In this document: positions 1 to 64,000 of the stretch, one piece after another
Layout: every line of letters starts with the position of its first letter
Position numbering within the stretch: position 1 is the stretch's first letter
Assembly: GCA_024644435.1 (NCBI GenBank)
Contig: JAHEKZ010000001.1
Coordinates: 1,703 to 65,702 of the forward strand
DNA from: Actinomycetes bacterium
GTDB taxonomy: Bacteria > Actinomycetota > Actinomycetes > JAHEKZ01
Length of the DNA stretch: 64,000 nucleotides
Direction: 5' to 3'
Position numbers and translations under genes: made by a program
Notes under the pieces: generated by a model
Told to the model about the DNA's origin: nothing
The model's database searches: none
The model's input: the letters and a program-made list of their open reading frames with translations, nothing else

Positions 1-1426
1 CCCCGCCCGCCGTGCCTCGAAGATCCCGCCGGTCGCCGCACTTCGCGACGACGCCATGATCCCCACGAGGGCCTTGACGATCCGGGCCGGAGCGGGGGCA
101 CCTCAGATCGCCCTGGGCGCCGCGGCCATGATCGCTGGGGTGTCGAGCGGCGGCTCCTCCGGTGCGAGTCTGGTCGGGCTCGGGGTGCTGCTGCTGCTGA
201 CCGGAACAATCACCTTCAGCCCCGTACTGGCATCCCCGGTCGCTCGCGGGCTCGGCTGGCCGCTGCCCCGCCTGTTCGGCACCGTCGGTCGCCTCGCTGT
301 CGACAACGCCTCGCGTCAGCCACGCCGGACCGCCGCAACGGCATCAGCCCTCATGATCGGGCTCGCCCTGGTCACGGCGCTCACGATCTTCGCCTCATCG
401 ATCAGCGCGTCCCTCAACGCCGCGATCGACCGGGTGATCGGGGCTGAGTTCATCGTGGCGACCGAGACGCAGAGGCCCTACCCGCGAAGCGTCGCCAACG
501 AGATCGAACAGCTCGATGACGTGGCTGTGGTCTCCCGAACGACCTTCACCCAGGCGCAGATCGCCGCCGACTCGATTCCTGCCCCTGCCAAAGGCGACGA
601 CCCTCCGACGACATTCGTCGGTACGGTCGATCCCGGCTCGATTGGCGACGTCCTCAATCTGACCTTCACCGAGGGAGGGCTCAGTGACCTCACCGACAAC
701 GGTCTGATCGTCGACACCACCACGGCTACTGGCTCCGATCTCGCCGTCGGCGACGACGTCACGTTCACGTTCGCCAGTGGTTCAGAGACCTTCGAGGTCG
801 TCGGAACCTATGAGCCGGCCGGGTTCTTCACCGGCTACTCGATCACCAACCAGGCGCTCGAGAACGCCGGCGTGAAGATTGGCGACACCTTCGTCTACGT
901 CAAGGCATCGGACGGAGCCGACCTGACCGCGCTGCAGGCACAGATCGACGACATCCTGACCTCTTATCCGGGCGTGGTCGTCCAGAGCCAGGCCGAGCTC
1001 AAGGAACAGGTTCAGAGCAATGTCCAAGCTCTCCTTGGTGTGATGATCGCGCTGCTGGGCCTGGCCATCGTGATCGCGATCCTGGGGATCGTGAACACGC
1101 TCTTCCTGTCCGTTCTCGAGCGCACGCGTGAGATCGGCATGCTCCGAGCAGTAGGGACCAGTCGCTGGCAGATTCGGTGGATGGTCGTTCTGGAGTCCAT
1201 CGTCATCGCGGTCTTCGGCGCAGTTCTCGGGACGGCGCTGGGAGTGGCGTTCGCGACAGCTCTGCAGAAGACCCTCGCCGACCAAGGCATCGACGTCCTG
1301 AAGATCCCCTGGCCCTCGCTCGCGGGATACCTCGCGATCGCGATGGTGGTGGGAGCCCTTGCTGCGGCCTGGCCCGCCTATCGGGCGGCGCGGCTCGACG
1401 TTCTCAGGGCGATTACGACCGAGTGA
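1..1426 (+). CDS. ABC transporter permease, FtsX/MacB-like C-terminal half (5' partial; reading frame is open back to the window edge)
   Basis: Several TM segments and an FtsX-like C-terminal four-helix region (LGVMIALLGLAIVIAILGIVNTLFLSVLERTREIGMLRAVG). No stop codon upstream of the first Met in the same frame. Confidence 0.65.
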   Translation, partial: PARRASKIPPVAALRDDAMIPTRALTIRAGAGAPQIALGAAAMIAGVSSGGSSGASLVGLGVLLLLTGTITFSPVLASPVARGLGWPLPRLFGTVGRLAVDNASRQPRRTAATASALMIGLALVTALTIFASSISASLNAAIDRVIGAEFIVATETQRPYPRSVANEIEQLDDVAVVSRTTFTQAQIAADSIPAPAKGDDPPTTFVGTVDPGSIGDVLNLTFTEGGLSDLTDNGLIVDTTTATGSDLAVGDDVTFTFASGSETFEVVGTYEPAGFFTGYSITNQALENAGVKIGDTFVYVKASDGADLTALQAQIDDILTSYPGVVVQSQAELKEQVQSNVQALLGVMIALLGLAIVIAILGIVNTLFLSVLERTREIGMLRAVGTSRWQIRWMVVLESIVIAVFGAVLGTALGVAFATALQKTLADQGIDVLKIPWPSLAGYLAIAMVVGALAAAWPAYRAARLDVLRAITTE

Positions 1427-2096
1427 CCAGGCTTTGCAGTCCTCGCAGGTCGATCTCTGTGAGCGACGACACCACCGATCGTCGTGGTGCAGGGTCGATG
1501 GGAACGACGCTGGGCACTGCCACGACATGACATCCGGCTGCTTCCGCAGCCGAAATCCCGGCCGGGCTGTCCTCCAGCACCACGCTGTTCTCTGCCCGCA
1601 CGCCGAGTAGCTCCATCGCCGTGAGGTAGGGCTCTGGGTGTGGCTTGAGGTTGCGCACGTCGTCCGCAGTCACGTGATGGTGGAACGGCCTGATGGGTAG
1701 CTGGGCGAGCACGACATCCACATGGACGCGCACTGACGATGTCACCAGCGCCATGGGGACTCCCGCCTCGACCAGTTCGCGGATCAGCTCAACAGCCCCC
1801 GGCTGGAAGGCCACGTGCGAAGTGAGCTGTTCGGTCATGTTCCGCAGCAGCATGTCCATCACTGTGGGGACGTCCAACGAGCTCTTGGTGTACTCGATCA
1901 TGTAGCGCGAAGCCACTGGCAAGTTGCTGCCGAGCAGGTCTACCTGCTGTTGCTTGCCCCATACCCCGCCGAGCTGCGCGACCGTTGCGCTCTCAGCGGC
2001 AAACCACTGGGGCTCGGTGTCGACCAGCAGTCCGTCCATGTCGAACAGCACAGCCCCTAGGCCTTGAGCACCGTTCTCGGGCGGAGTGTGAGCCAT
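1413..2096 (-). CDS. HAD-superfamily hydrolase (beta-phosphoglucomutase-like)
   Basis: N-terminal DxD motif (LFDMDGLLVDTE) and C-terminal HAD motifs (LEDSPAGISAAEAAG). Confidence 0.75.
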   Translation of the reverse strand: MAHTPPENGAQGLGAVLFDMDGLLVDTEPQWFAAESATVAQLGGVWGKQQQVDLLGSNLPVASRYMIEYTKSSLDVPTVMDMLLRNMTEQLTSHVAFQPGAVELIRELVEAGVPMALVTSSVRVHVDVVLAQLPIRPFHHHVTADDVRNLKPHPEPYLTAMELLGVRAENSVVLEDSPAGISAAEAAGCHVVAVPSVVPIDPAPRRSVVSSLTEIDLRGLQSLVTRS

Positions 2097-2210
2097 GAGC
2101 GCCGACGATACCGATCGGACTCGACGGCTTGCCGGTCACCCTCGGAGCGGCGACCGACCACCGCCCGGTCCTCCGGCGTACGCTGACCGGATCATGTCGA
2201 GGAGGGGTCG

Positions 2211-3053
2211 ATGATCGAGCTCGAGGCGCTGCCGCCGCTCAACCAGCCGGTGCTGATCGCCGCGTTCGAGGGCTGGAACGACGCCGCCGAAGCCGCCACT
2301 GGCCTGATCGATCACATCCTGACGGAGTTCCCGGGGCAGCGGTTTGCCGACGTCGACCCTGAGGACTACTACGACTTCCAGGTGAATCGCCCGGTCATCT
2401 CGGTCGGCGAGCGTGGCGTGCGCGAGATCGCCTGGCCCGCGACCTCCGCTTACGCCACCTCGATTCCGCACGGACCCGACCTCGTAATCGTGCGCGGGAT
2501 CGAACCGAGCATGAAATGGCGCACCTTCATCAGCGAGATCATCGGGTTGGCCTTCGAGCTCGACGTCGACCGCGTCGTCACGATCGGCAGCCTGCTGGCC
2601 GACACCCCGCATACCCGACCCGTCCCCGTGACCTCCGTGGCATCAGATCCGGCCATCGCCGAACGTCTCGGGGTTGAGCTCACCAGATATGAAGGCCCTA
2701 CGGGGATCGTCGGGGCCCTCACCGAGGGGTTCACCCGCGCCGGGATCGAGACGCTCTCGTTCTGGGCCGCGGTTCCGCACTACGTCGCTCAGTCACCGTG
2801 CCCGAAAGCGACCCTCGCACTACTACGTGCCCTTGAGGATGCCCTAGACCTGACCATCCCCCCACGAGACCTCGAAGAGGAGTCACTCGCCTGGGAGCGT
2901 GGCGTCGACGAGCTCGCGGACGACGATGAGGAGGTGGCCGACTACGTAAAGTCGCTCGAAGAGGCTCGCGACACCGCTGATCTCCCTGAGGCGACCGGAG
3001 ACGCCATCGCCAAGGAGTTCGAACGCTACCTGCGACGCCGCGACGATCCCTGA
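2211..3053 (+). CDS. PAC2 (proteasome assembly chaperone 2) family protein
   Basis: MIELEALPPLNQPVLIAAFEGWNDAAEAATG is typical of the actinobacterial PAC2 family. The gene lies next to mshC, as in mycobacteria. Confidence 0.7.
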   Translation: MIELEALPPLNQPVLIAAFEGWNDAAEAATGLIDHILTEFPGQRFADVDPEDYYDFQVNRPVISVGERGVREIAWPATSAYATSIPHGPDLVIVRGIEPSMKWRTFISEIIGLAFELDVDRVVTIGSLLADTPHTRPVPVTSVASDPAIAERLGVELTRYEGPTGIVGALTEGFTRAGIETLSFWAAVPHYVAQSPCPKATLALLRALEDALDLTIPPRDLEEESLAWERGVDELADDDEEVADYVKSLEEARDTADLPEATGDAIAKEFERYLRRRDDP

Positions 3054-3074
3054 GCTCGAGTCACAGAGGTCAGG

Positions 3075-4312
3075 TCACGCGTCGAGCAGTGAGACCCCGA
3101 GCAGTGCCAGCACCAGCTCCGCCACCTGCCGGGGCGACTGGGGGTCGTCGCCCTCACCTGCCGCCGCCTCGTCAGCCCACGCATCCACCGCCGCCAGCGC
3201 CGCCGGTGAGTCCAGGTCTTGCGCAAGGGCGTGGCGAACGGCCTCGATGACCGGCCCGGCCGATGGCGCCCGATCGGCGGTCGCTGCGAACCTCCAGCGC
3301 AGGTAGCGGTCCTCGCCTCGTGTCAGGTCGTCGTCAGTCCACTCCCAGTCGGTCCGGTAGTGGTGGGCCAGCAGTGACAGGCGAATCGCCATCGGGTTGT
3401 GCCCGTCGTCTCGAAGCCTCGAGACGAACACCAAGTTCCCCTTCGACTTCGACATCTTCTGGCCGTTCAGACCCACCATCCCGGCATGCACGAAATGGTG
3501 GGCGAAGGGCTGCTCGCCCGAGATGAGGTGCGCCTGTGACGTTCCCATCTCGTGGTGCGGGAAGATCAGGTCGCTGCCGCCACCTTGAACGTCAAAGGCC
3601 CGCCCCAGGTAGTGGAGCGCGATCGCTGTGCACTCGATGTGCCACCCGGGGCGGCCGTGACCGAAGTGGGTGTCCCACGCTGGTTCACCAGGACGCTCGG
3701 CCTGCCAGAGCAACGGATCGAGCGCGTCTCGTTTCCCTTCCCGCTCCGGGTCACCCCCGCGTTCGGCGAAGAGCGCGAGCATGGTCTCGCGGGGGTACGA
3801 GCTGACGATGCCGAAGTCGGTGTCCTGTGCCACGGAGAAGTAGATGTCGTCATCGACGCGATAGGCCGCCCCCGAGGTCAGGAGCTCATCGATCCGGTCG
3901 ACCACCAGTGGGATCGACTCAACCGCACCGACGTACTCACGGGGCGGCAGAACGCCCAGCGCAGTCATGTCGTCACGGAAGAGTGCGGTCTCCGCTCTCG
4001 CCAGCTCTTCCCAGTCCTGCCCCGTGGCAACGGCTCTCTCGAGGAGCGGGTCGTCGACGTCTGTGACGTTCTGTACGTAGTGGACCTCATGGCCGGCATC
4101 GAGCCACATCCGTTGCACCAGATCGAACGCCACATAGGTTGCGGCATGGCCTAGATGCGTAGCGTCGTACGGGGTGATGCCGCACACGTAGAGTCGAGCG
4201 ACGGAGTCGGGAGTCGTCGGACGGATGCTCTGCGACGCCGTGTCATAGAGCGACAGCTGGCGGCCTTCCCCTGGGACGGCGGGCACGGGCGGCTGCGTCC
4301 AGGTTTCCACGA
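3075..4312 (-). CDS. mshC: L-cysteine:1D-myo-inositol 2-amino-2-deoxy-alpha-D-glucopyranoside ligase (mycothiol ligase MshC)
   Basis: Class I aaRS HIGH motif ([16 protein letters not shown]) and KMSKS motif. The protein is CysRS-like but lacks the anticodon-binding tail. I trimmed the 528-aa ORF to the GTG at 4310-4312 (VETWTQPP), giving about 412 aa. Confidence 0.85.
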
Positions 4313-4335
4313 GGCGTGAGCCTATCGGGACGCCC

Positions 4336-5046
4336 TCAGAACGGTGGCCAAGGGATCGCCGGCCAGTCGGGGGACGGTTGCGGGTGGGCCCCGTCGGTGA
4401 CCAGACGGCGCGCCCGCTCGACGAGCACCGCAAACTCCTCCTCTGCCAGCAGGTCGTGCAGGACTGCAACCGCGGTATCCCCGGAGGTGGCGCGCTCCAG
4501 CCAGCTCTCGAGGTCGGAGACCAGCGCTGGTGGGATCGGCAGACCCCGCCACTGCCACAACACCGTTCGTAGCTTGTCGTCGACGGCGAAGGAGACACCG
4601 TGGTCGATCCCCCAGATGGATCCGTCCACTGTCGGCAGCAGGTGACCCCCCTTGCGGTCACCGTTGTTGATCAATGCGTCGAACACCGCGATCCGGCGTA
4701 GGGCTTCGTGGTCGCTCTGGATAAGCGCCACCAGATCGACGCTGTCGTCGACGTCGACCCAGCGCTGGACCATGCCCGGCCCGTAGGGACCTTCGCGCCA
4801 CACCGTCGGCGGGACAAAGGACCATCCCAGGGTCTCAGCCACCACGTAGGCCGCCACCTCACGCTGGCTCAACGTGCCGTCGGGGAAGTCCCAGAGTGGC
4901 CTCTCGCCGGCACGTGGTTTGTAGATGACCAGAGGCTCGTCAGGGAGGTCCTTCAACCGACAGAGCAGGCTGCCGTTCGACGCATCGACGAGCTGGCCCA
5001 TGACCTCGAGCTCGCCAGCCCTCAACTCTTCGAGCGTTGATGTCAT
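4336..5046 (-). CDS. SCO1664-family protein (Rv2133c-like, PI3/4-kinase-like fold)
   Basis: Family-typical N-terminus ([19 protein letters not shown]) and conserved synteny with mshC and DUF3090. Confidence 0.65.
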
Positions 5047-5576
5047 TGCCGGCGGTAGCCGTTGGCCCTCGGACAGATGTGTCCCTCTGGGTCGAGCGGC
5101 AACGTACAGAAGGGACAGGGTGGACGCCCAGCGGCGACGACGGTTTCCGCACGGTCGACGAAGGCGCGGGCCGTTGCTCCGGTGATTCTGACTTCCAGGA
5201 TGTCCCCCGTGAGCTCGTCGTCGTCTTCGGCCGGCTCGGACGAGGCCTCGATCAACACGCGGTCACTCTCACCGTCCCAGGCGATGCGCAGGACGGAGAC
5301 CCTGAAGTCTTCCTCGACCGGTGTGCTCAAGGGTGCGTCGTCGCGGTCACCGGGTGCGGCGATCACCGGAATCTGGTGTGATCCAGTACCTCGTCGAGTC
5401 AGCAGGTCGAGCATGGCGTCCAGTCGTTCCGCGAGCACCCGAACCTGCTCCTTCTCCAACGCGGCGCATGTCATGCGGGTGCCGTCAGTGACCTGCAGGA
5501 AGAACGTGCGTTGACCTGGGGGGCCGACCGTCCCCGCAACGAATCGATCGGGATCGACGTACGAGTGCTGGGTCAT
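5043..5576 (-). CDS. DUF3090 family protein (Rv2134c-like)
   Basis: C-terminal CPFCTLPLDPEGHICPR cysteine motif. The 4-nt overlap with the downstream gene suggests translational coupling. Confidence 0.7.
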   Translation of the reverse strand: MTQHSYVDPDRFVAGTVGPPGQRTFFLQVTDGTRMTCAALEKEQVRVLAERLDAMLDLLTRRGTGSHQIPVIAAPGDRDDAPLSTPVEEDFRVSVLRIAWDGESDRVLIEASSEPAEDDDELTGDILEVRITGATARAFVDRAETVVAAGRPPCPFCTLPLDPEGHICPRANGYRRQ

Positions 5577-6286
5577 CGTTTCCTCCTGCTTGGCTGGCTC
5601 GAACCAGCGCCACCGCCGACCACGGCATCCCCCTCGGCTGAACGGCGGCGACCGCGCTTGCGTGGTGTGAGCCCGGACACGTCTCCGCCCGTGTCGTTCA
5701 TGCGTTCCACGAAGGGTCGAGTTGGCGAGTACTGCACCACGCTGAGCGAAGCCGGGTCGACAACGATGCGTTGAAACAGGTCGAGGTGAAGCCCCAACGC
5801 ATCGGCGAGAACCGCTTTGATGACGTCGCCGTGGGAGACGACCGCGTAGAGCGCATCCTTGCCAAGCTCGTCATTCCATCGCCGGATCGCCGCCACGGCA
5901 CGCGCCTGCATCTCGGCCAGGCTCTCAGCGCCTTCGCCGGGAAAACGCGCGGCGCTGGGATGGTGCTGCACGACCTTCCACAATGGCTGTTTGGTGAGGG
6001 CTTTGAGGGGTTCGCCGGTCCAGTCGCCGTAGCGCACCTCAGCCACGTCCTGATCGACGTGGACCGTGACGTCGCGCTCGCCCACAAGGACGCCGGTGGT
6101 CTCGCGGCAGCGTTCCAGGGGGCTGGTTACCACGGCGGTCAGCGGCAGCGACGAGATCCGGGTCGCCAGAACGGTCGCCTGCGCTATCCCCACATCGTCG
6201 AGTTGGACGCCTGGCGTCCAACCGGCGAGCGTGCCGGAAGCATTTGCGGTCGTCCGGCCGTGCCGGACCAAGAGCACTGTTGCCAC
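5573..6286 (-). CDS. Histidine phosphatase family protein (Rv2135c-like phosphomutase-like)
   Basis: RHG catalytic motif at the N-terminus (LLVRHGRTTAN). Confidence 0.75.
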   Translation of the reverse strand: MATVLLVRHGRTTANASGTLAGWTPGVQLDDVGIAQATVLATRISSLPLTAVVTSPLERCRETTGVLVGERDVTVHVDQDVAEVRYGDWTGEPLKALTKQPLWKVVQHHPSAARFPGEGAESLAEMQARAVAAIRRWNDELGKDALYAVVSHGDVIKAVLADALGLHLDLFQRIVVDPASLSVVQYSPTRPFVERMNDTGGDVSGLTPRKRGRRRSAEGDAVVGGGAGSSQPSRRKR

Positions 6287-6336
6287 GAACCCACCCTAGG
6301 TGGCTCGCCACCGGCCGACGATTCCGGGCGAAGTCG

Positions 6337-7167
6337 CTATCCGCCTACGGTCGCGTCGATGACGCCGGTCGCCAGCAGGACGAGCACGATCGTTCCCAGG
6401 GCGATGCGGTAGATCACGAACGGCAGGTAGGAGCGTGTCCGCAGGTACCGAAGCAACCAGGCGATCACCGCGTAGCCGACCACAAAGGCGGCGACGGTTG
6501 CCACCAGAGTCTTGGCCATCCCGGGCTCGGCCGTGGCACTCACGTCCGGGATCTGGAAGATGGCTGAGGCCACAACGGCCGGGATAGCCAGCAGGAAGGC
6601 GTAGCGTGTGGCAGCTTCTCTGGTGTACCCGAGAGCGAGCCCCATGCTGATCGTTGCCCCGGAGCGCGACACCCCAGGCACCAGCGCCAGCATCTGAGCA
6701 CCGCCATAGAGCACCGAGTCGCGCAGGTTGAGGCGTTCCATGGGGCGCTCGTTGGCCGCCAGCCGGTCGATGACCCCCAGGATCAGACCAAAGAGCACCA
6801 GGTTGATCCCGATCACCCAGAGGTTCCGGAACGAGGTCTGGATCGTGCTCTCCAGCAGGACCCCCGCGATGCCGATCGGGATCGTCCCGATGATGATGTA
6901 CCAGCCCATCCGGGCGTCGAGGTGCCCACGCAGCGCCGGCCGCCACAGCGACCGCAGCCAGGTCAGTGCGATGCGCCAGATGTCCTTGCGGAAGTACCAG
7001 ATGACGGCCAGCTCGGTGCCGATCTGGGTGACGGCGGTGAACGAGGCCCCTGGGTCCGACTGGCCGAACAGCTGCGGGTAGATGGCCAGGTGAGCGCTGC
7101 TGGAGATGGGGAGGAACTCGGTGAGGCCCTGGAGGATGCCGAGGAGGACGGCCTCCAGCCAGCTCAT
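6337..7167 (-). CDS. uppP: Undecaprenyl-diphosphate phosphatase
   Basis: MSWLEAVLLGILQGLTEFLPISSSAHL signature; polytopic membrane protein. Confidence 0.9.
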   Translation of the reverse strand: MSWLEAVLLGILQGLTEFLPISSSAHLAIYPQLFGQSDPGASFTAVTQIGTELAVIWYFRKDIWRIALTWLRSLWRPALRGHLDARMGWYIIIGTIPIGIAGVLLESTIQTSFRNLWVIGINLVLFGLILGVIDRLAANERPMERLNLRDSVLYGGAQMLALVPGVSRSGATISMGLALGYTREAATRYAFLLAIPAVVASAIFQIPDVSATAEPGMAKTLVATVAAFVVGYAVIAWLLRYLRTRSYLPFVIYRIALGTIVLVLLATGVIDATVGG

Positions 7168-7245
7168 GTCCCGTCCCTGTGGGTCGACCTCGTTCTCCGC
7201 ATGGCGTGGGACTCTAGCGAGCGTTGGTCGCTACGCTCACGCTGC

Positions 7246-8247
7246 ATGGAGCAACGACACCTCGGGTCGACCGGGCTCACCGTTTCCCGGCTCGGTCTGG
7301 GCACGATGACCTGGGGCCGCGATACCGACGAGCACGAGGCCCGTGACCAGCTCGCCCACTTCTGCGAGGCAGGGGGGACGTTGGTCGACACCGCAGATGT
7401 CTATGTCGACGGTGCCGCTGAACGGATCCTCGGCACCTTGGTCGGTGATGTCATTCCGCGCCGCGATGTCGTGATCGCCACCAAGGCCGCGAGCCGGCCC
7501 GGCACCGATCGTCGGTTCGACGCATCCCGTGGATACCTACTTTCGTCTCTCGACGACTCGCTGAGACGACTCAACACCGACTACGTCGACCTGTGGCAGT
7601 TCCACGCCTGGGATCCGCTCACGCCGATCGATGAGACGCTCTCGGCCGCCGACGAGGCTGTGCGGTCGGGCAAGGCCCGCTATGTGGGAATCTCGAACTA
7701 CTCCGGATGGCAGACCGCATGGGCTTGTGCCTGGCAAGCGGCATTTCCGGGGCGAGCTCCGCTCGTGGCCAGCCAGATGGAGTACTCGTTGCTGCAACGG
7801 GGAATCGAGCGTGAGGTGCTGCCCGCGCTGCACCAGTCGGGTGCCGGCATCCTGGCTTGGTCGCCTCTCGGCCGCGGCGTCCTCACCGGCAAGTACCGCG
7901 GAGGCACTCCGTCAGACTCGCGAGCGGCGTCTGAGCACTTCACCGAGTTCGTGCGTCCCTTCCTGGACGAGCGATGCCGACAGGTCGTCGAGGCGGTTGT
8001 CACGGCGGCCAGTGGCCTGGGCGTGGCTCCCCTCGAAGTCGCTCTTGCGTGGGTCAGGGACCGGCCCGGCGTCACGTCGGCCATCGTCGGAGCCCGAACC
8101 GCGGCCCAGCTGCTCGGGTCGCTGGCAGCTGAGACCTTGGAGCTGCCCGACGAGATCGTGACGGCACTGGACGAGGTGTCGACCCCTGCTCGCAGCTATC
8201 CCGAGCACGGCTGGAACCAACGCGTCCTTCCCGACGCCGGTGAGTGA
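7246..8247 (+). CDS. Aldo/keto reductase
   Basis: GLGTMTWG…DTADVY and an AKR-type C-terminus. The start was trimmed from 6922 to the ATG at 7246 (MEQRHLGSTGL). Confidence 0.85.
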   Translation: MEQRHLGSTGLTVSRLGLGTMTWGRDTDEHEARDQLAHFCEAGGTLVDTADVYVDGAAERILGTLVGDVIPRRDVVIATKAASRPGTDRRFDASRGYLLSSLDDSLRRLNTDYVDLWQFHAWDPLTPIDETLSAADEAVRSGKARYVGISNYSGWQTAWACAWQAAFPGRAPLVASQMEYSLLQRGIEREVLPALHQSGAGILAWSPLGRGVLTGKYRGGTPSDSRAASEHFTEFVRPFLDERCRQVVEAVVTAASGLGVAPLEVALAWVRDRPGVTSAIVGARTAAQLLGSLAAETLELPDEIVTALDEVSTPARSYPEHGWNQRVLPDAGE

Positions 8248-8468
8248 TGGGCCCGCGCGCGATCGAGTACGAGACGTGGCGGATCGACTTTCCGCGCACG
8301 GCCACGAGAAGTGAGATCCGGAGCGCTCTGACCGAGCACGCCGAGTATGGGCGTTGGGAGCTCTGGAGGGTGCGCCGCTACGTCGACGGGCGCTGCCGGG
8401 TCTGGCTCAGGCGCCGCCGCTACCGGATTGCCCCGAGCCCCTGGGTGCCGAGGGCCGCGGCCCGCTGA
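8247..8468 (+). CDS. Small conserved actinobacterial protein (DUF5703-like)
   Basis: 73-aa basic protein (YETWRIDFPRTATRSEIRSALTEHAEYGRWELWRVRRY). Its start overlaps the AKR stop (TGATG). Confidence 0.45.
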   Translation: MGPRAIEYETWRIDFPRTATRSEIRSALTEHAEYGRWELWRVRRYVDGRCRVWLRRRRYRIAPSPWVPRAAAR

Positions 8469-8471
8469 CTG

Positions 8472-9806
8472 CTAGGCCAGGTCGAGGAACCGGTCCAGAA
8501 CCCGCGCGCCGAACTCGAGGGCATCCACCGGCACGCGTTCGTCTACGCCATGGAAGAGGTCGGCAAATGCCAGCGTCTCTGGCAGGCGCAAGGGAGCGAA
8601 CCCGTAGCCAGGAATCCCCAGGTTGGCGAAGGCCTTGGCGTCCGTCCCACCGCTGAGGGTGTACGGCACAGCCCTGGCCTGAGGGTCGTGCTCGAGCAAC
8701 GACTTGACCATGGCGTCCACCACGGGGCCCTCGAAGGGTGCCTCGAGTGCGATGTCGTCCACGATGGCCGTCCGGGTGATGTCGGGCCCGAGAAGTCCAT
8801 CGATCGTGGCCAGGAAATCGTCCCGGCCACCCGGCAGGAATCGTCCGTCCACCACTGCACTGGCCGAGCCGGGTATGACGTTGGCCTTGTACCCGGCATC
8901 GAGCATCGTCGGCGCAGCGCTGTGCCGCAGGGTGGCGCCGACCATGGGGGCGATAGGCCCCAGCCTGGCCACGACGTCTTCCGGCGTCGTGTCGTCGGGA
9001 AGGTTGAGCGCCGATCGCACCTCAGACAAGAAACGTTCGACGGTCGACGTCATGGTGACCGGGAACTCGTGCGAACCGATGCGGGCAACAGTTTCGGTCA
9101 GGCGCGTCACAGCATTCTCATGGTTGACCATCGACCCATGACCGGCCCGGCCTTCGGCCGTGAGCCGCATCCACGAAATCCCCTTCTCTGCCGCTTCAAT
9201 GAGGTACAGCCGGAGCTGAGGATCGACGGTGAAGCTAAAACCCCCGACCTCACCGATGGCCACGCCCACGCCCTCGAACAGGTCGGGGCGGTTCTTCACG
9301 AGCCACTGCGAGCCGAAGAGACCGCCGGCCTCTTCGTCTGCCAGGAAGGCGAGAACGAGCGGCCGCCGCGGTCTGCGGCCGGTACGCATCCGGTCGCGCA
9401 CGACCGACAAGATCATGGCGTCCATGTCCTTCATGTCGATCGCACCACGACCCCAGACCATAGGTACGCCTTCGTCGTCGTGAATCTCCGCGGCGAACGG
9501 CGGGTGCGTCCAGTCATCGGCGTTGGCCGGCACGACGTCCAGGTGGCCGTGTAACAGGATGGCTGGCTCTTCGATGTCCTCGCCCTCCATCCGCGCGAAG
9601 ACGCTCGTGCGCCCAGGTGCGGACTCAACCAGCTCCGGCGCAAGGCCGACGTCGCTCAGCAGGCCCGCGACATACTCGGCGGCGTCACGCTCCTGGGATC
9701 TTGGGTCGTCGCCGTAGTTGCTGGTGTCGAACTGAATCAGCCGTTGGCAGAAGCCAACAACCTCAGCTGCTGGGTCGCTGTCATGAGGGGTCGAGGTGAC
9801 TGTCAC
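8472..9806 (-). CDS. M20/M25/M40 family metallopeptidase (dipeptidase, Rv2141c-like)
   Basis: HGHLDVVPA…D motif and M20 dimerisation/catalytic motifs (EEAGG, GATD-like). Confidence 0.85.
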   Translation of the reverse strand: MTVTSTPHDSDPAAEVVGFCQRLIQFDTSNYGDDPRSQERDAAEYVAGLLSDVGLAPELVESAPGRTSVFARMEGEDIEEPAILLHGHLDVVPANADDWTHPPFAAEIHDDEGVPMVWGRGAIDMKDMDAMILSVVRDRMRTGRRPRRPLVLAFLADEEAGGLFGSQWLVKNRPDLFEGVGVAIGEVGGFSFTVDPQLRLYLIEAAEKGISWMRLTAEGRAGHGSMVNHENAVTRLTETVARIGSHEFPVTMTSTVERFLSEVRSALNLPDDTTPEDVVARLGPIAPMVGATLRHSAAPTMLDAGYKANVIPGSASAVVDGRFLPGGRDDFLATIDGLLGPDITRTAIVDDIALEAPFEGPVVDAMVKSLLEHDPQARAVPYTLSGGTDAKAFANLGIPGYGFAPLRLPETLAFADLFHGVDERVPVDALEFGARVLDRFLDLA

Positions 9807-9886
9807 TCCCCTATCCTGCCTGGCTGATCGGCCATCCGGCCCGATTTCGACGGGCCAGTTGCCGTTGGTAGGCTGACTTCTCGCTC

Positions 9887-9973
9887 GTCCGAGTGGCGGA
9901 ATTTGGTAGACGCGCTAGCTTGAGGTGCTAGTGCCCGAAAGGGCTTGGGGGTTCAAGTCCCCCCTCGGACACC
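9887..9973 (+). tRNA. tRNA-Leu (anticodon GAG), type II tRNA with a long variable arm
   Basis: GTCCGAGTGGCGGAATTTGGTAGACGCGCTAGCTTGAGGTGCTAG…GGGGTTCAAGTCCCCCCTCGGACACC aligns by eye with canonical bacterial tRNA-Leu. The anticodon loop is TTGAGGT and the acceptor stem is GTCCGAG/CTCGGAC. Confidence 0.85.
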
Positions 9974-10125
9974 GCAGTAAGTCTCCCGATCGGTGTGTCG
10001 CCGTGCTGCGGTGCAGAACCCACGCAGATCTGCGCATCCCGTCATCCAGATGGCCGATCTTCCCCCCTGAAATGCCTGAACCGCTCCGATCACCGGACAA
10101 GCGCTGCGAAGATGGTGCGCTGTTG

Positions 10126-11328
10126 ATGCGACAAGGGGGCGGCGTGGCGGTGCGATGGGCTCTGGTGGTCGTGGTGGCCCTGTCGACGGCAGGCAGCTCA
10201 CTGGTCGCCGGCGTCGCGTCTGCCGAGGTCCCACCGGATGCGGTCTCGGGCTACCTCTACCGAGACATCGACAACGACGGTGTGCGCGACGTGGACGAGC
10301 CTCCCGTGCCCGACGTCGTCATCCGCTCCGGCCGAAAGTCAACAATCACCGATGCCTTCGGCTACTACGAGTTCACCGGACTCACGAACCAGGTGAACCT
10401 TCGCGTCGACACGGGGTGGTTCCGGAGTCAGTGCACGTCCTCCTACTCCGGGCCGTCATCTGGGGCCAAGCACACCGACGCCTGTCCCGACCCAGGCGTG
10501 GGCGCCGGGATCGATCAGGACTTCCGTGTCGTCAACCAGCTCATTACGGCCACAGCTGCACCCGGGACCGAGGCTTCCCTCGGGTTGACGCCGGACTGGG
10601 TGGGCGATGGCTATGACGGCTTCAGCACAGACCCCAGCGCAGCCGTCTCCATCGACGCCGCACTGCGTCTCTCCCCCGGGTACCGCATGCCGGGCGCGGC
10701 CACGGACTGCCAGCGCTTTGTCTGCCGCCCCGGTGAGACTCAGTGGGTACTCGTCCAGTGGCTCAATCAGGGCACCGAGCCGCTGCAGGGAATGCGGGCC
10801 GTCGTCCGTGCACCGGCCGGCTCCTCGATCACCCAAGTCGCACCGTACTACGGCCACGACAAGGCATCAGGGCAGACAGTGACCGGGTTTCGGGTCAAGG
10901 ACGCCAAGTCGGGCACCAAACTCACCAAAGGGTCAAACGGCTGGCTGTCGACGTCATCCAAACGCATCCGGATCACGCTCAAGGGCTCGGTACCCGCCGG
11001 CAGCGAATACCTCACCGCAGTGGCTTTCCTCATCGACAGCGATGCGACCTTCTCAGACGGCAACGGGGATGGGCTTCCTGACTGCTCAGCGGAGACTGGC
11101 GGTGCCTATCCCGATCAGACCTGCCTCCTCGCAACCGACTCTGGTCCTGGTTCCTACGTCGCCTACGGCGCCATCGTCCGGATCAAGAATGCAGTCGACG
11201 CCGACGCCACGACCTGCCCCAAGATCCCGCGCGCATGCCCGGTGAAAGGAGTGCACGACAAGACCAAACCCGGTGACTCCAACGACTCCGGCGCATGGAA
11301 GGTCGACTCGCTCTACCCCCCCGCATAG
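10126..11328 (+). CDS. Secreted Cys-rich protein with an N-terminal SdrD B-like / Cna-B-like domain
   Basis: Signal peptide (VRWALVVVVALSTAGSSLVAGVASAEV), then YLYRDIDNDGVRDVDEPPVPDVVIRSGRKSTITDAFGYYEFTGL, then about 280 aa with eight or more cysteines. The start was trimmed from 9925, which overlaps the tRNA, to the ATG at 10126. Confidence 0.55.
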   Translation: MRQGGGVAVRWALVVVVALSTAGSSLVAGVASAEVPPDAVSGYLYRDIDNDGVRDVDEPPVPDVVIRSGRKSTITDAFGYYEFTGLTNQVNLRVDTGWFRSQCTSSYSGPSSGAKHTDACPDPGVGAGIDQDFRVVNQLITATAAPGTEASLGLTPDWVGDGYDGFSTDPSAAVSIDAALRLSPGYRMPGAATDCQRFVCRPGETQWVLVQWLNQGTEPLQGMRAVVRAPAGSSITQVAPYYGHDKASGQTVTGFRVKDAKSGTKLTKGSNGWLSTSSKRIRITLKGSVPAGSEYLTAVAFLIDSDATFSDGNGDGLPDCSAETGGAYPDQTCLLATDSGPGSYVAYGAIVRIKNAVDADATTCPKIPRACPVKGVHDKTKPGDSNDSGAWKVDSLYPPA

Positions 11329-11336
11329 CTGCCCGG

Positions 11337-12413
11337 CTACGAGCGGGCCGGCGTCGAGCCATCTGATGTCTCGGTGCGCTGACGCCGGAGCACCAACGCC
11401 CCACCGGCCAGCACCAAGAGCACCAGCCCAGCAGCGAGTAGGGCAACTGCCGGACCAACGGCCTCTCCCACCCAGGTGACGGTGAGGACGACGGCCCCCA
11501 ACGTGCCTGCGGTGATGTACGGCCAGCTCGGGCACAGCAGGTAGACGCCAAGGCTTACGGCGATCAATGCCGCCAGGGCCAGTCGATGCGACCAGGTCAC
11601 CTCAGAAATAGTTGCTGCAGCGAAGAACGCCTCCAGCAGTCCGAGGCCGGTGATGAGCGTCCGGTGTCGCATTAGCCTCGTGAAGGTCCCGACCATGGCC
11701 CACGTCAGACCGAGAGCCAGAAGCGTCCACTGGATCGCGACCGAGCGATCGTAGGCCGTGACCTGGATAACTCCGATGTAGGCAGTGGTCACCGCCGCAA
11801 AGATGGCGATCTCGCCTAGCGGTGTGTCCGCCTGCCAGCGCGCGAAGACCAGAGCCACCAATGCCAGCGCAGCTCCCACGATCAATGCCCATCCGACCTC
11901 GGCGTCGGTGACCTTCGCTTGACCGGACAGCATGGCCACCATGACGGTGCCGAACCCGGCGAGAGCCCCGAGCGTGAACAGTGAGCCGCTCAGTCGGCGC
12001 AGGGTGTCACCGTTTGCGAGGTCGGCCCATGCAAGGTGCCGTCGGAAGGCGATAGGGGTGGCTGCCGCCAGCAGGAGGACAAGAGCCACTCCGGCCATGA
12101 CGCCAACCCGCACGCCATAGGTCATGTCGGCCCACTGTTGCGCGACGACCACGATGCCGGCGGCCACCAGCAGTCCGGCGCCGAGGTAGGCGCCGATCTC
12201 GGCCAGCCGGGCGACCATGTTTCGCGGTGCCGACACCGGCGCCAGGTCCCCGACGGGCAGCCGTTCATCCGCTAAGGCACGGAGCACCGCCTTGGCCTGC
12301 TGCTCATTGAGTGTGTGATCAGCCACGAGCCGCCCGAAAGGCGCTGGTAGCGGAGAGGCGGCCATTCCTGGCCTTGGGTGGTTAGTGAGCATGTCGGCGA
12401 ACATTGTCCTCAC
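11337..12413 (-). CDS. Integral membrane protein (DUF2157-like)
   Basis: About nine hydrophobic helices after a soluble N-terminal segment. No catalytic motifs seen. Confidence 0.5.
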   Translation of the reverse strand: MRTMFADMLTNHPRPGMAASPLPAPFGRLVADHTLNEQQAKAVLRALADERLPVGDLAPVSAPRNMVARLAEIGAYLGAGLLVAAGIVVVAQQWADMTYGVRVGVMAGVALVLLLAAATPIAFRRHLAWADLANGDTLRRLSGSLFTLGALAGFGTVMVAMLSGQAKVTDAEVGWALIVGAALALVALVFARWQADTPLGEIAIFAAVTTAYIGVIQVTAYDRSVAIQWTLLALGLTWAMVGTFTRLMRHRTLITGLGLLEAFFAAATISEVTWSHRLALAALIAVSLGVYLLCPSWPYITAGTLGAVVLTVTWVGEAVGPAVALLAAGLVLLVLAGGALVLRRQRTETSDGSTPARS

Positions 12414-12448
12414 CCCCGCTCCAGGCTAGGCCGAGACGCCGCTTGCGG

Positions 12449-13078
12449 TCAGTGGCGAAGGTCCTGGCGCGGCTCGAGCGCGGCGGCCAGCAGGAACCGG
12501 ACGGCGTCGTCAACGGTCTGCTCACTGGCATCCTTGGTGTACACCATGTGCCAGCTCAGCGTCTCGAGCACGGCGGGGACGAAAGCCACCGCGCTCTCGG
12601 AGACCTCACCGCTGGCCACTCCTTGCCGCAGGATCAGACCGATCGCCGCGTTCCAGCGCTTCACAGCGGCCCTGGCCTCGACGAGCCGTTCACTCCGCAC
12701 GACCTGCTCGGTCACACACCGTAGATCGAACGGCATCGTTCGATACCACTCGAGGTCCCAAGCGACGTAGCCGGCGAACCTGTCGACCGCTGAGCCGGAC
12801 GTGGCCGCCGCCGTCTCAGCATGATGGGCCGGGACATCCATGTCGTAGACGGCAAGCTCGGCGAGCATCGAGCTCTTGCTGGGGAAGTGCTTGAACAGAG
12901 ACGGCTGCTGGATCCCCACCCGCTCTGCGATCTGCCGGGTCGTTGCCCCGCGAAACCCATGCGTGGCAAAGAGCCGGGATGCCTCGAGCAGGATCTTGTC
13001 TCGAGTGGCCCAACGCCGTCGAGGAGTCGCACGAAGGGTCAGGATGTGCTGCTCGGCACCCTCTGCGACGTCACTCAC
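12449..13078 (-). CDS. TetR/AcrR family transcriptional regulator
   Basis: N-terminal HTH (ILLEASRLFATHGFRGATTRQIAERVGIQQPSLFKHF). Confidence 0.85.
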   Translation of the reverse strand: MSDVAEGAEQHILTLRATPRRRWATRDKILLEASRLFATHGFRGATTRQIAERVGIQQPSLFKHFPSKSSMLAELAVYDMDVPAHHAETAAATSGSAVDRFAGYVAWDLEWYRTMPFDLRCVTEQVVRSERLVEARAAVKRWNAAIGLILRQGVASGEVSESAVAFVPAVLETLSWHMVYTKDASEQTVDDAVRFLLAAALEPRQDLRH

Positions 13079-13103
13079 GTTCCCCCCAAGTTCCGTGGAA
13101 CGC

Positions 13104-13119
13104 CCACTCTACCGAGTGG
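13104..13119. promoter_or_regulatory. Inverted repeat CCACTC-N4-GAGTGG in the divergent TetR/purU intergenic region (candidate operator)
   Basis: The 6-bp arms are perfect reverse complements with a 4-nt spacer. The site lies in the 92-bp gap between divergent genes. Confidence 0.3.
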
Positions 13120-13170
13120 CTATCGGTTGATACCCTGCGGCTTCCCGTTCCGCAGAGAAGGACCACCCCC

Positions 13171-14043
13171 ATGCCAGTGCACACAGCCTCCGGGCACCCG
13201 GAGTTCATTCTCACGCTCTCGTGCGAGGACCGACCAGGGGTCGTCTACGCCGTGTCCAGCTTCCTGGTGCAGCACCATTGCACGATCATTTCCAGCCAAC
13301 AGTACGGCGACCAGGAGACCGGCCGGTTCTTCATGAGAGTACGGTTCGCCTGCTTCGACGGGGACGAGCTGGTATCGCTGCAGCAAGACTTCGCCCGCAT
13401 CTCGACGTCGTTCGACATGTCGTTCGTTCTGCGCGGTGCACAGGAACGCCAGCGGGTGCTCCTGATGGTCTCCAGGTTCGGTCACTGCCTGAACGACCTG
13501 CTCTTCCGCCACCGGATCGGGGCACTACCGATCGACGTTGTCGGTGTGGTGTCCAACCACCGCGACTATGAGGACCTCGTCGAGGACAACAACATCCCCT
13601 TCCACCACATCCCGGTGACGTCGGAGACAAAGACGACCGCCGAACAGCAGCTCCTGACCATCGTGGAGGAGCAGAAGGTCGACCTCGTGGTGCTGGCGCG
13701 TTACATGCAGGTGCTCTCCGAGGACCTCTGCCGGTCCCTCGAGGGCCGTGCAATCAACATCCACCATTCATTCCTGCCGAGCTTCAAAGGAGGCAAGCCC
13801 TACCACCAGGCCCACGAACGTGGGGTCAAGCTGATCGGGGCAACTGCTCACTACGTCACCACGGACCTGGACGAAGGGCCGATCATTGAGCAAGAGGTCG
13901 CCCGCGTCGACCACAGTCTCTCAGCGGACAAGCTTGTCGCCGCTGGCCGCGATGTGGAGTGCCAAGCCCTCGCACGTGCCGTGCTGTGGCACGCCGAGAG
14001 CCGCATCCTCCTGAACGGACACCGGACGGTCGTGTTTCGCTGA
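13171..14043 (+). CDS. purU: Formyltetrahydrofolate deformylase
   Basis: N-terminal ACT domain (FILTLSCEDRPGVVYAVSSFLVQHHCTI) plus a formyltransferase domain (HHSFLPSFKGGKPYHQAHERGVKLIGATAHYVT). The start was trimmed to the ATG at 13171. Confidence 0.9.
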   Translation: MPVHTASGHPEFILTLSCEDRPGVVYAVSSFLVQHHCTIISSQQYGDQETGRFFMRVRFACFDGDELVSLQQDFARISTSFDMSFVLRGAQERQRVLLMVSRFGHCLNDLLFRHRIGALPIDVVGVVSNHRDYEDLVEDNNIPFHHIPVTSETKTTAEQQLLTIVEEQKVDLVVLARYMQVLSEDLCRSLEGRAINIHHSFLPSFKGGKPYHQAHERGVKLIGATAHYVTTDLDEGPIIEQEVARVDHSLSADKLVAAGRDVECQALARAVLWHAESRILLNGHRTVVFR

Positions 14044-14114
14044 TCCAGCGGTCCCTTCCCCTCCGCTCCTCCTGCACGTGTCGGGCCGGTCGCCTAGGGT
14101 CGAGGTGATCATGG

Positions 14115-14126
14115 CCGTCCGGACGG
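14115..14126. promoter_or_regulatory. Perfect 12-bp palindrome CCGTCCGGACGG, 23 nt upstream of the operon start codon
   Basis: Self-complementary 12-mer. GGACGG recurs at 14135-14140, followed by a GGAGG RBS and the ATG at 14149. Confidence 0.3.
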
Positions 14127-14148
14127 GCGGTCGACGGACGGAGGACGC

Positions 14149-15810
14149 ATGCTCCCCCACCTGACGTGGGTGATCGGTGACCAGACACCGACCGACCACA
14201 TCGTGGTCGAAGGCACCTCGAGGGCACTCTCCGAGGCGGGCTGGCTGGTCGCTGCACACAGCGACGATGGCCCTCGCGGCTCGGCGCTGCTGATCTGGAC
14301 CCGAACCTCGCTCGACGACGAGGCGCGCAGAGCCGTCGCCGAGGCCCGCTCCCATGGCTCACCAATCTTCTTGCTCGGCCCCAGCATCACGGCCGACATC
14401 CCGGAGCTGCGTGAGGCGTCTGGTGTATCCCCCGAGACCTGGGCTCCGTCTCATCTGGCTCGACTGCGGCCGCACGGATCTCAGGTATGGCAAGAGCGCG
14501 TGGCCCCCTCGGGCGGTGCCACCGAGATCCAGACGCCCGTGCTCGCCACCGACAAGGTGCGCGAGTCGGTCGAGATCCGGCTGACGGCACATCTGGGCCT
14601 GACCCCCCACCCCGTGCTCACCTGGAATCCCGAAACCCTTGTCGGTGTCTACTCGGTCATTCCTGACGCGGACGCACCAGAGGAGATCGTGGCCAGCGCC
14701 CGCGTCCTGCACCTCGCGCTCCGTGACGTGCTCTCGATCGACCCTCCTCACGCTGAACCTTTGGTCGTCGGGCTCCTCGGCTTTGGGGCCATCGGGGCCG
14801 AGCACGCCCGCGCGGCCGACGCGCTGCCCGGCCTGCGGCTCGGGATGGTGTGCGATCGGTCCGACGATCGACTCAGCGCGGCACGTGCCCACTTTCCGGG
14901 AGTCACGACCACGACCAGTCCTGAGCGCCTCCTCTCCGACGGCGAGGTCGACGTCGTGGTGGTCTCGACGCCTCCCGACTCGCACGCGGCCTGGGCAGAA
15001 CGTGTCATGAATGCGGGCAAGCACGTGATCGTGGAAAAACCCTTCGCGCTGACGATCGACGAGTCCGATCAGGTTCTGGCAACTGCGCACGCCACCGGGC
15101 GCCGAGCTGTCGTCTACCAGAACAGGCGCTTCGACCCCGACTTCCTCACCATCAGCAAGCTCCTCGACCGGGGATCTCTGGGCGAGGTCTTTCACCTCGA
15201 GGCCTTCATCGGTGGGTACGGCCACCCCTGCAACTACTGGCACTCCGACGAGGCGGTGTCGGGCGGCGCGCTCTACGACTGGGGGTCGCACCTGATCGAC
15301 CAGATCCTCAGCCTGCACCCCGGCCCCATCCACCACGTCACCTGCATCGAGCACAAGCGCAAGTGGCACGACGTCACCAATGCTGACCACACGAGCATGT
15401 CGCTGCGCTTCCGTGACGGCAGTGAAGCCGTCTTCGTGCACTCAGATCTTGCAGCTGCACTCAAACCTCGGTGGTACCTGCTCGGCACCGAGGGGGCTGT
15501 CACCAGCACATGGCGCCATGAGGCCGTGATCGCGCGCAACGCCATCGGAACCCTCGATGAGGACGTGCTGGCAGTCACCGACTCCCCTCCCGAGCTGACC
15601 CTCGTCGACCCGCTCGGTTCGCAGACCGTTCTCAGCCAGGTGAACGCCGAGCCGCACGCCTTCCACCGGCAGTTCGTCGACGACGTACGGTACGCCTGGC
15701 CCATGACGGTCACCGCAGAGCAGTCGCGCCGGGTCGTCGCCGTGATGGAGGCGGCCCGCGCCTCGGCACGCGCCGGGGGCACCCCCGTTCCCGTCAACGG
15801 CGACGCGTGA
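14149..15810 (+). CDS. Gfo/Idh/MocA-family NAD(P)-dependent oxidoreductase with an about 190-aa N-terminal extra domain (possibly ThuA/GATase1-like)
   Basis: C-terminal Rossmann motif GLLGFGAIGAEHA…EKPFALT is Gfo/Idh/MocA-like. The N-terminal segment (ALLIWTRTSLDDEARRAVAEARSHGSPIFLLGP…PVLTWNPE) resembles the ThuA-type GATase1-like fold; this is low-confidence inference. Confidence 0.75.
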   Translation: MLPHLTWVIGDQTPTDHIVVEGTSRALSEAGWLVAAHSDDGPRGSALLIWTRTSLDDEARRAVAEARSHGSPIFLLGPSITADIPELREASGVSPETWAPSHLARLRPHGSQVWQERVAPSGGATEIQTPVLATDKVRESVEIRLTAHLGLTPHPVLTWNPETLVGVYSVIPDADAPEEIVASARVLHLALRDVLSIDPPHAEPLVVGLLGFGAIGAEHARAADALPGLRLGMVCDRSDDRLSAARAHFPGVTTTTSPERLLSDGEVDVVVVSTPPDSHAAWAERVMNAGKHVIVEKPFALTIDESDQVLATAHATGRRAVVYQNRRFDPDFLTISKLLDRGSLGEVFHLEAFIGGYGHPCNYWHSDEAVSGGALYDWGSHLIDQILSLHPGPIHHVTCIEHKRKWHDVTNADHTSMSLRFRDGSEAVFVHSDLAAALKPRWYLLGTEGAVTSTWRHEAVIARNAIGTLDEDVLAVTDSPPELTLVDPLGSQTVLSQVNAEPHAFHRQFVDDVRYAWPMTVTAEQSRRVVAVMEAARASARAGGTPVPVNGDA

Positions 15811-16787
15811 CCGGTCTCGCCACAGACGTTGTCCGCTGGGGCTTCCTCGGGGCGGGCTTCGTGGCCGCTCAGGCTCTGGCGCCGGCAGTCCATGCCAGCC
15901 CCCATGCCCGACTGCACTCCGTCGCAGCACGTGACGAAGGGCGGGCTGCCGCCCTCGAACCCTCCGGTCGCGTCACGACCCGTTATGAAGACGTTCTTGA
16001 CGACGACGACGTGGACGCCGTGTACATCTCGCTCACCAACGAGGTACACCTGCCGTGGATTCTGGCCGCGCTGGATCGCGGCAAGCACGTCCTGTGCGAA
16101 AAGCCGATCACACTCACGGCCGGCGAGTGCCGCACGGCTTTCGCCGCAGCCCGAACGGCCGACCGACTACTAGTCGAGGCTGCCTGGACGCAGTGGCATC
16201 CCAGAACCCGACGGCTCGGCACCTTGGTGAGGCGAGGCGACCTCGGGACCGTGCGATCCATCACCGCCGCCTTCACCTTCGACGGAGTCCCCGACACGAA
16301 CTTCCGGCTCGACCCGGCACGGGGCGGTGGTGCACTGCTTGACGTGGGGCCGTATCTGCTCAGACCGGTGGCCAACTGGGTCGGGGACGAGTGGCGGCTG
16401 GAGGCGGTCGAGCGTGAAACAAGTCAGCGTGGCGTCGACCTCCGGACCCGAGCAACCCTGTCGACCGCGGCCGGGGCCCGGGCGCAGGTTGTCGGCTCAT
16501 TCCTGGACCCGGAGCACCAGGTGCTCCGGGTCGACGGCGAGGCCGCGTCTGCCGAGTGCGGCCCGCCGGCGTTCACCAGCTGGCACAAGCTGGCCACCGT
16601 CGACGTGTCTGACGGCGTGCGCACCTGGTCCGAGACCTTCCCCAGCTGCGACGCCTACGAGCTGATGGTGAGCTCGGTGTCACGGCGGATCAACGGCGAC
16701 GACCAGGCGTTCGTGATCTCTGAGGACGAGTCGCTGGCGTGCATGAGGCTGATCGACCTGATCCGCGAGCCGCAGGGCCGGTCGTGA
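15807..16787 (+). CDS. Gfo/Idh/MocA-family oxidoreductase
   Basis: WGFLGAGFVAAQALAP…VLCEKP. The GTG start overlaps the upstream stop (GTGA). Confidence 0.8.
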   Translation: MTGLATDVVRWGFLGAGFVAAQALAPAVHASPHARLHSVAARDEGRAAALEPSGRVTTRYEDVLDDDDVDAVYISLTNEVHLPWILAALDRGKHVLCEKPITLTAGECRTAFAAARTADRLLVEAAWTQWHPRTRRLGTLVRRGDLGTVRSITAAFTFDGVPDTNFRLDPARGGGALLDVGPYLLRPVANWVGDEWRLEAVERETSQRGVDLRTRATLSTAAGARAQVVGSFLDPEHQVLRVDGEAASAECGPPAFTSWHKLATVDVSDGVRTWSETFPSCDAYELMVSSVSRRINGDDQAFVISEDESLACMRLIDLIREPQGRS

Positions 16788-17650
16788 CATCACTCGACTG
16801 GCCGCTCGACACCTGGGTCGACCCACGGCCCGTTCCCGTCGCCGATGGGACGCAACTCGCTGTGCGAGTCCTCGACGGTGAGGCCCGCCCCTTCGTCTTG
16901 GCGCACGGTCTGGCGTCCAACGCCCTGCTCTGGCGCAACGTTGCCCAGACGCTCAACGCCCACGGCCACGCAGTCGCCGTGGCCGACCTGCGAGGTCATG
17001 GCCGCTCAGAGCGACCGGATGTGGGCCACAGCACGGCTCAGGCAGCGGATGACCTCAACGCTGTCTCGGCGGCGTTGGGGTGGCAGGGGCGGCGACCTGT
17101 CGTGGTCGGACAGTCGTGGGGCGGCAATGTGGTGCTCCGTGCAGCGCGTGACCAGGCGGTGTGGGGTGGGGTGGCCGCGGTCGACGGCGGATGGATTCAC
17201 CTCGGCAACCGATTCCCCTCGTTCGAGGCGTGTTGGACGCAGCTCGCGCCGCCAGACCTGAGCGACCGGCCACCCGCTGAGGTGCTGGCCTGGATCTCGT
17301 CGATGGTGTCCGACTGGCCCGACGGTGCCGCAGCAGCCATCGCCGGCAACCTGGAGCTCCGGGCGGGCTCGGTCCGCAACCGGCTCGACCGTGCGCATCA
17401 CCGCTCAATCCTGCACTCTCTGTGGGCCGACGACCCGACCGACATGTACGCCGACATCGCGGTACCCACCCACCTGATGGTCGCGGGCACGTCGACCTCA
17501 ACCGATGTCGACCGCGCCCAGTCGGCGATTCCCGACGCCACGGTCACCTGGTACCCCGACGCCCACCACGACCTCCATCTCCAACATCCGCAGACAGTCT
17601 CTGATCAGCTGCTAGAGCTGGTTCAGCGCGTGAAAGGATCGACAGCGTGA
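16784..17650 (+). CDS. Alpha/beta-fold hydrolase
   Basis: HG…LW oxyanion region (VLAHGLASNALLW) and GQSWGG nucleophile elbow. The start is either the GTG at 16784 (GTGA overlap with the upstream stop) or the ATG at 16739. Confidence 0.75.
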   Translation: MTSLDWPLDTWVDPRPVPVADGTQLAVRVLDGEARPFVLAHGLASNALLWRNVAQTLNAHGHAVAVADLRGHGRSERPDVGHSTAQAADDLNAVSAALGWQGRRPVVVGQSWGGNVVLRAARDQAVWGGVAAVDGGWIHLGNRFPSFEACWTQLAPPDLSDRPPAEVLAWISSMVSDWPDGAAAAIAGNLELRAGSVRNRLDRAHHRSILHSLWADDPTDMYADIAVPTHLMVAGTSTSTDVDRAQSAIPDATVTWYPDAHHDLHLQHPQTVSDQLLELVQRVKGSTA

Positions 17651-18921
17651 GCCGTATCGTGCTGATGGGGTCGGGAGAGACTGCGCCTGCCATGGTCAAG
17701 ACGCACCGCGCGGTCATCGCGGCGGCCGGTGATGGGCCGTGCGTCATGCTCGACACCCCGTACGGATTTCAGGTCAACGCCGACGACCTGACCAGACGCA
17801 CGCTCCGGTACTTCGACGAGTCCGTCGGCCAGCGAGTCGTCCCCGCCCAGTGGCGTCATCGTGACGCGCCGTCTGCTGATCGCGAGCGGGTTCTGGCCCA
17901 GCTCAGCCAGGCATCGTGGCTGTTCGCCGGTCCGGGCAGTCCCACCTATGCACTAGACCAGTGGCGTGACACGGCTCTGCACGGCGCCATAGGCGACGTG
18001 GTCGCTCGAGGGGGCACCGTCGTCCTCGGCAGCGCGGCGGCCGTCACGGCGGGTCGGTGGGCCCTGCCCGTGTACGAGATCTACAAGGTCGGCGTCGCTC
18101 CGTACTGGGCCGACGGTCTCGACCTGCTCAGTCGCTTCCTCGACCTCGAGGTCGCCGTTGTCCCCCACTTCGACAACGCCGAGGGCGGAACGTACGACAC
18201 CCGCTTCTGCTACCTCGGTGAAGGGCGTCTCGACTACCTCGAGCGCCAGCTACCCGACAAGGCCGCAGTCCTCGGCGTTGACGAGCACACCGCGCTGGTC
18301 ATCGACGTGGCCAGCGGCACTGTCGAGGTCTCGGGGGCCGGTCATGTGACGGTCCGGCGGCACGGCGCAGCGGAGCAGATCCCCGCGGGGAGCCTTCTCA
18401 CCGTCACTGAGCTACGCGGGATCGCGACCGGCGTCGCCCATGTTCCGCCGTCCAGCACGTCGGCCACAGTCGACACAGAAGCGGCGATGGGTGGTGAAAC
18501 ACCGTCCCTCGACCGCGAGGTGCAGACGTTACGAGCCGACTTCGACGAGGCCATGTCCGCCGGCGAGGTCGATACCGCGGTCGCCGTCGTCCTGGCGCTC
18601 GACGACTCGATCGCCGCCTGGTCGGCCGACACCCTTCAAAGCGACGCGCTCGATCAGGCGCGCCGCGAGCTGCGTGCCATGGTCGTCCGCCTCGGAGAGC
18701 TGGCCAAGGTGGGCACCGCCGACCCTGCGGTCACCGTGGGGCCCCTGGTCGAGGCCGTCCTGGCAGCTCGTCGCCAGGCCAGGGTCGAGAAGGACTTCGC
18801 GCTCAGCGATCGTCTGCGGGACGTGCTGCTCGGCGGTGGCGTCACGGTGCAGGACACCCCCGAGGGAGCGCAATGGTCGTTCAACCTCCCGAACGACGAA
18901 GGACCCGGCTTCTCACCGTGA
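17647..18921 (+). CDS. Fusion protein: peptidase-S51/cyanophycinase-like (GATase1-like) N-domain plus a cysteinyl-tRNA synthetase C-terminal-like domain
   Basis: N-terminus has IVLMGSGE…WLFAGPGSPTYAL (S51-like). The C-terminus (VEAVLAARRQARVEKDFALSDRLRDVLLGGGVTVQDTPEGAQWSF) closely resembles the extreme C-terminal helix-hairpin of bacterial CysRS. The GTG start overlaps the upstream stop. Confidence 0.5.
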   Translation: MSRIVLMGSGETAPAMVKTHRAVIAAAGDGPCVMLDTPYGFQVNADDLTRRTLRYFDESVGQRVVPAQWRHRDAPSADRERVLAQLSQASWLFAGPGSPTYALDQWRDTALHGAIGDVVARGGTVVLGSAAAVTAGRWALPVYEIYKVGVAPYWADGLDLLSRFLDLEVAVVPHFDNAEGGTYDTRFCYLGEGRLDYLERQLPDKAAVLGVDEHTALVIDVASGTVEVSGAGHVTVRRHGAAEQIPAGSLLTVTELRGIATGVAHVPPSSTSATVDTEAAMGGETPSLDREVQTLRADFDEAMSAGEVDTAVAVVLALDDSIAAWSADTLQSDALDQARRELRAMVVRLGELAKVGTADPAVTVGPLVEAVLAARRQARVEKDFALSDRLRDVLLGGGVTVQDTPEGAQWSFNLPNDEGPGFSP

Positions 18922-18966
18922 GGTGAGGGCCGGGCCCTTCGCGAAGCCTGTTATCAGGCCCCGAGA

Positions 18967-19170
18967 TCAGGCAAGACGGACGTTCTCCGCCTGCGGACCC
19001 TTCGGGCCCTGCGTGATTTCGAACTCGACGCGCTGGTTCTCTTCAAGGGTGCGGTACCCGTCCATCGTGATGGCCGAGAAGTGAACAAAGACGTCGGCGC
19101 CGCCGCCGTCTTGCTCGATGAAACCGTAACCCTTTTCAGCGTTGAACCACTTAACGCTGCCTACTGCCAT
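18967..19170 (-). CDS. cspA: Cold-shock protein (CspA family)
   Basis: [18 protein letters not shown]…VFVHFSAI (RNP1/RNP2 motifs). Trimmed to 67 aa. Confidence 0.9.
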
Positions 19171-19341
19171 GGAACTCTCCAACTCTTGATGCTGCCGCTC
19201 CCGCAGGTTGCGGGTTCGGGGTTGCGGCACTCAGAGTGCCCGCGAGCCTTTCCGCGAGCGTTTCGGAGAAACGAGACGACGGAAAACTTCAACAACCAGG
19301 AGTGACGTTACCACGGGCAGGTCGCGCGGCCACGGTGCCGC

Positions 19342-20850
19342 TCAGGTGAGGTCGGTCGCCAATGGCGGGGACACGCCGGCCGAGTCGATCGTCTTGAGCT
19401 CCAGCGACTGCAGCAACCGGGGGTCGTGCGGGGCGACCATCACCGTGACTTTCAGCCGTTTGGAGCCCCGCTCCCCCTGCATCAGCCAGGTCATCGACCC
19501 AGGCGATGGGCGAGTCGGGGGGTCGTCGGTCGACGCCAAGGTGCCATGGTCCCGCCGGAGCTGGCCCCAGACGGCCACCCGCTCCGCCCAGGGAACATCC
19601 CTCTCGACGTTGTCGGCACACATCTGTCGCAGCAGGCGAGCTGCCGGCCCGTCCGGGTCGTCGAGGGACAGCCAGTCGGTGACTGTCACCCGAGCAGCAT
19701 CGAGCGCCGGAAAAGGCAGCGGTGGCGCGTGCCGGTCTGCCCCGAGCTGGACCACGAGGTCGCCCAGCGCCCCAGTCGCCACCGTCGACATCGGGGCGTA
19801 GGTCCCGTTGGCGAGCGCGACCACCCCCAGGCCCGATGCCGGGTGCCAGCGCATGTGCGACCCGAAGCCTGGATAGCCACCGGAGTGGTGAACCGAACGC
19901 CCCCAGTCCCGGAAGTCCTCGAAGAGCCCAAACCCGTACCCGGTGAGCTCCGGTGCCGCCCCCCCACCTCGGCCGGCCGTGGCGGCGACCAGCCGCTGCG
20001 TGACCTGCATCTCGCGCACCGAGGACTGTCGCAGATGCGGCAACGAGATGTCGGACCACTGCTCGTCGTCATCGGCAGCCTGGAAGAGCCCCACCCACCG
20101 CGCAAGGTCGCGGATGCTGCTCAACACACCACCCATCGGCGAGAACGCGCCAGAGCCAGCGATGGGTTCTTCGGCCCACCCCGTGGTTCGCCTGACGTAC
20201 CCGGCGGCCCGGTTCGCCGGCAGGTCATCGAGCTGGTAGCCCGAGGACGCCAGGCCGAGCGGAAGAAGCAACCGTTCGGCGACCACCTGCGAGTAGGGCT
20301 GCCCGGTGGCGGACTCCACGACCAGGCCGAGAATCGCGTAGCCGAGATTGGAGTACTCGAACCGCTTGCCCGGGGCCAACGACGGCCTCACGCCTGAGCC
20401 GAGCAGCTGACGGAAGGCGGGGATCGCCAGATCCTGCTGACGATCACCCCATGGGTCGTCGGTCAGGAACCCCCCACCCATGGTGAGCAGATGGCGGATC
20501 GTGAGAGCGGAAGCACCGGCTCCCGATGTGAGCTCCGGGACGAACTCGACCACCGGTGCGTCGAGGGCGAACGCCCCCTCGTCGCGCAGGCTCAGGACTG
20601 TGGCGGCGGTGAAGCTCTTGGTCATCGACGCGATGCGGAAGATGGTGTCCGCGTCCGGGGCAGATCCGGCTCCCGGTCCTTCCGCTGATAGGTCCCGATC
20701 GCCAAGGCCCCTGCAGTGGACAACCTGGCCGTCCATGACGACCGCGTAGACCAGCCCGGGGGCGCGCCCGGCCTCCATCGCCGCATCGAAGTGGGGGTCG
20801 ACCACCGCCGCGATCGACGCGGCATCGGAGCTGGTCAGGGGTGTGGACAC
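19342..20850 (-). CDS. Serine hydrolase, beta-lactamase/DD-peptidase (class C-like) family, with an about 150-aa C-terminal extension
   Basis: SxxK motif (ASMTKSF) and YSN motif (FEYSNLGY). Trimmed to the GTG at 20848-20850. The longer ORF would overlap the divergent NlpC/P60 gene. Confidence 0.75.
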   Translation of the reverse strand: MSTPLTSSDAASIAAVVDPHFDAAMEAGRAPGLVYAVVMDGQVVHCRGLGDRDLSAEGPGAGSAPDADTIFRIASMTKSFTAATVLSLRDEGAFALDAPVVEFVPELTSGAGASALTIRHLLTMGGGFLTDDPWGDRQQDLAIPAFRQLLGSGVRPSLAPGKRFEYSNLGYAILGLVVESATGQPYSQVVAERLLLPLGLASSGYQLDDLPANRAAGYVRRTTGWAEEPIAGSGAFSPMGGVLSSIRDLARWVGLFQAADDDEQWSDISLPHLRQSSVREMQVTQRLVAATAGRGGGAAPELTGYGFGLFEDFRDWGRSVHHSGGYPGFGSHMRWHPASGLGVVALANGTYAPMSTVATGALGDLVVQLGADRHAPPLPFPALDAARVTVTDWLSLDDPDGPAARLLRQMCADNVERDVPWAERVAVWGQLRRDHGTLASTDDPPTRPSPGSMTWLMQGERGSKRLKVTVMVAPHDPRLLQSLELKTIDSAGVSPPLATDLT

Positions 20851-20923
20851 GGACCAAGGGTGCCACGTGTGACGATGCCCCGTCGGTCGACTCGGGAGGT
20901 CGCGGCTCCACCTCGCGGCGTCA

Positions 20924-21772
20924 ATGACCGATGATGCTCCTATGAGCAGAGTTCCGTGGCCGGTGTTCGCCGCCAGGCTAGCGCCACCCGCGCGGGCGGC
21001 CTTGGTGATGGCCCTGGCCCTGCTTCTGACACTGCCGTTCGCTCTGGTCGTCCCCCAGCCAGTGCACGCCGGCAGCAGCGACCCATACCTCTCCGACGAC
21101 GTCCCCAGGGCCCGCGGATGCATCGTGCTCGGACGCGCCTGGGCAGGTGTGAAGGTATCGCTGGTCCAGCAGCGACTGGGAACGACCCACGAGCTCGAGC
21201 GGTATGGATCGGACACCCAGCGGGCCGTATCGGCGTTTCAAGCACGCCGTGCCCTCCGGGTGACTGGCAAGGTCAATCGGCCGACCTGGAAGGCCCTGGG
21301 CTTCACCCGTTCCTTCTGCATGGACCGCTTCACCGTTCAACCAGCAGTGTCTGCACCGGTGTCGGCCAACGAGCGGATCGAGGCGATGGTCAGCTGGGCC
21401 CGTGAGCAGGTGGGCCGCCGCTACATCTGGGGGGGAGCCGGACCTGTGGGTTACGACTGCTCCGGACTCGCGCTCCAGGCCATGTACGCCGGTGGGCGGG
21501 TTCTGCCGACAGTCACGACCTACCAGCACCAGCGTCGTGACTTTGGCACGGCATCGGCCATATTCGACTCCGGGATGCGACGTGTACCGCTCGACCAACG
21601 ACGGCGTGGCGACCTCATCTTCTACGGCCCGACCGGGTCCATCACCCACATGGCGATCTACCTCGGGCACGGGCGCGTACTGGAGGCGGTCCGACCCCAG
21701 GTACGTCGCTCATCGATGTGGGGCCACGGCGTTCCGGTCAAACCCCGCGTGGTCCGTCCGTTCGGGCGCTAG
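20924..21772 (+). CDS. Secreted NlpC/P60 (C40) peptidoglycan endopeptidase with a peptidoglycan-binding domain
   Basis: Signal peptide, then a PG_binding_1-like repeat (SDTQRAVSAFQARRALRVTGKVNRPTWKALGF), then catalytic Cys (RYIWGGAGPVGYDCSGL) and His (ITHMAIYLG). Confidence 0.85.
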   Translation: MTDDAPMSRVPWPVFAARLAPPARAALVMALALLLTLPFALVVPQPVHAGSSDPYLSDDVPRARGCIVLGRAWAGVKVSLVQQRLGTTHELERYGSDTQRAVSAFQARRALRVTGKVNRPTWKALGFTRSFCMDRFTVQPAVSAPVSANERIEAMVSWAREQVGRRYIWGGAGPVGYDCSGLALQAMYAGGRVLPTVTTYQHQRRDFGTASAIFDSGMRRVPLDQRRRGDLIFYGPTGSITHMAIYLGHGRVLEAVRPQVRRSSMWGHGVPVKPRVVRPFGR

Positions 21773-22155
21773 AGGGGTTCGTCCTGCCACAGCCCCTCCG
21801 CGAGATGCATGCGGAGAGGCACAAAACGCATGACGCCGGGCGCTGTGCTCAGCACGGAGTTGAGCTCAGCCATGAGCTCGCCAAACCCAGGTGCGGACCG
21901 GTGAGCGGTAACACCGTCCTCGCCGTTGAACCATTCGTGCAGCCAGACCACTTCCGGCTCGTCCGGATCGAGCGAGATGCAGAAGAACTCAGTGGCCGGC
22001 TCTTCCGGCAGGCGGTCGATGTACCGATGCAGAGCATCGAGCAGCGCAGGACGACCGCCGGACTCTGCCTGGAGTCGAACGACCAGACCTTGCCGATCCG
22101 GCAGCAGGCGAGCTCTCGGAGCTCCGTGCTCGTCTCGCTCCAGGGCGCCACTCAT
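21769..22155 (-). CDS. Antibiotic-biosynthesis-monooxygenase (ABM)-like small protein
   Basis: About 128 aa with an ABM-like size and pattern (VWLHEWFNGEDGVTAHRSAPGF). The start was trimmed to the Met at 22155. Confidence 0.45.
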   Translation of the reverse strand: MSGALERDEHGAPRARLLPDRQGLVVRLQAESGGRPALLDALHRYIDRLPEEPATEFFCISLDPDEPEVVWLHEWFNGEDGVTAHRSAPGFGELMAELNSVLSTAPGVMRFVPLRMHLAEGLWQDEPL

Positions 22156-22168
22156 GGGTCTATCCCTA

Positions 22169-22999
22169 TCACTTCGCGTCGTCTTCCCGCCGCGGCACGT
22201 CACCGATGGCGTAGCAGGCAATGGCTACGGCAGCCGCCACATTAAGCGAGTCGACGCCGGCCGACATGGGAATCCGTACCTGCCGTTCGACCTGCTGCAG
22301 GGCGGCGTCAGTCAGCCCGGGGCCTTCGCTGCCCAGCAGAAGTGCGACCCGCTCCTCCGAGTCGAAGGACACGTCCGGAAGAGCGACGGCGTCCGCACGC
22401 GGCGTCAATGCCACCAGCTCCCAACCCTCTCGGACCAGGTCGGACAGGCCTTGCGGCCACGGCGCCACCCGCGTCCAGGGGAGAGCGAACACCGCCCCCA
22501 TCGACACCCGCACGGATCGTCGGTAGAGCGGATCGGCGCAGGTCGGGTCGACCAGGACGGCGTCGAAGCCGAGCCCCGCCGCTGATCGGAAGACCGCCCC
22601 CACGTTGGTGTGGTCGACCACCCCTTCGAGCACCAGAATCCGGCGAGCCGCTCTCGTCACGGATTCGACCGATGGCAGCGGCAGCCTGGTCATGGCGGCC
22701 AGCGCACCTCGATGCACGCGGTACCCGGTGATCTGGTGAACGACGTCTTCGGCAGCGACGAACACGTCGGTGTTCGGCGGGATCGGAAGATCTTCGACTG
22801 CCGAGAGCCACCGCGGCGTGGTGAGGACAGATCGCACCGGATAGCCGGCCTCCAGCGCACGCCCGATCACCGGATGGCTCTCCGCCATGAACAGGCCCTC
22901 GGCTGGCTCCTTGCGCCGGCGGAGCCCGGTGTCGGTGAGGTTGCGGTAGTCGTCCACCCGCGGGTCACCGGCGTCATCTATGCGGATCGTCTGGGTCAT
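22169..22999 (-). CDS. TrmH/SpoU-family RNA 2'-O-methyltransferase
   Basis: SPOUT motifs (LVLEGVVDHTNVGAVFRSAAGLGFD…LLLGSEGPGLT…IPMSAGVDSLNVAAAVAI). Trimmed from 630 aa to 276 aa at the ATG 22997-22999, which overlaps the upstream stop as ATGA. Confidence 0.8.
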   Translation of the reverse strand: MTQTIRIDDAGDPRVDDYRNLTDTGLRRRKEPAEGLFMAESHPVIGRALEAGYPVRSVLTTPRWLSAVEDLPIPPNTDVFVAAEDVVHQITGYRVHRGALAAMTRLPLPSVESVTRAARRILVLEGVVDHTNVGAVFRSAAGLGFDAVLVDPTCADPLYRRSVRVSMGAVFALPWTRVAPWPQGLSDLVREGWELVALTPRADAVALPDVSFDSEERVALLLGSEGPGLTDAALQQVERQVRIPMSAGVDSLNVAAAVAIACYAIGDVPRREDDAK

Positions 23000-23745
23000 C
23001 GGAGCAGCACCACGAGCGCAATCAGCCCCACGACGACGATGAACCCGCGGAGGACCGTGTCGGGCAACCGGCGACCGTAGTGCGCACCCAGGTACCCACC
23101 CACCGTCGAGCCGGCAATCAGCACCACCGCGATCCCCCAGTCCACGGGGGCGAGCAGGATGAAGACGACGGCTGCGATGGCGTTCACCACGGCGGCGAGG
23201 ACGTTCTTCAGTGCGTTCACCCGCTGGAGATGAGCGTCGACCAGCGCCCCGAGGATCGCGATCAGCAGGACGCCCTGGGCCGCCCCGAAGTAGCCCCCGT
23301 AGATGCCGACGAGGTACACGGCGATCCACGCGACCGGACCGCCGAGGGCGTGGGTGTCGTGCGGCACGGCAAGCCGCCTGGCGATCATGGGTTGGAGGGC
23401 GACGAGCACGACTCCCAGACCGACCAGGACGGGAACGATCGTGTCGAAGGCCGACTCCGGGAGGACGAGCAGCAGAGCCGCACCCGTCAGGCCACCTAAG
23501 ATCGACGCCGGAACGAACCGGCGCATGCGTGGCCGCTGAGTCGAGAGCTCGCGCCGGTACCCGACGCTGCTGGCCACCGAACCCGAGACAAGTCCCACCG
23601 TGTTGGTCACGTTCGCGGTGAACGGTGACACGCCCAACGCCACCAAGGTCGAGAACGTGACGAGAGTGCCGGAGCCGACCAAGGCATTGATTCCACCGGC
23701 TGCGACTCCAGCCATCAAGATCGCCAGCCACTCCCACCAGACCAT
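22996..23745 (-). CDS. Sulfite exporter TauE/SafE family membrane protein
   Basis: Duplicated 4-TM halves, each with a GxGGG motif (AAGGINALVGSGT…, GYFGAAQGVL). Confidence 0.8.
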   Translation of the reverse strand: MVWWEWLAILMAGVAAGGINALVGSGTLVTFSTLVALGVSPFTANVTNTVGLVSGSVASSVGYRRELSTQRPRMRRFVPASILGGLTGAALLLVLPESAFDTIVPVLVGLGVVLVALQPMIARRLAVPHDTHALGGPVAWIAVYLVGIYGGYFGAAQGVLLIAILGALVDAHLQRVNALKNVLAAVVNAIAAVVFILLAPVDWGIAVVLIAGSTVGGYLGAHYGRRLPDTVLRGFIVVVGLIALVVLLR

Positions 23746-23841
23746 GGGGGCACATGCTAGGCCGCGCCCTGACGGGGGCCTCGGTCAGTCGTGGTTCGGG
23801 GCCATCGTCAAGGCGCCGCGGCGCGCTGCCGATGGTCAACC

Positions 23842-24978
23842 ATGAGCCCGACGCGCCCGATGCGCCACCGGGCGGCTGATGCTGCCTGGTCGAGTGTTGC
23901 CGTGCTCTTGTGCGCCTCGACCATCGCCATGGTCGGCCTCGCGGGCTCAGCGCGCGCGGACAGCGCCGATGAGGCGAGGGCACGGGCAGCGGCAGCCGCT
24001 GAGCGGGTCGATGCCCTGCAGGAACGAGTGCTTGAGGCCAGGACCGAGTACCGACAGGCACTGCGGGGCTTGGCCGGAGCCGTCAACCAGGAGGTAGCCG
24101 CCGATGCAGCAGCCGACGCCGCAGAGCGCGCTGCCTTGCTGGCGGAGCAGGACCGGGTCGCTGCCATCCGAGCGCTGGAGCAGTCCGGAGGTTCCCTGGC
24201 CATGGTGGAAGGCCTGCTGGAGTCGGGCAGCCCCAGCGCGCTCGCTGCGCGACTGAAGACCTCAACCGAGGTACTCGACCTCCTCGCCTCCGGCTCGGAG
24301 TTCACCTCAGACACCGCCCAACAGAGTGCCCAGTTCGCCCAGCAGCAAGAGCGTGGCACGCGTATGACCATGGTGACGGTTGCAGACGTCGAAGGCGCCT
24401 ATGCGCGACTCGATGCGGTACTCACCGAACAGGAAGAGGTCCTGGCCACCCTGGACAGTGAGGCCCAGCAGCTCGCCCGCGCCGAGCGAGTCCAGGCCAG
24501 GATCGATGCGCAGCGAGCAGCGGCTGCTGCCGCGGCGTCCAACGCCTCGAGCGAGGCGACGGCCGGGGGCATCCCGAAGTCCTACCTGGGCCTGTACCGA
24601 GGCGCGGCAGCGACGTGTCCGGGCCTTCCGTGGCCCGTTCTGGCTGCGATCGGCCAGGTGGAGAGTGGGCACGGCACGAACACCGGCCCCTCATCGTCCG
24701 GTGCCATGGGTCCGATGCAGTTCCTGCCCAGCACCTTCGCGGCCTACGCCGTCGACGGGGACGGGGACGGGGTACGAGACATCTGGAACCCCTCCGACGC
24801 CATCTTCAGCGCGGCCAACTACCTGTGCGCCAACGGCGCGGGTGGTGGGCCTCGAGCCCTCTACGCCGCGATCTTCCGCTACAACCACGCCGACTGGTAC
24901 GTCCTCATGGTGATGCGGGTTGCCGCGCAGCTGGCCAGCCGCTTCGGCGAGCCCATCCCGGTGGCCGAGGCACCCTGA
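23842..24978 (+). CDS. Secreted lytic transglycosylase (SLT-domain) protein with an N-terminal coiled-coil region
   Basis: Signal peptide, an Ala/Glu/Gln-rich coiled coil, and a C-terminal SLT catalytic region (AIGQVESGHGTN…MGPMQFLPSTF…AANYL). Confidence 0.75.
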   Translation: MSPTRPMRHRAADAAWSSVAVLLCASTIAMVGLAGSARADSADEARARAAAAAERVDALQERVLEARTEYRQALRGLAGAVNQEVAADAAADAAERAALLAEQDRVAAIRALEQSGGSLAMVEGLLESGSPSALAARLKTSTEVLDLLASGSEFTSDTAQQSAQFAQQQERGTRMTMVTVADVEGAYARLDAVLTEQEEVLATLDSEAQQLARAERVQARIDAQRAAAAAAASNASSEATAGGIPKSYLGLYRGAAATCPGLPWPVLAAIGQVESGHGTNTGPSSSGAMGPMQFLPSTFAAYAVDGDGDGVRDIWNPSDAIFSAANYLCANGAGGGPRALYAAIFRYNHADWYVLMVMRVAAQLASRFGEPIPVAEAP

Positions 24979-24996
24979 CGCTCGCCCGAGCGTCAG
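24975..24996. terminator. Bidirectional stem-loop between convergent genes (CTGACGCTC gccc GAGCGTCAG)
   Basis: 9-bp perfect GC-rich stem with a 4-nt loop. It spans both stop codons (TGA at 24976-78 on + and at 24993-95 on -). No U-tract, which is common in actinobacteria. Confidence 0.45.
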
Positions 24997-25886
24997 CTCG
25001 GTTCGGTCGGGTTCCGGAACGCCTGACCGAGCTGCGCCACGGCGCTCGACAGCTCTGCGGGAAGGATCCACATCTTGTTGGCGGGGCCGTTCGCGATCTG
25101 CGGAAGCACCTGGAGGTACTGGTAGGCCAGCAGCTTGGGGTCGGGGTCGGCCCGGTGGATGGCGTCGAAGACGGTCTGGATCGCGGACGCCTCACCCTCA
25201 GCCCGCACGATGGCGGCGCGCGCATCACCTTCGGCCTTCAAGATCGCCGACTGCTTGGCACCTTCAGCCGTCAGGATGGCTGACTGGCGCACACCCTCGG
25301 CGGTCAAGATCGTGGCCCGCTTCTCACGCTCGGCCCGCATCTGGATCTCCATGGCCTGCTGCACCGACGCCGGCGGGTCAATCCCCTTCAGCTCGACGCG
25401 GTTGACCCGGATGCCCCACTTGCCGGTGGCCTCGTCGAGCACTCCCCGCAAGCCCAAGTTGATGTCTTCGCGCGAGGTCAGCGTTCGTTCCAGGTCCATG
25501 CCACCCGCCACGTTACGAAGCGTGGTCACGGTCAGCTGTTCAATGGCCTGGATGTAGTTCGCGATCTCGTAGGTCGCCGACTTGGGGTCGGTCACCTGGA
25601 AGTAGATCACCGAGTCGATGCTGACGACGAGGTTGTCGGCGGTGATCACCGGTTGGGGCGGGAACGAGACCACCTGTTCCCTGAGGTCGATCAGTGGCCG
25701 CACGTGGTCGATGAACGGAATCACGAGAGCCAGGCCAGGCGTCAGCGTGCGCTGATAGCGACCCAACCGTTCGACGATTCCCGCGTTTGCCTGGGGGATG
25801 ATGCGGATCGCCCTGGCCAGCACGATCAGCGCAAAGAGCGCAACGATCGCGAGGACGACCCAGCCTGCGTACTGATCCATGCTCAC
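24993..25886 (-). CDS. SPFH/band-7 (stomatin-like) protein
   Basis: N-terminal TM followed by an SPFH core (IIPQANAGIVERLGRY…LKAEG repeats). Confidence 0.85.
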   Translation of the reverse strand: MSMDQYAGWVVLAIVALFALIVLARAIRIIPQANAGIVERLGRYQRTLTPGLALVIPFIDHVRPLIDLREQVVSFPPQPVITADNLVVSIDSVIYFQVTDPKSATYEIANYIQAIEQLTVTTLRNVAGGMDLERTLTSREDINLGLRGVLDEATGKWGIRVNRVELKGIDPPASVQQAMEIQMRAEREKRATILTAEGVRQSAILTAEGAKQSAILKAEGDARAAIVRAEGEASAIQTVFDAIHRADPDPKLLAYQYLQVLPQIANGPANKMWILPAELSSAVAQLGQAFRNPTEPS

Positions 25887-26341
25887 TCCCCTGTCGAGCC
25901 GGCTGGCGGCTCAGCGTTCGGGGCATCGACGACTGCCGTCGCCCCGTCGATTGTCACCACGACAAGATCTGCTCCGGCCGAGAACTCAGTGCCAGCACGG
26001 CTGACCCGCGCCGACCAGATCTCGCCGCCGATCTTCACTCGTCCCCCGCGGCCGTCAACTCGCTCCATGACCAGGGCCCGCGCTCCGAGGAGGGCCTCGA
26101 CGTTCGTCTGCGTTCCCTCCGTCTTCAACGTCCGTAGGGCGATGGGGCGGAGCAGGAACAGGCTCAGGAGTGCAGCGACGAGAGCAGCAATGCCCTGCAG
26201 CACGATCGGAAGACCAACCGCGGCCAGGAGTGCACCGACGACCGCGCCCAGGGCCAGGCTCGCGAAGACGAGGTCGAGCGTGAGTGCCTCGACGCCAAGC
26301 AGCACGAGCGCTCCGAGTACCCACCAACCCCATTCAGGCAT
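25883..26341 (-). CDS. NfeD-family membrane protein
   Basis: Two TM segments plus a C-terminal OB-fold (GRVKIGGEIWSAR). The 4-nt overlap with the SPFH gene is the canonical pairing. Confidence 0.8.
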   Translation of the reverse strand: MPEWGWWVLGALVLLGVEALTLDLVFASLALGAVVGALLAAVGLPIVLQGIAALVAALLSLFLLRPIALRTLKTEGTQTNVEALLGARALVMERVDGRGGRVKIGGEIWSARVSRAGTEFSAGADLVVVTIDGATAVVDAPNAEPPAGSTGE

Positions 26342-26424
26342 GCCATGAGACTAGCGCTCACCGTGAGGGAACACTCGGGGAACGCCTTCGGAGGTCCGAT
26401 AGCGTCGTGCTCGTGCTAGAGGAG

Positions 26425-27594
26425 ATGTCGTGGCCGGACGCCGTTCGGCAAGCCGGTGATCGCGGCGCCCAGATGCAGGCGCAGTCGACGCACACACTTT
26501 CTGACGCCGTCGGGCAGGTCCTGGCCGAGAGCCTGGTCTCGCTGGTCGACCTCCCACCCTTTGACACCGCCGCCATGGACGGCTGGGCGGTCCGGGGCCC
26601 GGGTCCCTGGAAGCTCGTGGGCGAGGGACGGGCTGGCGACGCCGCGTGGAGCCTGCGCGCCGGCGAGTGCGTCCAGATCAGCACCGGCGCCGTTGCGCCC
26701 GATGGATCCGCAGTGCTGCGCAGTGAGCGCGGCCACATCGAGGGCGGCACAGTCCATGCAGACAACCGCACGCCACCCGTCGGTCATGACATTCGCCATC
26801 GTGGTGAGGAAGTGCGGACGGGTGACGCCATCCTCGGCCGTGGCCAAGTACTCACACCCCCGGCCGTCGGTCTGGCGGCCGCCGCGGGCCACGACACGGT
26901 AGAGGCGGTAGCCCGACCACGCGTTGCGGTGCTCGTGCTCGGAGACGAGCTGGTCCACACCGGGGTGCCATCGGGCGGACGACTGCGCGACGCGCTCGCG
27001 CCGCAGCTGCCGGGGTGGATCGAGGCCATGGGTGCCGTGCCGGTGGAGGTCACGCACATCGGGGACGACTTGGACTCCACCGAGTGCGCGCTGATGGCGT
27101 CCCCTGCGGATATCGTCGTGACCACGGGCGGCACCGCTGGAGGCCCGGCCGACCACATCCGCGGCGCCGTGGCGGCGCTGGGCGGACGTTGGCTGGTCGA
27201 CGGCGTCTCGGTGCGGCCAGGTCATCCCATGAAGCTGGGGGTGCTGCCCGGTAATCGATCGCTGGTGGCCCTTCCCGGCAACCCGCTGGCAGCCGTCTCC
27301 GGCTTGGTGACGCTGGCGTGGCCTCTGATCAACGCGCAGTCGGGGCGCCCTGCTTCGACGGCAGTCAGCCGCCCGCTCGCGGGGCCAGTGGACTCCTCTC
27401 CCGGGGCTCATCGCCTGGTACCCGGGCAGATGGTCGACGGGACGATCAGGCTCACGACGAGACCCGGTCCGGCGATGCTGTCGGGGATGGCCGTCGCCGA
27501 TGCTCTTGCCGTCATCCCGCCCGGGCATGCCGGGGACGCCGGTACTGACGTCCAGGTGATCGCGTTGCCGTGGGGCTCAGGTCTGCTCGTCTGA
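26425..27594 (+). CDS. moeA: Molybdopterin molybdenumtransferase
   Basis: FDTAAMDGWAV…GDELV…TTGGT MoeA motifs. The start was trimmed to the ATG at 26425. Confidence 0.85.
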   Translation: MSWPDAVRQAGDRGAQMQAQSTHTLSDAVGQVLAESLVSLVDLPPFDTAAMDGWAVRGPGPWKLVGEGRAGDAAWSLRAGECVQISTGAVAPDGSAVLRSERGHIEGGTVHADNRTPPVGHDIRHRGEEVRTGDAILGRGQVLTPPAVGLAAAAGHDTVEAVARPRVAVLVLGDELVHTGVPSGGRLRDALAPQLPGWIEAMGAVPVEVTHIGDDLDSTECALMASPADIVVTTGGTAGGPADHIRGAVAALGGRWLVDGVSVRPGHPMKLGVLPGNRSLVALPGNPLAAVSGLVTLAWPLINAQSGRPASTAVSRPLAGPVDSSPGAHRLVPGQMVDGTIRLTTRPGPAMLSGMAVADALAVIPPGHAGDAGTDVQVIALPWGSGLLV

Positions 27595-28386
27595 GGTGCC
27601 GGGCGGAAGCAGCGCCCTGGCGAAGTAGCGACCGGCATGCTCAGACAGCAGGAGCGGCAGACCGAAGGTGGCCGTCAGCCAGGGTGTTGTGACGACCTTT
27701 GCAACGGGGCCGGCCGTGACCACCTGACCGCCGCGCATCAACAAGGCGTGCGTGATGTGAGGGGGGATTTCTTCGACGTGATGGGTCACCAGCACCATGG
27801 CCGGACCGTCGGCGTCGGCCGCCAGCCCCGACAGCCGTCCGAGCAGGTCCTCGCGGGATCCCAGGTCGAGCCCGGCAGCGGGTTCATCGAGAATCAACAG
27901 CTCGGGGTCGGTCATCAGAGAACGGGCGATCTGGACGCGCTTCCGCTCCCCCTCACTCAAGGTTCCGAACCTCCGGTCGGCCAGCCCGTCCACTCCCAAC
28001 ATGGCCAGCAGCTCGGCGGCTCTGGCGTTGTCCATCGAGAGGTACTGCTCGCGCCAGCGACCCGTCACGGCATATCCGGCCGACATGACCAGGTCGAGAA
28101 CACGTTCGGCGGGCGGAATCGTCTCGGCGAACGCTGAGCTGGCCAGGCCGATCCGCGGTCGCAGCTCGAACACGTCAACGGCACCGAGGCGCTCACCGAG
28201 AACGACGGCTGAGCCCGACGTCGGGTGCATCCGCGCTGCCGCAATCTGCAGCAGAGTGGTCTTGCCGGCTCCGTTGGGCCCGAGGATCACCCACCGCTCC
28301 CCCTCGTGGACCACCCAGGTGACCCGGTCGAGGATGCGGATGCCGGCACGCACAACGGTGACATCGGTCAGGTCGAGTACAGGCAC
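27577..28386 (-). CDS. ABC transporter ATP-binding protein with no adjacent permease (Rv3041c-like)
   Basis: Walker A GPNGAGKTT, signature LSEGERKRV and Walker B LLILDEP. Confidence 0.8.
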   Translation of the reverse strand: MPVLDLTDVTVVRAGIRILDRVTWVVHEGERWVILGPNGAGKTTLLQIAAARMHPTSGSAVVLGERLGAVDVFELRPRIGLASSAFAETIPPAERVLDLVMSAGYAVTGRWREQYLSMDNARAAELLAMLGVDGLADRRFGTLSEGERKRVQIARSLMTDPELLILDEPAAGLDLGSREDLLGRLSGLAADADGPAMVLVTHHVEEIPPHITHALLMRGGQVVTAGPVAKVVTTPWLTATFGLPLLLSEHAGRYFARALLPPGTSDEQT

Positions 28387-28448
28387 ATCGCCAACCTACG
28401 ACCCCTCCCCTCGCTCCACCGTGGTGGCGCGCGGCCTACCGTAGAGAG

Positions 28449-29240
28449 GTGTCTGTTGACCGGCTCGATCGTGCCGCCGCTACGGCAGCCTGGACCTCCG
28501 CTGTGCTTCGCGGTTCGGCGTCCATTGACCAGGCCCAGCATGTTCTGCACTCCCTCACTCCCCGCCTGGTCTTTGTCCCGCACGACGACGTGACGCCCCT
28601 CAGTCTCCCGTTCGCAGTGGCGCGGTGGCGCGCCATGAATGTCGCGGGCTGGCAGTACGTACCCGTGGCTCCTGGCGACCTCAACGGGCTACCCGGGCCG
28701 GCGGCCTTCTCATCCGTGGCCCTCGATATCGGCGTCGCGTTGGTTGCCCTGAGCTCCACTGGGGGCCAGGCGCCGGCCCTCGGGCTCGTCCCCGACGATC
28801 CTGACGACCCCGACGACCCCGACGACCCCGACGACAAAGCCACTTGGCGAGAGCTGCCCACCGACCGGCCCGCACGTCGTGACGAGACCACAGCGTCGGA
28901 TGCCGAACGCGCCATGCTCGAGGCGTTGAATGGCACCGTCGCCGTGGTGGACGAGCACGATCTCGCTCATTGGGGCGCCGACCTGCACGACGTGCGCGCG
29001 TCCTGGACCGAGTCGATCCCAGCCCCTCCCGGCACCAGCGGACGGAGCGAGCGGCTGATCGAGCGCAGCCGCCGGGTTCTCGAGATCGTGGCCGCGGCAA
29101 AGGCCGACGACGGCGGCAGCCGCACGCTGGGTGAGATGCAGGTCAGGCGCGGAGCGCTCAGCGAGCTCGAGAGAACCGCGCGCCGGGCGCACGCTGCTGC
29201 CTGGAACACCGGTCTCATGGCCGCCCCCGAGCGTCGATAG
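28449..29240 (+). CDS. Hypothetical protein containing a (Pro-Asp-Asp)5 repeat
   Basis: Open frame with GC-typical codon usage. No recognisable family. Confidence 0.4.
   Translation: MSVDRLDRAAATAAWTSAVLRGSASIDQAQHVLHSLTPRLVFVPHDDVTPLSLPFAVARWRAMNVAGWQYVPVAPGDLNGLPGPAAFSSVALDIGVALVALSSTGGQAPALGLVPDDPDDPDDPDDPDDKATWRELPTDRPARRDETTASDAERAMLEALNGTVAVVDEHDLAHWGADLHDVRASWTESIPAPPGTSGRSERLIERSRRVLEIVAAAKADDGGSRTLGEMQVRRGALSELERTARRAHAAAWNTGLMAAPERR
28791..28835 (+). repeat. Five tandem copies of a 9-bp unit (CCCGACGAC/CCTGACGAC), in-frame and encoding PDDPDDPDDPDDPDD
   Basis: Directly visible: cccgacgat cctgacgac cccgacgac cccgacgac cccgacgac. Confidence 0.85.
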
Positions 29241-29252
29241 CGTGAGCCAGTC

Positions 29253-30497
29253 ATGAGCGACCAGCACATCCCCACCGACGTCACCGTCTCGGGAACGGCG
29301 GTCCTACTCACCATCTCCGGCCCCGACCGTCCGGGAGTGAGCAACACCTTCTTTACCGCACTGGACGCCCTCCCCATCCTCGTGCTGGACGTCGAGCAGG
29401 TCGTCACCAGCGGTCAGCTGATCTTGGCGTCATTCGTCGTTCCCGACCCCACTCACCATGAGTCCGAGGATGATGCGGCCGCCACGCTCGACGCGATCGA
29501 GGCCACCGCGGCCGCCGTCGTGGCCGGTATCGGCCTGACCCTGAATCTCGAACGTCGGCCCGCCGCGGAAGGGGCCGCCGTACCGCGCCAGACACACGTC
29601 ACAGTCCTCGGTTCGCCGCTGCGTCCGGGAGCCATGGCAACGATCGCCCGCACGGTCGCTGAGTGCGGAGGCAACATCGAGAACATCGAACGGCTGGCGG
29701 CCTACCCCGTTACCGCGATCGAGCTGCACATTTCCGGAGCCGACCATGCCTCGCTGCGAACGCGCTTGGCCCAGGAGGCCGCTGGATCCGAGATCGACGT
29801 AGCCGTGCAGCCGGCTGGGCTCCATCGCCGGGCGAAGCGGCTGGTGCTCATGGACGTCGACTCCACGCTGATCCAGGGCGAGGTGATCGAGATGCTCGCT
29901 GCCCATGCCGGCTGCGAGGGTCGGGTTGCCGACATCACGGCCGCTGCCATGCGTGGCGAGATCGACTTCGGTGAGTCGCTGCGACGTCGCGTGCGTCTGC
30001 TCGCCGGACTCGACGTGGGAGTCCTCGAGACGGTGGCCAGGGAGGTCGTGCTCACACCTGGGGCACGCACCTTGGTGCGGACGCTGCGCCGACTCGGCTA
30101 CCAGTGCGGGATCGTCAGTGGTGGTTTCGATTTCGTGACAGACCACCTGGCGTCCGAGCTCGACCTCGACTTCGCTGTGGCGAATCGACTCGACGTTCGA
30201 GACGGACACCTCACCGGTCAGGTGGTCGAGCCGGTGGTCGACCGTGCGGCAAAGGCCCAGGCACTCCGAGACTTTGCCCGCGTGAGCGGTGTACCTCTTG
30301 CCCAGACAGTCGCTATCGGAGACGGGGCCAACGACCTCGACATGCTGCAGACCGCCGGTCTCGGCGTCGCCTTCAACGCCAAGCCTGTCGTGCAGGCGGC
30401 GGCCGACACCTCGGTGAACATGCCCTACCTCGACACGATCTTGTTCCTGTTGGGCATCAGTCGTGCCGAGGTCGAGGTCGCCGACGGCGAGGGCTAG
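29253..30497 (+). CDS. serB: Phosphoserine phosphatase (SerB2-type, two ACT domains plus a HAD domain)
   Basis: Two N-terminal ACT-like segments, then HAD motifs (LMDVDSTLIQ…, IGDGANDLDML). Confidence 0.85.
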   Translation: MSDQHIPTDVTVSGTAVLLTISGPDRPGVSNTFFTALDALPILVLDVEQVVTSGQLILASFVVPDPTHHESEDDAAATLDAIEATAAAVVAGIGLTLNLERRPAAEGAAVPRQTHVTVLGSPLRPGAMATIARTVAECGGNIENIERLAAYPVTAIELHISGADHASLRTRLAQEAAGSEIDVAVQPAGLHRRAKRLVLMDVDSTLIQGEVIEMLAAHAGCEGRVADITAAAMRGEIDFGESLRRRVRLLAGLDVGVLETVAREVVLTPGARTLVRTLRRLGYQCGIVSGGFDFVTDHLASELDLDFAVANRLDVRDGHLTGQVVEPVVDRAAKAQALRDFARVSGVPLAQTVAIGDGANDLDMLQTAGLGVAFNAKPVVQAAADTSVNMPYLDTILFLLGISRAEVEVADGEG

Positions 30498-30500
30498 CCC

Positions 30501-30971
30501 CTAGCGAGCCACCACGACCTCGTCGAGGGTCGCTGACCCGGGCTGCCAACCAGACCATGGTCGGTCAGAGCGCAGAATGGCGAAGGTCGAAGTCTTCATC
30601 GTCACCGGCACGCCGGTGAGCAGGGTCGCGAGCTGCTCGAGCCCCTCGTTGTGCGCCACCACCAGTACCGAGTCGGCCTCAGCTGACAGCCCACGCACGA
30701 GCTCCGCGAGAGAGGCGACCGAAGCCAGGTACAGCTCGGCTCGATTCTCTTCGCGAACGGCGACGACCTCGGAGCTCACTGCGTGCCAGGTCTGCTGTGC
30801 ACGCAAGGCCGTGGAGACCAGCACGAGGTCTACTGCACTGAATCGCTCGGCCAGTTCGACACCCGCGACGAGCGACTCGCGATCGCCCCGGGCGCTCAGG
30901 GGCCGGTCGTGGTCGGCGGTCTCGTCCGGATATGCCGACTTGGCGTGCCGGAGAAGAACGAGGCGCGGCAT
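30501..30971 (-). CDS. Histidine phosphatase family protein (SixA-like)
   Basis: LVLLRHAKS…RPLSARG catalytic motif; 156 aa. Confidence 0.7.
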   Translation of the reverse strand: MPRLVLLRHAKSAYPDETADHDRPLSARGDRESLVAGVELAERFSAVDLVLVSTALRAQQTWHAVSSEVVAVREENRAELYLASVASLAELVRGLSAEADSVLVVAHNEGLEQLATLLTGVPVTMKTSTFAILRSDRPWSGWQPGSATLDEVVVAR

Positions 30972-30974
30972 CGG

Positions 30975-31742
30975 TCAACCGCCGATCGCGTGCACACCAC
31001 CATCGACGTGGATGATCTCCCCGGTGGTCGACGGGAACCAGTCGGAGAGCAGGGCGACCGCCCCGCGGGCCGCCGGCACCGGGTCGTTCACATCCCATCC
31101 GATTGGCGCCCTGGCAGTCCACATGGCCTCGAACTGCTCGAAGCCGGGGATGCTCTTGGCCGCCATGGTGCGAATCGGCCCAGCCGCGATCAGGTTGACC
31201 CGCACCCCCTCGGCCCCCAGGTCGCGGGCGAGGTATCGCGAGGTCGACTCGAAGGCGGCCTTGGCCACCCCCATCCAGTCGTAGGTGGGCCACGCGACGG
31301 TGGCGTCGAACGTCAGCCCCACCACTGACGACCCTGGCGTCAGCATCGGACGACAGGCAACGGTCAGCGACTTCAGCGAGAAGGCCGAGATCTGCATCGC
31401 TACCGCGACATCGGGCCACTCAGTGGAGAGAAACTTTCCGCCGAGCGCACTCTCGGGGGCATAGCCGATCGAGTGCAGGACACCGTCCAGTCCGTCGACG
31501 TGGGCACCCACGCGAGTCGGCAGCGCAGCCAGGTCGTCATCAGATGTCACGTCGAGCTCGATCACCGGGGCTTCAGCCGGTAGTCGCTTGGCGATGCGCT
31601 CCACCAGCCGCAAGGTTCGAGCCTGCGAGCTCAGGACGACGGTGGCCCCTTGCTCCTGAGCCAAGCGCGCCACGTGGAAGGCGATGGACGCCTCCGTGAG
31701 AACCCCGGTGATCAGGACCCGCTTATTGGCCAGCAACGACAT
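30975..31742 (-). CDS. inhA: Enoyl-[acyl-carrier-protein] reductase (NADH), InhA/FabI
   Basis: Aligns by eye along its length with M. tuberculosis InhA (KRVLITGV…SIAFHVARLAQEQGA…LHSIGYAP…APIGW). It lies 62 nt downstream of fabG1, as in the mabA-inhA operon. Confidence 0.85.
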   Translation of the reverse strand: MSLLANKRVLITGVLTEASIAFHVARLAQEQGATVVLSSQARTLRLVERIAKRLPAEAPVIELDVTSDDDLAALPTRVGAHVDGLDGVLHSIGYAPESALGGKFLSTEWPDVAVAMQISAFSLKSLTVACRPMLTPGSSVVGLTFDATVAWPTYDWMGVAKAAFESTSRYLARDLGAEGVRVNLIAAGPIRTMAAKSIPGFEQFEAMWTARAPIGWDVNDPVPAARGAVALLSDWFPSTTGEIIHVDGGVHAIGG

Positions 31743-31804
31743 ACGTGCTCCTGCGTTCGTGGATGGAAGGACGTGCTCGGCCCGATCGTAGGGGTTCGGG
31801 TCGG

Positions 31805-32509
31805 TCAGTGACCCATACCCAAGCCGCCGTCGACCGGAATCACTGCCCCCGTGATGTAGCCCGCACCGTCACCGGCCAGGAAGGTGACGACCGCGGCCAC
31901 CTCGTGCGGAGCGGCATACCGGCCGAGCGGGATCTGCCCCATGATCGCCTGCCGCCGGTCTTCGGGGAGCTCTGCGGTCATGTCGGTCTCGATGAAGCCA
32001 GGAGCCACCACGTTCGCCGTGATCCCCCGCGACCCGAGCTCGCGGGCCGCCGACCGGGCGAACCCGATCAGCCCGGCCTTGGCCGCCGCGTAGTTCGTCT
32101 GCCCGGGCGATCCCATCAGCGCCACCACCGATGAGATGAAGATCAGGCGACCCCGTCGCATGCGCATCATGCCTTTGGTCGCCCGTTTGGCAACGCGGAA
32201 CGAGCCCACCAGGTTGGTCTGCATGACCGACTCAAAGTCATCGTCGGTCATGCGAAGCAGCAGGGTGTCCCTGTTGATCCCGGCGTTGGCAACCAGGACC
32301 TCGACCGGACCCTGGTGCTCCTCGACCGCTGCAAATGCCGCATCGAGAGACTCAGGGTCGGTCACATCGGCCCGCACGGCGAAGACGCCGTCCGGCGGCT
32401 CACCCGTGCGGTAGGTGATGGCAACCTGGTCGCCCAGTGCGACGAATGCCTGGGCGACAGCCCACCCGATCCCCCTGTTTCCCCCGGTCACCAGCACTGA
32501 GCGCGCCAC
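31805..32509 (-). CDS. fabG: 3-oxoacyl-[acyl-carrier-protein] reductase (MabA/FabG1-like SDR)
   Basis: TGGNRGIG cofactor motif and Y-x3-K active site (NYAAAKAG). Confidence 0.85.
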   Translation of the reverse strand: MARSVLVTGGNRGIGWAVAQAFVALGDQVAITYRTGEPPDGVFAVRADVTDPESLDAAFAAVEEHQGPVEVLVANAGINRDTLLLRMTDDDFESVMQTNLVGSFRVAKRATKGMMRMRRGRLIFISSVVALMGSPGQTNYAAAKAGLIGFARSAARELGSRGITANVVAPGFIETDMTAELPEDRRQAIMGQIPLGRYAAPHEVAAVVTFLAGDGAGYITGAVIPVDGGLGMGH

Positions 32510-32621
32510 AGTCGCTCCCCTTCTGCTCGCCGTCGATCTCTACCGAACCAGGGGGAAACGCTATCGGGCTACACCGAACCGCGTGTCGGACAGGTAGGTT
32601 CTGCAGTGGCCGCAGGGGCCA

Positions 32622-34154
32622 GTGACAGGAGGCCGCGTGACCAAGCAGGCGCCGGGAACCATTGACGACGAGTTTCTCGCTCTTCCCCTCCAGGCATTGG
32701 CGGACGCCGCGCTCCAGACCGCGCGAGAAGGAGGCGCCAGCTACGCAGCCTTCCGGATGGAGCGCATTCTGGGCACCTCCATCCGTCTGCGTGACGCCGC
32801 GGTCGAAGGAGTCAACGACACCGAGGACGTCGGCTACTCCGTCCGCGTCATCCTCGACGGAACCTGGGGCTTCGCGGCGGACGTCGACCGCAGCCCGGAG
32901 GCCGTCGTCCGCACAGCCCGGCGCGCTCTCGACGTCGCTCGAGTCAGCGCACCGGTCAATACCGAGCCGGTCGACCTCACGCCCGAACCAGCACACCAAG
33001 GCATGTGGCGGTCGGCCTACCGGATCGACCCGTGGTCAGTCCCCCACGACGACAAGATCGCGCTGCTGCAGGCCTGGAGCAGACAGCTGTTGGACGCACC
33101 AGGCGTCGACCACGTCGACACGTCGTTCCTGGCGGTCAAAGAGAACAAGTTCTACGCCGACCTTGCTGGAACCGTCACCACCCAGCAGCGCGTCCGTCTC
33201 CATCCGGAGTTCGACGCCGTCACCATCGACCCGGTCACCGGGGCTTTCGAGACCATGGGAACGGTGGCACCCCCGGTCGGGCGCGGATGGGAGTTCCTGA
33301 CCGAACCCGGCTACGACTGGGCGGGTGAGCTCGAGCAGCTGCCGGGCTGGCTGGTCGAGAAGCTGAAGGCGCCTGGCATCGAGCCGGGTCGCTACGACCT
33401 CGTGATCGATCCGAGCAACCTGTGGCTGACCATCCATGAGTCAATCGGGCATGCCACCGAGCTGGACCGCGCGCTCGGCTACGAGGCCAACTACGCCGGG
33501 ATGTCGTTCGCCACACCCGACCAGCTCGGGTCGCTGCAGTACGGCTCACCGCTCATGCACATCACCGGTGACCGCACGGTCGACCACGGGCTGTCGACGG
33601 TGGCATGGGACGACGAAGGAGTCGAGGGCCAGATGTTCGACATCGTCAAGGACGGCGTCCTGGTGGGCTATCAGCTCGATCGCCGCATCGCATCGCGCGT
33701 GGGCTACGACCGCTCGAATGGTTGCGCCTTCGCAGACTCCCCCGGACACGTCCCCATCCAGCGCATGGCCAACGTCAGCCTGCAGCCGGTTGCCGACGGA
33801 CCCTCGACCGAGCAGATGATCGAGGGCGTCGACGACGGTCTTTACATCGTCGGCGACAAGAGCTGGTCCATCGACATGCAGAGGTATAACTTCCAGTTCA
33901 CCGGACAGCGCTTCTTCCGGATTCGCGGTGGCCAGATCCAGGGCCAGGTCAAAGATGTGGCGTATCAGGCCACCACGACTGATTTCTGGGGGTCCATGGG
34001 TGTGGTCGGGGGCCCCGACACCTACGAGCTCGGTGGGGCGTTCAACTGCGGCAAGGCACAACCGGGCCAAGTCGCGCCAGTCAGTCATGGTGCTCCATCG
34101 GCTACCTTCACCCAGGTCAACGTTCTCAACACCGCAGCCGAGGGCGCCCGATGA
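32622..34154 (+). CDS. tldD: TldD-family metallopeptidase
   Basis: HESIGHATELD zinc motif. The overall TldD pattern is paired with a downstream PmbA-like gene. Confidence 0.85.
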   Translation: MTGGRVTKQAPGTIDDEFLALPLQALADAALQTAREGGASYAAFRMERILGTSIRLRDAAVEGVNDTEDVGYSVRVILDGTWGFAADVDRSPEAVVRTARRALDVARVSAPVNTEPVDLTPEPAHQGMWRSAYRIDPWSVPHDDKIALLQAWSRQLLDAPGVDHVDTSFLAVKENKFYADLAGTVTTQQRVRLHPEFDAVTIDPVTGAFETMGTVAPPVGRGWEFLTEPGYDWAGELEQLPGWLVEKLKAPGIEPGRYDLVIDPSNLWLTIHESIGHATELDRALGYEANYAGMSFATPDQLGSLQYGSPLMHITGDRTVDHGLSTVAWDDEGVEGQMFDIVKDGVLVGYQLDRRIASRVGYDRSNGCAFADSPGHVPIQRMANVSLQPVADGPSTEQMIEGVDDGLYIVGDKSWSIDMQRYNFQFTGQRFFRIRGGQIQGQVKDVAYQATTTDFWGSMGVVGGPDTYELGGAFNCGKAQPGQVAPVSHGAPSATFTQVNVLNTAAEGAR

Positions 34155-35530
34155 ACCCGCACGAGATTGTTGAGTCGGCGCTGGCGCAGTGCACGGTCGA
34201 CGACATGACGGTGATCTGCCAAGAGCACTCGCAGACCAATCTTCGGTGGGCTGCCAACACGCTGACGACCAACGGTGTGATGCGCAGTCTCGACGTGACC
34301 GTGATCGCGATCTCCGGTACCGCTGCTGGTCGAGCGGCCGGGGTGGCCAGCGCCAGCGTTGCCGATGCCGCTGACGTGACGGCGATCGTGGAACGCGCCG
34401 AGGCTGCCGCCCGCAGCAGCTCGCCATCTCCGGACGCCGCAGACCTGATCACCGGAGGAGCCGCCGATGACTTCGCCGAGCACCCGGACCAGACCTCCCC
34501 CGAGGTGTTCGCGCAGTTCGCCCCGGCGCTAGGTGACTGGTTCGGCCGCGCCGGGGGTTCCGAGATCGAGCTGTTCGGCTTCGCCGAGCACGACATCACG
34601 ACGACGTACCTTGGCAACACCGCCGGACTACGACGTCGGCATGCCCAGCCGACCGGACGCGTTGAGGTGACCGGCAAGTCGGCCGGACGGACCCGGTCCA
34701 CCTGGGTGGGACGGTCGACACGCGACTTCCAGGACATCGAGGTCGACGACCTGGATGCACAGGTGCGTACGCGCCTCGGCTGGGCCGAGCGCTCCCTGTC
34801 GCTCGATCCTGGACGCTACGAGGTGCTGCTGCCACCGACAGCGGTCGCCGACCTGATGGTCTATCTCTACTGGTCGTCGGCTGCTCGCGATGCTGCTGAC
34901 GGACGCACCGTCTTCTCGAGGGCGGGCGGCGGTACCCGGATCGGCGAGCGCCTGACCGAGAGCCCGCTGTCGTTGTTCAGCGACCCGTCCTACCCCGGTA
35001 TGCAGTGCTCTCCGTTCGCCGTCGCCCATGCCTCAGGCTCAACCGAGTCGGTCTTCGACAATGGTCTGCCGCTGGAGCGGACGAACTGGATCGACCACGG
35101 GGAGCTGTCCGCCCTCGGACAGACGCGCCACAGTGCCAGTCTGACGGGTGGCGCACTGACCCCAATGGTCGACAACTTGGCCCTGGAGGTCGAGGGGGCC
35201 GGCGCTTCGGTCGCCGAGCTCATCGAGCACACCGAACGTGGACTGCTCTTGAACACCCTCTGGTACATCAGAGAGGTCGACCCGCAGACCCTCCTGCTGA
35301 CCGGGCTGACTCGTGACGGTGTCTACCTGGTCGAAGGAGGCGAAGTGGTCGGAACCGTCAACAACTTCCGCTTCAACGAGAGCCCCGTCGACCTGCTCTC
35401 CCGGGTCATCGGCGCATCAGCCACCGAGATCTCGTTGCCCCGCGAGTGGAGCGACTTCTTCACCCGGGTCGCGATGCCCACGCTGCGGGTGGCCGACTTC
35501 AACATGTCGACGGTGAGCCAGGCGTCGTAG
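34151..35530 (+). CDS. pmbA: PmbA/TldE-family protein (TldD partner)
   Basis: TldD/PmbA fold pattern without HExxxH. The start overlaps the tldD stop (ATGA). Confidence 0.8.
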   Translation: MNPHEIVESALAQCTVDDMTVICQEHSQTNLRWAANTLTTNGVMRSLDVTVIAISGTAAGRAAGVASASVADAADVTAIVERAEAAARSSSPSPDAADLITGGAADDFAEHPDQTSPEVFAQFAPALGDWFGRAGGSEIELFGFAEHDITTTYLGNTAGLRRRHAQPTGRVEVTGKSAGRTRSTWVGRSTRDFQDIEVDDLDAQVRTRLGWAERSLSLDPGRYEVLLPPTAVADLMVYLYWSSAARDAADGRTVFSRAGGGTRIGERLTESPLSLFSDPSYPGMQCSPFAVAHASGSTESVFDNGLPLERTNWIDHGELSALGQTRHSASLTGGALTPMVDNLALEVEGAGASVAELIEHTERGLLLNTLWYIREVDPQTLLLTGLTRDGVYLVEGGEVVGTVNNFRFNESPVDLLSRVIGASATEISLPREWSDFFTRVAMPTLRVADFNMSTVSQAS

Positions 35531-35536
35531 GCCGGT

Positions 35537-35749
35537 TCAGGCGTCCTCGAGCCGGAACCCGATCTTGACGCCCACCTGCCAGTGCTTGACGTCGGCGCCG
35601 TCGATCTGACCCCGAACCTCGGTGACCTCGAACCAGTCGAGGTGACGCAGTGTCTCGGACGCACGCGAAACCCCGTTTCGAACGGCGTCCTCCATGCTCA
35701 CGGTCGATGTTCCGACGATCTCAGTCAGCCGGTAGGTGCGGTTCGCCAC
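35537..35749 (-). CDS. Dodecin (flavin-binding) family protein
   Basis: RTYRLTEIVGTS…LDWFEV…VGFRLED matches dodecin. Trimmed to 70 aa with a GTG start preceded by AAGGGAG. Confidence 0.7.
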   Translation of the reverse strand: MANRTYRLTEIVGTSTVSMEDAVRNGVSRASETLRHLDWFEVTEVRGQIDGADVKHWQVGVKIGFRLEDA

Positions 35750-35839
35750 GGCGATCTCCCTTGTGGTCACATGCGGTGCGGTCAGGCCTGATCCTGCCAC
35801 TCGGTCGGCGCACCACGTCGGACACACCGAGCGAACCGA

Positions 35840-36169
35840 TCAACCACCGCTGGGCAGCTCGCGTTGAAGTCCGGCCCGCATCGTCTCGGGCGGGTCCTCC
35901 ACAGGCTCACGGCCGCCGTTGGCAAAGACCACGGCGATGTACGGAATGACTAAGGCGCCGGCAACGAACACCCACCGGACGACGCCGGTCGTCACGACCG
36001 CGAGCAGGAAGCAGGCAATGCGGATCGTCATGGAGATCACATAGCCACGCACCCGGGCCGACTGGTCGTCAGCGACACTCTTGCGGGCCGTTGTGATGCG
36101 ATATGTCGATGACGCCTCGGCGCGGCCAGCGGTCAACCTGTGCATGTCTGCCACGGTACGCCTCACCAT
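35840..36169 (-). CDS. DUF3099-like small membrane protein
   Basis: Two TM helices (IACFLLAVVTTGVVRWVFVAGALVIPYIAVVF). Confidence 0.5.
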   Translation of the reverse strand: MVRRTVADMHRLTAGRAEASSTYRITTARKSVADDQSARVRGYVISMTIRIACFLLAVVTTGVVRWVFVAGALVIPYIAVVFANGGREPVEDPPETMRAGLQRELPSGG

Positions 36170-36205
36170 GGCCTCCGGCCATTTGGCGGCCGGCGAAGCT
36201 GCTGT

Positions 36206-37207
36206 TCAGCCACCGATCGCTGACATGGGCCGCGGTGGCGGCAGAAAGGTCGGGTCATCGATCCCATGTCCGGCGCGCTTGGTGGCCAGACAGGCCTGCA
36301 TCAGCCTCACGATCTCGTCGTCGGTTGCACCCCGACGCATCGGCTCCCGCAGGTCGGTCTCAGTCTGTGCGAAGAGACAGTTGCGGAGCTGGCCGTCGCT
36401 GGTAAGTCGCACGCGGTCGCAGGACGAGCAGAAGGGCCTGGTCACCGAGCCGATGACTCCGACCGTTCCGCGCACCTCACCATCGGCGCCGAGCACATTC
36501 CAGGTCTCGGCCGGCTCGCTGCCGCGTGGCGTGGACGACTGTTCGAGCGTGTAGGCCGCTTCGAGCTGCTGCAAGATCGCCGCAGCCTCGACCATCTCCG
36601 CACGCGTCCAGGCGTGTTGCGCATCCAGTGGCATCTGCTCGATGAACCGAAGTGCCAAGCCGGCGTCGAGCGCCCATTCGACCAGCGGCAGCACCTCGTC
36701 GTCATTGATCGAGCGCATCAGCACCGTGTTGATCTTGATGGGCGTGAGCCCAGCCTGCTGGGCCGCAGACACGCCGGCAAGAACATCGGCAAGCCGGTCG
36801 CGTCGCGTCAGAGTGCGGAACCGCTCGGCATCGAGTGTGTCGAGCGAGACGTTGATCCGAGTCAGCCCGGCGTCCTTGAGCCGCTGTGCCCTTGTCGTCA
36901 GGCCGATGCCGTTGGTGGTCAAGGAGAGCGAAGGCGGGTCAGGCAGGCCGGCAACACCGGCAATGATCTGTTCGAGGTCTGGACGGACCAGGGGTTCCCC
37001 GCCGGTGAACCGGACCTCTTGGACGCCCTGGTCGACAGCGAGCCGCACCAGCCGAACGAGCTCTTCGGCAGACAGCAGGTCCTCACCAGGGATCCAGTCG
37101 AGCCCCTCTGGAGGCATGCAGTAGGTACATCGCAGGTTGCATCGATCGGTCACTGACACCCGTAGGTCAGTGGCCACCCGGCCGAACGCGTCTTCCAGCA
37201 TTGCCAC
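36206..37207 (-). CDS. moaA: GTP 3',8-cyclase (molybdenum cofactor biosynthesis protein A)
   Basis: Radical-SAM CxxxCxxC (DRCNLRCTYCMP) and C-terminal 4Fe-4S cysteines (CSSCDRVRLTSDG). Confidence 0.9.
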   Translation of the reverse strand: MAMLEDAFGRVATDLRVSVTDRCNLRCTYCMPPEGLDWIPGEDLLSAEELVRLVRLAVDQGVQEVRFTGGEPLVRPDLEQIIAGVAGLPDPPSLSLTTNGIGLTTRAQRLKDAGLTRINVSLDTLDAERFRTLTRRDRLADVLAGVSAAQQAGLTPIKINTVLMRSINDDEVLPLVEWALDAGLALRFIEQMPLDAQHAWTRAEMVEAAAILQQLEAAYTLEQSSTPRGSEPAETWNVLGADGEVRGTVGVIGSVTRPFCSSCDRVRLTSDGQLRNCLFAQTETDLREPMRRGATDDEIVRLMQACLATKRAGHGIDDPTFLPPPRPMSAIGG

Positions 37208-37223
37208 AGGCTACCGTCGACCC

Positions 37224-38009
37224 GTGATCGCGCTCCTTCGGCAGCCGCGCTGGCTCGGCCTGGCCGCCCTCACCGTCGGCATGTGCGTTCTCTTTTGGTG
37301 GCTCGGGACGTGGCAGTGGGGGCGTCACGTCGAGCGGTCGGAGCGGAACGCGTCGATCAACGCGGCCCTCACCGCCGACCCTGCGCCCCTGCGGTCAGTG
37401 GTCACAGAACCCGCCAGCACGCCTGAGGCGGCCGTCTACCGCCGGGTAACGACTTCTGGGACCTACCTCGCCGACCAGCAGGTGCTCCAGCGCAACCCCC
37501 TGGGTCGCTCTGGCTTTGCTGTCGTCACACCGTTGGCACTGGACGCCGGCGGGACGCTGGTGGTCGAGCGCGGCTGGGTGGCGACATCTTCATCAGATCC
37601 TAATACCGCGGCAGCCGACGTGACTCCGCCAGCGGGATCGGTCACCGTGACGGTCCGGCTCAGAGCGCCGCAGGCGTCGTCTGGCCGCCAAGGACCCGAC
37701 GGCCAGATCTACGACATCGACCCGAAGACCCTCGCCGGACTGCCAGCACCTGTCTATGCGCTCTACGGGGAACTGGTGGAGCAGTCCCCTCCCCCTGATC
37801 CCGCACTCGAGCTTCCGGAGGCCAGCGACACCGGTATCGGGGTCCACCTGTTCTACGCCATCCAGTGGTGGATGTTCATAGCGATCGCGATCATCGGGTT
37901 CTTCGCACTGCTTCGACGGGAAAGTCGCAGTGAGCCGCAGAGAGAAGGCGGCGACACGCACGGTGAGCTGCCACGCCAGGAAGCCGGGCGGACCCGAGAT
38001 CTCAACTAG
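37224..38009 (+). CDS. SURF1-family cytochrome oxidase assembly protein
   Basis: N- and C-terminal TM helices flank a periplasmic domain (LLRQPRWLGLAALTVGMCVLFWWLGTWQWGRHVE…FYAIQWWMFIAIAI). The start was trimmed to the GTG at 37224 to avoid a 5' overlap with moaA. Confidence 0.6.
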   Translation: MIALLRQPRWLGLAALTVGMCVLFWWLGTWQWGRHVERSERNASINAALTADPAPLRSVVTEPASTPEAAVYRRVTTSGTYLADQQVLQRNPLGRSGFAVVTPLALDAGGTLVVERGWVATSSSDPNTAAADVTPPAGSVTVTVRLRAPQASSGRQGPDGQIYDIDPKTLAGLPAPVYALYGELVEQSPPPDPALELPEASDTGIGVHLFYAIQWWMFIAIAIIGFFALLRRESRSEPQREGGDTHGELPRQEAGRTRDLN

Positions 38010-38054
38010 TCTCGTGTCGGCGACGACCCGACAACCCGACCGAAGGAGGCCGCC

Positions 38055-38813
38055 ATGGATCTCGGACTGAGCGACCGGGTGTTCGTGGTCACCGGTGGCA
38101 GCAGAGGACTCGGTCGAGCCACCGCCGAGGTGCTCGTCGCGGAAGGAGCGAAGGTCGTCCTTGCTGCGCGCGACCCTCAACAGCTCAACGCCACCGTCGC
38201 GTCCCTTGGCCCTGAGCGGTCGTTCGGGGTGCCGACCGATCTCGCCGAGACCGGTGCCGAGCAACGGCTCATCGCCGCGGCCGTGGCGCGCTACGGCCGA
38301 ATCGATGGTGCGCTCCTGTCCTGTGGCGGTCCACCGGTCGGCACGATGCTGGAGACCAGTGATGACACCTGGCGGGCCGCGTTCGAGTCGGTCTTCCTCG
38401 GCCCCCTCCGTACGGCGCGCGCTCTTGCCTCCACGATGGACGAAGGCGGCGCCCTTGCCTTCGTGCTGAGCAGCTCGGCACGTGAACCCATTCCGGGGCT
38501 GTCGGTCTCGAACGGCCTCCGGCCCGGCCTGAGCGCCGTAGTCAAGGATCTGGCCGATGAGCTGGCTCCCCGTGCCATCCGCGTGAACGGCCTGATCCCC
38601 GGTCGGATCAACACCGACCGCACCCGTGAGCTCGACACCAAGGCCGGTCGCGGTGACTCCGCCAGACGCCGACACGAGGCGGCCATTCCCCTGGCCAGGT
38701 ACGGCGACCCGATCGAGTTCGGCACCGTGGCCGCCTTCGTGCTGTCAGCAGCCGCCTCGTACCTCACCGGGGCTCTGGTCCCCGTCGACGGAGGCGCGCA
38801 GCGTTCTTTGTAG
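38055..38813 (+). CDS. SDR-family oxidoreductase
   Basis: TGGSRGLG cofactor motif. Confidence 0.85.
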   Translation: MDLGLSDRVFVVTGGSRGLGRATAEVLVAEGAKVVLAARDPQQLNATVASLGPERSFGVPTDLAETGAEQRLIAAAVARYGRIDGALLSCGGPPVGTMLETSDDTWRAAFESVFLGPLRTARALASTMDEGGALAFVLSSSAREPIPGLSVSNGLRPGLSAVVKDLADELAPRAIRVNGLIPGRINTDRTRELDTKAGRGDSARRRHEAAIPLARYGDPIEFGTVAAFVLSAAASYLTGALVPVDGGAQRSL

Positions 38814-38837
38814 CCGGGGGGACTCTTCGACGGCCGT

Positions 38838-40700
38838 CTACAGCTGCGGGGCCAGTTGAGTGCGGTACAGATCGGCGTACAACCCGCCTTGTGCCAGCAG
38901 TGCGTCATGGCTGCCGCGTTCGACGACCCGCCCGTCATCGACCACCAGAATTTGGTCGGCTGCGCGGACCGTTGACAGCCGGTGAGCAATCACCAGTGAG
39001 GTTCGACCTTCCAGGGCGGTGTCCAGGGCCTCTTGGACGAAGCGCTCTGACTCACTGTCGAGGTGCGCGGTGGCCTCGTCGAGAATGACAACAGCCGGTG
39101 ACTTGAGCAGCAGTCGTGCGATGGCAAGCCGCTGCTTCTCGCCTCCAGAGAGCCGGTGACCCCGGTCGCCAACAACCGTGCCCAGCTGATCCGGCAGCGA
39201 GCGGACGAGTGTGTCGATCCGAGCCGAACGCAAGGCGTCCCACATCTGCTCCGTGGTCGCTCCCGGTGCGGCGTAGCGCAGATTCACCTCGATCGTGTCG
39301 TGGAACAGGTGAGCATCCTGCGTGACGACGCCGACCGACTTCTGCAGCGACGACAACGTCGCGTCACGGACATCGGTGCCGCCGACGAGGACGCGCCCGG
39401 ACGTCACGTCGTACAGCCGGCACACCAGGGAGGTCAGGGTCGTCTTGCCGGCACCTGAAGGCCCCACGAGCGCCACCATCTGACCCGGGGCTACCTCCAG
39501 GTCGATGTCGTGCAGTACCGGCCCTCCAGGTGCGCTCTCGGTGCGCGCCACAGCCTCGAGTGAGGCCAGCGAGACCTCTTCTGGGCGCGGGTACGAGAAG
39601 GAGACACCCTCGAACCGCACGCTTGCCGGCCCGGCCGGAAGGTCGACCGCGTTCGGGCGATCGGCGATCATCGGTTTGAGGTCGAGCACCTCGAACACCC
39701 GCTCAAAGCTCACCAGGGCCGTCATGATGTCGACCCGCACGTTCGAGAGGGATGTCAAAGGACCGTAGAGCCGCCCCAGCAGGGCCGCCAGCGCAACCAG
39801 CGTGCCTACCGTCAGTGTGCCGTCGATCGCGAGCACACCGCCTACGCCGTACACGAGCGCCGTGGCGAGTGACGCGATCAGCGTGAGGGCCGTGAAGAAT
39901 GCTCGGTTCGCCATCGCGATCCGAATCCCGATATCGGCGACCCGCCTGGCGCGGCCGCTGAAGTCGGCCGCCTCTTCGTCCGGCCGACCGAAGAGCTTGA
40001 CCAAGAGAGCGCCAGACACGTTGAAGCGCTCGGTCATGGTCGAGCTCATCTCGGCGTTGAGCTGCATAGCCTCCCGTGACATCTCAGCCAACCTTCGCCC
40101 CACGTAGCGGGCCGGCACCAGGAAGACCGGAAGCAGGATGAGCGCAGCCAACGTGATCTGCCAGGACAGCGCCAGCATGGCAATCGTGACGACGACCAGA
40201 CTGATCACATTCGAGACCACGCTGGACAGCGTCGTGGTGAAGGCCTGCTGTGCGCCGATGACGTCACTGTTCAGCCGCGAGATCAGAGCGCCCGTCTGGG
40301 TGCGCACGAAGAAGGCCAACGGCATGCGCTGCACATGGTCGAACACCTGGCTGCGCAGGTCGTAGATCAGTCCTTCACCGATCCGGGCCGAGTACCACCG
40401 CAGGATGAGCGAGAGCCCAGCATCGAAGACAGCCAGTCCGGCGACGATCAGGGCCAACGTCACCACCAGCTGCTTGTTTCCCGGCGTGACACCGTCGTCG
40501 ATCAGCCGTTGCAGAAGAAGTGGACTAGCCACGACCAGGAGTGCGTCGACGACGGTGAGCCCCAGGAAGAAGCCGATCGGACGCCGGTACGGGCTGGCGT
40601 ACCCGGCCACTCTGGGCACAGTGCCTGGGGCCAGCTTCTGCTCGGCGACGCTGCCGTCACGGGCGAAAGAGCGCAGCGTGTGCCAGTTGTTGGTGCTCAT
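38838..40700 (-). CDS. ABC exporter with fused permease and ATPase (MsbA-like)
   Basis: Six-TM domain followed by an NBD (GPSGAGKTT, LSGGEKQRLAIAR, VILDEATAHLD). Confidence 0.85.
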   Translation of the reverse strand: MSTNNWHTLRSFARDGSVAEQKLAPGTVPRVAGYASPYRRPIGFFLGLTVVDALLVVASPLLLQRLIDDGVTPGNKQLVVTLALIVAGLAVFDAGLSLILRWYSARIGEGLIYDLRSQVFDHVQRMPLAFFVRTQTGALISRLNSDVIGAQQAFTTTLSSVVSNVISLVVVTIAMLALSWQITLAALILLPVFLVPARYVGRRLAEMSREAMQLNAEMSSTMTERFNVSGALLVKLFGRPDEEAADFSGRARRVADIGIRIAMANRAFFTALTLIASLATALVYGVGGVLAIDGTLTVGTLVALAALLGRLYGPLTSLSNVRVDIMTALVSFERVFEVLDLKPMIADRPNAVDLPAGPASVRFEGVSFSYPRPEEVSLASLEAVARTESAPGGPVLHDIDLEVAPGQMVALVGPSGAGKTTLTSLVCRLYDVTSGRVLVGGTDVRDATLSSLQKSVGVVTQDAHLFHDTIEVNLRYAAPGATTEQMWDALRSARIDTLVRSLPDQLGTVVGDRGHRLSGGEKQRLAIARLLLKSPAVVILDEATAHLDSESERFVQEALDTALEGRTSLVIAHRLSTVRAADQILVVDDGRVVERGSHDALLAQGGLYADLYRTQLAPQL

Positions 40701-40819
40701 CGGCCCTCCGGTAAGGCATTCGGCGCACAGTACGTCCGCGCCACCCTATGAGCACTAAGGACGGCTCCGGCCGATCCCTTCCCTACTACGCCAACGGCGA
40801 ACGGCACAGCGCGCAGCCC

Positions 40820-40843
40820 AGCCGGGCTGCCGGCGGCCCGGCT
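40820..40843 (-). terminator. Candidate stem-loop downstream of the small HTH gene (AGCCGGGC tgccggcg GCCCGGCT)
   Basis: 8-bp GC-rich stem with an 8-nt loop, 12 nt past the stop codon of the 40855-41061 gene. No U-tract. Confidence 0.3.
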
Positions 40844-40854
40844 CGGCTGCAGGC

Positions 40855-41061
40855 CTACTTCTTGGTCCGCGTCGCTCCGCCGCGACCGCGCAGGGTTGCA
40901 CCTGACTCCAGCAGCACGCGATGGACGAAACCGTAGGAACGCCCAGTGTCAGCCGCGATCGCCCGAATGCTCCGACCCTGCTCGTACTGGCTGCGGAGCT
41001 CGCCTGAAAGTGACCCCCGCTCGTCGCCGGTGATGCGCCGACCCTTGGTCAGTTGTGCCAC
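40855..41061 (-). CDS. Small helix-turn-helix DNA-binding protein (Rv1473A-like)
   Basis: 68 aa (GRSIRAIAADTGRSYGFVHRVL HTH), downstream of an ABC-F gene. Confidence 0.6.
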   Translation of the reverse strand: MAQLTKGRRITGDERGSLSGELRSQYEQGRSIRAIAADTGRSYGFVHRVLLESGATLRGRGGATRTKK

Positions 41062-41139
41062 GTCCGCCTCCTGATCGTGTGTTCCTTCCCTCGATCATGC
41101 GGGCAGATGGGCAGTCCGGCCACTTGAAAACGTCACTCC

Positions 41140-42738
41140 TCAGGCAAGAGAAATCAGATCGGCGTAGTCGGCCGACCAGTGGTCCTCAACGCCGTCCGGA
41201 AGCAGGATCAAACGCTCCGGGGCCAGTGCCTCGACCGCGCCCTCATCGTGGGTGACCAGGACGATGGCTCCGGGGTAGCGAGTCAGCGCAGCCAGAATCT
41301 CATCTCGGCTGGCCGGGTCGAGGTTGTTCGTCGGCTCGTCGAGCAGCAGCACGTTGGCACTCGACACCACCAGGCATGCCAACGCCAGTCGGGTCTTCTC
41401 ACCACCGGAGAGCGTTCCTGCCGGTTGGTAGACGGTCTCACCGATGAAGAGAAACCCGCCCAGCAAACTACGTGCATCTGCCTCGCTGAGGCTCGGAGAG
41501 GCGGTCAGCAGGTTCTCGAGCACACTCCGGGCGGGGTCCAAGGTCTCGTGCTCCTGGGCGTAGTAGCCCAGGAGCAGCCCATGGCCGGCGTCGACCGAAC
41601 CCGTGTCGGGCTCCTCGACGCCGGCGAGCATCCGCAACAACGTGGTCTTGCCCGCACCGTTGAGCCCCAGCACCACAACACGTGAACCGCGGTCGACCGC
41701 GAGATCGACGTCGGTGAACACCTCGAGCGAGCCGTAGGACTTCGACAGCGACTGGGCGGTGAGCGGCGTACGCCCGCACGCCGCGGGCTCGGGGAACCGA
41801 ATCTTGGCGACGCGATCGTTCATGCGGGCACCCTCGAGGGCGTCGGTCAGTCGGTCAGCCCTCCGCAGCATTCCTTGAGCCGCTTTCGCCTTGGTCGCCT
41901 TCGCGCGCATGCGCTCGGCCTGGTCACGCAGCGCGGTCGCCTGTTTCTCGGCATTGCTCCGCTCGCGGCGACGCCGACGTTCGTCGGTCTCCCGTTGCTG
42001 GAGGTAGGCCTTCCACCCCACGTTGTAGACATCGAGCTCGGCCCGGTTGGCGTCAAGGTGAAAGACCCGGTTGACGGTCTGGTCGAGTAGCTCGACATCG
42101 TGCGAGATGACCACGATGCCCCCCGCAAACGCACGCAGGAACTCGCGGAGCCAGACAACGGAGTCGGCGTCGAGGTGGTTCGTGGGTTCGTCGAGCAGGA
42201 GGGTCTCGGCATCACTGAAGAGGATCCGCGCCAGCTCCACTCGTCGACGCTGCCCGCCAGACAAGGTCCCGAGCGGCTGGCCCAGCTCACGGTCGGTCAA
42301 ACCCAGACTCGCGGCGATCCGGGCCGCCTCTGACTCGGCGGCGTACCCGCCGGCCGCCGTGAACTCAGCGTCGAGGCGCGAGTATCGGCGCATCGCACGT
42401 TCCCTGCTCTCGTCGTCGGCACTGGCCATGCCTCGTTCAGCAGCGCGAAGCTGCTCCGTGATCGCGTCGAGGGACCGTGCACTCAAAATGCGCGTCGAAG
42501 CATGTTGATCCAGATCGCCGGTCCGCGGGTCCTGTGGGAGGTAGCCGATTCGCCCGACCCGTTGGACCGTTCCGGACGCGGGCTCACCCTCGCCAGCCAG
42601 CACCCGGGTGAGCGTGGTCTTCCCTGCGCCGTTCCGCCCGACCAGGCCCACCTTCTCACCGGCGGCGAGCCGGAAGCTGGTGTGCTGCAGCAACAGGCGG
42701 GAACCTGCACGCAGCTCGACATCGGCAGCACTGATCAT
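41140..42738 (-). CDS. ABC-F family ATPase (two NBDs joined by a linker, no TM domain)
   Basis: Two Walker A/signature/Walker B sets (GRNGAGKTT…LSGGQRRRVELAR…LLLDEPTNHLD, and GLNGAGKTT…LSGGEKTRLALA…LLLDEPTNNLD). Trimmed from 603 aa to the ATG at 42736-42738. Confidence 0.85.
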   Translation of the reverse strand: MISAADVELRAGSRLLLQHTSFRLAAGEKVGLVGRNGAGKTTLTRVLAGEGEPASGTVQRVGRIGYLPQDPRTGDLDQHASTRILSARSLDAITEQLRAAERGMASADDESRERAMRRYSRLDAEFTAAGGYAAESEAARIAASLGLTDRELGQPLGTLSGGQRRRVELARILFSDAETLLLDEPTNHLDADSVVWLREFLRAFAGGIVVISHDVELLDQTVNRVFHLDANRAELDVYNVGWKAYLQQRETDERRRRRERSNAEKQATALRDQAERMRAKATKAKAAQGMLRRADRLTDALEGARMNDRVAKIRFPEPAACGRTPLTAQSLSKSYGSLEVFTDVDLAVDRGSRVVVLGLNGAGKTTLLRMLAGVEEPDTGSVDAGHGLLLGYYAQEHETLDPARSVLENLLTASPSLSEADARSLLGGFLFIGETVYQPAGTLSGGEKTRLALACLVVSSANVLLLDEPTNNLDPASRDEILAALTRYPGAIVLVTHDEGAVEALAPERLILLPDGVEDHWSADYADLISLA

Positions 42739-42805
42739 CTGGTCAGTATGGCGAGGACAGGTTGTAGGAGACGAATCGGTTTCGTCTGCCGAGAGACGGG
42801 AGCGG

Positions 42806-43124
42806 TTAGACGTTGAAGCCGAGTGCCCGCAGCTGCTCGCGTCCGTCGTCGGTGATCTTGTCCGGCCCCCAGGGGGGCATCCACACCCAGTTGATCCGCA
42901 CCCCGTCGACGAACGGGCTGAGGGCGACCTGGGTCTGGTCCTCGATGACATCGGTCAACGGACACGCTGCCGACGTCAGGGTCATGTCGATCACCGCTGT
43001 GTTCGCCTCGTCCACCGTGATGCCGTACACGAGCCCCAGATCGACGACATTGATACCGAGCTCGGGGTCGACGACGTCGCGCATCGCCTCGGTCAGGTCG
43101 TCGCCGCTCGCGGTCAGAACAGCT

Positions 43125-43132
<8 letters not shown>
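42806..43132 (-). CDS. sufT: Fe-S cluster assembly protein SufT (DUF59/MIP18 family)
   Basis: DVVDPELGINVVDLGLVY…TLTSAACP motif at the end of the suf operon. Confidence 0.8.
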
Positions 43133-45722
<2,590 letters not shown>

Positions 45723-45726
<4 letters not shown>

Positions 45727-46055
45727 GACAGATCACTGCTCCTGGTGGTGACGAAGACGGTTCCGTCTTCGACTTTGACGGGATAGACGGGTACGGGATC
45801 GGTAGCTGGCAGGGAGAGCGGTTTGCCGGTACGAAGGTCGAACTGAGAGCCGTGCAGCCAGCACTCGAGCGAACAGCCGTCGACCTCACCCTCCGACAGC
45901 GACACCTGGCCATGGGAGCAGATGTCGTTGATCGCGAACACCTCTCCCTCGGTGAGCACGACAGCAATGGTGACGTCGTCGACGACGGCCTTGTGCGGCT
46001 CACCGTCAGCCAAGTCGTCGAGGGTGAACACCGCGACGAAGTTCTCTGTGGTCAC
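45723..46055 (-). CDS. Rieske [2Fe-2S] domain protein embedded in the suf operon
   Basis: CSHGQVSL…CWLHGSQF Rieske ligand boxes. Confidence 0.8.
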
Positions 46056-47209
46056 GACGATGAGACCCTTTCCAGTTCATTTTCGAGTGCCGATTTCAGC
46101 CGGTCGGTGACGAAGGGCACACCGATCCGGTCGCGCAGCTCGGCGAAGAAGCCCGTGACCACCAGCCGGCGTGCCTCGAGCTCAGGGATCCCGCGAGCCA
46201 TCAGGTAGAAGAGCTGGTCGTCGTCGAGCCGGCCAGTAACGCTCGCGTGACCGGCGCTGGCCACGTCTCCGGTTTCGATCTCGAGATTGGGAACCGAGTC
46301 TGCGCGAGGGCCTTCCGAGAGCAACAAGTTGCGGTTGATCTCGTACGTCTCGGTGCCGACGGCGCCGGCCCGGATGAGCACATCTCCGATCCAGACCGAG
46401 TGTGCTCGCTCACCGACCAGGGCGCCCCGGTAGTTGACGTTGCTGCGGCAGTGCGGCTCGCTGTGGTCGACAAAGATCCGGTGCTCGTGGTGCTGACCTG
46501 GGTCGGTGAAGAAAAGACCCAGAAGCTCAACGTCTCCCCCGGGGCCCGCGAAGGTGACCTCGGGGGTCACCCGCACCACCTCGCCCCCCAGCGATACGAC
46601 AACGTGCACGACACGGGCATCGCGACCCACCTCGATGTGGTGTGCCGACAGGTGCACTGCGTCGACATCCCAGTCGAGCAGTGTGACAACGGTCAGGTGA
46701 CCTTGGTCGCCGACCCTGATCTCGACGTTGTCGGCGTACGTCGCCGACCCCACGTGGTCGAGCACAATCACAGCGGACGACAAAGCCTCGACGTGCAGCT
46801 GCAGGTGACCGAAATCAGCGCCTGGGCCCCCATTGCCGTGGGCACGGACCACAACAGGCTCAGCAACCTGCGTGTCGTGTGGCACCGTGAGGATCGTGGC
46901 AGTCTGTGATCCGGCGAAGGCGAGCGCGGCCACGCGATCGGCCGGCACACCCACCGATCCCAGCCGCGAGTCGCGATGGCCATCCTGATGTGACACCCGT
47001 TCGACCTTCACGTCGTTCGGTGCCGTGATGTCGAGCGTCACGCTGCCCGAGCCGGACAGGGCAACCAGATCGTCGGTCAGCAGGTCACGTAGCTGACCGA
47101 TCGGCGTGAAACGCCACTCTTCTTCGCGCCCCAAGGGGATCGCGAAGTCAGCCGGATCGAGCGAACGGCGTCGTTCGCTGCGGTCGACTGCTGGAACGTC
47201 CGATACCAC
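46052..47209 (-). CDS. sufD: Fe-S cluster assembly protein SufD
   Basis: SufB/D fold pattern and operon position between sufB and the Rieske gene. Confidence 0.85.
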   Translation of the reverse strand: MVSDVPAVDRSERRRSLDPADFAIPLGREEEWRFTPIGQLRDLLTDDLVALSGSGSVTLDITAPNDVKVERVSHQDGHRDSRLGSVGVPADRVAALAFAGSQTATILTVPHDTQVAEPVVVRAHGNGGPGADFGHLQLHVEALSSAVIVLDHVGSATYADNVEIRVGDQGHLTVVTLLDWDVDAVHLSAHHIEVGRDARVVHVVVSLGGEVVRVTPEVTFAGPGGDVELLGLFFTDPGQHHEHRIFVDHSEPHCRSNVNYRGALVGERAHSVWIGDVLIRAGAVGTETYEINRNLLLSEGPRADSVPNLEIETGDVASAGHASVTGRLDDDQLFYLMARGIPELEARRLVVTGFFAELRDRIGVPFVTDRLKSALENELERVSSS

Positions 47210-47211
47210 TG

Positions 47212-48624
47212 TCAGCCCACCGCCCCTTCCATCTGCAGCTCGATCAGGCGGTTGAGCTCAAGGGCGTACTCCATGGGCAGCTCACGTGCAATCGGCTCGA
47301 CAAAGCCGCGAACGATCATGGCCATTGCCTCGTCCTCGGTCATGCCGCGGCTCATGAGGTAGAAGAGCTGGTCCTCGGAGAGCTTCGTGACGGTGGCCTC
47401 GTGACCCATGGCCACGTCGTCCTCACGGATGTCTGCGTAGGGGTACGTGTCGGATCGACTGATGTCGTCAACGAGGAGGGCGTCACACTTCACGGTCGAC
47501 TTCGATCCATGACAGCCTTCCTTGATCTGGACCAGACCGCGGTAGGAGGTGCGGCCTCCCCCGCGTGCGACGGACTTCGAGATCACGCTCGACGACGTGT
47601 TGGGTGCCGCATGCACCATCTTCGACCCTGCGTCCTGGTGCTGCCCCTCTCCCGCAAAGGCGACCGAGAGCGTCTCGCCCTTGGCATGCTCACCGACCAG
47701 CCAGACTGCCGGGTACTTCATGGTCACCTTCGAGCCGATGTTGCCGTCGACCCACTCCATCGTGGCGCCCTCGTGGGCAACCGCGCGCTTGGTCACCAAG
47801 TTGTAGACGTTGTTCGACCAGTTCTGGATCGTCGTGTAGCGGCAACGCGCGTTCTTCTTCACGATGATCTCGACGACCGCCGAGTGCAGCGAGTCGCTGG
47901 AGTAGATCGGTGCCGTGCAGCCTTCGACGTAGTGAACGTAGGCACCTTCATCGACGATGATGAGCGTGCGCTCGAACTGGCCCATGTTCTCGGTGTTGAT
48001 CCGGAAGTATGCCTGCAACGGGATCTCGACCTGGACGCCCTTGGGGACGTAGATGAACGATCCTCCGGACCACACCGCGCTGTTCAGCGCAGCAAACTTG
48101 TTGTCGCCGGAAGGGATGACCGAACCGAAGTACTCGCGAAAGAGCTCGGGCTGCTCACGCAGCGCGGTGTCGGTGTCGAGGAAGAGGACCCCCTGCTCTT
48201 CGAGGTCTTCGCGGATGGCGTGGTAGACCACCTCCGACTCGTACTGAGCGGCCACACCGGCAACGAGGCGCTGCTTCTCGGCCTCGGGGATGCCCAGCTT
48301 GTCGTACGTGTTCTTGATGTCCTCGGGTAGTTCCTCCCAGGACGTTGCCTGCTTCTCGGTCGACCGCACGAAGTACTTGATGTTGTCGAAATCGATGCCA
48401 GTGAGGTCTGAGCCCCAGGTCGGCATGGGCTTCTTACCGAACAGACGCAGGGCCTTGAGCCGGTAGTCGAGCATCCACTCCGGTTCGCTCTTCTTCGCCG
48501 AGATGTCGCGCACGACGGCCTCGGAGAGACCGCGCTGGGCACTAGTGCCCGCGACGTCCTTGTCGTGCCAACCGAACTCGTACGTGCCGAGGCCGTCGAG
48601 CTCAGGGTGGGCCGTGGTGCTCAT
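47212..48624 (-). CDS. sufB: Fe-S cluster assembly protein SufB
   Basis: Highly conserved SufB C-terminus (…[35 protein letters not shown]). Trimmed to the ATG at 48622-48624 (RBS GGAGAGG), which overlaps the sufR stop. Confidence 0.9.
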
Positions 48625-49406
48625 GCGGAGGTCCTCTCCGTCGTGGGTGAACCGTGAGGGGTGGTGATGCCGGGCGAGCTGCTGGTGAGCGGTATGACGG
48701 TGGTGCAGACACCGTCGCCGTGGGCGATGGTGGCCAGACGCTGCACGTGTCGGCCGAGGAGATGGGCGAATGCCTCGGTCTCGGCCTCGCACAGCTGCGG
48801 GTACTGGCCCGCAACATGCGCAACCGGGCAGTGGTGCTGGCAGACCTGGACGCCGCCGGGAGCGGGGTCGATGCTCGTGGCGAAGCCCAGGTCGCCGAGT
48901 GCAATGGCGAAGGCCCGCACCCGCTCAGCGTCCGACGATCTGGTCGAGACGGCATCGTTCTGCCAGGTCTCGCCGAGCAGGTCACGTAGCCGGGACTCGA
49001 GCGCTGCGGCCCGCGACTCCGCGAACTCCACGACCGCGGCCTGCCCCCCCACCTGTTCGACGAAGGCGAGGGCGTCTGCGGCCAGCTCGTCGTACTCGGC
49101 AGGGAACTGCGAACGACCCTCTTCGGTCAGCGCAAAGGTGCGCGCAGGACGGCCGCGACCGCGAGTCGGGGTCGGCCCGTAGGGCGGGCGTTCGGTCGAG
49201 GTGACCAACCCATCGGTGGTCAAGCTGTCGAGGTGACGACGTACCGCCGTTGAGCTGATCCCGAGGCGGTCGGCCAGCTGCGATGCGGTGGCCGGCCCCT
49301 GGGTGAGCAGTGAGGCAGCGACGCGATCACGCCCGGCACCGTCGGTCACCGGATCGGACGGCGACGAGGCCGTCCGCGGACCGGGATGCTGCCCAGCGAT
49401 TTTCAC
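48621..49406 (-). CDS. sufR: SUF operon transcriptional regulator SufR (ArsR-type HTH with C-terminal Fe-S-binding cysteines)
   Basis: Winged-helix N-terminus ([24 protein letters not shown]) and C-terminal cysteines ([10 protein letters not shown]…LCEAE). Confidence 0.75.
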
Positions 49407-49469
49407 AACCCCATTGTTGCGTAAAAGCCCGCCGCGTGCACCTCCGGGGGTCGTCTCTAGGCTCTGGGC

Positions 49470-50411
49470 GTGTCCGACGACGCTCCCACCCCTGCCTCAC
49501 TGCCCGCCCTGGCCGTCACCGGCCTGGTCAAGCGGTACGGCGAGCGCGTTGTCGTGGACTCACTCGACCTGAGCGCCGCCCAGGGAGCCGTCACGGCCGT
49601 CCTGGGCCCCAACGGTGCAGGTAAGACCACCACCCTTGAGATCTGTGAGGGCCTGCGGAGTGCTGACTCCGGTGACGTCCGGGTGCTCGGACGCCCGCCG
49701 CGCGACCTGACCTTGCGCGCCAGGGTGGGGGTGATGCTGCAGGAGGGAGGCGTCTACGGGTCGGTGTCGGTGGCCGAAGCGCTCACGCACGCAGCCGCCC
49801 TGTACCGATCACCTCAGCGGGTGGGCGACCTGATCGCCGTGCTCGGGCTGACGGACGTGGCCACGGTGCCTTCACGGCGGCTCTCCGGCGGCCAACGACA
49901 GCGGCTCGGCGTGGCGCTGGCGATCGTCGGCCGCCCCGAACTGGTCTTTCTCGACGAGCCGACCGCCGGACTCGACCCGCAGTCGAGGCGCGCCGTGTGG
50001 GAGCTGATCGCGACGCTTCGCGACTCAGGGGTGGCGGTGGTCCTGACCACGCACTACCTGGAGGAGGCCGAGAACCTCGCGGACCACGTCGTGATCATGG
50101 ACCACGGCCGTACCCTGGCGTCCGGCCACCCGCGCGACCTCGTCTCGTCGGTGGCCTCACAGACGCTGCGGTTCACCGCCGATGCCGGGCTCGACCTGCA
50201 CGGCCTTGCGGAGCGTCTGCCCCCGGGCAGCACCACGGTCGAGGCCTCCCCCGGTACCTACGTGGTGACCTCGCCCCACCTGTCCGACGCCATGGGCCAC
50301 GTCTCTGCCTGGTGCGTCAGCCTCGGGATCCACCCCACGAGCCTCAGCTCGGAGCAGCGGACCCTCGAGGATGTCTTCCTCGACCTCACCGGCGAGGAGC
50401 TGCGCCCATGA
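49470..50411 (+). CDS. ABC transporter ATP-binding protein (ABC-2 type)
   Basis: GPNGAGKTT, LSGGQRQRLGVALA, VFLDEPTAGLD. Confidence 0.85.
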   Translation: MSDDAPTPASLPALAVTGLVKRYGERVVVDSLDLSAAQGAVTAVLGPNGAGKTTTLEICEGLRSADSGDVRVLGRPPRDLTLRARVGVMLQEGGVYGSVSVAEALTHAAALYRSPQRVGDLIAVLGLTDVATVPSRRLSGGQRQRLGVALAIVGRPELVFLDEPTAGLDPQSRRAVWELIATLRDSGVAVVLTTHYLEEAENLADHVVIMDHGRTLASGHPRDLVSSVASQTLRFTADAGLDLHGLAERLPPGSTTVEASPGTYVVTSPHLSDAMGHVSAWCVSLGIHPTSLSSEQRTLEDVFLDLTGEELRP

Positions 50412-51178
50412 GTCTCGACGTCCGGCCGAAGTCCGCCCCCGCACCCCGGCGACGGCGAGTTCTGGCACACGCCCGCCTCGAGCTGGTGATGCTGCTCCGC
50501 AACGGCGAACAGCTGCTGCTGACGGTCGTGCTCCCACTCGGACTGCTGATCGGGCTCACGCTCACCGACATCATCGACGTCGGCGGAACGACTCGCGCGG
50601 ACCGCCTGGCCATCGTGGTCCCGAGCATGGTGGCCCTGGCCGTTCTCTCTACATCGTTCACGGCCCTGGCCATCCAGACCGGGTTCGAGCGCCGCTACGG
50701 GGTGCTGCGGCGGATCGGCACAACCCCCCTGACCCGGTCCGACGTGCTGGTCGGCAAGTCCCTCGCTGTCCTGGCGATCGAGACGGCCCAGGTCCTGGTC
50801 CTCGGCGGCGTCGGCGCCGCTATGGGCTGGCGCCCAGACGCGATCGGGCTGCTGCTGATGGTCCCGCTGGTACTGCTCGGCAGCGCAGCGCTCGCCGCCC
50901 TCGCCCTCCTGCTGGCCGGCGTCGTGCGCGCTGAGGCGACCTTGGCGCTGGCCAACCTTGCCTATCTCGTCCTGGCCAGCGCCGGTGTGGTGATCCCCGT
51001 CGACAAGGCCCCTGAGCGACTCCAGCCCCTGCTGGACCTGCTGCCATCGGCGGCTCTTGCCGAGAGCCTGCGGATCGCGACCGTCGACGGCTCGGTCGAC
51101 GGATATCTTGTGGCCGTACTCGTGGTGTGGGCGGGTCTGGCGATCGCGGGAGTCAGCCGCTGGTTCCGGTGGGAGTAG
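50408..51178 (+). CDS. ABC-2 type transporter permease
   Basis: Six hydrophobic helices. Trimmed to the ATG at 50408, which overlaps the ATPase stop (ATGA). Confidence 0.75.
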   Translation: MSLDVRPKSAPAPRRRRVLAHARLELVMLLRNGEQLLLTVVLPLGLLIGLTLTDIIDVGGTTRADRLAIVVPSMVALAVLSTSFTALAIQTGFERRYGVLRRIGTTPLTRSDVLVGKSLAVLAIETAQVLVLGGVGAAMGWRPDAIGLLLMVPLVLLGSAALAALALLLAGVVRAEATLALANLAYLVLASAGVVIPVDKAPERLQPLLDLLPSAALAESLRIATVDGSVDGYLVAVLVVWAGLAIAGVSRWFRWE

Positions 51179-51300
51179 GCCCAGAGTCTCGCCAGCAAAC
51201 TTGTTCATAGATTGTGCATCCAAGCGGGAGCCCTGACACGAAGGACAGACATACGGCGGGCGCCGAACGGGCTCCGCCACACCTCGAGGGAGTGACCTTC

Positions 51301-52113
51301 ATGTCTGTTCTTCGTACCGGCCGCGTCGCAGCGGTCCTTGCCCTGGCCACTCCGCTGGCCTTCGTCTCCTTCGGAACCGCCCAGGCTGCATCCGACGCCC
51401 AGGTGTCCGTCCTGCACGGCATTCCTGGCCTGACGGTCGACGTCTACGTCAACGGTGACCTCACTCTCGACAACTTCAAGCCGGGTGACCTCGCCGGACC
51501 ACTGGCCCTGCCCGCCGACACGTACTCCATCGAGATCACCGACAAGGACGACAAGAACACCGTCCTGCTCGGACCGGCAGACGTCGCGGTAGAGGCCGGC
51601 AGCAACTACACCGTCGTGGCCAACCTCGATGCCAAGGGCAACCCGACCGTCACCCCCTTCCAGAACGACATCTCCACCGTCGCCGCCGGAGAGGCGCGCG
51701 TGACGGTTCGCCACGTGGCTGCTGCGCCAAAGGTGAACATCGAGGCCAACGGCGATGTCCTCGCCGCGGGCCTGGTCAACGGCGACGAGGCCGTCGCCGA
51801 CGTTCCTGCGGACTCCTATGACGTGGCGATCGTCCCCGCTTCGGGCGGAGCTGCCGTCTGGGACGAGAACGTCGACCTCGCTGAAGGGGTCAACACGATC
51901 GCCTACGCATGGGGATCGTTGGAGGACGACTCGTTCGCCGTTGCGGTACAGACCATCGACGGACTGCACTCGGCCCCCGGAGCGGTACACGCCGGTGAGG
52001 TCGGCCTGGCCGGCTCCGGCTCAGCTTCCAGCCCGTGGCTGATCGCGGCACTGGCCGGTTCGCTCCTGGTCGGTACCGCTGCCACCGTCCGCTTGGTCCA
52101 GGTTCGCCGCTAG
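51301..52113 (+). CDS. Secreted DUF4397-domain protein with a C-terminal membrane anchor and basic tail (putative sortase substrate)
   Basis: Signal peptide and DUF4397-like repeats (VSVLHGIPGLTVDVYVNGD…). The C-terminus is …VGLAGSGSASSPWLIAALAGSLLVGTAATVRLVQVRR. Trimmed to the ATG at 51301 (RBS GAGGGAG). Confidence 0.7.
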   Translation: MSVLRTGRVAAVLALATPLAFVSFGTAQAASDAQVSVLHGIPGLTVDVYVNGDLTLDNFKPGDLAGPLALPADTYSIEITDKDDKNTVLLGPADVAVEAGSNYTVVANLDAKGNPTVTPFQNDISTVAAGEARVTVRHVAAAPKVNIEANGDVLAAGLVNGDEAVADVPADSYDVAIVPASGGAAVWDENVDLAEGVNTIAYAWGSLEDDSFAVAVQTIDGLHSAPGAVHAGEVGLAGSGSASSPWLIAALAGSLLVGTAATVRLVQVRR

Positions 52114-52140
52114 TCGGCACGACGAGCGACGGACGACCCG

Positions 52141-52824
52141 ATGCGACGAGCACGCGCCACAGTCACCGCGGCAACCGCCTTGGCGGTTGCCGCGGTGACT
52201 GCCGTGTCCGCCTCAGTGGCTCTCGCAACCGGCAGCGACGAATCCTCACTCGCAGAGTTCTCACTGCCGAGGGAGGCAGTCGGACCGGACCCCCGATCGA
52301 TGCCGACACATGCCAGACCCACCGCGGGCACGACGCCCGACACCCGCGATCGCTCGACCGGACCGGGCTCCACAGCCCTCGACCGGCCACGACGCGTATC
52401 GGTTCCGGCTCTTGGCGTGGACGCGAAGGTCCTGCCGACGGGCGTAACCCGGCGCGGTAATGCGCAGATCCCCCGCGATGGAGACGTGATCGGCTGGTAC
52501 GAGTACGGCGCAGCACCTGGCGAACCCCGTGGCAGCACGGTGCTGATCGGGCACCGCGATACGCGCGCCGAGGGCCCAGGAGCGCTGTTCGACCTGGACG
52601 CGCTCACTCCGGGCGCCCGAGTGCGGGTGGCGGATGGCAAGAAGAGCGTCACGTACCGGGTAGTCGAGCTGCGCAGTATCGACAAGGCCGGACTGCCGGG
52701 CTCTCTCTTCCGCCGTGGGGGACCCCACCAGCTCGTCCTCATCACCTGTGGCGGCGCGTACCTGCCTGAGGCGGGTGGCTACCAGGAGAACCTGTTCGCC
52801 GTCGCAGTGCCCGTGGAGCGCTAG
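52141..52824 (+). CDS. Class F sortase
   Basis: N-terminal anchor, catalytic His (LIGHRDT), TLxTC motif (LVLITCGG) and conserved Arg. Confidence 0.8.
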   Translation: MRRARATVTAATALAVAAVTAVSASVALATGSDESSLAEFSLPREAVGPDPRSMPTHARPTAGTTPDTRDRSTGPGSTALDRPRRVSVPALGVDAKVLPTGVTRRGNAQIPRDGDVIGWYEYGAAPGEPRGSTVLIGHRDTRAEGPGALFDLDALTPGARVRVADGKKSVTYRVVELRSIDKAGLPGSLFRRGGPHQLVLITCGGAYLPEAGGYQENLFAVAVPVER

Positions 52825-52826
52825 CC

Positions 52827-53480
52827 GTGACCCTCGTCATCGACTTCCCGCTTCGCGCTACCGTTGTCGACATGCCCACCGACCCGCTGCCGCTCGATCG
52901 CGGCAGGCCGGAGGCCAGTCGCATAGCCGACTCCGCCACCGACGCCGTCGTGGGGAATGCGTTTGCCGACGGTGACGAGTGGGCCCTCGAGGAGGCCTAC
53001 CGGCGCTGGGGCGCACTGATCCACACGGTGGCCCGACGCGCCACGGGCAACTCCCACGACGCCGACGACGTGGCTCAGGCAGTCTTCGTGTCGGCCTGGC
53101 GGGGGCGTCACCGATACTCCCCCGACCGAGCCGCACTCCCGGCGTGGCTGCTCGGCATCACCAAGCGTCGGATCGCTGACCATTGGGATGCGCGGTCCCG
53201 TGAGCAACGTCGAATTGAGGCCGCCGGACATGCATCCGAAGCGATGCCCCAGACCGAAGAGAGTGTGGAGCAGGTTGCCGACCGTGTCCTCATCGCCGAT
53301 GAGCTCTCGCGACTCGACCAGCCCCAGCGACAGATCATGGAGCTCGCGTTCTTTGACGACCTGACTCATCCTCAGATCGCCGAACGTCTCGCCTTGCCGC
53401 TCGGAACGGTCAAGAGTCATATTCGGCGTAGCCTCATCCGGCTACGCAGCCGATTGGAGGTCGACGGTGTCGCAGTCTGA
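52827..53480 (+). CDS. ECF-subfamily RNA polymerase sigma-70 factor
   Basis: Sigma-2 region (DADDVAQAVFVSAWRG) and sigma-4 HTH (LTHPQIAERLALPLGTVKSHIRRSL). Confidence 0.85.
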   Translation: MTLVIDFPLRATVVDMPTDPLPLDRGRPEASRIADSATDAVVGNAFADGDEWALEEAYRRWGALIHTVARRATGNSHDADDVAQAVFVSAWRGRHRYSPDRAALPAWLLGITKRRIADHWDARSREQRRIEAAGHASEAMPQTEESVEQVADRVLIADELSRLDQPQRQIMELAFFDDLTHPQIAERLALPLGTVKSHIRRSLIRLRSRLEVDGVAV

Positions 53481-54213
53481 GATGCATGCACCAGACGACC
53501 TGCTGGCCATGCAGGCCATGGGAGAAGCGCTTCCGGACGCCATGGGGCGCCACGTCTCGTCCTGCCCCCAGTGCCAGGCTGAGCTGGACCAGTGGACGAG
53601 CCTGGTCGCCTCCGGTCGTAGCTCTAGCCCAGACGATGTCCCGGGAGACCCTTCGGAGCGCGTCTGGGAGGCAATAGCCGACGAGCTCGGCATCGGCGTC
53701 GTCACCAAGGAGACCGAAGCCGAAACGCCAGCTCAGGTCGTGAACATCTCCAGCGCGCGTAGACGCTGGTCGACCAGCTGGCTGGTCGCCGCGTCCGTGG
53801 CCGGCATCGTCGGTGGGGCCCTGCTCACGGCGGGGGGTACTGCGCTCAACAGCTCGGAGCCATCGGCCCCGGTCGCAGCACCTCCGGTCATCGCCAGCAC
53901 CTCGCTCGCGGCACTCCCCCAGCACCAGGGCGCCGGAGCCGCCACCATCGTGGAGACCGACGAAGGCGATGAGCTGGTCGTCGATGTGTCCGACCTCAGT
54001 ACGGGTGACGGGTTCTACGAGGTATGGCTGATTGATCCAGAGACATTCCAGATGGTGGGGCTGGGCGCACTCGTCGACGACTCCGGTCGCTTCCCGATTC
54101 CCGACGGGCTCGACCTCAGCCAGTACTCGGTGGTCGACGTTTCGCTCGAGCCCCTCGACGGTGACCCTGTGCACTCGACCGACTCGGTAGTCAGAGGCGA
54201 GCTCTCCGCCTGA
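53467..54213 (+). CDS. Membrane-spanning anti-sigma factor (zinc-finger N-domain, RskA-like C-domain)
   Basis: HxxxCxxC (HVSSCPQCQ), one TM (WLVAASVAGIVGGALLTAGG), and a C-terminal region resembling anti-sigma-K RskA. The start is the GTG at 53467 or the ATG at 53482. Confidence 0.7.
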   Translation: MSQSEMHAPDDLLAMQAMGEALPDAMGRHVSSCPQCQAELDQWTSLVASGRSSSPDDVPGDPSERVWEAIADELGIGVVTKETEAETPAQVVNISSARRRWSTSWLVAASVAGIVGGALLTAGGTALNSSEPSAPVAAPPVIASTSLAALPQHQGAGAATIVETDEGDELVVDVSDLSTGDGFYEVWLIDPETFQMVGLGALVDDSGRFPIPDGLDLSQYSVVDVSLEPLDGDPVHSTDSVVRGELSA

Positions 54214-54231
54214 CGTCGTTAGGCTGACCAG

Positions 54232-55296
54232 GTGTTCTCCCGGCTCACCATGTCATCGGACAGCGGCGCTCTGTCGCCCATCGCCGATGGCAGCACTCCG
54301 TCAGCTCTGGACCGCCCCGTCGGCCCAGTTGGCCCTATCGGTCGGCGCATCCTGCTGGTCAACGTCATCGCTGAAGTGGGCATCGTGGTCACGGGAGGGT
54401 TGGTACGCCTGACCGGCTCGGGTCTCGGCTGCCCCACCTGGCCCGAATGCACCGACGGCAGTCTCGTGCCCCTCACTGCCCAGTCCGAGGGGTTCCACAA
54501 GTTCGTCGAGTTCGGCAACCGTCTACTCACCTTTGCCGTGCTGGTCGCGGCCGTGGCCGCCTTGCTCGTTGTTCTTCGACCGTGGCTGGCCGTTCGCTTC
54601 ACCCGCCTCGGCCGGCTCGCACCCCCAGGAGCTGTTCGCCGGCCGCTCCTCGCACTGGCAGTTGCTGTCATCGTCGGGATCGTGGGCCAGGCGGTGCTGG
54701 GCGGCATCACTGTGCTCCTCGACCTGCATCCTGCAACGGTGGCCGCGCACTTCCTGCTGTCGATCGCGATGATCGGCGCGGCCTACCTGCTCTACCGGCG
54801 GTCAGCTGACCCCGCAGACCAGCCGGTCACGGTCGTCGTGCCCCGCGAGCTGCAGTGGCTGGCCCGCACACTTGTCGTGGTCGGTGTTGGCGTCCTCGCT
54901 CTCGGAACCGTCGTGACCGGGTCGGGGCCGCACTCGGGCGATGCAGACGTCGTCACGCGTTTCTCCCTCGATGTCCGCATGATCAGCTGGTTGCACGCCG
55001 ACGTCGTCCTGGTCTTCGTGGGGCTGGCGCTCGCCTTCACTTTCGCGGCTCGCCTCAGCGGCGCACCCAGGGCTGCGACCCGGGCCGGGCTGGCGCTGCT
55101 GGTCGCGTGTGTCGTTCAGGGGGCGATCGGGTACACCCAGTACTTCACCGGCGTCCCCGTACCGCTGGTGTCGCTGCACATGCTCGGCGCCTGCCTGGTA
55201 TGGATCGCCACCCTGGAGGTGCTGATCAGCACCCGACGACGAGGCGTTCGGTCCCACAGCGGCACCGGCTCGGGCGCGTCAGTCGTTGTCACCTGA
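54232..55296 (+). CDS. ctaA: Heme A synthase (COX15/CtaA family)
   Basis: Polytopic membrane protein with CxxxC (GLGCPTWPEC) and conserved His residues in the TM helices. Confidence 0.8.
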   Translation: MFSRLTMSSDSGALSPIADGSTPSALDRPVGPVGPIGRRILLVNVIAEVGIVVTGGLVRLTGSGLGCPTWPECTDGSLVPLTAQSEGFHKFVEFGNRLLTFAVLVAAVAALLVVLRPWLAVRFTRLGRLAPPGAVRRPLLALAVAVIVGIVGQAVLGGITVLLDLHPATVAAHFLLSIAMIGAAYLLYRRSADPADQPVTVVVPRELQWLARTLVVVGVGVLALGTVVTGSGPHSGDADVVTRFSLDVRMISWLHADVVLVFVGLALAFTFAARLSGAPRAATRAGLALLVACVVQGAIGYTQYFTGVPVPLVSLHMLGACLVWIATLEVLISTRRRGVRSHSGTGSGASVVVT

Positions 55297-55854
55297 GTCG
55301 GAGTCGGTCTCGGTCGTCGCCGTGGGAACCCCACTTCGACACCGCACCTTCATGGTGACCTCGGAGTCCTTGCTCACAAACCGCACCTCCACCTCGGAAG
55401 CCGGACCGCGTTTGACCTCGCTGACGCGGAAGCCGACGGCCGGACTCCACGACCGCAATGTCACCAAGCCCGAGCGACACGCGGCCACGACGCTTCCACC
55501 GCGGGAGGCCAGCGTCCGCACGACCGTCGGAGCCGACGACGTGGTCTGCGTTGCCGACGGACGCGGCGAGCTGGACCCCGTCGGGGTTGGTGTCGGTGTC
55601 GGCTTCGGCTTGTCCGTCGAGTGCTTCTTCGAGTGCTTCTTGGTCGACTTCGAACTCGTGGGCTTGGCGGAAGGCTTGGCCTCATCGGGAGAGCTCGTCG
55701 CCAAGCGGGCGGTGACGTCGCTGGCACTCAGGACCGGCATCGACGCTGGTGTCACCGCGTTGCCCACCATCTGCACCGCGATCCAGCCGCTGGTGATGGC
55801 CACAGCGGCGAAGACCATCCAGAGGGCGACAACACCGCCCCGTTGACCTCTCAT
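55279..55854 (-). CDS. Hypothetical signal-anchored protein with a Thr/Pro/Lys/Ser-rich linker
   Basis: TM helix (VVALWMVFAAVAITSGWIAVQMV), then SKSTKKHSKKHSTDKPKPTPTPTPTGSSSP, then a C-terminal domain of about 90 aa. The start is uncertain (Met at 55854 or 55872). Confidence 0.4.
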   Translation of the reverse strand: MRGQRGGVVALWMVFAAVAITSGWIAVQMVGNAVTPASMPVLSASDVTARLATSSPDEAKPSAKPTSSKSTKKHSKKHSTDKPKPTPTPTPTGSSSPRPSATQTTSSAPTVVRTLASRGGSVVAACRSGLVTLRSWSPAVGFRVSEVKRGPASEVEVRFVSKDSEVTMKVRCRSGVPTATTETDSDSGDND

Positions 55855-55913
55855 ACGACAAGAGTGCCTCATGTCGGGACGGTCATGCGCCACCGGGAGG
55901 CTACGCTCGCCCC

Positions 55914-56600
55914 GTGGCGCAGGTTCTGGTGATTGAGGATGACCCCGCGATCCGGACCGCTGTGCTGCGGGCTCTGGAGGATCTGGGGCATGCCGTGACG
56001 TCAGCACCCGACGCGCTGTCCGGCCTGCATGCAGCGGTCGAGCAGGCTCCTGACATCGTCATTCTCGACCTCGGCCTGCCTGACCTGGACGGGTCAGAGA
56101 TGCTGCGCATGCTGCGGGCCGTCAGCGAGGTGCCCGTGATCGTGGCGACCGCACGCGACGACGATCCGACAGCTGTCCGTGCCCTTAACTCCGGGGCGGA
56201 CGACTTCCTCGCAAAACCGTTCAGCGCCGAGCAGCTCGACGCCAGAATCCGCGCCGTGCTTCGACGCAGCCAGTCGCCCAGCGCCACTGATGACCTGGTC
56301 GTCGGCGGCTTGCTGTTGTCGTCGGCAGCTCGCACCGCCAGTCTCGATGGCGTGCCACTCGAGCTGACGCCACGTGAGTTCGATCTGCTCCAGTACCTGA
56401 TGGAGCGTCCCAACACCGTCGTCGGCAAGCGAGAGCTGCTCACCGAGGTGTGGCGCATGGCCCCCTCCGGAGCCGACAAGACCGTCGACGTGCACGTGTC
56501 GTGGCTCCGACGAAAGCTCGGCGAGACAGCCGCCGAGCCTCGCTACCTTCACACCGTGCGCGGCGTCGGCCTCAAGCTCACGCTCCCGCCGACGGACTAG
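55914..56600 (+). CDS. OmpR-family response regulator
   Basis: Receiver domain (VLVIEDDP…ILDLGLPDLDG) plus a winged-helix domain (LTPREFDLLQYL…VHVSWLRRKL). GTG start. Confidence 0.9.
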   Translation: MAQVLVIEDDPAIRTAVLRALEDLGHAVTSAPDALSGLHAAVEQAPDIVILDLGLPDLDGSEMLRMLRAVSEVPVIVATARDDDPTAVRALNSGADDFLAKPFSAEQLDARIRAVLRRSQSPSATDDLVVGGLLLSSAARTASLDGVPLELTPREFDLLQYLMERPNTVVGKRELLTEVWRMAPSGADKTVDVHVSWLRRKLGETAAEPRYLHTVRGVGLKLTLPPTD

Positions 56601-56603
56601 CCC

Positions 56604-57881
56604 GTGCGACGACGCCTGCTCCTGACCGTCACGGCGACGTCGGTCCTCATCCTGCTCGCGTTTCTCGTACCGCTAGCCATCCTGGTGGGATCTGTTGCAG
56701 AGTCGCGGGCGACGTCGACGGCGGTCCTGCGGGTGCAGTCTCTGGTGCCAGTTGTGGGGCAGGCTCCCGCGCGATCGGTCGCCCTCGCCGTCGAGCTGGT
56801 GAACTCCGACGACGGTCCCCCAGTCACGGTCTACTTCCCCGGTGGGGTGCAGGTAGGCGCGGATGCACCGGTCTCCGATGCCGTGAAGCTCGCCCGCACC
56901 GGACGGACCGTCGTCGTCGACACCGAGTCCGGACGTGAGGTGGCCGTGCCCATCCTCGGGCTCAAGGATGGCACCGCGGTCATCCGCGTACTGATCGGTC
57001 AAGACCAGCTCACCGAGGGCGTGTTCCGAGCCCGGATGGCACTGCTCGGACTCGCCGTGGTGCTGCTGCTGCTGGCCATTGCGATCGGCGACACCCTGGC
57101 CCGATCCTTCATCCGCCCGATCGAGGCAGTGGCTGACACCGCGGGGCACCTGGCGTCCGGTGACCTCGACGCCCGTGTGACACCCGCCGGGCCACCCGAG
57201 ACCCGCTCGGTCGCCATTGCCCTGAACCGGCTCGCGGCCCGGATCATCGACCTCCTGCACGCCGAACGGGAGGCGGTCGCCGATCTGAGCCATCGCCTTC
57301 GCACCCCCGTCACCGCGCTTCGCCTCGACGTCGAGGCGCTCCCCCCAAGTGAGGAGCAGCAGCGTCTCGTGGACGATGTCGGCTCTCTGACGCGAGCGAT
57401 CGACGCGGTCATCAGCGAGGCACGGCGGCCGATTCGCGAAGGGGTTGACGCGCGGTGCGACGCCGTCGCCGTGGTGTCAGCGCGGATCGCGTTCTGGTCG
57501 GCCCTCGCCGAAGACGAGGATCGCCAGGTAGATGTCAGTCTTCCTGCCGGACCACTGCTGGTCGCGAGCACCGCCACGGACCTGTCGGCCTCGGTCGACG
57601 CACTGCTCGGGAACGTGTTCGCGCATACGCCGGCCGGAACAGCCTTCAGTGTCTCGTTGGAGCCACGCCCAGATGGAGCAGCGTTGACCGTCGCCGACGC
57701 CGGCCCGGGCTGGCGGCTCACTCACCCAGAACGACGCGGACGCTCGAGCGCCGGCTCGACCGGGCTCGGTCTCGATATCGCCACTCGAACTGCGGCGGCA
57801 TCGGGTGGGCGCCTGGACCGACGTGACAGCCAAGCAGGTGGCGCTGTGGTCGTGGTGACGCTGGGCCGTCCGGGCGACTAG
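56604..57881 (+). CDS. Sensor histidine kinase (two TM, HAMP, HisKA, HATPase_c)
   Basis: H-box ([14 protein letters not shown]) and G-boxes (GTGLGLDIA). Confidence 0.85.
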
Positions 57882-58825
57882 CCGAACGGCAGGAGCGGGT
57901 CGATCCCCACCATCACGAACAGCAGCGTGAGATACGTGATCGACCAGTGGAACAGACGCATCGGGCGCCACTGGTCCTCGGGAAGCCCGGCCAGCACCCG
58001 ACGGCGCAGGCCGACCACCGATCCGAGAAAGACCGCCCCCAGGGCCAGCGCCGCGACCAGGTAGAGCGCGGTGAGGTCGGCCACCGGCCAGAGCAGCAGC
58101 GACGCCGCCACCATGGCCAGTGAGTGACCCAGCATCCGTCTGACGACGACACGCGGCTCAGCGACGACCGGCAGCATCGGCACACCGGCGGCCGCGTAGT
58201 CGTCGCGGAACCTCAACGCCAGCGCCCAGAAGTGCGGTGGCGTCCACCAGAAGACCACACCGAACAGAACCCACGCCGGCCAGGCGAGGGTTCCCGTGAC
58301 CGCCGCCCACCCGATGAGGACCGGCATACAGCCGGCGATCCCTCCCCACACGATGTTTGAGGCCGTACGCCGCTTCAACCCGACCGTGTAGACGATGACG
58401 TAGAAGGCGATCGCGAACAGCGTGAGGCCCGCGGCCAAGAGGTTGACCGTCACCATGATGGCAAGAGACAGCACACCGAGCACGAGGCCGAAGATCAGGG
58501 CCGCCCTGGGCGTGACCTGCTTGGTGGCCAACGGCCGACTACCGGTTCTGCTCATGACGCCGTCGATGTCGCGGTCGACGAAGCAGTTCAGGCTGTTAGC
58601 CGATCCGGCTGCCAGGCTTCCCCCGACGAAGGTCGCCAGCACCAGAGTGAGCGACGGCACTCCGCCGGCCGCCAGGAACATCGTGGGAACGGTCGTGACC
58701 AGCAGCAGCTCGATGATGCGCGGCTTGGTGAGGGCGACGTAGACGCGGATCGTCGCCCACGTTCCTGGTCCAGGTCGGCGTCGTGCGACCGCGACAGAGG
58801 CGGCGTCGACGACGGTCACGTGCAC
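57878..58825 (-). CDS. ctaB: Protoheme IX farnesyltransferase
   Basis: UbiA-family motifs ([20 protein letters not shown]); polytopic. Confidence 0.9.
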
Positions 58826-58917
58826 CCCTTCGCTGGTCGAGATCTGCCAAGGCCGATTTGGGCCCCGGGCCGACGCTCACTCTATCCCGGTAGGCTCTCG
58901 ACGAGGCGGCCCATCCC

Positions 58918-61086
58918 GTGTCGCCGACCACCCTGTCCCCTTCGCGAGCGGCCCCGGTGAATGACTCTGTGAATGATGCTGTGACGTCCCCCACGACCCC
59001 ACCCCTGGCATGGTCCGATCTGGACCGCCGCGCCGTTGACACCTGTCGCGTGCTGGCGATGGATGCCGTTCAGAAGGTCGGCAACGGGCACCCGGGAACC
59101 GCAATGAGCCTGGCGCCGGCTGCCTACCTGCTCTTCCAGCAGCACCTGCGCCATGACCCGCACGACCCCGCCTGGATCGGTCGCGACCGATTCATCCTCT
59201 CGATGGGCCACTCCAGCCTCACGCTCTACCTCCAGCTGTACCTGTCGGGGTACGGACTCGAGCTCGACGACCTGAAGGCCCTGCGTACGTGGGGAAGCCG
59301 CACTCCGGGGCACCCGGAATGGGGCCACACGATTGGCGTCGAGACGACCACCGGTCCGCTGGGGCAGGGTCTGGCCAATGGCGTCGGCATGGCGATGGCC
59401 CAGCGTCGGGTACGCGGGCTCCTCGATCCGGATGCGCCCGCGGGTACCAGCCCGTTCGACTGGACGGTCTGGGTCATGGCGAGCGACGGAGACATCCAGG
59501 AGGGAGTCACCTCTGAGGCGTCCTCCCTTGCCGGAACCCAACGTCTGGGCAACCTGGTGGTGGTCTGGGACGACAACCGGATCTCCATCGAGGACGACAC
59601 GCAGATCGCCTTCACCGAGGATGTCTGCGCGCGCTACCGCGCCTATGGGTGGGGTGTGCTCGAGGTTGAGCTCGCACCCGACGGAGACGTCGACGTCGCC
59701 GCGCTGGACGCCGCACTCACCGCTGCGCGGGCCGATCTCGACCGACCCACGTTCATCCGGCTACGCAGCCAGATCGCCTGGCCCGCGCCGCACGCCGCGA
59801 ACACCGGAGGTGCGCACGGTTCCGCGCTGGGGGCTGACGAGGTAGCTGCAACCAAGCGGGTACTCGGATTTCCCGATGACGAGAGCTTCCGGGTCGATCC
59901 GGACGTGCTGCACCACGCCCGTGGGGTTGCGGCGCGCGGATCTGACCTGCACCGGGAATGGAGCGAGCGGTATGACGTCTGGGCCGACGCCAACCCCGAC
60001 CGAACCGTCCTGCTCGACCGCCTGCAGAAGGACCAGCTGCCGGACGACTGGAAGACCCAGCTGCCGACCTTCGACCCCGGCGCCTCGATCGCCACGCGCT
60101 CGGCCTCGGGCACGGTGCTCGCCGCACTGGCCGACGTCCTCCCCGAGCTCTGGGGCGGATCCGCGGACCTCGCCGGCTCGAACAACACCACCATGCCGGG
60201 GCAGCCATCGGCACTGCCGCTCGACCGTCAGACAGCCACGTGGTCGGGTCATCCCTTCGGCCGCACGCTGCATTTCGGGGTGCGTGAGCACGCGATGGGC
60301 GCGATCGCGAACGGGATCGCGCTCGAGGGCCACACCCGCCCGTACGTTGGCACCTTCCTGGTCTTCAGCGACTACATGCGCCCATCGGTGCGAATGGCCG
60401 CCCTGATGGGCCTGTCCCCCGTCTACGTGTGGACGCACGACTCGATCGGACTTGGCGAAGACGGCCCCACCCATCAGCCGGTGGAGCACCTGACGGCGCT
60501 GCGGGCGATTCCCGGGCTGTCCGTCGTCCGGCCGGCCGATGCCAACGAGACCGTGGCCGCCTGGGCCGCCACCCTCGAGAGCCGCAGTGGGCCCGTCGCC
60601 CTCGCCCTCACCCGACAAGGGGTGCCGGTGCTCTCGGGCACCGGTGAACGTGCCGCTGTCGGAACGGCCCGCGGCGCCTATGTGCTGCAGGACAGCTCTG
60701 CTGCCGGCGACGAGCCAGACGTCCTGTTGATGGCCACCGGGTCCGAGGTCCAGCTGGCGGTGGCTGCCGCCGACGTGCTCACCTCCGATGGCATCACGGC
60801 TCGAGTCGTCTCCATGCCCTGTCTCGAGTGGTTCGACCAGCAACCGCCCGACTACCGCGAGGCCACGTTGCCACACCGCGTTCGCGCCCGAGTCGCCGTT
60901 GAGGCGGGATCTCGCATGTCGTGGTGGCGTCTGGTCGGCGACAGCGGCCGCGTCGTCGGACTTGACCACTACGGGGCGTCAGCCGACCCCGCCACGCTCT
61001 TCCGCGAGTTCGGCATCACCAGCGAGGCTGTCGTGACGGCCGCACGTGAGTCACTGGCTGACGCAGCCGGCTCAGCGAGGGAGTAA
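58918..61086 (+). CDS. tkt: Transketolase
   Basis: GHPG…GPLGQG…MASDGD…EDGPTHQP TPP-binding and catalytic motifs. Confidence 0.9.
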   Translation: MSPTTLSPSRAAPVNDSVNDAVTSPTTPPLAWSDLDRRAVDTCRVLAMDAVQKVGNGHPGTAMSLAPAAYLLFQQHLRHDPHDPAWIGRDRFILSMGHSSLTLYLQLYLSGYGLELDDLKALRTWGSRTPGHPEWGHTIGVETTTGPLGQGLANGVGMAMAQRRVRGLLDPDAPAGTSPFDWTVWVMASDGDIQEGVTSEASSLAGTQRLGNLVVVWDDNRISIEDDTQIAFTEDVCARYRAYGWGVLEVELAPDGDVDVAALDAALTAARADLDRPTFIRLRSQIAWPAPHAANTGGAHGSALGADEVAATKRVLGFPDDESFRVDPDVLHHARGVAARGSDLHREWSERYDVWADANPDRTVLLDRLQKDQLPDDWKTQLPTFDPGASIATRSASGTVLAALADVLPELWGGSADLAGSNNTTMPGQPSALPLDRQTATWSGHPFGRTLHFGVREHAMGAIANGIALEGHTRPYVGTFLVFSDYMRPSVRMAALMGLSPVYVWTHDSIGLGEDGPTHQPVEHLTALRAIPGLSVVRPADANETVAAWAATLESRSGPVALALTRQGVPVLSGTGERAAVGTARGAYVLQDSSAAGDEPDVLLMATGSEVQLAVAAADVLTSDGITARVVSMPCLEWFDQQPPDYREATLPHRVRARVAVEAGSRMSWWRLVGDSGRVVGLDHYGASADPATLFREFGITSEAVVTAARESLADAAGSARE

Positions 61087-61093
61087 CCGACCG

Positions 61094-62215
61094 ATGAGCC
61101 CACTGCAGGACCTTGCGTCGTCAGGCGTCTCCGTCTGGCTCGACGACCTCGGCCGCGACCGACTCACCTCCGGCGGACTCGCCCAGCTGGTGGCCAACGG
61201 AGTCGTCGGTGTCACCACGAATCCTTCCATCTTCGCGTCCGCGGTGTCCCACGGCGACGCCTACGCCGAGCAGCTGGCCGAGCTCACCGGCCGCACCCCG
61301 GAAGAGGCGCTCCACGCCCTGATGGTCAGCGACGTGCGCGGCGCGTGCGACGTCCTGTCCAGCACCTTCGAGCAGACGAACGCGGTCGATGGTCGGGTGT
61401 CATTCGAGGTCGACCCACGGCTGGCCCACGACACCGACCAGACCCTCGCGGCCGCTGCCGAGGTCTGGACTGATGTGAGCAGGCCGAACGTGATGGTCAA
61501 GATCCCGGCAACGCTGGCCGGCCTGCCCGCGATCACCGCGGCCGTGGCTCAGGGGATCAGCGTCAATGTCACGCTGATCTTCGGGGTCGAGCGTTACGCC
61601 CAGGTGCAGGACGCCTGGCTCGCCGGACTCGAGGACGCCCAGGTCCGGGGCCGAGACCTCAGCGCGATCGGCTCGGTGGCCTCCTTCTTCGTCAGCCGCC
61701 TCGACACCGCCGTCGACGGCCGACTCGACGCCATGGCGGACGCCGGCGCCCTCGAGGCCCAGACCCACCGCGAGCTCCGGGGTCGTGCGGCCGTCGCCAA
61801 CGCCAGGCAGGCGTACCGCCAGTACCAGCGGATGCTCCAGACCCCTCGCTGGCTCAGCCTGGCAGCGGCCGGCGCGCAGCCGCAACGGCCGCTGTGGGCC
61901 TCGACCAGCACCAAGGACCCCACCTTCTCGCCAACCCGCTACGTCGACGAGCTGGTGGCCCCGCAGACGGTCAACACCATGCCGTCGGCCACGCTGGACG
62001 CAGTGGTCGCTTCCACCGCGCGACACCCGGTGTCGATCGACGCCACGGACGAGGCCGAAGCGGCCGACGTCGCCCTCTTCGAACGCCTCGCCGCGGTCGG
62101 AGTCGACTACCAGCAGGTGGTGGAAGGGCTCGAAGAAGCAGGAGTGAGCGCCTTCAGCGAGGCCTGGACCACCCTGCTTGAGCTCGTGGAGCGGGCCCAG
62201 GCCAACGGGTGCTAG
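61094..62215 (+). CDS. tal: Transaldolase (long actinobacterial type)
   Basis: VSVWLDDL…NVMVKIPAT (Schiff-base Lys region). The ATG at 61094 is preceded by GAGGGAG. Confidence 0.9.
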   Translation: MSPLQDLASSGVSVWLDDLGRDRLTSGGLAQLVANGVVGVTTNPSIFASAVSHGDAYAEQLAELTGRTPEEALHALMVSDVRGACDVLSSTFEQTNAVDGRVSFEVDPRLAHDTDQTLAAAAEVWTDVSRPNVMVKIPATLAGLPAITAAVAQGISVNVTLIFGVERYAQVQDAWLAGLEDAQVRGRDLSAIGSVASFFVSRLDTAVDGRLDAMADAGALEAQTHRELRGRAAVANARQAYRQYQRMLQTPRWLSLAAAGAQPQRPLWASTSTKDPTFSPTRYVDELVAPQTVNTMPSATLDAVVASTARHPVSIDATDEAEAADVALFERLAAVGVDYQQVVEGLEEAGVSAFSEAWTTLLELVERAQANGC

Positions 62216-62547
62216 ACGTCGCCGCGCAGCTTGGCCAACGCCTCGGCGAGGATGGCCTCACCATCGGCGTCCGACCGACGCTCTTTGACGTACGCCAGGT
62301 GGGTCTTGTACGGCTCGTTCTTCGGCGCTGACGGTGGCGTCTCTCGATCCTGGCCGGCTGGCATGCCGCAGCGTGGACAGTCCCACGTGTCGGGGATGTC
62401 GGCCTCGTCGGCAAAGCTGGGACGCGACTCGTGCGCGTTGGCGCACCAGTAGCTGATGCGTCGCCGAGGGGCTGGTTCGCCGCGCTCTGCTTCTCCCATG
62501 GGGCCGGCTCCTACCCGACTCCCGCGAATGGCGCTGCCACCAGCCAT
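62212..62547 (-). CDS. rbpA: RNA polymerase-binding protein RbpA
   Basis: CPRCGMPAG zinc-ribbon-like motif and the C-terminal sigma-interaction helix (YKTHLAYVKERRSD…ILAEALAKLR). Confidence 0.85.
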   Translation of the reverse strand: MAGGSAIRGSRVGAGPMGEAERGEPAPRRRISYWCANAHESRPSFADEADIPDTWDCPRCGMPAGQDRETPPSAPKNEPYKTHLAYVKERRSDADGEAILAEALAKLRGDV

Positions 62548-62598
62548 CTGCTCACCGCCTCCAGTCGTCTGTCATGTCGAGTACTACGTGCAGTCGAG

Positions 62599-62841
62599 CT
62601 AGTTCGATCCCAGCAACAGGCCCAGCCCGACGATGCAGGCGAACCAGACGATCCCAGCAGCGATGGTCATGCGGTCGAGGTTGCGCTCGACCACGTTCGA
62701 GCCACCCAACGACGTGGACATGCCGCCACCGAACATGTCAGACAGCCCGCCACCCTTGCCCTTGTGCAAGAGGATGAGAGCCAGTAGCGCAATGCTCATC
62801 ACGTTGACGATGACCAAGAGGCCGATCTCGATCGGTGACAC
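62599..62841 (-). CDS. secG: Preprotein translocase subunit SecG
   Basis: Two TM helices with the G-rich loop LHKGKGGGLSDMFGGG. Confidence 0.9.
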   Translation of the reverse strand: MSPIEIGLLVIVNVMSIALLALILLHKGKGGGLSDMFGGGMSTSLGGSNVVERNLDRMTIAAGIVWFACIVGLGLLLGSN

Positions 62842-62919
62842 CGAAGAACTCCTCTAACGGGGGCGGGGCGCTACCAGGATAGGCATGCGATGTCGTGGAT
62901 GGTGGTCTGGGTCCCTAAC

Positions 62920-63723
62920 TCACGGTGATCCAGGTTCGGTGACGCGGTACCTGACGATTCCCACGAACTCCTCGGCCGCCAGGCTGGCGCCGCCCACCAA
63001 GGCCCCGTCGACATCGGGCTGCTCCATGATGCCTGCGGCGTTGGCTGCTTTCACCGAGCCGCCGTAGAGCACTCGGACGGTCTGCCCGACATCAGCTCCG
63101 TGCTCACGTGCGACCCACGATCTGATGGCCCCGCACACCTCTTGCGCGTCTTCGGGCGTTGCCACTTCGCCGGTGCCGATGGCCCACACCGGTTCGTAGG
63201 CGATCACGGCCGACGCCAGGTCGTCCACCCCGTCCAGTGAGCCCTTGAGCTGCTCGAGTACGTAGGCCACGTGTTCTGCTGCCTGGCGCACCTCGAGAGC
63301 CTCACCGACGCACACGATCGGTGTCATGCCGTGCGTGCGCGCGGCCCTGGCCTTGGCGGCCACCACCGCGTCGTCTTCACCGTGGTGCTGCCGACGTTCG
63401 GAGTGCCCGACCGTCACGTAGCTGCACCCCAGCTTGGCGAGCATCGACGCGGCAACCTCGCCGGTATAGGCCCCACTGTCGTGCAGCGACACGTCCTGGG
63501 CGCCGTAACCGATCTTCAGATGGTCGGCATCGATCAGGGTCTGCACGGAGCGGATGTCGGTGAAGGGCGGCAGAACCACGACCTCGACGGCGTCGAGGTC
63601 GTCCTCACTGAGACGGAACGCCAGGTCCTGCACCAGGTGCATCGCCTCAAAGTGATTGAGGTTCATCTTCCAGTTGCCAGCCATCAGGGGCATACGCCCT
63701 GCTGGCTTTGCGGCCTTGGTCAT
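62920..63723 (-). CDS. tpiA: Triose-phosphate isomerase
   Basis: AGNWKMN…VAHNEG…[11 protein letters not shown]…GGS motifs. The start overlaps the pgk stop (ATGA). Confidence 0.9.
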
Positions 63724-63999
63724 CAGGTGGATCCACCCTCTCCGGTGGTGTCGTCGAGAACAGCGATCCCGGGAAGCTGTCGCCCCTCCAGGTACTCAAG
63801 GCTCGCGCCACCGCCGGTAGAGATGTGACCGAACGCCTCCTCGTCGAACCCGAGGGTTCGCACGGCAGCGGCCGAGTCGCCGCCGCCCACGACAGTGAAC
63901 CCCTTCGAGTCGACCAGGGCCTGCGCGACGGCACGTGTACCAGCGGCGAAGACAGGAAACTCAAAGACGCCCATCGGCCCGTTCCAGAAGATCGTCTGT
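63723..63999 (-). CDS. pgk: Phosphoglycerate kinase, C-terminal part (gene continues beyond the window edge)
   Basis: …[15 protein letters not shown]…[11 protein letters not shown]…[10 protein letters not shown] matches the Pgk C-terminal ATP-binding region. Confidence 0.85.
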
Positions 64000-64000
64000 G

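Follow-up and report, generated by a model that had tools for sequence, protein, structure and literature searches.

Organisation of the locus

The window, by which we mean the whole 64 kb stretch of DNA that was analysed, contains four open reading frames that run in the same direction: g1 (14149-15810; 553 aa), g2 (15807-16787; 326 aa), g3 (16784-17650; 288 aa, with an alternative GTG at 16739) and g4 (17647-18921; 424 aa). All coordinates are on the forward strand unless stated otherwise. At each of the three junctions (15807, 16784 and 17647) the start codon of the downstream gene overlaps the stop codon of its predecessor in the sequence GTGA. Codon-position GC is of the coding type along the whole unit, including the N-terminal 200 codons of g1 (GC3 0.80), and neither a terminator-like site nor an Rfam match was found inside it. 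None of the four is a housekeeping gene of known identity, in agreement with the first-pass annotation of this DNA, and none of their products matched a defence protein model in PADLOC.

The spacer between purU and g1 carries the hexamer TAGGGT (14095-14100), which resembles a -10 element of the actinobacterial TANNNT type, and the block TAGGGTCG does not vary among the aligned purU-g1 spacers of the window and three other loci (L001, L002 and L086). Judged by its resemblance, the hexamer is a possible promoter of the operon; a scan for the sigma-70 consensus found nothing. A Shine-Dalgarno sequence, GGAGGA (14140-14145), lies 4 nt ahead of the g1 ATG at 14149 and is kept in L001 and L002. At the other end a weak inverted repeat (18900-18938) spans the g4 stop codon, between g4 and the convergent gene cspA (18967-19230, reverse strand). 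Its 10-nt arms are 90% complementary with 19 nt between them, and it is not a canonical terminator.

Conservation of the gene neighbourhood

Do the four genes form an operon? The overlapping starts and stops had been read at first pass as the sign of a coupled unit. By a crude count there are ~13 four-nucleotide overlaps in the 64 kb window, and since they are so common three in succession are suggestive rather than decisive. Conservation is the stronger evidence. L081 and L086 have all three overlaps too, which bears out the coupling. The lack of a conserved neighbourhood that was named at first pass as a refutation is not what is seen: the complete four-gene set is found in other genomes, namely in Acidimicrobiia, in one MAG of Micrococcales and in another labelled Mycobacterium sp. 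The g3 gene lies immediately upstream of g4 in 54 of 73 species-level loci, spanning classes and phyla. The two overlap in 41 of 56 species-level loci (the overlap is 4 nt long in 29 loci and 1 nt long in 10), and most genomes show translational coupling of g3 to g4; the GTGA at 17647-17650 is the best-conserved junction of the unit. Thus g1-g4 very probably constitute a real, conserved operon, one that is met with again across Actinomycetota.

The oxidoreductase pair is more sporadic. The Gfo/Idh/MocA part of g1 together with g2 is present in 13 of 53 loci, about a quarter, and occurs in two gene orders, g1-g2-g3-g4 and g4-g1-g2. In a separate search that recovered eight g1-like representatives, all three examined were in a g1-g2 context, two of them with g3 or a remnant of g4 visible downstream. 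The g3-g4 pair is the conserved core, with g4 as its hub and g1-g2 as an accessory pair. The earlier reading of the four genes as a coupled unit is upheld, but the core that is conserved comprises only the last two. Frequently g4 stands alone, and its wider surroundings are unrelated housekeeping genes. In two loci (L084 and L088) the g3-g4 pair has as neighbours galT, galK and a gene resembling that of mannose-6-phosphate isomerase. Across the g4 neighbourhoods compared, no consistent linkage emerges with a transporter, a sugar kinase or a sugar-responsive regulator.

The oxidoreductases and the alpha/beta hydrolase

The two oxidoreductases, the alpha/beta hydrolase and the fusion of an S51-like with a CysRS C-terminal domain that had been proposed for these genes are supported by HMM and fold searches alike. 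The C-terminal part of g1 (aa 203-553; 14755-15810) is a Gfo/Idh/MocA NAD(P) oxidoreductase with GFGAIG at aa 211 and the catalytic-lysine motif EKP at aa 296, and scores of 84.5 bits for PF01408, 75.4 for PF22725 and 65.9 for PF02894. The solved chains nearest to it (3e18, 3kux, 3e82 and YvaA) are all uncharacterised oxidoreductases. A second such enzyme is encoded by g2, with GAGFVA at aa 15, EKP at aa 98 and D-x-x-x-Y (PF01408 75.8 bits; PF22725 56.6 bits). Both the N and C domains of the GFO_IDH_MocA family score above gathering (24 bits for PF01408) in g1 residues 203-550 and in g2. Among solved chains g2 comes nearest to the sugar 3-ketoreductase 3rbv (E 6e-32); dihydrodiol dehydrogenase and aldose-aldose oxidoreductase are next. 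The g1 C-terminal part weakly matches models of inositol, levoglucosan and glycoside 3-dehydrogenases. Assignment of either protein as an inositol 2-, levoglucosan, glycoside 3- or xylose dehydrogenase was rejected, all NCBIfam scores being far below their cut-offs (best equivalog TIGR04380, 109 bits against 355; top subfamily model NF008607, 143.5 against 330). Sugar or cyclitol oxidation is a tentative lead, and for g1-g2 only.

The N-terminal domain of g1 (aa 1-200; 14149-14748) has a ThuA-type, class I glutamine-amidotransferase-like fold, as had been suspected from the sequence, but the corresponding Pfam match did not materialise: no family was found for aa 1-204 at E<=10, and so no ThuA (PF06283). 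No catalytic motif was recognised in this domain, which is absent from loci with the order g4-g1-g2. With the ThuA-like domain fused to its oxidoreductase, g1 resembles a ThuA-ThuB fusion.

The g3 protein scores above gathering for Abhydrolase_6 (PF12697; 68.7 bits) and Abhydrolase_1 (PF00561; 64.2 bits), and Hydrolase_4 is also matched. It has HG at aa 41-42, a GQSWG nucleophile elbow with Ser111, and a C-terminal His262; H41, G42, S111 and H262 do not vary among 16 orthologues. The best full-length match of its profile in the PDB is the amidase 3kxp (6e-24), and arylesterases, perhydrolases and a gamma-lactamase come next.

The structure of the g4 protein

The N-terminal domain of g4 (aa 1-262; 17647-18432) is a serine hydrolase of the peptidase S51 fold. 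Foldseek matches it with 6nqc (E 7e-14, TM 0.81) and with pseudo-CphB, PepE and cyanophycinase (E to 1e-9), at 14-22% identity to these solved structures. A profile comparison with 6nqc (E 4.6e-6) aligns GSAAA, PHxDN and DEHTA of g4 with CSAGA, PHFN and IDEVTA. The triad comprises Ser129 (18031-18033), His174 (18166-18168) and Glu213 (18283-18285), of which the first two are found in 66 of 66 species representatives and the third in 64 of 66. The initial description of this domain as S51- or cyanophycinase-like holds for fold and triad, but not at the level of family thresholds: Pfam Peptidase_S51 (PF03575) reaches 16.4 bits, under the gathering cut-off of 23.9, and the cyanophycinase equivalog TIGR02069 17.7 bits against 126.6. 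The protein has conserved motifs of its own, GSGETAP, LDTPFGFQ and DTRFCYLGE. Its JGI name is 'cyanophycinase-like exopeptidase'.

A linker (aa 263-286; 18433-18504) of variable length and sequence is predicted with low confidence; within it aa 268-284 have pLDDT <50, and the alignment shows indels and no conservation. With a pTM of 0.62, the arrangement of the domains is left undefined. There follows a C-terminal domain (aa 287-413; 18505-18885) consisting of a CysRS-type helical bundle and an alpha/beta anticodon-binding domain. Pfam CysS_C (PF23493) scores 25.6-28 bits, above its cut-off of 23, the profile matches CysRS chains with E values of 4e-8 to 2e-7, hhalign gives 94% against residues 416-459 of E. 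coli CysRS, and Foldseek returns 1u0b_B. TIGR00435 aligns its model positions 336-464 with g4 aa 285-411, at 33.6 bits against a cut-off of 340. With this score far under the cut-off and no Rossmann catalytic domain, g4 was rejected as a cysteine--tRNA ligase; it cannot aminoacylate.

In E. coli CysRS the anticodon nucleotide G34 is reported to be contacted by R423, R427, W432 and D436, and R439 too belongs to the anticodon-interaction site (PMC12684709, PMC13449415). These five align with R375, R379, F384, D388 and R391 of g4 (18769-18819), the predicted anticodon-contact residues, and all five positions are conserved in 66 of 66 species representatives, position 384 being always F, Y or W. 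The domain is net acidic (about -3 in the anticodon-binding part and -4.5 in the helical part), and the matching fragment of E. coli CysRS is likewise slightly acidic. We judge the chances that the domain binds tRNA-Cys to be evenly balanced. Alternatively, its conserved residues might be needed for folding or might contact a guanine-containing small molecule instead of tRNA.

A possible function for the operon

In g4, an uncharacterised enzyme, a serine hydrolase of peptidase type is combined with the anticodon-reading part of CysRS, which suggests that it acts on tRNA-Cys. The retention of the anticodon-contact residues points to tRNA-Cys and not to purely sugar or cyclitol catabolism. As a whole, an explanation that comprises a conserved operon, g4 as its hub and tRNA-Cys as the target of g4 is the one we tentatively prefer, at rather less than an even chance. 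The g4 protein would be a cytoplasmic Ser-His-Glu hydrolase of the S51 fold, tethered by a flexible linker of ~25 residues to a module that holds the anticodon stem-loop. It would dock on tRNA-Cys through the GCA anticodon, and Ser129 would attack an acyl ester, most likely aminoacyl, at the 3' end. If the ester were then hydrolysed, g4 would be a free-standing factor for trans-editing or deacylation; otherwise the acyl group might be handed to an acceptor. Such deacylase or transferase chemistry is possible, but we think it less likely than not. The S51 enzymes are exopeptidases: they grip a residue whose alpha-amino group is free and cut the bond that follows, the geometry in which an aminoacyl-tRNA ester presents itself. 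No aminoacyl-tRNA enzyme of S51 fold is known. The g3 protein may be a small-molecule hydrolase of esterase or amidase type that works on the substrate or product of g4, possibly in complex with it. Where present, g1-g2 might act as accessory NAD(P)-dependent sugar or polyol oxidoreductases that make or remove a hydroxylated co-substrate. The company of sugar-type oxidoreductases is, however, left unexplained by the tRNA model.

Alternatively, the operon might serve small-molecule catabolism, which is in essence how it was read at first pass. The oxidoreductases would then oxidise a sugar, glycoside or cyclitol by ThuAB-like 3-keto or 1-dehydrogenase chemistry, g3 and g4 would hydrolyse ester, lactone or amide bonds of the substrate or a conjugate, and the CysRS-like tail would be structural, for oligomerisation or for nucleotide binding, and unconnected with tRNA. 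The ThuA-like fold of g1 agrees with this, ThuAB chemistry being documented (PMC8121099), as do the kinship of g2 with the sugar 3-ketoreductase, the weak dehydrogenase matches of g1, the likeness of g3 to esterases, lactamases and amidases, and the galT and galK neighbours in two loci. Yet some three quarters of the loci have g4 or g3-g4 without g1-g2, genes of sugar transport, phosphorylation and regulation are not consistently linked, every NCBIfam equivalog score is far under its cut-off, and the conservation of precisely the G34-contacting residues and of the CysRS helical bundle in all 66 species goes unexplained. We regard this catabolic role as rather unlikely.

The CysRS profile match, the conserved contacts and the hhalign result would serve equally if g4 were a peptidase or amidase switched by tRNA-Cys. 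The C-terminal domain would then bind the tRNA in order to sense cysteine supply, and the S51 domain would cut a small compound, cysteine-containing or of some other storage kind, and not a tRNA ester. Its S51 relatives are dipeptidases and cyanophycinases, and g4 often lies amid central-metabolism genes. However, an anticodon-binding domain alone is blind to charging, so sensing would still need the tRNA 3' end at the catalytic domain. We know of no precedent for such an enzyme and think it improbable. It is most improbable that g4 is an orthologue of cyanophycinase or of the aspartyl dipeptidase PepE, hydrolysing beta-Asp-Arg or Asp-X dipeptides. Fold, triad and the JGI name favour this, but the missed thresholds, the low identity to solved S51 structures, the lack of a cyanophycin synthetase in the neighbourhood and the extra CysRS module all speak against it. 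That the four genes are just adjacent and compactly packed, without shared function, has overlaps common in this genome in its favour but is already disfavoured, and scarcely credible, given g3-g4 adjacency across classes and phyla and the linkage of g1-g2 to g4 in two different orders.

In its most far-reaching form the proposal would connect the two halves of the operon. As an S51-fold serine enzyme that reads the tRNA-Cys anticodon, g4 would found a new class of aminoacyl-tRNA-directed enzymes and would move a cysteinyl or mis-acylated group from the tRNA to water or to an acceptor with a hydroxyl group. The esterase to match would be g3, and the acceptor would be a sugar or cyclitol that g1-g2 prepare or recycle. 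All four would then make up a tRNA-dependent route to a cysteinyl conjugate, or quality control of one, widespread in Actinomycetota and present in some Chloroflexota as well. We consider this scheme a long shot.

Comparison with known systems

ThuAB of Sinorhizobium and Agrobacterium is a 3-keto-disaccharide-forming dehydrogenase in which two proteins are paired (PMC8121099). Like that pair, g1 has both a ThuA-like fold and an oxidoreductase of the Gfo/Idh/MocA (ThuB) type, but a single polypeptide holds the two parts, ThuA is not matched in Pfam, and a thuEFGK-type transporter is lacking. Aminoacyl-phosphatidylglycerol synthases can have as a neighbour an alpha/beta-hydrolase by which the aminoacyl ester is removed, for example PA0920 and PA0919 of Pseudomonas. 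The g4-g3 pair is possibly analogous, an enzyme using aminoacyl-tRNA beside an esterase acting on an aminoacyl ester; no homology is claimed, and the Pseudomonas proteins have unrelated folds (a GNAT-type transferase), are membrane-bound and have lipid substrates.

The g4 protein shares the S51 fold and the nucleophile-elbow Ser, His and Glu with PepE, CphB and the acI-B1 peptidase (6nqc), and differs from them in missing the Pfam and equivalog thresholds, in its own motifs and in the additional C-terminal module. With CysRS, which is not known to have an editing domain of its own, it has sequence and fold homology over E. coli residues ~339-459 with the G34 contacts kept, but not the Rossmann catalytic domain. 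The closest analogue for the way in which g4 might work is the archaeal ThrRS-ED, in which an editing domain that stands free carries an anticodon-binding domain by fusion (PMC8762117). Both proteins unite a hydrolytic domain with a synthetase-derived anticodon-binding domain and have no aminoacylation domain. In g4, by contrast, the binding module derives from the class I CysRS, and the predicted activity would reside in a peptidase S51 fold with a Ser-His-Glu triad, and not in any known editing fold.

Gene organization

The unit comprises four genes on the + strand, g1 (14149-15810, 553 aa), g2 (15807-16787, 326 aa), g3 (16784-17650, 288 aa; a further in-frame GTG lies 5′ of this start, at 16739) and g4 (17647-18921, 424 aa). 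The first-pass annotation described a start codon overlapping the preceding stop at every junction, and the GTGA is indeed present at 15807, 16784 and 17647. A GGAGGA sequence lies four bases 5′ of the ATG of g1 (14149). The GC content by codon position is of the coding type throughout (GC1 ~0.72, GC2 ~0.50 and GC3 ~0.80), and the first 200 codons of g1 are no exception. Scans of the unit for terminator-like hairpins, sigma-70 consensus promoters and Rfam families were negative, and no riboswitch, leader or terminator was seen either within it or 5′ of it. Four-base overlaps are ordinary in this DNA, with ~13 in the 64-kb window by a crude scan, and the case for a single unit therefore rests on conservation.

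On the flanks are a TetR gene (12449-13078, − strand) and purU (about 13192-14043) before g1, and the convergent cspA (18967-19230, − strand) after g4, with a beta-lactamase-family gene and an NlpC/P60 gene further away. The purU-g1 spacer contains a TAGGGTCG block (14095-14100), ~49 nt 5′ of the start of g1, that is invariant in four related genomes. It resembles an actinobacterial −10 element, suggesting from its sequence that the operon may have a promoter of its own, separate from purU. Some gene calls nearby merit comment. The tRNA-Leu (GAG) at 9887-9973 overlaps the start of the listed ORF 9925-11328, the true start of which is probably further downstream. The ORFs 19342-21216 and 22169-24061 (both − strand) are far longer than their counterparts in L081, the closest relative, where the calls are a beta-lactamase-family protein of 503 aa and a SpoU methylase of 275 aa. 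Their 5′ extensions are probably not translated; one overlaps the opposite-strand NlpC/P60 gene.

Conservation of the neighbourhood

Homologues of g4 number more than 7,600 in the protein collection, nearly all full length at 405-465 aa, and occur in Actinomycetota and some Chloroflexota. Culturable carriers include Pseudonocardia, Actinoplanes, Dactylosporangium, Micromonospora and Salinilacustrithrix flava. When species-representative genomes were scanned for the pattern, at least 568 loci were confirmed, of which the best 80 were retained. Among these best 80 of at least 568 loci the neighbourhood is conserved: g3 is the co-directional gene immediately 5′ of g4 in 54 of the 73 with enough flank, the overlap between the g3 stop and the start of g4 is 4 nt in 29/56 and 1 nt in 10/56, and g2 and the oxidoreductase part of g1 (g1C) are both present in 13 of 53 with enough flank on both sides. 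The g1C-g2 pair is carried by the four closest relatives, by two MAGs (one from Micrococcales, the other labelled Mycobacterium sp.) and by several Acidimicrobiia, among them S. flava, whose genome is complete. Two loci have the order g4-g1C-g2 without g3. Eight g1-like clusters were retrieved independently of g4; neighbourhoods were examined for three representatives, and all three again showed the g1-g2 context. Downstream, the comparison locus L086 has g3 and then a truncated gene at the g4 position; L087 has an unannotated cut gene after g2, and L088 a CysS_C fragment. The remaining neighbours of g4 are lineage-specific and unrelated housekeeping genes (icd, mdh, ctaA/ctaB, clpS-DUF2017, an ABC1 kinase, galT/galK and PMI). 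Thus g3 is usually linked, g1-g2 in a minority, and the rest varies; g4 is the hub, to which g3 is in most cases translationally coupled as a partner, and g1-g2 form an accessory pair. We are highly confident that g1-g4 form a real, conserved operon.

The settings of individual loci differ. In two Acidimicrobiia with the same layout (L015:1664-9251, and L016), ctaB (− strand) and ctaA lie ahead of clpS-DUF2017-g1-g2-g3-g4, and the downstream genes are an integrase and glycosyltransferases. In proteobacteria ClpS, the N-end-rule adaptor, is associated with an aminoacyl-tRNA-protein transferase. The presence of DUF2017 and clpS prompted us to consider a link to the mec-cysO-cysM cysteine pathway, which was dropped because the downstream genes are unrelated. 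In another actinobacterial lineage (L084:2302-10568) g3-g4 lie between a DeoR-galT-galK-alpha/beta-hydrolase block and a gene for a mannose-6-phosphate-isomerase-like cupin; in the same setting at L088:1-13260, g1-g2 are inserted between this block and g3-g4. A role in a defence system was discarded, there being no PADLOC matches.

The g1, g2 and g3 proteins

The assignment of g1 (residues 203-550) and g2 as Gfo/Idh/MocA oxidoreductases, and of g3 as an alpha/beta hydrolase, is upheld by Pfam scores that far exceed the gathering thresholds. For all four proteins, scores against the NCBIfam equivalogs fall far short of the cut-offs. The nearest solved structures to g1C are uncharacterised oxidoreductases. 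The nearest to g2 is the sugar 3-ketoreductase 3rbv (E 6e-32), together with the dihydrodiol-dehydrogenase and anhydrofructose-reductase group, and g2 has D-x-x-x-Y in place of D-x-x-x-H. Profile searches place g3 nearest to the small-molecule amidase 3kxp, arylesterases, perhydrolases and a gamma-lactamase. An HG motif, the serine of GQSWG and a C-terminal histidine are invariant in its orthologues.

Even at E ≤ 10, no Pfam family matches the N-terminal domain of g1. This domain is rare, with eight representative clusters in an exhaustive search of 1.84 billion proteins, and is always N-terminal to the same oxidoreductase; a word-indexed search with aa 1-200, which has low sensitivity, gave no match. 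L081 encodes a 553-aa orthologue of g1. The domain profile matches the orthologue of the Micrococcales MAG (L065, E 2e-37), and a profile-profile comparison matches it to the ~200-residue N-terminal extensions of orthologues from Acidimicrobiia (95%, E 2.6e-8). These two matches rule out a domain limited to the relatives L001-L004, and show that the fusion is old and fast-evolving rather than a local novelty. The domain is missing where the order is g4-g1-g2 (L007 and L017). Homology with the N-terminal domain of g4, both being amidotransferase-like, was not detectable (hhalign 3%).

The g4 protein

The databases name g4 homologues a 'cyanophycinase-like exopeptidase' (JGI), or only 'hypothetical protein' or 'CysS/YqeB C-terminal domain-containing protein' (NCBI). 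Pfam gives CysS_C at 25.6-28 bits (cut-off 23) and a weak Peptidase_S51 at 16.4 bits (cut-off 23.9). The structure model (pLDDT 80) has three parts. Residues 1-262 form an alpha/beta domain, residues 268-284 are a disordered linker whose length and sequence both vary (alignment A1), and the C-terminal part has four long helices and then a small beta-hairpin domain. How the domains are placed relative to each other is left undefined by the model (pTM 0.62).

The S51-like fold proposed for the first domain is corroborated by Foldseek, which matches it to 6nqc from an acI actinobacterium (E 7e-14, TM 0.81), pseudo-CphB, PepE and cyanophycinase; the family profile reaches 6nqc at the sequence level (E 4.6e-6). 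GSAAA, PHxDN and DEHTA of g4 align with CSAGA, PHFN and IDEVTA of 6nqc, placing Ser129, His174 and Glu213 at the S51 nucleophile, histidine and glutamate positions, and we take these to be the S51 triad. Conservation was analyzed in 66 species-level representatives (Actinomycetes, Acidimicrobiia, Chloroflexota and one Dormibacteraeota MAG): Ser129 and His174 are present in 66/66, and Glu213 in 64/66. The stretch AEGGxxDTRFCYLGE (aa 178-192, window 18178-18222) is nearly invariant, with Cys188 in 65/66. It lies around a low-pLDDT loop just past the catalytic histidine and may be a substrate-binding lid.

The C-terminal part resembles CysRS, its Foldseek match being chain B of 1u0b, the complex of CysRS with tRNA-Cys. 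CysRS chains are also reached by the g4 profile (E 4e-8 to 2e-7), where g4 298-413 corresponds to E. coli CysRS 339-459; positions 336-464 of TIGR00435 align with g4 285-411, and hhalign of g4 against E. coli CysRS residues 416-459 gives 94%. There is no aminoacylation domain in g4. In 1u0b, G34 is contacted by R427 and D436 of E. coli CysRS through hydrogen bonds, by W432 through stacking and by R423 via water, and R439 likewise lies within the anticodon-interaction site (PMC12684709, PMC13449415). Pairwise alignment maps R423, R427, W432, D436 and R439 onto R375, R379, F384, D388 and R391 of g4. The arginines and D388 are present in 66/66 species representatives, and position 384 is invariably F, Y or W. 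The C-domain of g4 is net acidic, as is the corresponding fragment of E. coli CysRS. A further segment, WSADTLQ (aa 325-331, window 18619-18639), lies around a low-confidence loop between two of the CysRS-like bundle helices; W325 and D328 are present in 66/66 representatives, and the segment has no counterpart in the aligned part of E. coli CysRS. E. coli YqeB (L089:7615-9240) has no CysS_C Pfam match and no profile similarity to g4, which makes it unsuitable as a non-tRNA control for this domain.

Discussion

The g4 protein combines an intact serine-hydrolase triad, a flexible tether and a complete CysRS anticodon stem-loop-binding module in which the base-specific contacts are kept. The best explanation for this combination is that the enzyme docks onto tRNA-Cys in order to act on something the tRNA carries. 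We put the binding of tRNA-Cys by g4 at about an even chance. Enzymes of the S51 family recognise a residue whose alpha-amino group is free, and cleave the acyl bond that follows it. The obvious candidate target of g4 would be the aminoacyl ester at the 3′ end of tRNA-Cys, and the outcome either hydrolysis (editing or deacylation) or acyl transfer to an acceptor; such deacylase or transferase chemistry is a tentative proposal, and rather doubtful as yet. To our knowledge CysRS has no editing domain of its own. As an esterase/amidase-type enzyme, g3 might act on the same ester or on the product, and the gene linkage suggests that g1-g2 could provide or dispose of a partner molecule bearing hydroxyl groups in just those lineages that have them. 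Against a role on tRNA we count the acidic C-domain (a feature shared by the E. coli CysRS fragment), the lack of any S51-fold tRNA enzyme known to us, the unexplained sugar-type oxidoreductases and the pTM of 0.62.

The main rival is the earlier reading itself, in which the operon serves a small-molecule pathway of sugar, glycoside or cyclitol type and the CysRS-like tail of g4 is structural or nucleotide-binding. It accommodates g1-g2 well, and also the gal/PMI context at two loci, but is at odds with the conservation pattern of the tail and with most g4 genes being without g1-g2. A tRNA-regulated peptidase is possible, yet less economical than an enzyme acting on charged tRNA-Cys. That g4 is a true cyanophycinase or PepE is discounted on the model scores, and mere adjacency of the four genes is contradicted by conservation. 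The operon seen in the first-pass annotation is confirmed and its interpretation as a unit supported, with the emphasis moved to g4 and tRNA-Cys.

A literature search on S51/cyanophycinase-like proteins with a CysRS or anticodon-binding domain, YqeB, actinobacterial tRNA-Cys, the anticodon contacts of CysRS and ThuAB found nothing on the g4 family or the operon. If the tRNA-Cys reading is true, g4 would represent a catalytic fold new among enzymes of charged tRNAs, and would point to an unknown step of cysteine or tRNA-Cys handling in a phylum containing major pathogens and antibiotic producers. Even if it is wrong, the g3-g4 pair, recurrently linked to a ThuA/ThuB-like oxidoreductase pair, marks out a conserved pathway whose function deserves to be assigned.

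All parts of g1-g4 can be placed in known superfamilies, and there is an architectural precedent for the logic predicted here. In rhizobia and Agrobacterium, ThuA and the Gfo/Idh/MocA enzyme ThuB make up a dehydrogenase that forms 3-keto-disaccharides (PMC8121099), and g1 resembles this two-protein pair joined into a single chain. The architecture of g4 is in turn parallel to that of the archaeal ThrRS-ED, a free-standing protein in which an editing domain is fused to an anticodon-binding domain (PMC8762117).

What the first reader, a model, noticed from the sequence alone, without database searches (positions are those of the whole stretch)
17647..18921. Unusual domain fusion: cyanophycinase/peptidase-S51-like domain fused to a cysteinyl-tRNA synthetase C-terminal-like tail
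The N-terminal about 260 aa (IVLMGSGE…WLFAGPGSPTYAL) look like the S51/GATase1-like dipeptidase fold. The last about 60 aa (ARRQARVEKDFALSDRLRDVLLGGGVTVQDTPEGAQWSF) closely mimic the conserved C-terminal helix-hairpin of bacterial CysRS. In CysRS that element contributes to tRNA anticodon binding. The MshC encoded in the same window has lost this element. Such a fusion could deliver a Cys-handling or tRNA/nucleic-acid-binding module to an amidohydrolase. I do not recognise this architecture as a described family.
Basis: partly seen in the sequence, partly recalled or inferred. Interest (0 to 1): 0.55.

Follow-up and report, generated by a model that had tools for sequence, protein, structure and literature searches.

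The report
Hydrolase fused to tRNA-reading domain
This is a real, widespread but unstudied bacterial enzyme that joins a serine-hydrolase domain to the part of cysteinyl-tRNA synthetase that reads the tRNA-Cys anticodon; in a second phylum its gene sits inside a mycothiol-like pathway that lacks the usual cysteine ligase, which points to a possible tRNA-dependent way of making a protective thiol.

Summary
ORF 17647-18921 (+, 424 aa) is intact. Residues 1-265 form an S51 (cyanophycinase/PepE-like) fold with an invariant Ser129-His174-Glu213 triad. A disordered linker of variable length follows. Residues ~288-413 are homologous to the helical-bundle plus anticodon-binding region of CysRS, so the match is about 130 aa, not 60.

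It is not a one-off. More than 7,000 near-full-length homologues exist in Actinomycetota and Desulfobacterota, named only 'cyanophycinase-like exopeptidase', 'peptidase E' or 'CysS/YqeB C-terminal domain-containing protein'. I found no paper on it.

The equivalents of the E. coli CysRS anticodon-contact residues (R427/W432/D436/R439, here R379/F384/D388/R391) are as conserved as the catalytic triad.

Gene context is the main new evidence. In Actinomycetota an alpha/beta-hydrolase lies directly upstream in 54 of 72 loci. In Desulfobacterota the gene heads an operon with a GNAT, an MshA-like GT4 and a BshB/MshB-like deacetylase, sometimes plus Ino1 and a phosphatase, and with no MshC or BshC. 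The same GFO/IDH/MocA pair is linked to it in both phyla.

Best reading (inferred, confidence about 0.4): an enzyme docked on tRNA-Cys that acts on Cys-tRNA, probably adding Cys to an amino-sugar-inositol. Novelty: new variant of a known kind, possibly more.

The parts
17647..18921 (+). Whole gene ('T'): S51 hydrolase domain, linker, and CysRS-type helical bundle plus anticodon-binding domain; 424 aa
   Evidence: ORF; full-length homologues; both Pfam domains
17647..18441 (+). Residues 1-265: S51 (cyanophycinase/PepE-like) alpha/beta domain with the GSGETAP, GPGSP, GSAAA, PHF and DEHTA motifs
   Evidence: Foldseek 6nqc E 7.8e-13, TM 0.82; profile alignment to 6nqc; invariant columns
18031..18033 (+). 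Ser129 codon: predicted nucleophile (GS129AAA)
   Evidence: 134/134 conserved. In register with cyanophycinase Ser132 (GTS132AGA; 7uqw is the S132DAP covalent complex) via 6nqc and the stand-alone S51
18166..18168 (+). His174 codon (PH174F): predicted general base
   Evidence: 134/134 conserved; aligns to the PHF / DQHF motif of S51 structures
18283..18285 (+). Glu213 codon (VDE213HTA): third triad member
   Evidence: 129/134 conserved; aligns to the GIDE(V/D/Q)T motif of S51 structures
18442..18507 (+). Residues 266-287: disordered inter-domain linker
   Evidence: pLDDT below 50 for 269-283; linker length 6-94 residues (median 24) across the family
18508..18741 (+). Residues 288-365: helical region homologous to the CysRS helical-bundle domain
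   Evidence: TIGR00435 alignment 285-411 to 336-464; profile alignment to E. coli CysRS 341-459; helices 288-305, 308-325, 329-356. Conservation is much looser than in the tail
18742..18885 (+). Residues 366-413: CysS_C anticodon-binding alpha/beta domain (two helices plus a beta-hairpin)
   Evidence: Pfam PF23493 above the gathering cut-off; secondary structure H360-380, H384-396, E399-404, E407-412
18781..18819 (+). Codons of R379, F384, D388 and R391: equivalents of the E. coli CysRS anticodon contacts R427, W432, D436 and R439
   Evidence: Residue mapping from the phmmer alignment to 1li5/1u0b. Contact residues named in PMC13449415. Conserved 132, 131 (aromatic), 132 and 133 of 134; in the Desulfobacterota clade 21/21, except R379 which is R17/K4
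16739..17650 (+). Alpha/beta-hydrolase (303 aa, GQSWGG nucleophile elbow), translationally coupled partner gene
   Evidence: Pfam Abhydrolase_1/6; no equivalog match; directly upstream on the same strand in 54 of 72 actinobacterial loci and in L089/L090
14149..15810 (+). Long GFO/IDH/MocA oxidoreductase (553 aa) with a ~200-aa N-terminal extension (weakly ThuA-like in the Desulfobacterota orthologue)
   Evidence: Pfam; weak inositol-2-dehydrogenase similarity; linked to T in 15 of 80 actinobacterial loci and in many Desulfobacterota loci
15807..16787 (+). Short GFO/IDH/MocA oxidoreductase (326 aa), always paired with the long one
   Evidence: Pfam; co-occurrence with T in both phyla

Best explanation
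T is a two-module enzyme.

Module 1 (residues 1-265) is a catalytically competent S51-type serine enzyme. Its Ser129-His174-Glu213 triad should work through an acyl-enzyme intermediate.

Module 2 (residues ~288-413) derives from the helical-bundle and anticodon-binding domains of cysteinyl-tRNA synthetase. It keeps the residues that read the GCA anticodon, so it docks the protein on tRNA-Cys. A flexible linker of variable length would let the catalytic domain reach the acceptor end and attack the ester bond of Cys-tRNA(Cys).

The most likely outcome is transfer of the cysteinyl group, via Ser129, to the free amine of a deacetylated amino-sugar-inositol acceptor (GlcN-Ins or a relative). T would then be a tRNA-dependent functional analogue of the ATP-dependent cysteine ligases MshC and BshC. 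In Actinomycetota such as this window, which also have MshC, T would do the same chemistry together with its alpha/beta-hydrolase partner and the GFO/IDH/MocA pair, on a related or modified acceptor.

Shown here: the fold, the domain homology, residue conservation and gene linkage.
Inferred: tRNA binding (my estimate about 0.6), action on the aminoacyl ester (about 0.5), and Cys transfer to a GlcN-Ins-like acceptor (about 0.3).
For: 1. Active-site integrity. Ser129 and His174 are conserved in 134/134 and Glu213 in 129/134 representatives clustered at 50% identity. They are in register with the proven cyanophycinase nucleophile Ser132.

2. The C-domain is CysRS-derived: Pfam above threshold, TIGR00435 over 127 residues, profile against E. 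coli CysRS at E 6.7e-8, and 1u0b (CysRS bound to tRNA-Cys) as the only significant Foldseek hit.

3. The four E. coli CysRS residues targeted as anticodon contacts (R427, W432, D436, R439; PMC13449415) correspond to R379, F/W/Y384, D388 and R391. These are conserved in 131-133 of 134 sequences, and in 21/21 Desulfobacterota members with R379 as R or K. That matches the catalytic residues, while the adjacent helical bundle drifts. This is selection on the RNA-contact surface in a protein that does not aminoacylate.

4. The fusion is obligate in the family. The linker is disordered and 6-94 residues long, as expected for a tethered targeting module.

5. Desulfobacterota operon: T -> (GFO pair) -> GNAT/FemAB-like -> GT4 -> PIG-L, with or without Ino1 and a phosphatase on the other strand. 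44 of 58 loci have GFO-L or GNAT immediately downstream. 18 of 24 loci with at least 6 kb downstream carry GT4 and GNAT.

6. The neighbours score best on thiol-pathway models. GT4 hits mycothiol_MshA at 307-362 bits, with the next family at about 118-129. PIG-L hits BshB1/BshB2/Mca/MshB. Ino1 hits mycothiol_INO1 at 414 bits. None of the look-up loci whose genes were listed with Pfam families (L082, L091-L094) shows a tRNA-synthetase-type (MshC-like) gene; the metagenome loci were not screened for MshC or BshC. That leaves T as the candidate for the Cys-adding step.

7. The same GFO/IDH/MocA pair is linked to T in both phyla.

8. In Acidimicrobiia and low-GC actinobacteria, T follows clpS-aosR(DUF2017). 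In M. tuberculosis that locus carries the AosR-controlled cysteine-synthesis genes (PMC8280819).
Against: - There is no experimental data on any member.
- All characterised S51 enzymes are hydrolases of Asp-containing peptides, not transferases and not tRNA-dependent (established knowledge; PDB titles).
- Cys specificity rests on four mapped contact residues. No tRNA-Cys gene is adjacent in about 110 loci, while tRNA-Glu/Asp/Phe genes follow T in many actinobacterial loci.
- The operon's GNAT has FemAB-like similarity and could itself be the aa-tRNA-dependent transferase.
- The MshA/MshB/Ino1-like neighbours all score below the curated equivalog cut-offs, so the product need not be mycothiol-like.
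- Actinomycetota, including this window, already have MshC, so a Cys-ligase role there would be redundant or different.
- A minor subclade pairs T with a PNP_UDP_1 phosphorylase-family gene instead.
- Whether the linker geometry lets Ser129 reach the 3' end was not tested.
Confidence: 0.4

Rival explanations
1. T is an ordinary S51 peptidase or amidase, for example one that cleaves an Asp- or Cys-containing dipeptide or amide during turnover of a thiol conjugate or storage compound. The CysRS-like domain no longer binds RNA and serves as an oligomerisation, protein-interaction or small-molecule-sensing module.
For: - All characterised S51 members are hydrolases.
- A stand-alone cyanophycinase-like S51 paralogue lies just upstream of T in 11 of 49 Desulfobacterota loci and next to it in L081.
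- The actinobacterial partner is another hydrolase.
Against: The residues that contact the anticodon in CysRS are conserved at 97-99%, as strongly as the catalytic triad, while the rest of the C-terminal region drifts. That pattern is hard to explain without a retained RNA-contact function. Sitting at the head of a biosynthetic operon also fits a synthetic step better than a degradative one.
Confidence: 0.25
2. T is a tRNA-Cys-specific deacylase or quality-control factor. It docks on tRNA-Cys and hydrolyses damaged or wrong aminoacyl groups (for example oxidised, persulfidated or S-thiolated Cys, or a mischarged amino acid). This would be analogous to free-standing trans-editing proteins, and would be induced or needed under oxidative stress.
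For: - A conserved hydrolase triad together with conserved anticodon contacts.
- Position behind clpS-aosR, an oxidative-stress and cysteine locus, in basal Actinomycetota.
- Hydrolysis is the default chemistry of the fold.
Against: This does not explain the tight operon linkage with MshA-like, PIG-L and GNAT genes or with the GFO pair. CysRS is not known to need editing (established knowledge). No known editing factor has this fold (general knowledge; not checked against the literature here).
Confidence: 0.15
3. The FemAB-like GNAT in the operon is the true aminoacyl-tRNA-dependent transferase. T is an accessory that recruits or presents tRNA-Cys, or that trims a by-product or precursor with its S51 domain.
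For: The GNAT hits PF04339 FemAB_like and PF13480 and is about 320-360 aa, the size of double-GNAT Fem transferases. GNAT-fold enzymes are an established aa-tRNA-dependent class (PMC12945691).
Against: The GNAT is absent from L093 and from all 80 actinobacterial loci, although T, with its conserved triad, is present. The FemAB_like hits are weak, barely at threshold. The GNAT could equally be the MshD-type N-acetyltransferase (established knowledge of the mycothiol pathway).
Confidence: 0.12
4. The fusion is an artefact: a frameshift, a mis-assembly, or two adjacent genes read as one.
For: None beyond the prior that unusual architectures are sometimes artefacts.
Against: - The ORF is continuous with uniform coding GC3.
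- Thousands of co-linear full-length homologues exist from independent assemblies in two phyla.
- 132 of 150 representatives carry both domains, and the exceptions are themselves the artefacts.
Confidence: 0.01

Closest known systems
Peptidase family S51: cyanophycinase (CphB), aspartyl dipeptidase PepE, and the acI-B1 'cyanophycinase-like exopeptidase' 6nqc
   Same: Same alpha/beta fold (Foldseek E 1e-8 to 8e-13, TM up to 0.82). Same Ser-His-Glu triad motifs in register.
   Different: - Sequence identity is only 15-24%.
- It scores below the Pfam S51 gathering cut-off in this protein (15 against 23.9 bits) and far below the cyanophycinase equivalog cut-off (17.7 against 126.6).
- It has its own invariant motifs (GSGETAP, GPGSP, YEIYK, DTRFCYLG).
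- It carries a C-terminal CysRS-type domain that no characterised S51 enzyme has.
- Its operon context is biosynthetic rather than catabolic.
Cysteinyl-tRNA synthetase (CysRS), C-terminal helical-bundle and anticodon-binding domains (Pfam CysS_C, PDB 1u0b)
   Same: Homologous over about 130 residues. The anticodon-contact residues R427/W432/D436/R439 are retained as R379/F-W-Y384/D388/R391. The C-terminus has the same helix-helix-hairpin topology.
   Different: There is no Rossmann catalytic domain and no tRNA-synt_1e Pfam hit, so it cannot aminoacylate. The predicted helix packing does not superpose rigidly on 1u0b (TM 0.34).
MshC (mycothiol) and BshC (bacillithiol) cysteine ligases
   Same: T occupies the operon position of the missing 'C' enzyme, next to MshA-like GT4, MshB/BshB-like deacetylase, a GNAT, and sometimes Ino1. 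MshC is also derived from CysRS; it kept the catalytic half, whereas T kept the tRNA-reading half.
   Different: There is no sequence or fold relationship to the MshC catalytic domain, which occupies cysS model positions 1-315, whereas T matches only positions 336-464. The mechanism would be tRNA-dependent acyl transfer, not ATP-dependent adenylation. The function is inferred only.
Aminoacyl-tRNA-dependent transferases (FemXAB/GNAT-fold enzymes, L/F-transferase, CDPS, PEARLs, aaRS-like AcmF/SbzA)
   Same: The proposed logic is the same: use an aminoacyl-tRNA as an activated amino-acid donor outside translation (PMC12945691).
   Different: None of the known classes has an S51 fold, and the review does not mention anticodon recognition (the word 'anticodon' does not occur in its text). 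The known GNAT enzymes contact the acceptor stem.
Free-standing trans-editing deacylases (YbaK, ProXp, AlaX, DTD)
   Same: These are hydrolases that act on aminoacyl-tRNA esters and gain specificity from tRNA recognition (established knowledge; PMC3973320 listed).
   Different: The folds are unrelated. They do not carry aaRS anticodon-binding domains of this type, and they are not embedded in sugar or thiol biosynthetic operons.

Membership tests
Peptidase family S51 (MEROPS S51 / Pfam PF03575) | Class-I glutamine-amidotransferase-like alpha/beta fold shared with PepE and cyanophycinase | tested here: met
   Foldseek of the pLDDT-85 model: 6nqc E 7.8e-13, TM 0.82; 7uqv, 6a4r, 3en0, 1fy2 at E 1e-8 to 1e-11
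Peptidase family S51 (MEROPS S51 / Pfam PF03575) | Ser-His-Glu catalytic triad in the conserved motifs (G-x-S-A-G, P/Q-H-F, D-E-x-T) | tested here: met
   Ser129 134/134, His174 134/134, Glu213 129/134. In register with 6nqc and with cyanophycinase Ser132
Peptidase family S51 (MEROPS S51 / Pfam PF03575) | Score above Pfam's gathering threshold | tested here: not met
   15.0 bits against a cut-off of 23.9 for the window protein. Desulfobacterota members are borderline: 22.7 and 24.0 bits
Cyanophycinase (TIGR02069 equivalog) | Score above the curated equivalog cut-off | tested here: not met
   17.7 bits against a cut-off of 126.6, matching only residues 205-237
Peptidase family S51 (MEROPS S51 / Pfam PF03575) | Hydrolysis of alpha- or beta-aspartyl peptide bonds | not testable with these tools
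   Needs an enzyme assay
Cysteinyl-tRNA synthetase | Class-I Rossmann catalytic domain with HIGH and KMSKS motifs | tested here: not met
   No tRNA-synt_1e hit. The cysS model matches only positions 336-464 of 466. The only KMSKS motif in the window belongs to MshC
Cysteinyl-tRNA synthetase | C-terminal anticodon-binding domain (Pfam CysS_C PF23493) | tested here: met
   25.6-30.7 bits against a cut-off of 23. Precomputed PF23493 on most homologues. Profile against E. coli CysRS at E 6.7e-8
Cysteinyl-tRNA synthetase | Anticodon-contact residues (E. coli R427, W432, D436, R439) | tested here: met
   Mapped to R379, F384, D388, R391. Conserved in 131-133 of 134 and in 21/21 with one R/K position
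Cysteinyl-tRNA synthetase | Rigid-body structural superposition of the C-terminal region on CysRS | tested here: inconclusive
Cysteinyl-tRNA synthetase | Physical binding of tRNA-Cys | not testable with these tools
   Needs EMSA, filter binding or a complex structure
MshC (TIGR03447) / mycothiol cysteine ligase | Homology to the MshC/CysRS adenylating domain | tested here: not met
   T has no such domain. The genuine MshC is elsewhere in the window, at 3075-4331 on the minus strand, 651 bits
MshC / BshC (functional analogue only) | Encoded with the A (GT4) and B (PIG-L deacetylase) enzymes of a GlcN-based thiol pathway | tested here: met
   Met for the Desulfobacterota clade only: 18 of 24 loci with enough flank carry GT4. 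Best models are MshA, BshB1/MshB and INO1, all below equivalog cut-offs. Not met in the window or in the 80 actinobacterial loci
Aminoacyl-tRNA-dependent transferases (GNAT/Fem, CDPS, PEARL, aaRS-like) | One of the known catalytic folds | tested here: not met
   The catalytic domain is S51. The known classes are listed in PMC12945691

The most novel reading that the evidence does not exclude
T defines a new class of aminoacyl-tRNA-dependent enzyme. An S51-fold serine catalyst is steered by a CysRS-derived anticodon reader. It takes cysteine from Cys-tRNA(Cys) and ligates it to a GlcN-inositol-type acceptor. This would give Desulfobacterota, and as a second route many Actinomycetota, a mycothiol-like low-molecular-weight thiol made without MshC or BshC. 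It would also mean that CysRS was split twice in evolution: its catalytic half became MshC, and its tRNA-reading half became part of T.
Probability: 0.3. Interest if true: 0.9.

Novelty: new variant of a known kind. Interest (0 to 1): 0.72.

Why it matters
Low-molecular-weight thiols (glutathione, mycothiol, bacillithiol) are central to redox defence and to drug and toxin resistance. The way cysteine is attached differs between them and, to my knowledge, is still unresolved for bacillithiol (BshC).

This finding has three implications:

1. A conserved enzyme that couples a hydrolase/transferase fold to a tRNA-Cys reader, placed exactly where the cysteine ligase is missing in an MshA/MshB/Ino1-like operon of sulfate-reducing Desulfobacterota, would be a new link between translation and redox metabolism.
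2. It would imply mycothiol-like chemistry outside Actinobacteria.
3. It would add a new fold to the short list of aminoacyl-tRNA-dependent enzymes.

Even if the transferase idea is wrong, a family of thousands of proteins in which CysRS anticodon-contact residues are conserved as tightly as a catalytic triad is a well-defined, directly testable target for tRNA biology. For genome annotation, the current names ('peptidase E', 'cyanophycinase-like exopeptidase') are probably misleading.

Tried and rejected
1. Frameshift or two-gene artefact: rejected. Homologues are co-linear.
2. Physical or operonic link between T and the window's MshC: rejected. They are about 13 kb apart on opposite strands, and MshC sits in its classic SCO1664/TIGR03847/MSMEG_4193 neighbourhood.
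3. Other C-terminal domains fused to this S51 module, such as other aaRS anticodon domains, which would have been strong support for tRNA targeting: none found. The apparent variants were off-frame junk, truncations or a chimera.
4. YqeB as a control for whether the contact residues are merely structural: E. coli YqeB has no detectable similarity to the family C-domain profile, so the control is uninformative.
5. tRNA-Cys gene adjacent to T: not found in about 110 loci.
6. AFDB50 fold search: library unavailable.
8. Literature: no paper holds 'cyanophycinase-like' together with CysRS. The single full-text match for '6NQC' is an unrelated poplar genomics paper. Nothing was found on tRNA-dependent mycothiol synthesis or on MshA/MshB in Desulfobacterota. 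A search for the NCBI name failed on syntax.
9. Specific identity for the alpha/beta-hydrolase partner: only generic esterase, haloperoxidase and dehalogenase similarity, with no equivalog.
10. mec-cysO-cysM downstream of T in the clpS-aosR loci: not seen in the annotated contexts.


Full report
**1. The observation**

The window contains an intact ORF at 17647-18921 (+), 424 aa with a GTG start. Its codon-position GC profile is typical of real genes in this 67% GC sequence (GC3 0.82). The GTG overlaps the TGA of the upstream gene (GTGA) and is preceded by AAAGGA at a spacing of 8 nt.

Pfam finds CysS_C (PF23493, 'cysteinyl-tRNA ligase anticodon binding domain') at residues 368-410. It scores 25.6 bits for the whole protein and 30.7 bits for the tail alone, against a gathering cut-off of 23. 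It also finds a sub-threshold Peptidase_S51 match (15 against 23.9 bits). NCBIfam's cysS model aligns residues 285-411 to model positions 336-464 of 466 (E 2e-8; 2e-9 for the C-terminal half alone). The CysRS-like part is therefore about 130 residues, covering the helical bundle plus the alpha/beta anticodon-binding domain, and not only the last 60.

**2. It is a family, not an accident**

A word-indexed search found 7,613 proteins at E <= 1e-3. The best 120 cover 97-100% of the query at 53-92% identity and are 407-451 aa long. An exhaustive search of 1.84 billion cluster representatives found 465 clusters at E <= 1e-30 and 2,209 at E <= 1e-3.

Of the top 150 representatives, 132 carry both domains. 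Of the other 18, eight are off-frame Arg/Pro-rich translations, several are short or truncated at a contig end, one is a chimera, and one (P0248) has an obvious but divergent CysRS tail. No alternative C-terminal domain was found. The fusion is effectively obligate.

Species-representative genomes with the gene number at least 591. They span Actinomycetes (Kineosporia, Phytohabitans, Dactylosporangium, Rugosimonospora, Frankiaceae, Nanopelagicales, Mycobacteriales MAGs) and Acidimicrobiia (Salinilacustrithrix, Ferrithrix). A second large clade lives in Desulfobacterota (Desulfobacteraceae, Syntrophobacteria), and a few members occur in Dormibacteria and Chloroflexota MAGs.

Database names are generic: 'cyanophycinase-like exopeptidase', 'peptidase E', 'hypothetical protein', 'Type 1 glutamine amidotransferase-like domain-containing protein' and 'CysS/YqeB C-terminal domain-containing protein'. 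I found no paper on the family.

**3. Anatomy**

An AlphaFold2 model built on 45 sequences is confident (pLDDT 85.4). It shows an alpha/beta domain (residues 1-262), a disordered linker (269-283), five helices (288-396) and a terminal beta-hairpin (399-412).

Foldseek against the PDB places the N-domain firmly in peptidase family S51: 6nqc, the acI-B1 'cyanophycinase-like exopeptidase' (E 7.8e-13, TM 0.82), pseudo-CphB 7uqv, PepE 6a4r/1fy2, and cyanophycinase 3en0/7uqw.

The motifs G-S129-A-A-A, P-H174-F and D-E213-H-T align with CSAGA / PHF / DEVT of 6nqc. Through the stand-alone S51 paralogue they also align with GTS132AGA / DQHF / DEDT of cyanophycinase. The nucleophile Ser132 of cyanophycinase is documented by the covalent S132DAP complex 7uqw (title). 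In 134 sequences clustered at <= 50% identity, Ser129 and His174 are invariant and Glu213 is present in 129. The enzyme is therefore very probably catalytically active.

It is nevertheless not a cyanophycinase or a PepE by curated thresholds. It also has its own invariant motifs: GSGETAP, GPGSP, PVYEIYK and DTRFCYLG.

**4. The C-terminal domain**

A family profile hits CysRS chains only: 6ujd at 2.7e-8, E. coli 1li5/1u0b residues 341-459 at 6.7e-8, 3tqo at 7e-8 and 8qhp at 3.6e-6.

A CysRS engineering paper names the E. coli residues Arg427, Trp432, Asp436 and Arg439 as its mutagenesis targets in the anticodon-binding domain, with Arg427 hydrogen-bonding O6 of G34 (PMC13449415). In the phmmer alignment these correspond to R379, F384, D388 and R391.

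| Position | Conservation in 134 representatives |
|---|---|
| R379 | 132 |
| 384 | aromatic in 131 (W58/F42/Y31) |
| D388 | 132 |
| R391 | 133 |
| R375 | 133 |
| D403 | 132 |
| W410 | 126 |

In 21 Desulfobacterota members, R375, D388 and R391 are invariant, every sequence has Trp at position 384, and R379 is R or K. By contrast, the preceding helical bundle is poorly conserved and of variable length.

Selection is thus concentrated on the surface that reads the anticodon in CysRS. The linker ranges from 6 to 94 residues (median 24), as expected for a tether.

**5. Gene context in Actinomycetota**

In the window the gene is the last of four co-directional, overlapping or nearly abutting genes:
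- a 553-aa GFO/IDH/MocA oxidoreductase with a ~200-aa N-terminal extension (14149-15810);
- a 326-aa GFO/IDH/MocA oxidoreductase (15807-16787);
- an alpha/beta-hydrolase (16739-17650);
- T.

The surrounding genes are unrelated: PurU, TetR, CspA, a beta-lactamase-like protein, NlpC/P60, a SpoU methylase, TauE and others.

Across 80 reference loci, the alpha/beta-hydrolase is directly upstream on the same strand in 54 of the 72 with enough flank. The GFO pair is linked in 15-16. The hydrolase has a GQSWGG elbow but only generic similarities.

In Acidimicrobiia (15 of the 80 loci) and in low-GC actinobacterial MAGs, the string is ctaA-clpS-DUF2017-(GFO-GFO)-(hydrolase)-T, sometimes with the DUF2017 stop overlapping the T start. 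T is then followed by tRNA-Glu(UUC), often with tRNA-Asp and tRNA-Phe.

DUF2017 is AosR (Rv1332). It is the oxidative-stress regulator that, together with SigH, induces mec-cysO-cysM in the M. tuberculosis clpS-aosR-Rv1333-mec-cysO-cysM operon (PMC8280819).

The window itself has no clpS near T. Its MshC is about 13 kb away on the other strand.

**6. Gene context in Desulfobacterota (the most informative result)**

Five independent look-ups gave the following layouts:
- T -> GNAT/FemAB-like -> GT4 -> PIG-L, with His_Phos_1 and inositol-phosphate synthase on the opposite strand (L082, L091, L092). L091 and L092 also have a stand-alone S51 gene upstream of T.
- T -> GFO(550 aa, ThuA-like N-terminus) -> GFO(336 aa) -> [GNAT] -> GT4 -> PIG-L (L093, L094).

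In 80 further metagenome loci:
- 44 of 58 with at least 1.5 kb downstream have the long GFO or the GNAT immediately after T;
- 18 of 24 with at least 6 kb downstream carry GNAT and GT4, and 12 carry PIG-L;
- a stand-alone S51 lies upstream in 11 of 49.

Against NCBI's curated models:
- the GT4 scores 307-362 bits on mycothiol_MshA, with the next family at about 118-129;
- the deacetylase scores best on BshB1, BshB2, Mca and MshB;
- the synthase scores 414 bits on mycothiol_INO1;
- the phosphatase weakly resembles the MSMEG_4193 family that flanks mshC in actinobacteria, including this window.

All are below equivalog cut-offs, so these are relatives rather than orthologues.

The gene logic matches the mycothiol and bacillithiol pathways (established knowledge): A is a GT4, B is a PIG-L deacetylase that exposes the GlcN amine, C is a cysteine ligase, and D is a GNAT N-acetyltransferase. 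No tRNA-synthetase-type (MshC-like) gene appears in the Pfam-annotated look-up loci, and I did not screen the loci for BshC. T sits at the head of the operon. The unusual GFO pair is shared with the actinobacterial loci, which ties the two clades' contexts together.

A minor subclade instead has T followed by a PNP_UDP_1 phosphorylase-family gene and a URO-D-like gene.

**7. Mechanism proposed**

Three things are shown: an intact acyl-enzyme-type catalytic centre, a retained tRNA(Cys)-reading surface on a flexible tether, and linkage to genes that build a deacetylated amino-sugar-inositol. Together they suggest that T docks on Cys-tRNA(Cys), takes the cysteinyl group onto Ser129, and passes it to the sugar amine. 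It would be a tRNA-dependent counterpart of MshC and BshC.

The steps after 'domain homology and conservation' are inference. A 2026 review lists the known aa-tRNA-dependent enzyme classes as GNAT/Fem-like, CDPS, LanB-like PEARLs and aaRS-like enzymes (PMC12945691). An S51-fold enzyme with an anticodon reader would be new.

Rivals are:
- a plain peptidase or amidase with a non-RNA role for the C-domain;
- a tRNA-Cys deacylase or quality-control factor, which fits the clpS-aosR context;
- an accessory role to a Fem-like GNAT.

Points against the favoured model:
- all known S51 enzymes are hydrolases;
- there would be redundancy with MshC in Actinomycetota;
- Cys specificity is inferred from four residues;
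- tRNA-Glu/Asp/Phe genes, not tRNA-Cys, neighbour T;
- the structural match is weak;
- the reach of the linker is untested.

**8. Verdict**

The family is known to databases only as generic or probably mis-named entries.

I rate it a new variant of a known kind: an S51 serine enzyme carrying an aaRS anticodon-binding module. I give about 0.3 probability that it represents a categorically new tRNA-dependent route to a mycothiol-like thiol. Interest 0.72.

Noticed in passing
L022, L024, L028, L029, L034, L050, L057, L063, L074, L076, L077 (about 50-300 nt after T; about 0.8 kb in L074); L083, L085, L087, L089: In Acidimicrobiia and low-GC actinobacterial loci, T is immediately followed on the same strand by tRNA-Glu(UUC), often with tRNA-Asp(GUC) and tRNA-Phe(GAA). 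No tRNA-Cys gene is near T anywhere. This may be plain synteny, but it is notable for a protein with a tRNA-binding domain and a fold whose known members are Asp-specific.
   Followed up: partly
L083 6205-7001, L087 6174-7011, L089 2637-3395; 15 of L001-L080: clpS followed by DUF2017 (AosR/Rv1332, the oxidative-stress regulator of mec-cysO-cysM) lies upstream of T, sometimes with the DUF2017 stop overlapping the T start. The window's own lineage has lost this linkage: ctaA is at 54232-55296, and no clpS is in the window.
   Followed up: partly
L091 7172-7858, L092 7081-7767; L081 5209-5922 (divergent strand): A stand-alone cyanophycinase-like S51 protein (~228 aa; 78 bits on TIGR02069, below the cut-off of 127) sits just upstream of T in 11 of 49 Desulfobacterota loci and next to T in a Dormibacteria MAG. 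It may be a partner or paralogous subunit.
   Followed up: partly
L154, L155, L158, L159, L165, L170 (gene directly downstream of T): A minor non-actinobacterial subclade pairs T with a PNP_UDP_1 phosphorylase-family protein (~250 aa). In L154, L155 and L159 a URO-D-like protein lies downstream, and in L155, L158, L159 and L165 a divergent TPP enzyme lies upstream. This is a third, unexplained context.
   Followed up: partly
window 3075-6286 (minus strand): A classic mshC neighbourhood: MshC (TIGR03447, 651 bits), an SCO1664-family protein (TIGR03843), TIGR03847, and an MSMEG_4193-family phosphomutase-like protein (TIGR03848). The phosphatase in the Desulfobacterota T operon weakly resembles this last family.
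   Followed up: partly
window 14149-14760; L094 6911-7510: The long GFO/IDH/MocA protein has a ~200-aa N-terminal extension. It is weakly ThuA-like in the Desulfobacterota orthologue (26.7 bits, below cut-off) and has no Pfam hit in the window copy. ThuA belongs to the same class-I amidotransferase-like superfamily as S51.
   Followed up: no
window 9887-9973 and ORF 9925-11328: tRNA-Leu(GAG) overlaps the 5' end of the mechanically called 467-aa ORF (weak SdrD_B hit), so that ORF's real start must lie further downstream. The same tRNA-Leu is upstream in the closest relatives L002-L004.
   Followed up: no
window 19342-21216 (minus strand) against 20924-21772 (plus strand): The 624-aa beta-lactamase-family ORF has a ~135-aa N-terminal extension before the Pfam match begins. 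This extension overlaps the NlpC/P60 gene on the other strand, so the true start is probably internal.
   Followed up: no
window 43658-48792 (minus strand): A SUF iron-sulfur cluster assembly operon: SufB and SufD cores, an ABC ATPase, and a class-V aminotransferase/cysteine desulfurase. It is another cysteine-consuming system in the window, not linked to T.
   Followed up: no
Literature: PMC5768760, FRAAL5155: A Frankia alni protein annotated 'Peptidase S51, dipeptidase E' (FRAAL5155) was 1.9-fold up under PEG/desiccation stress. Frankiaceae carry T (L017), but I could not check whether FRAAL5155 is a family member.
   Followed up: no
window 18529-18873 (minus strand) and 17953-18168 (minus strand): Antisense shadow ORFs inside T have high GC3 (0.79-0.82), as is usual in high-GC genomes. 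They have no support as genes.
   Followed up: no
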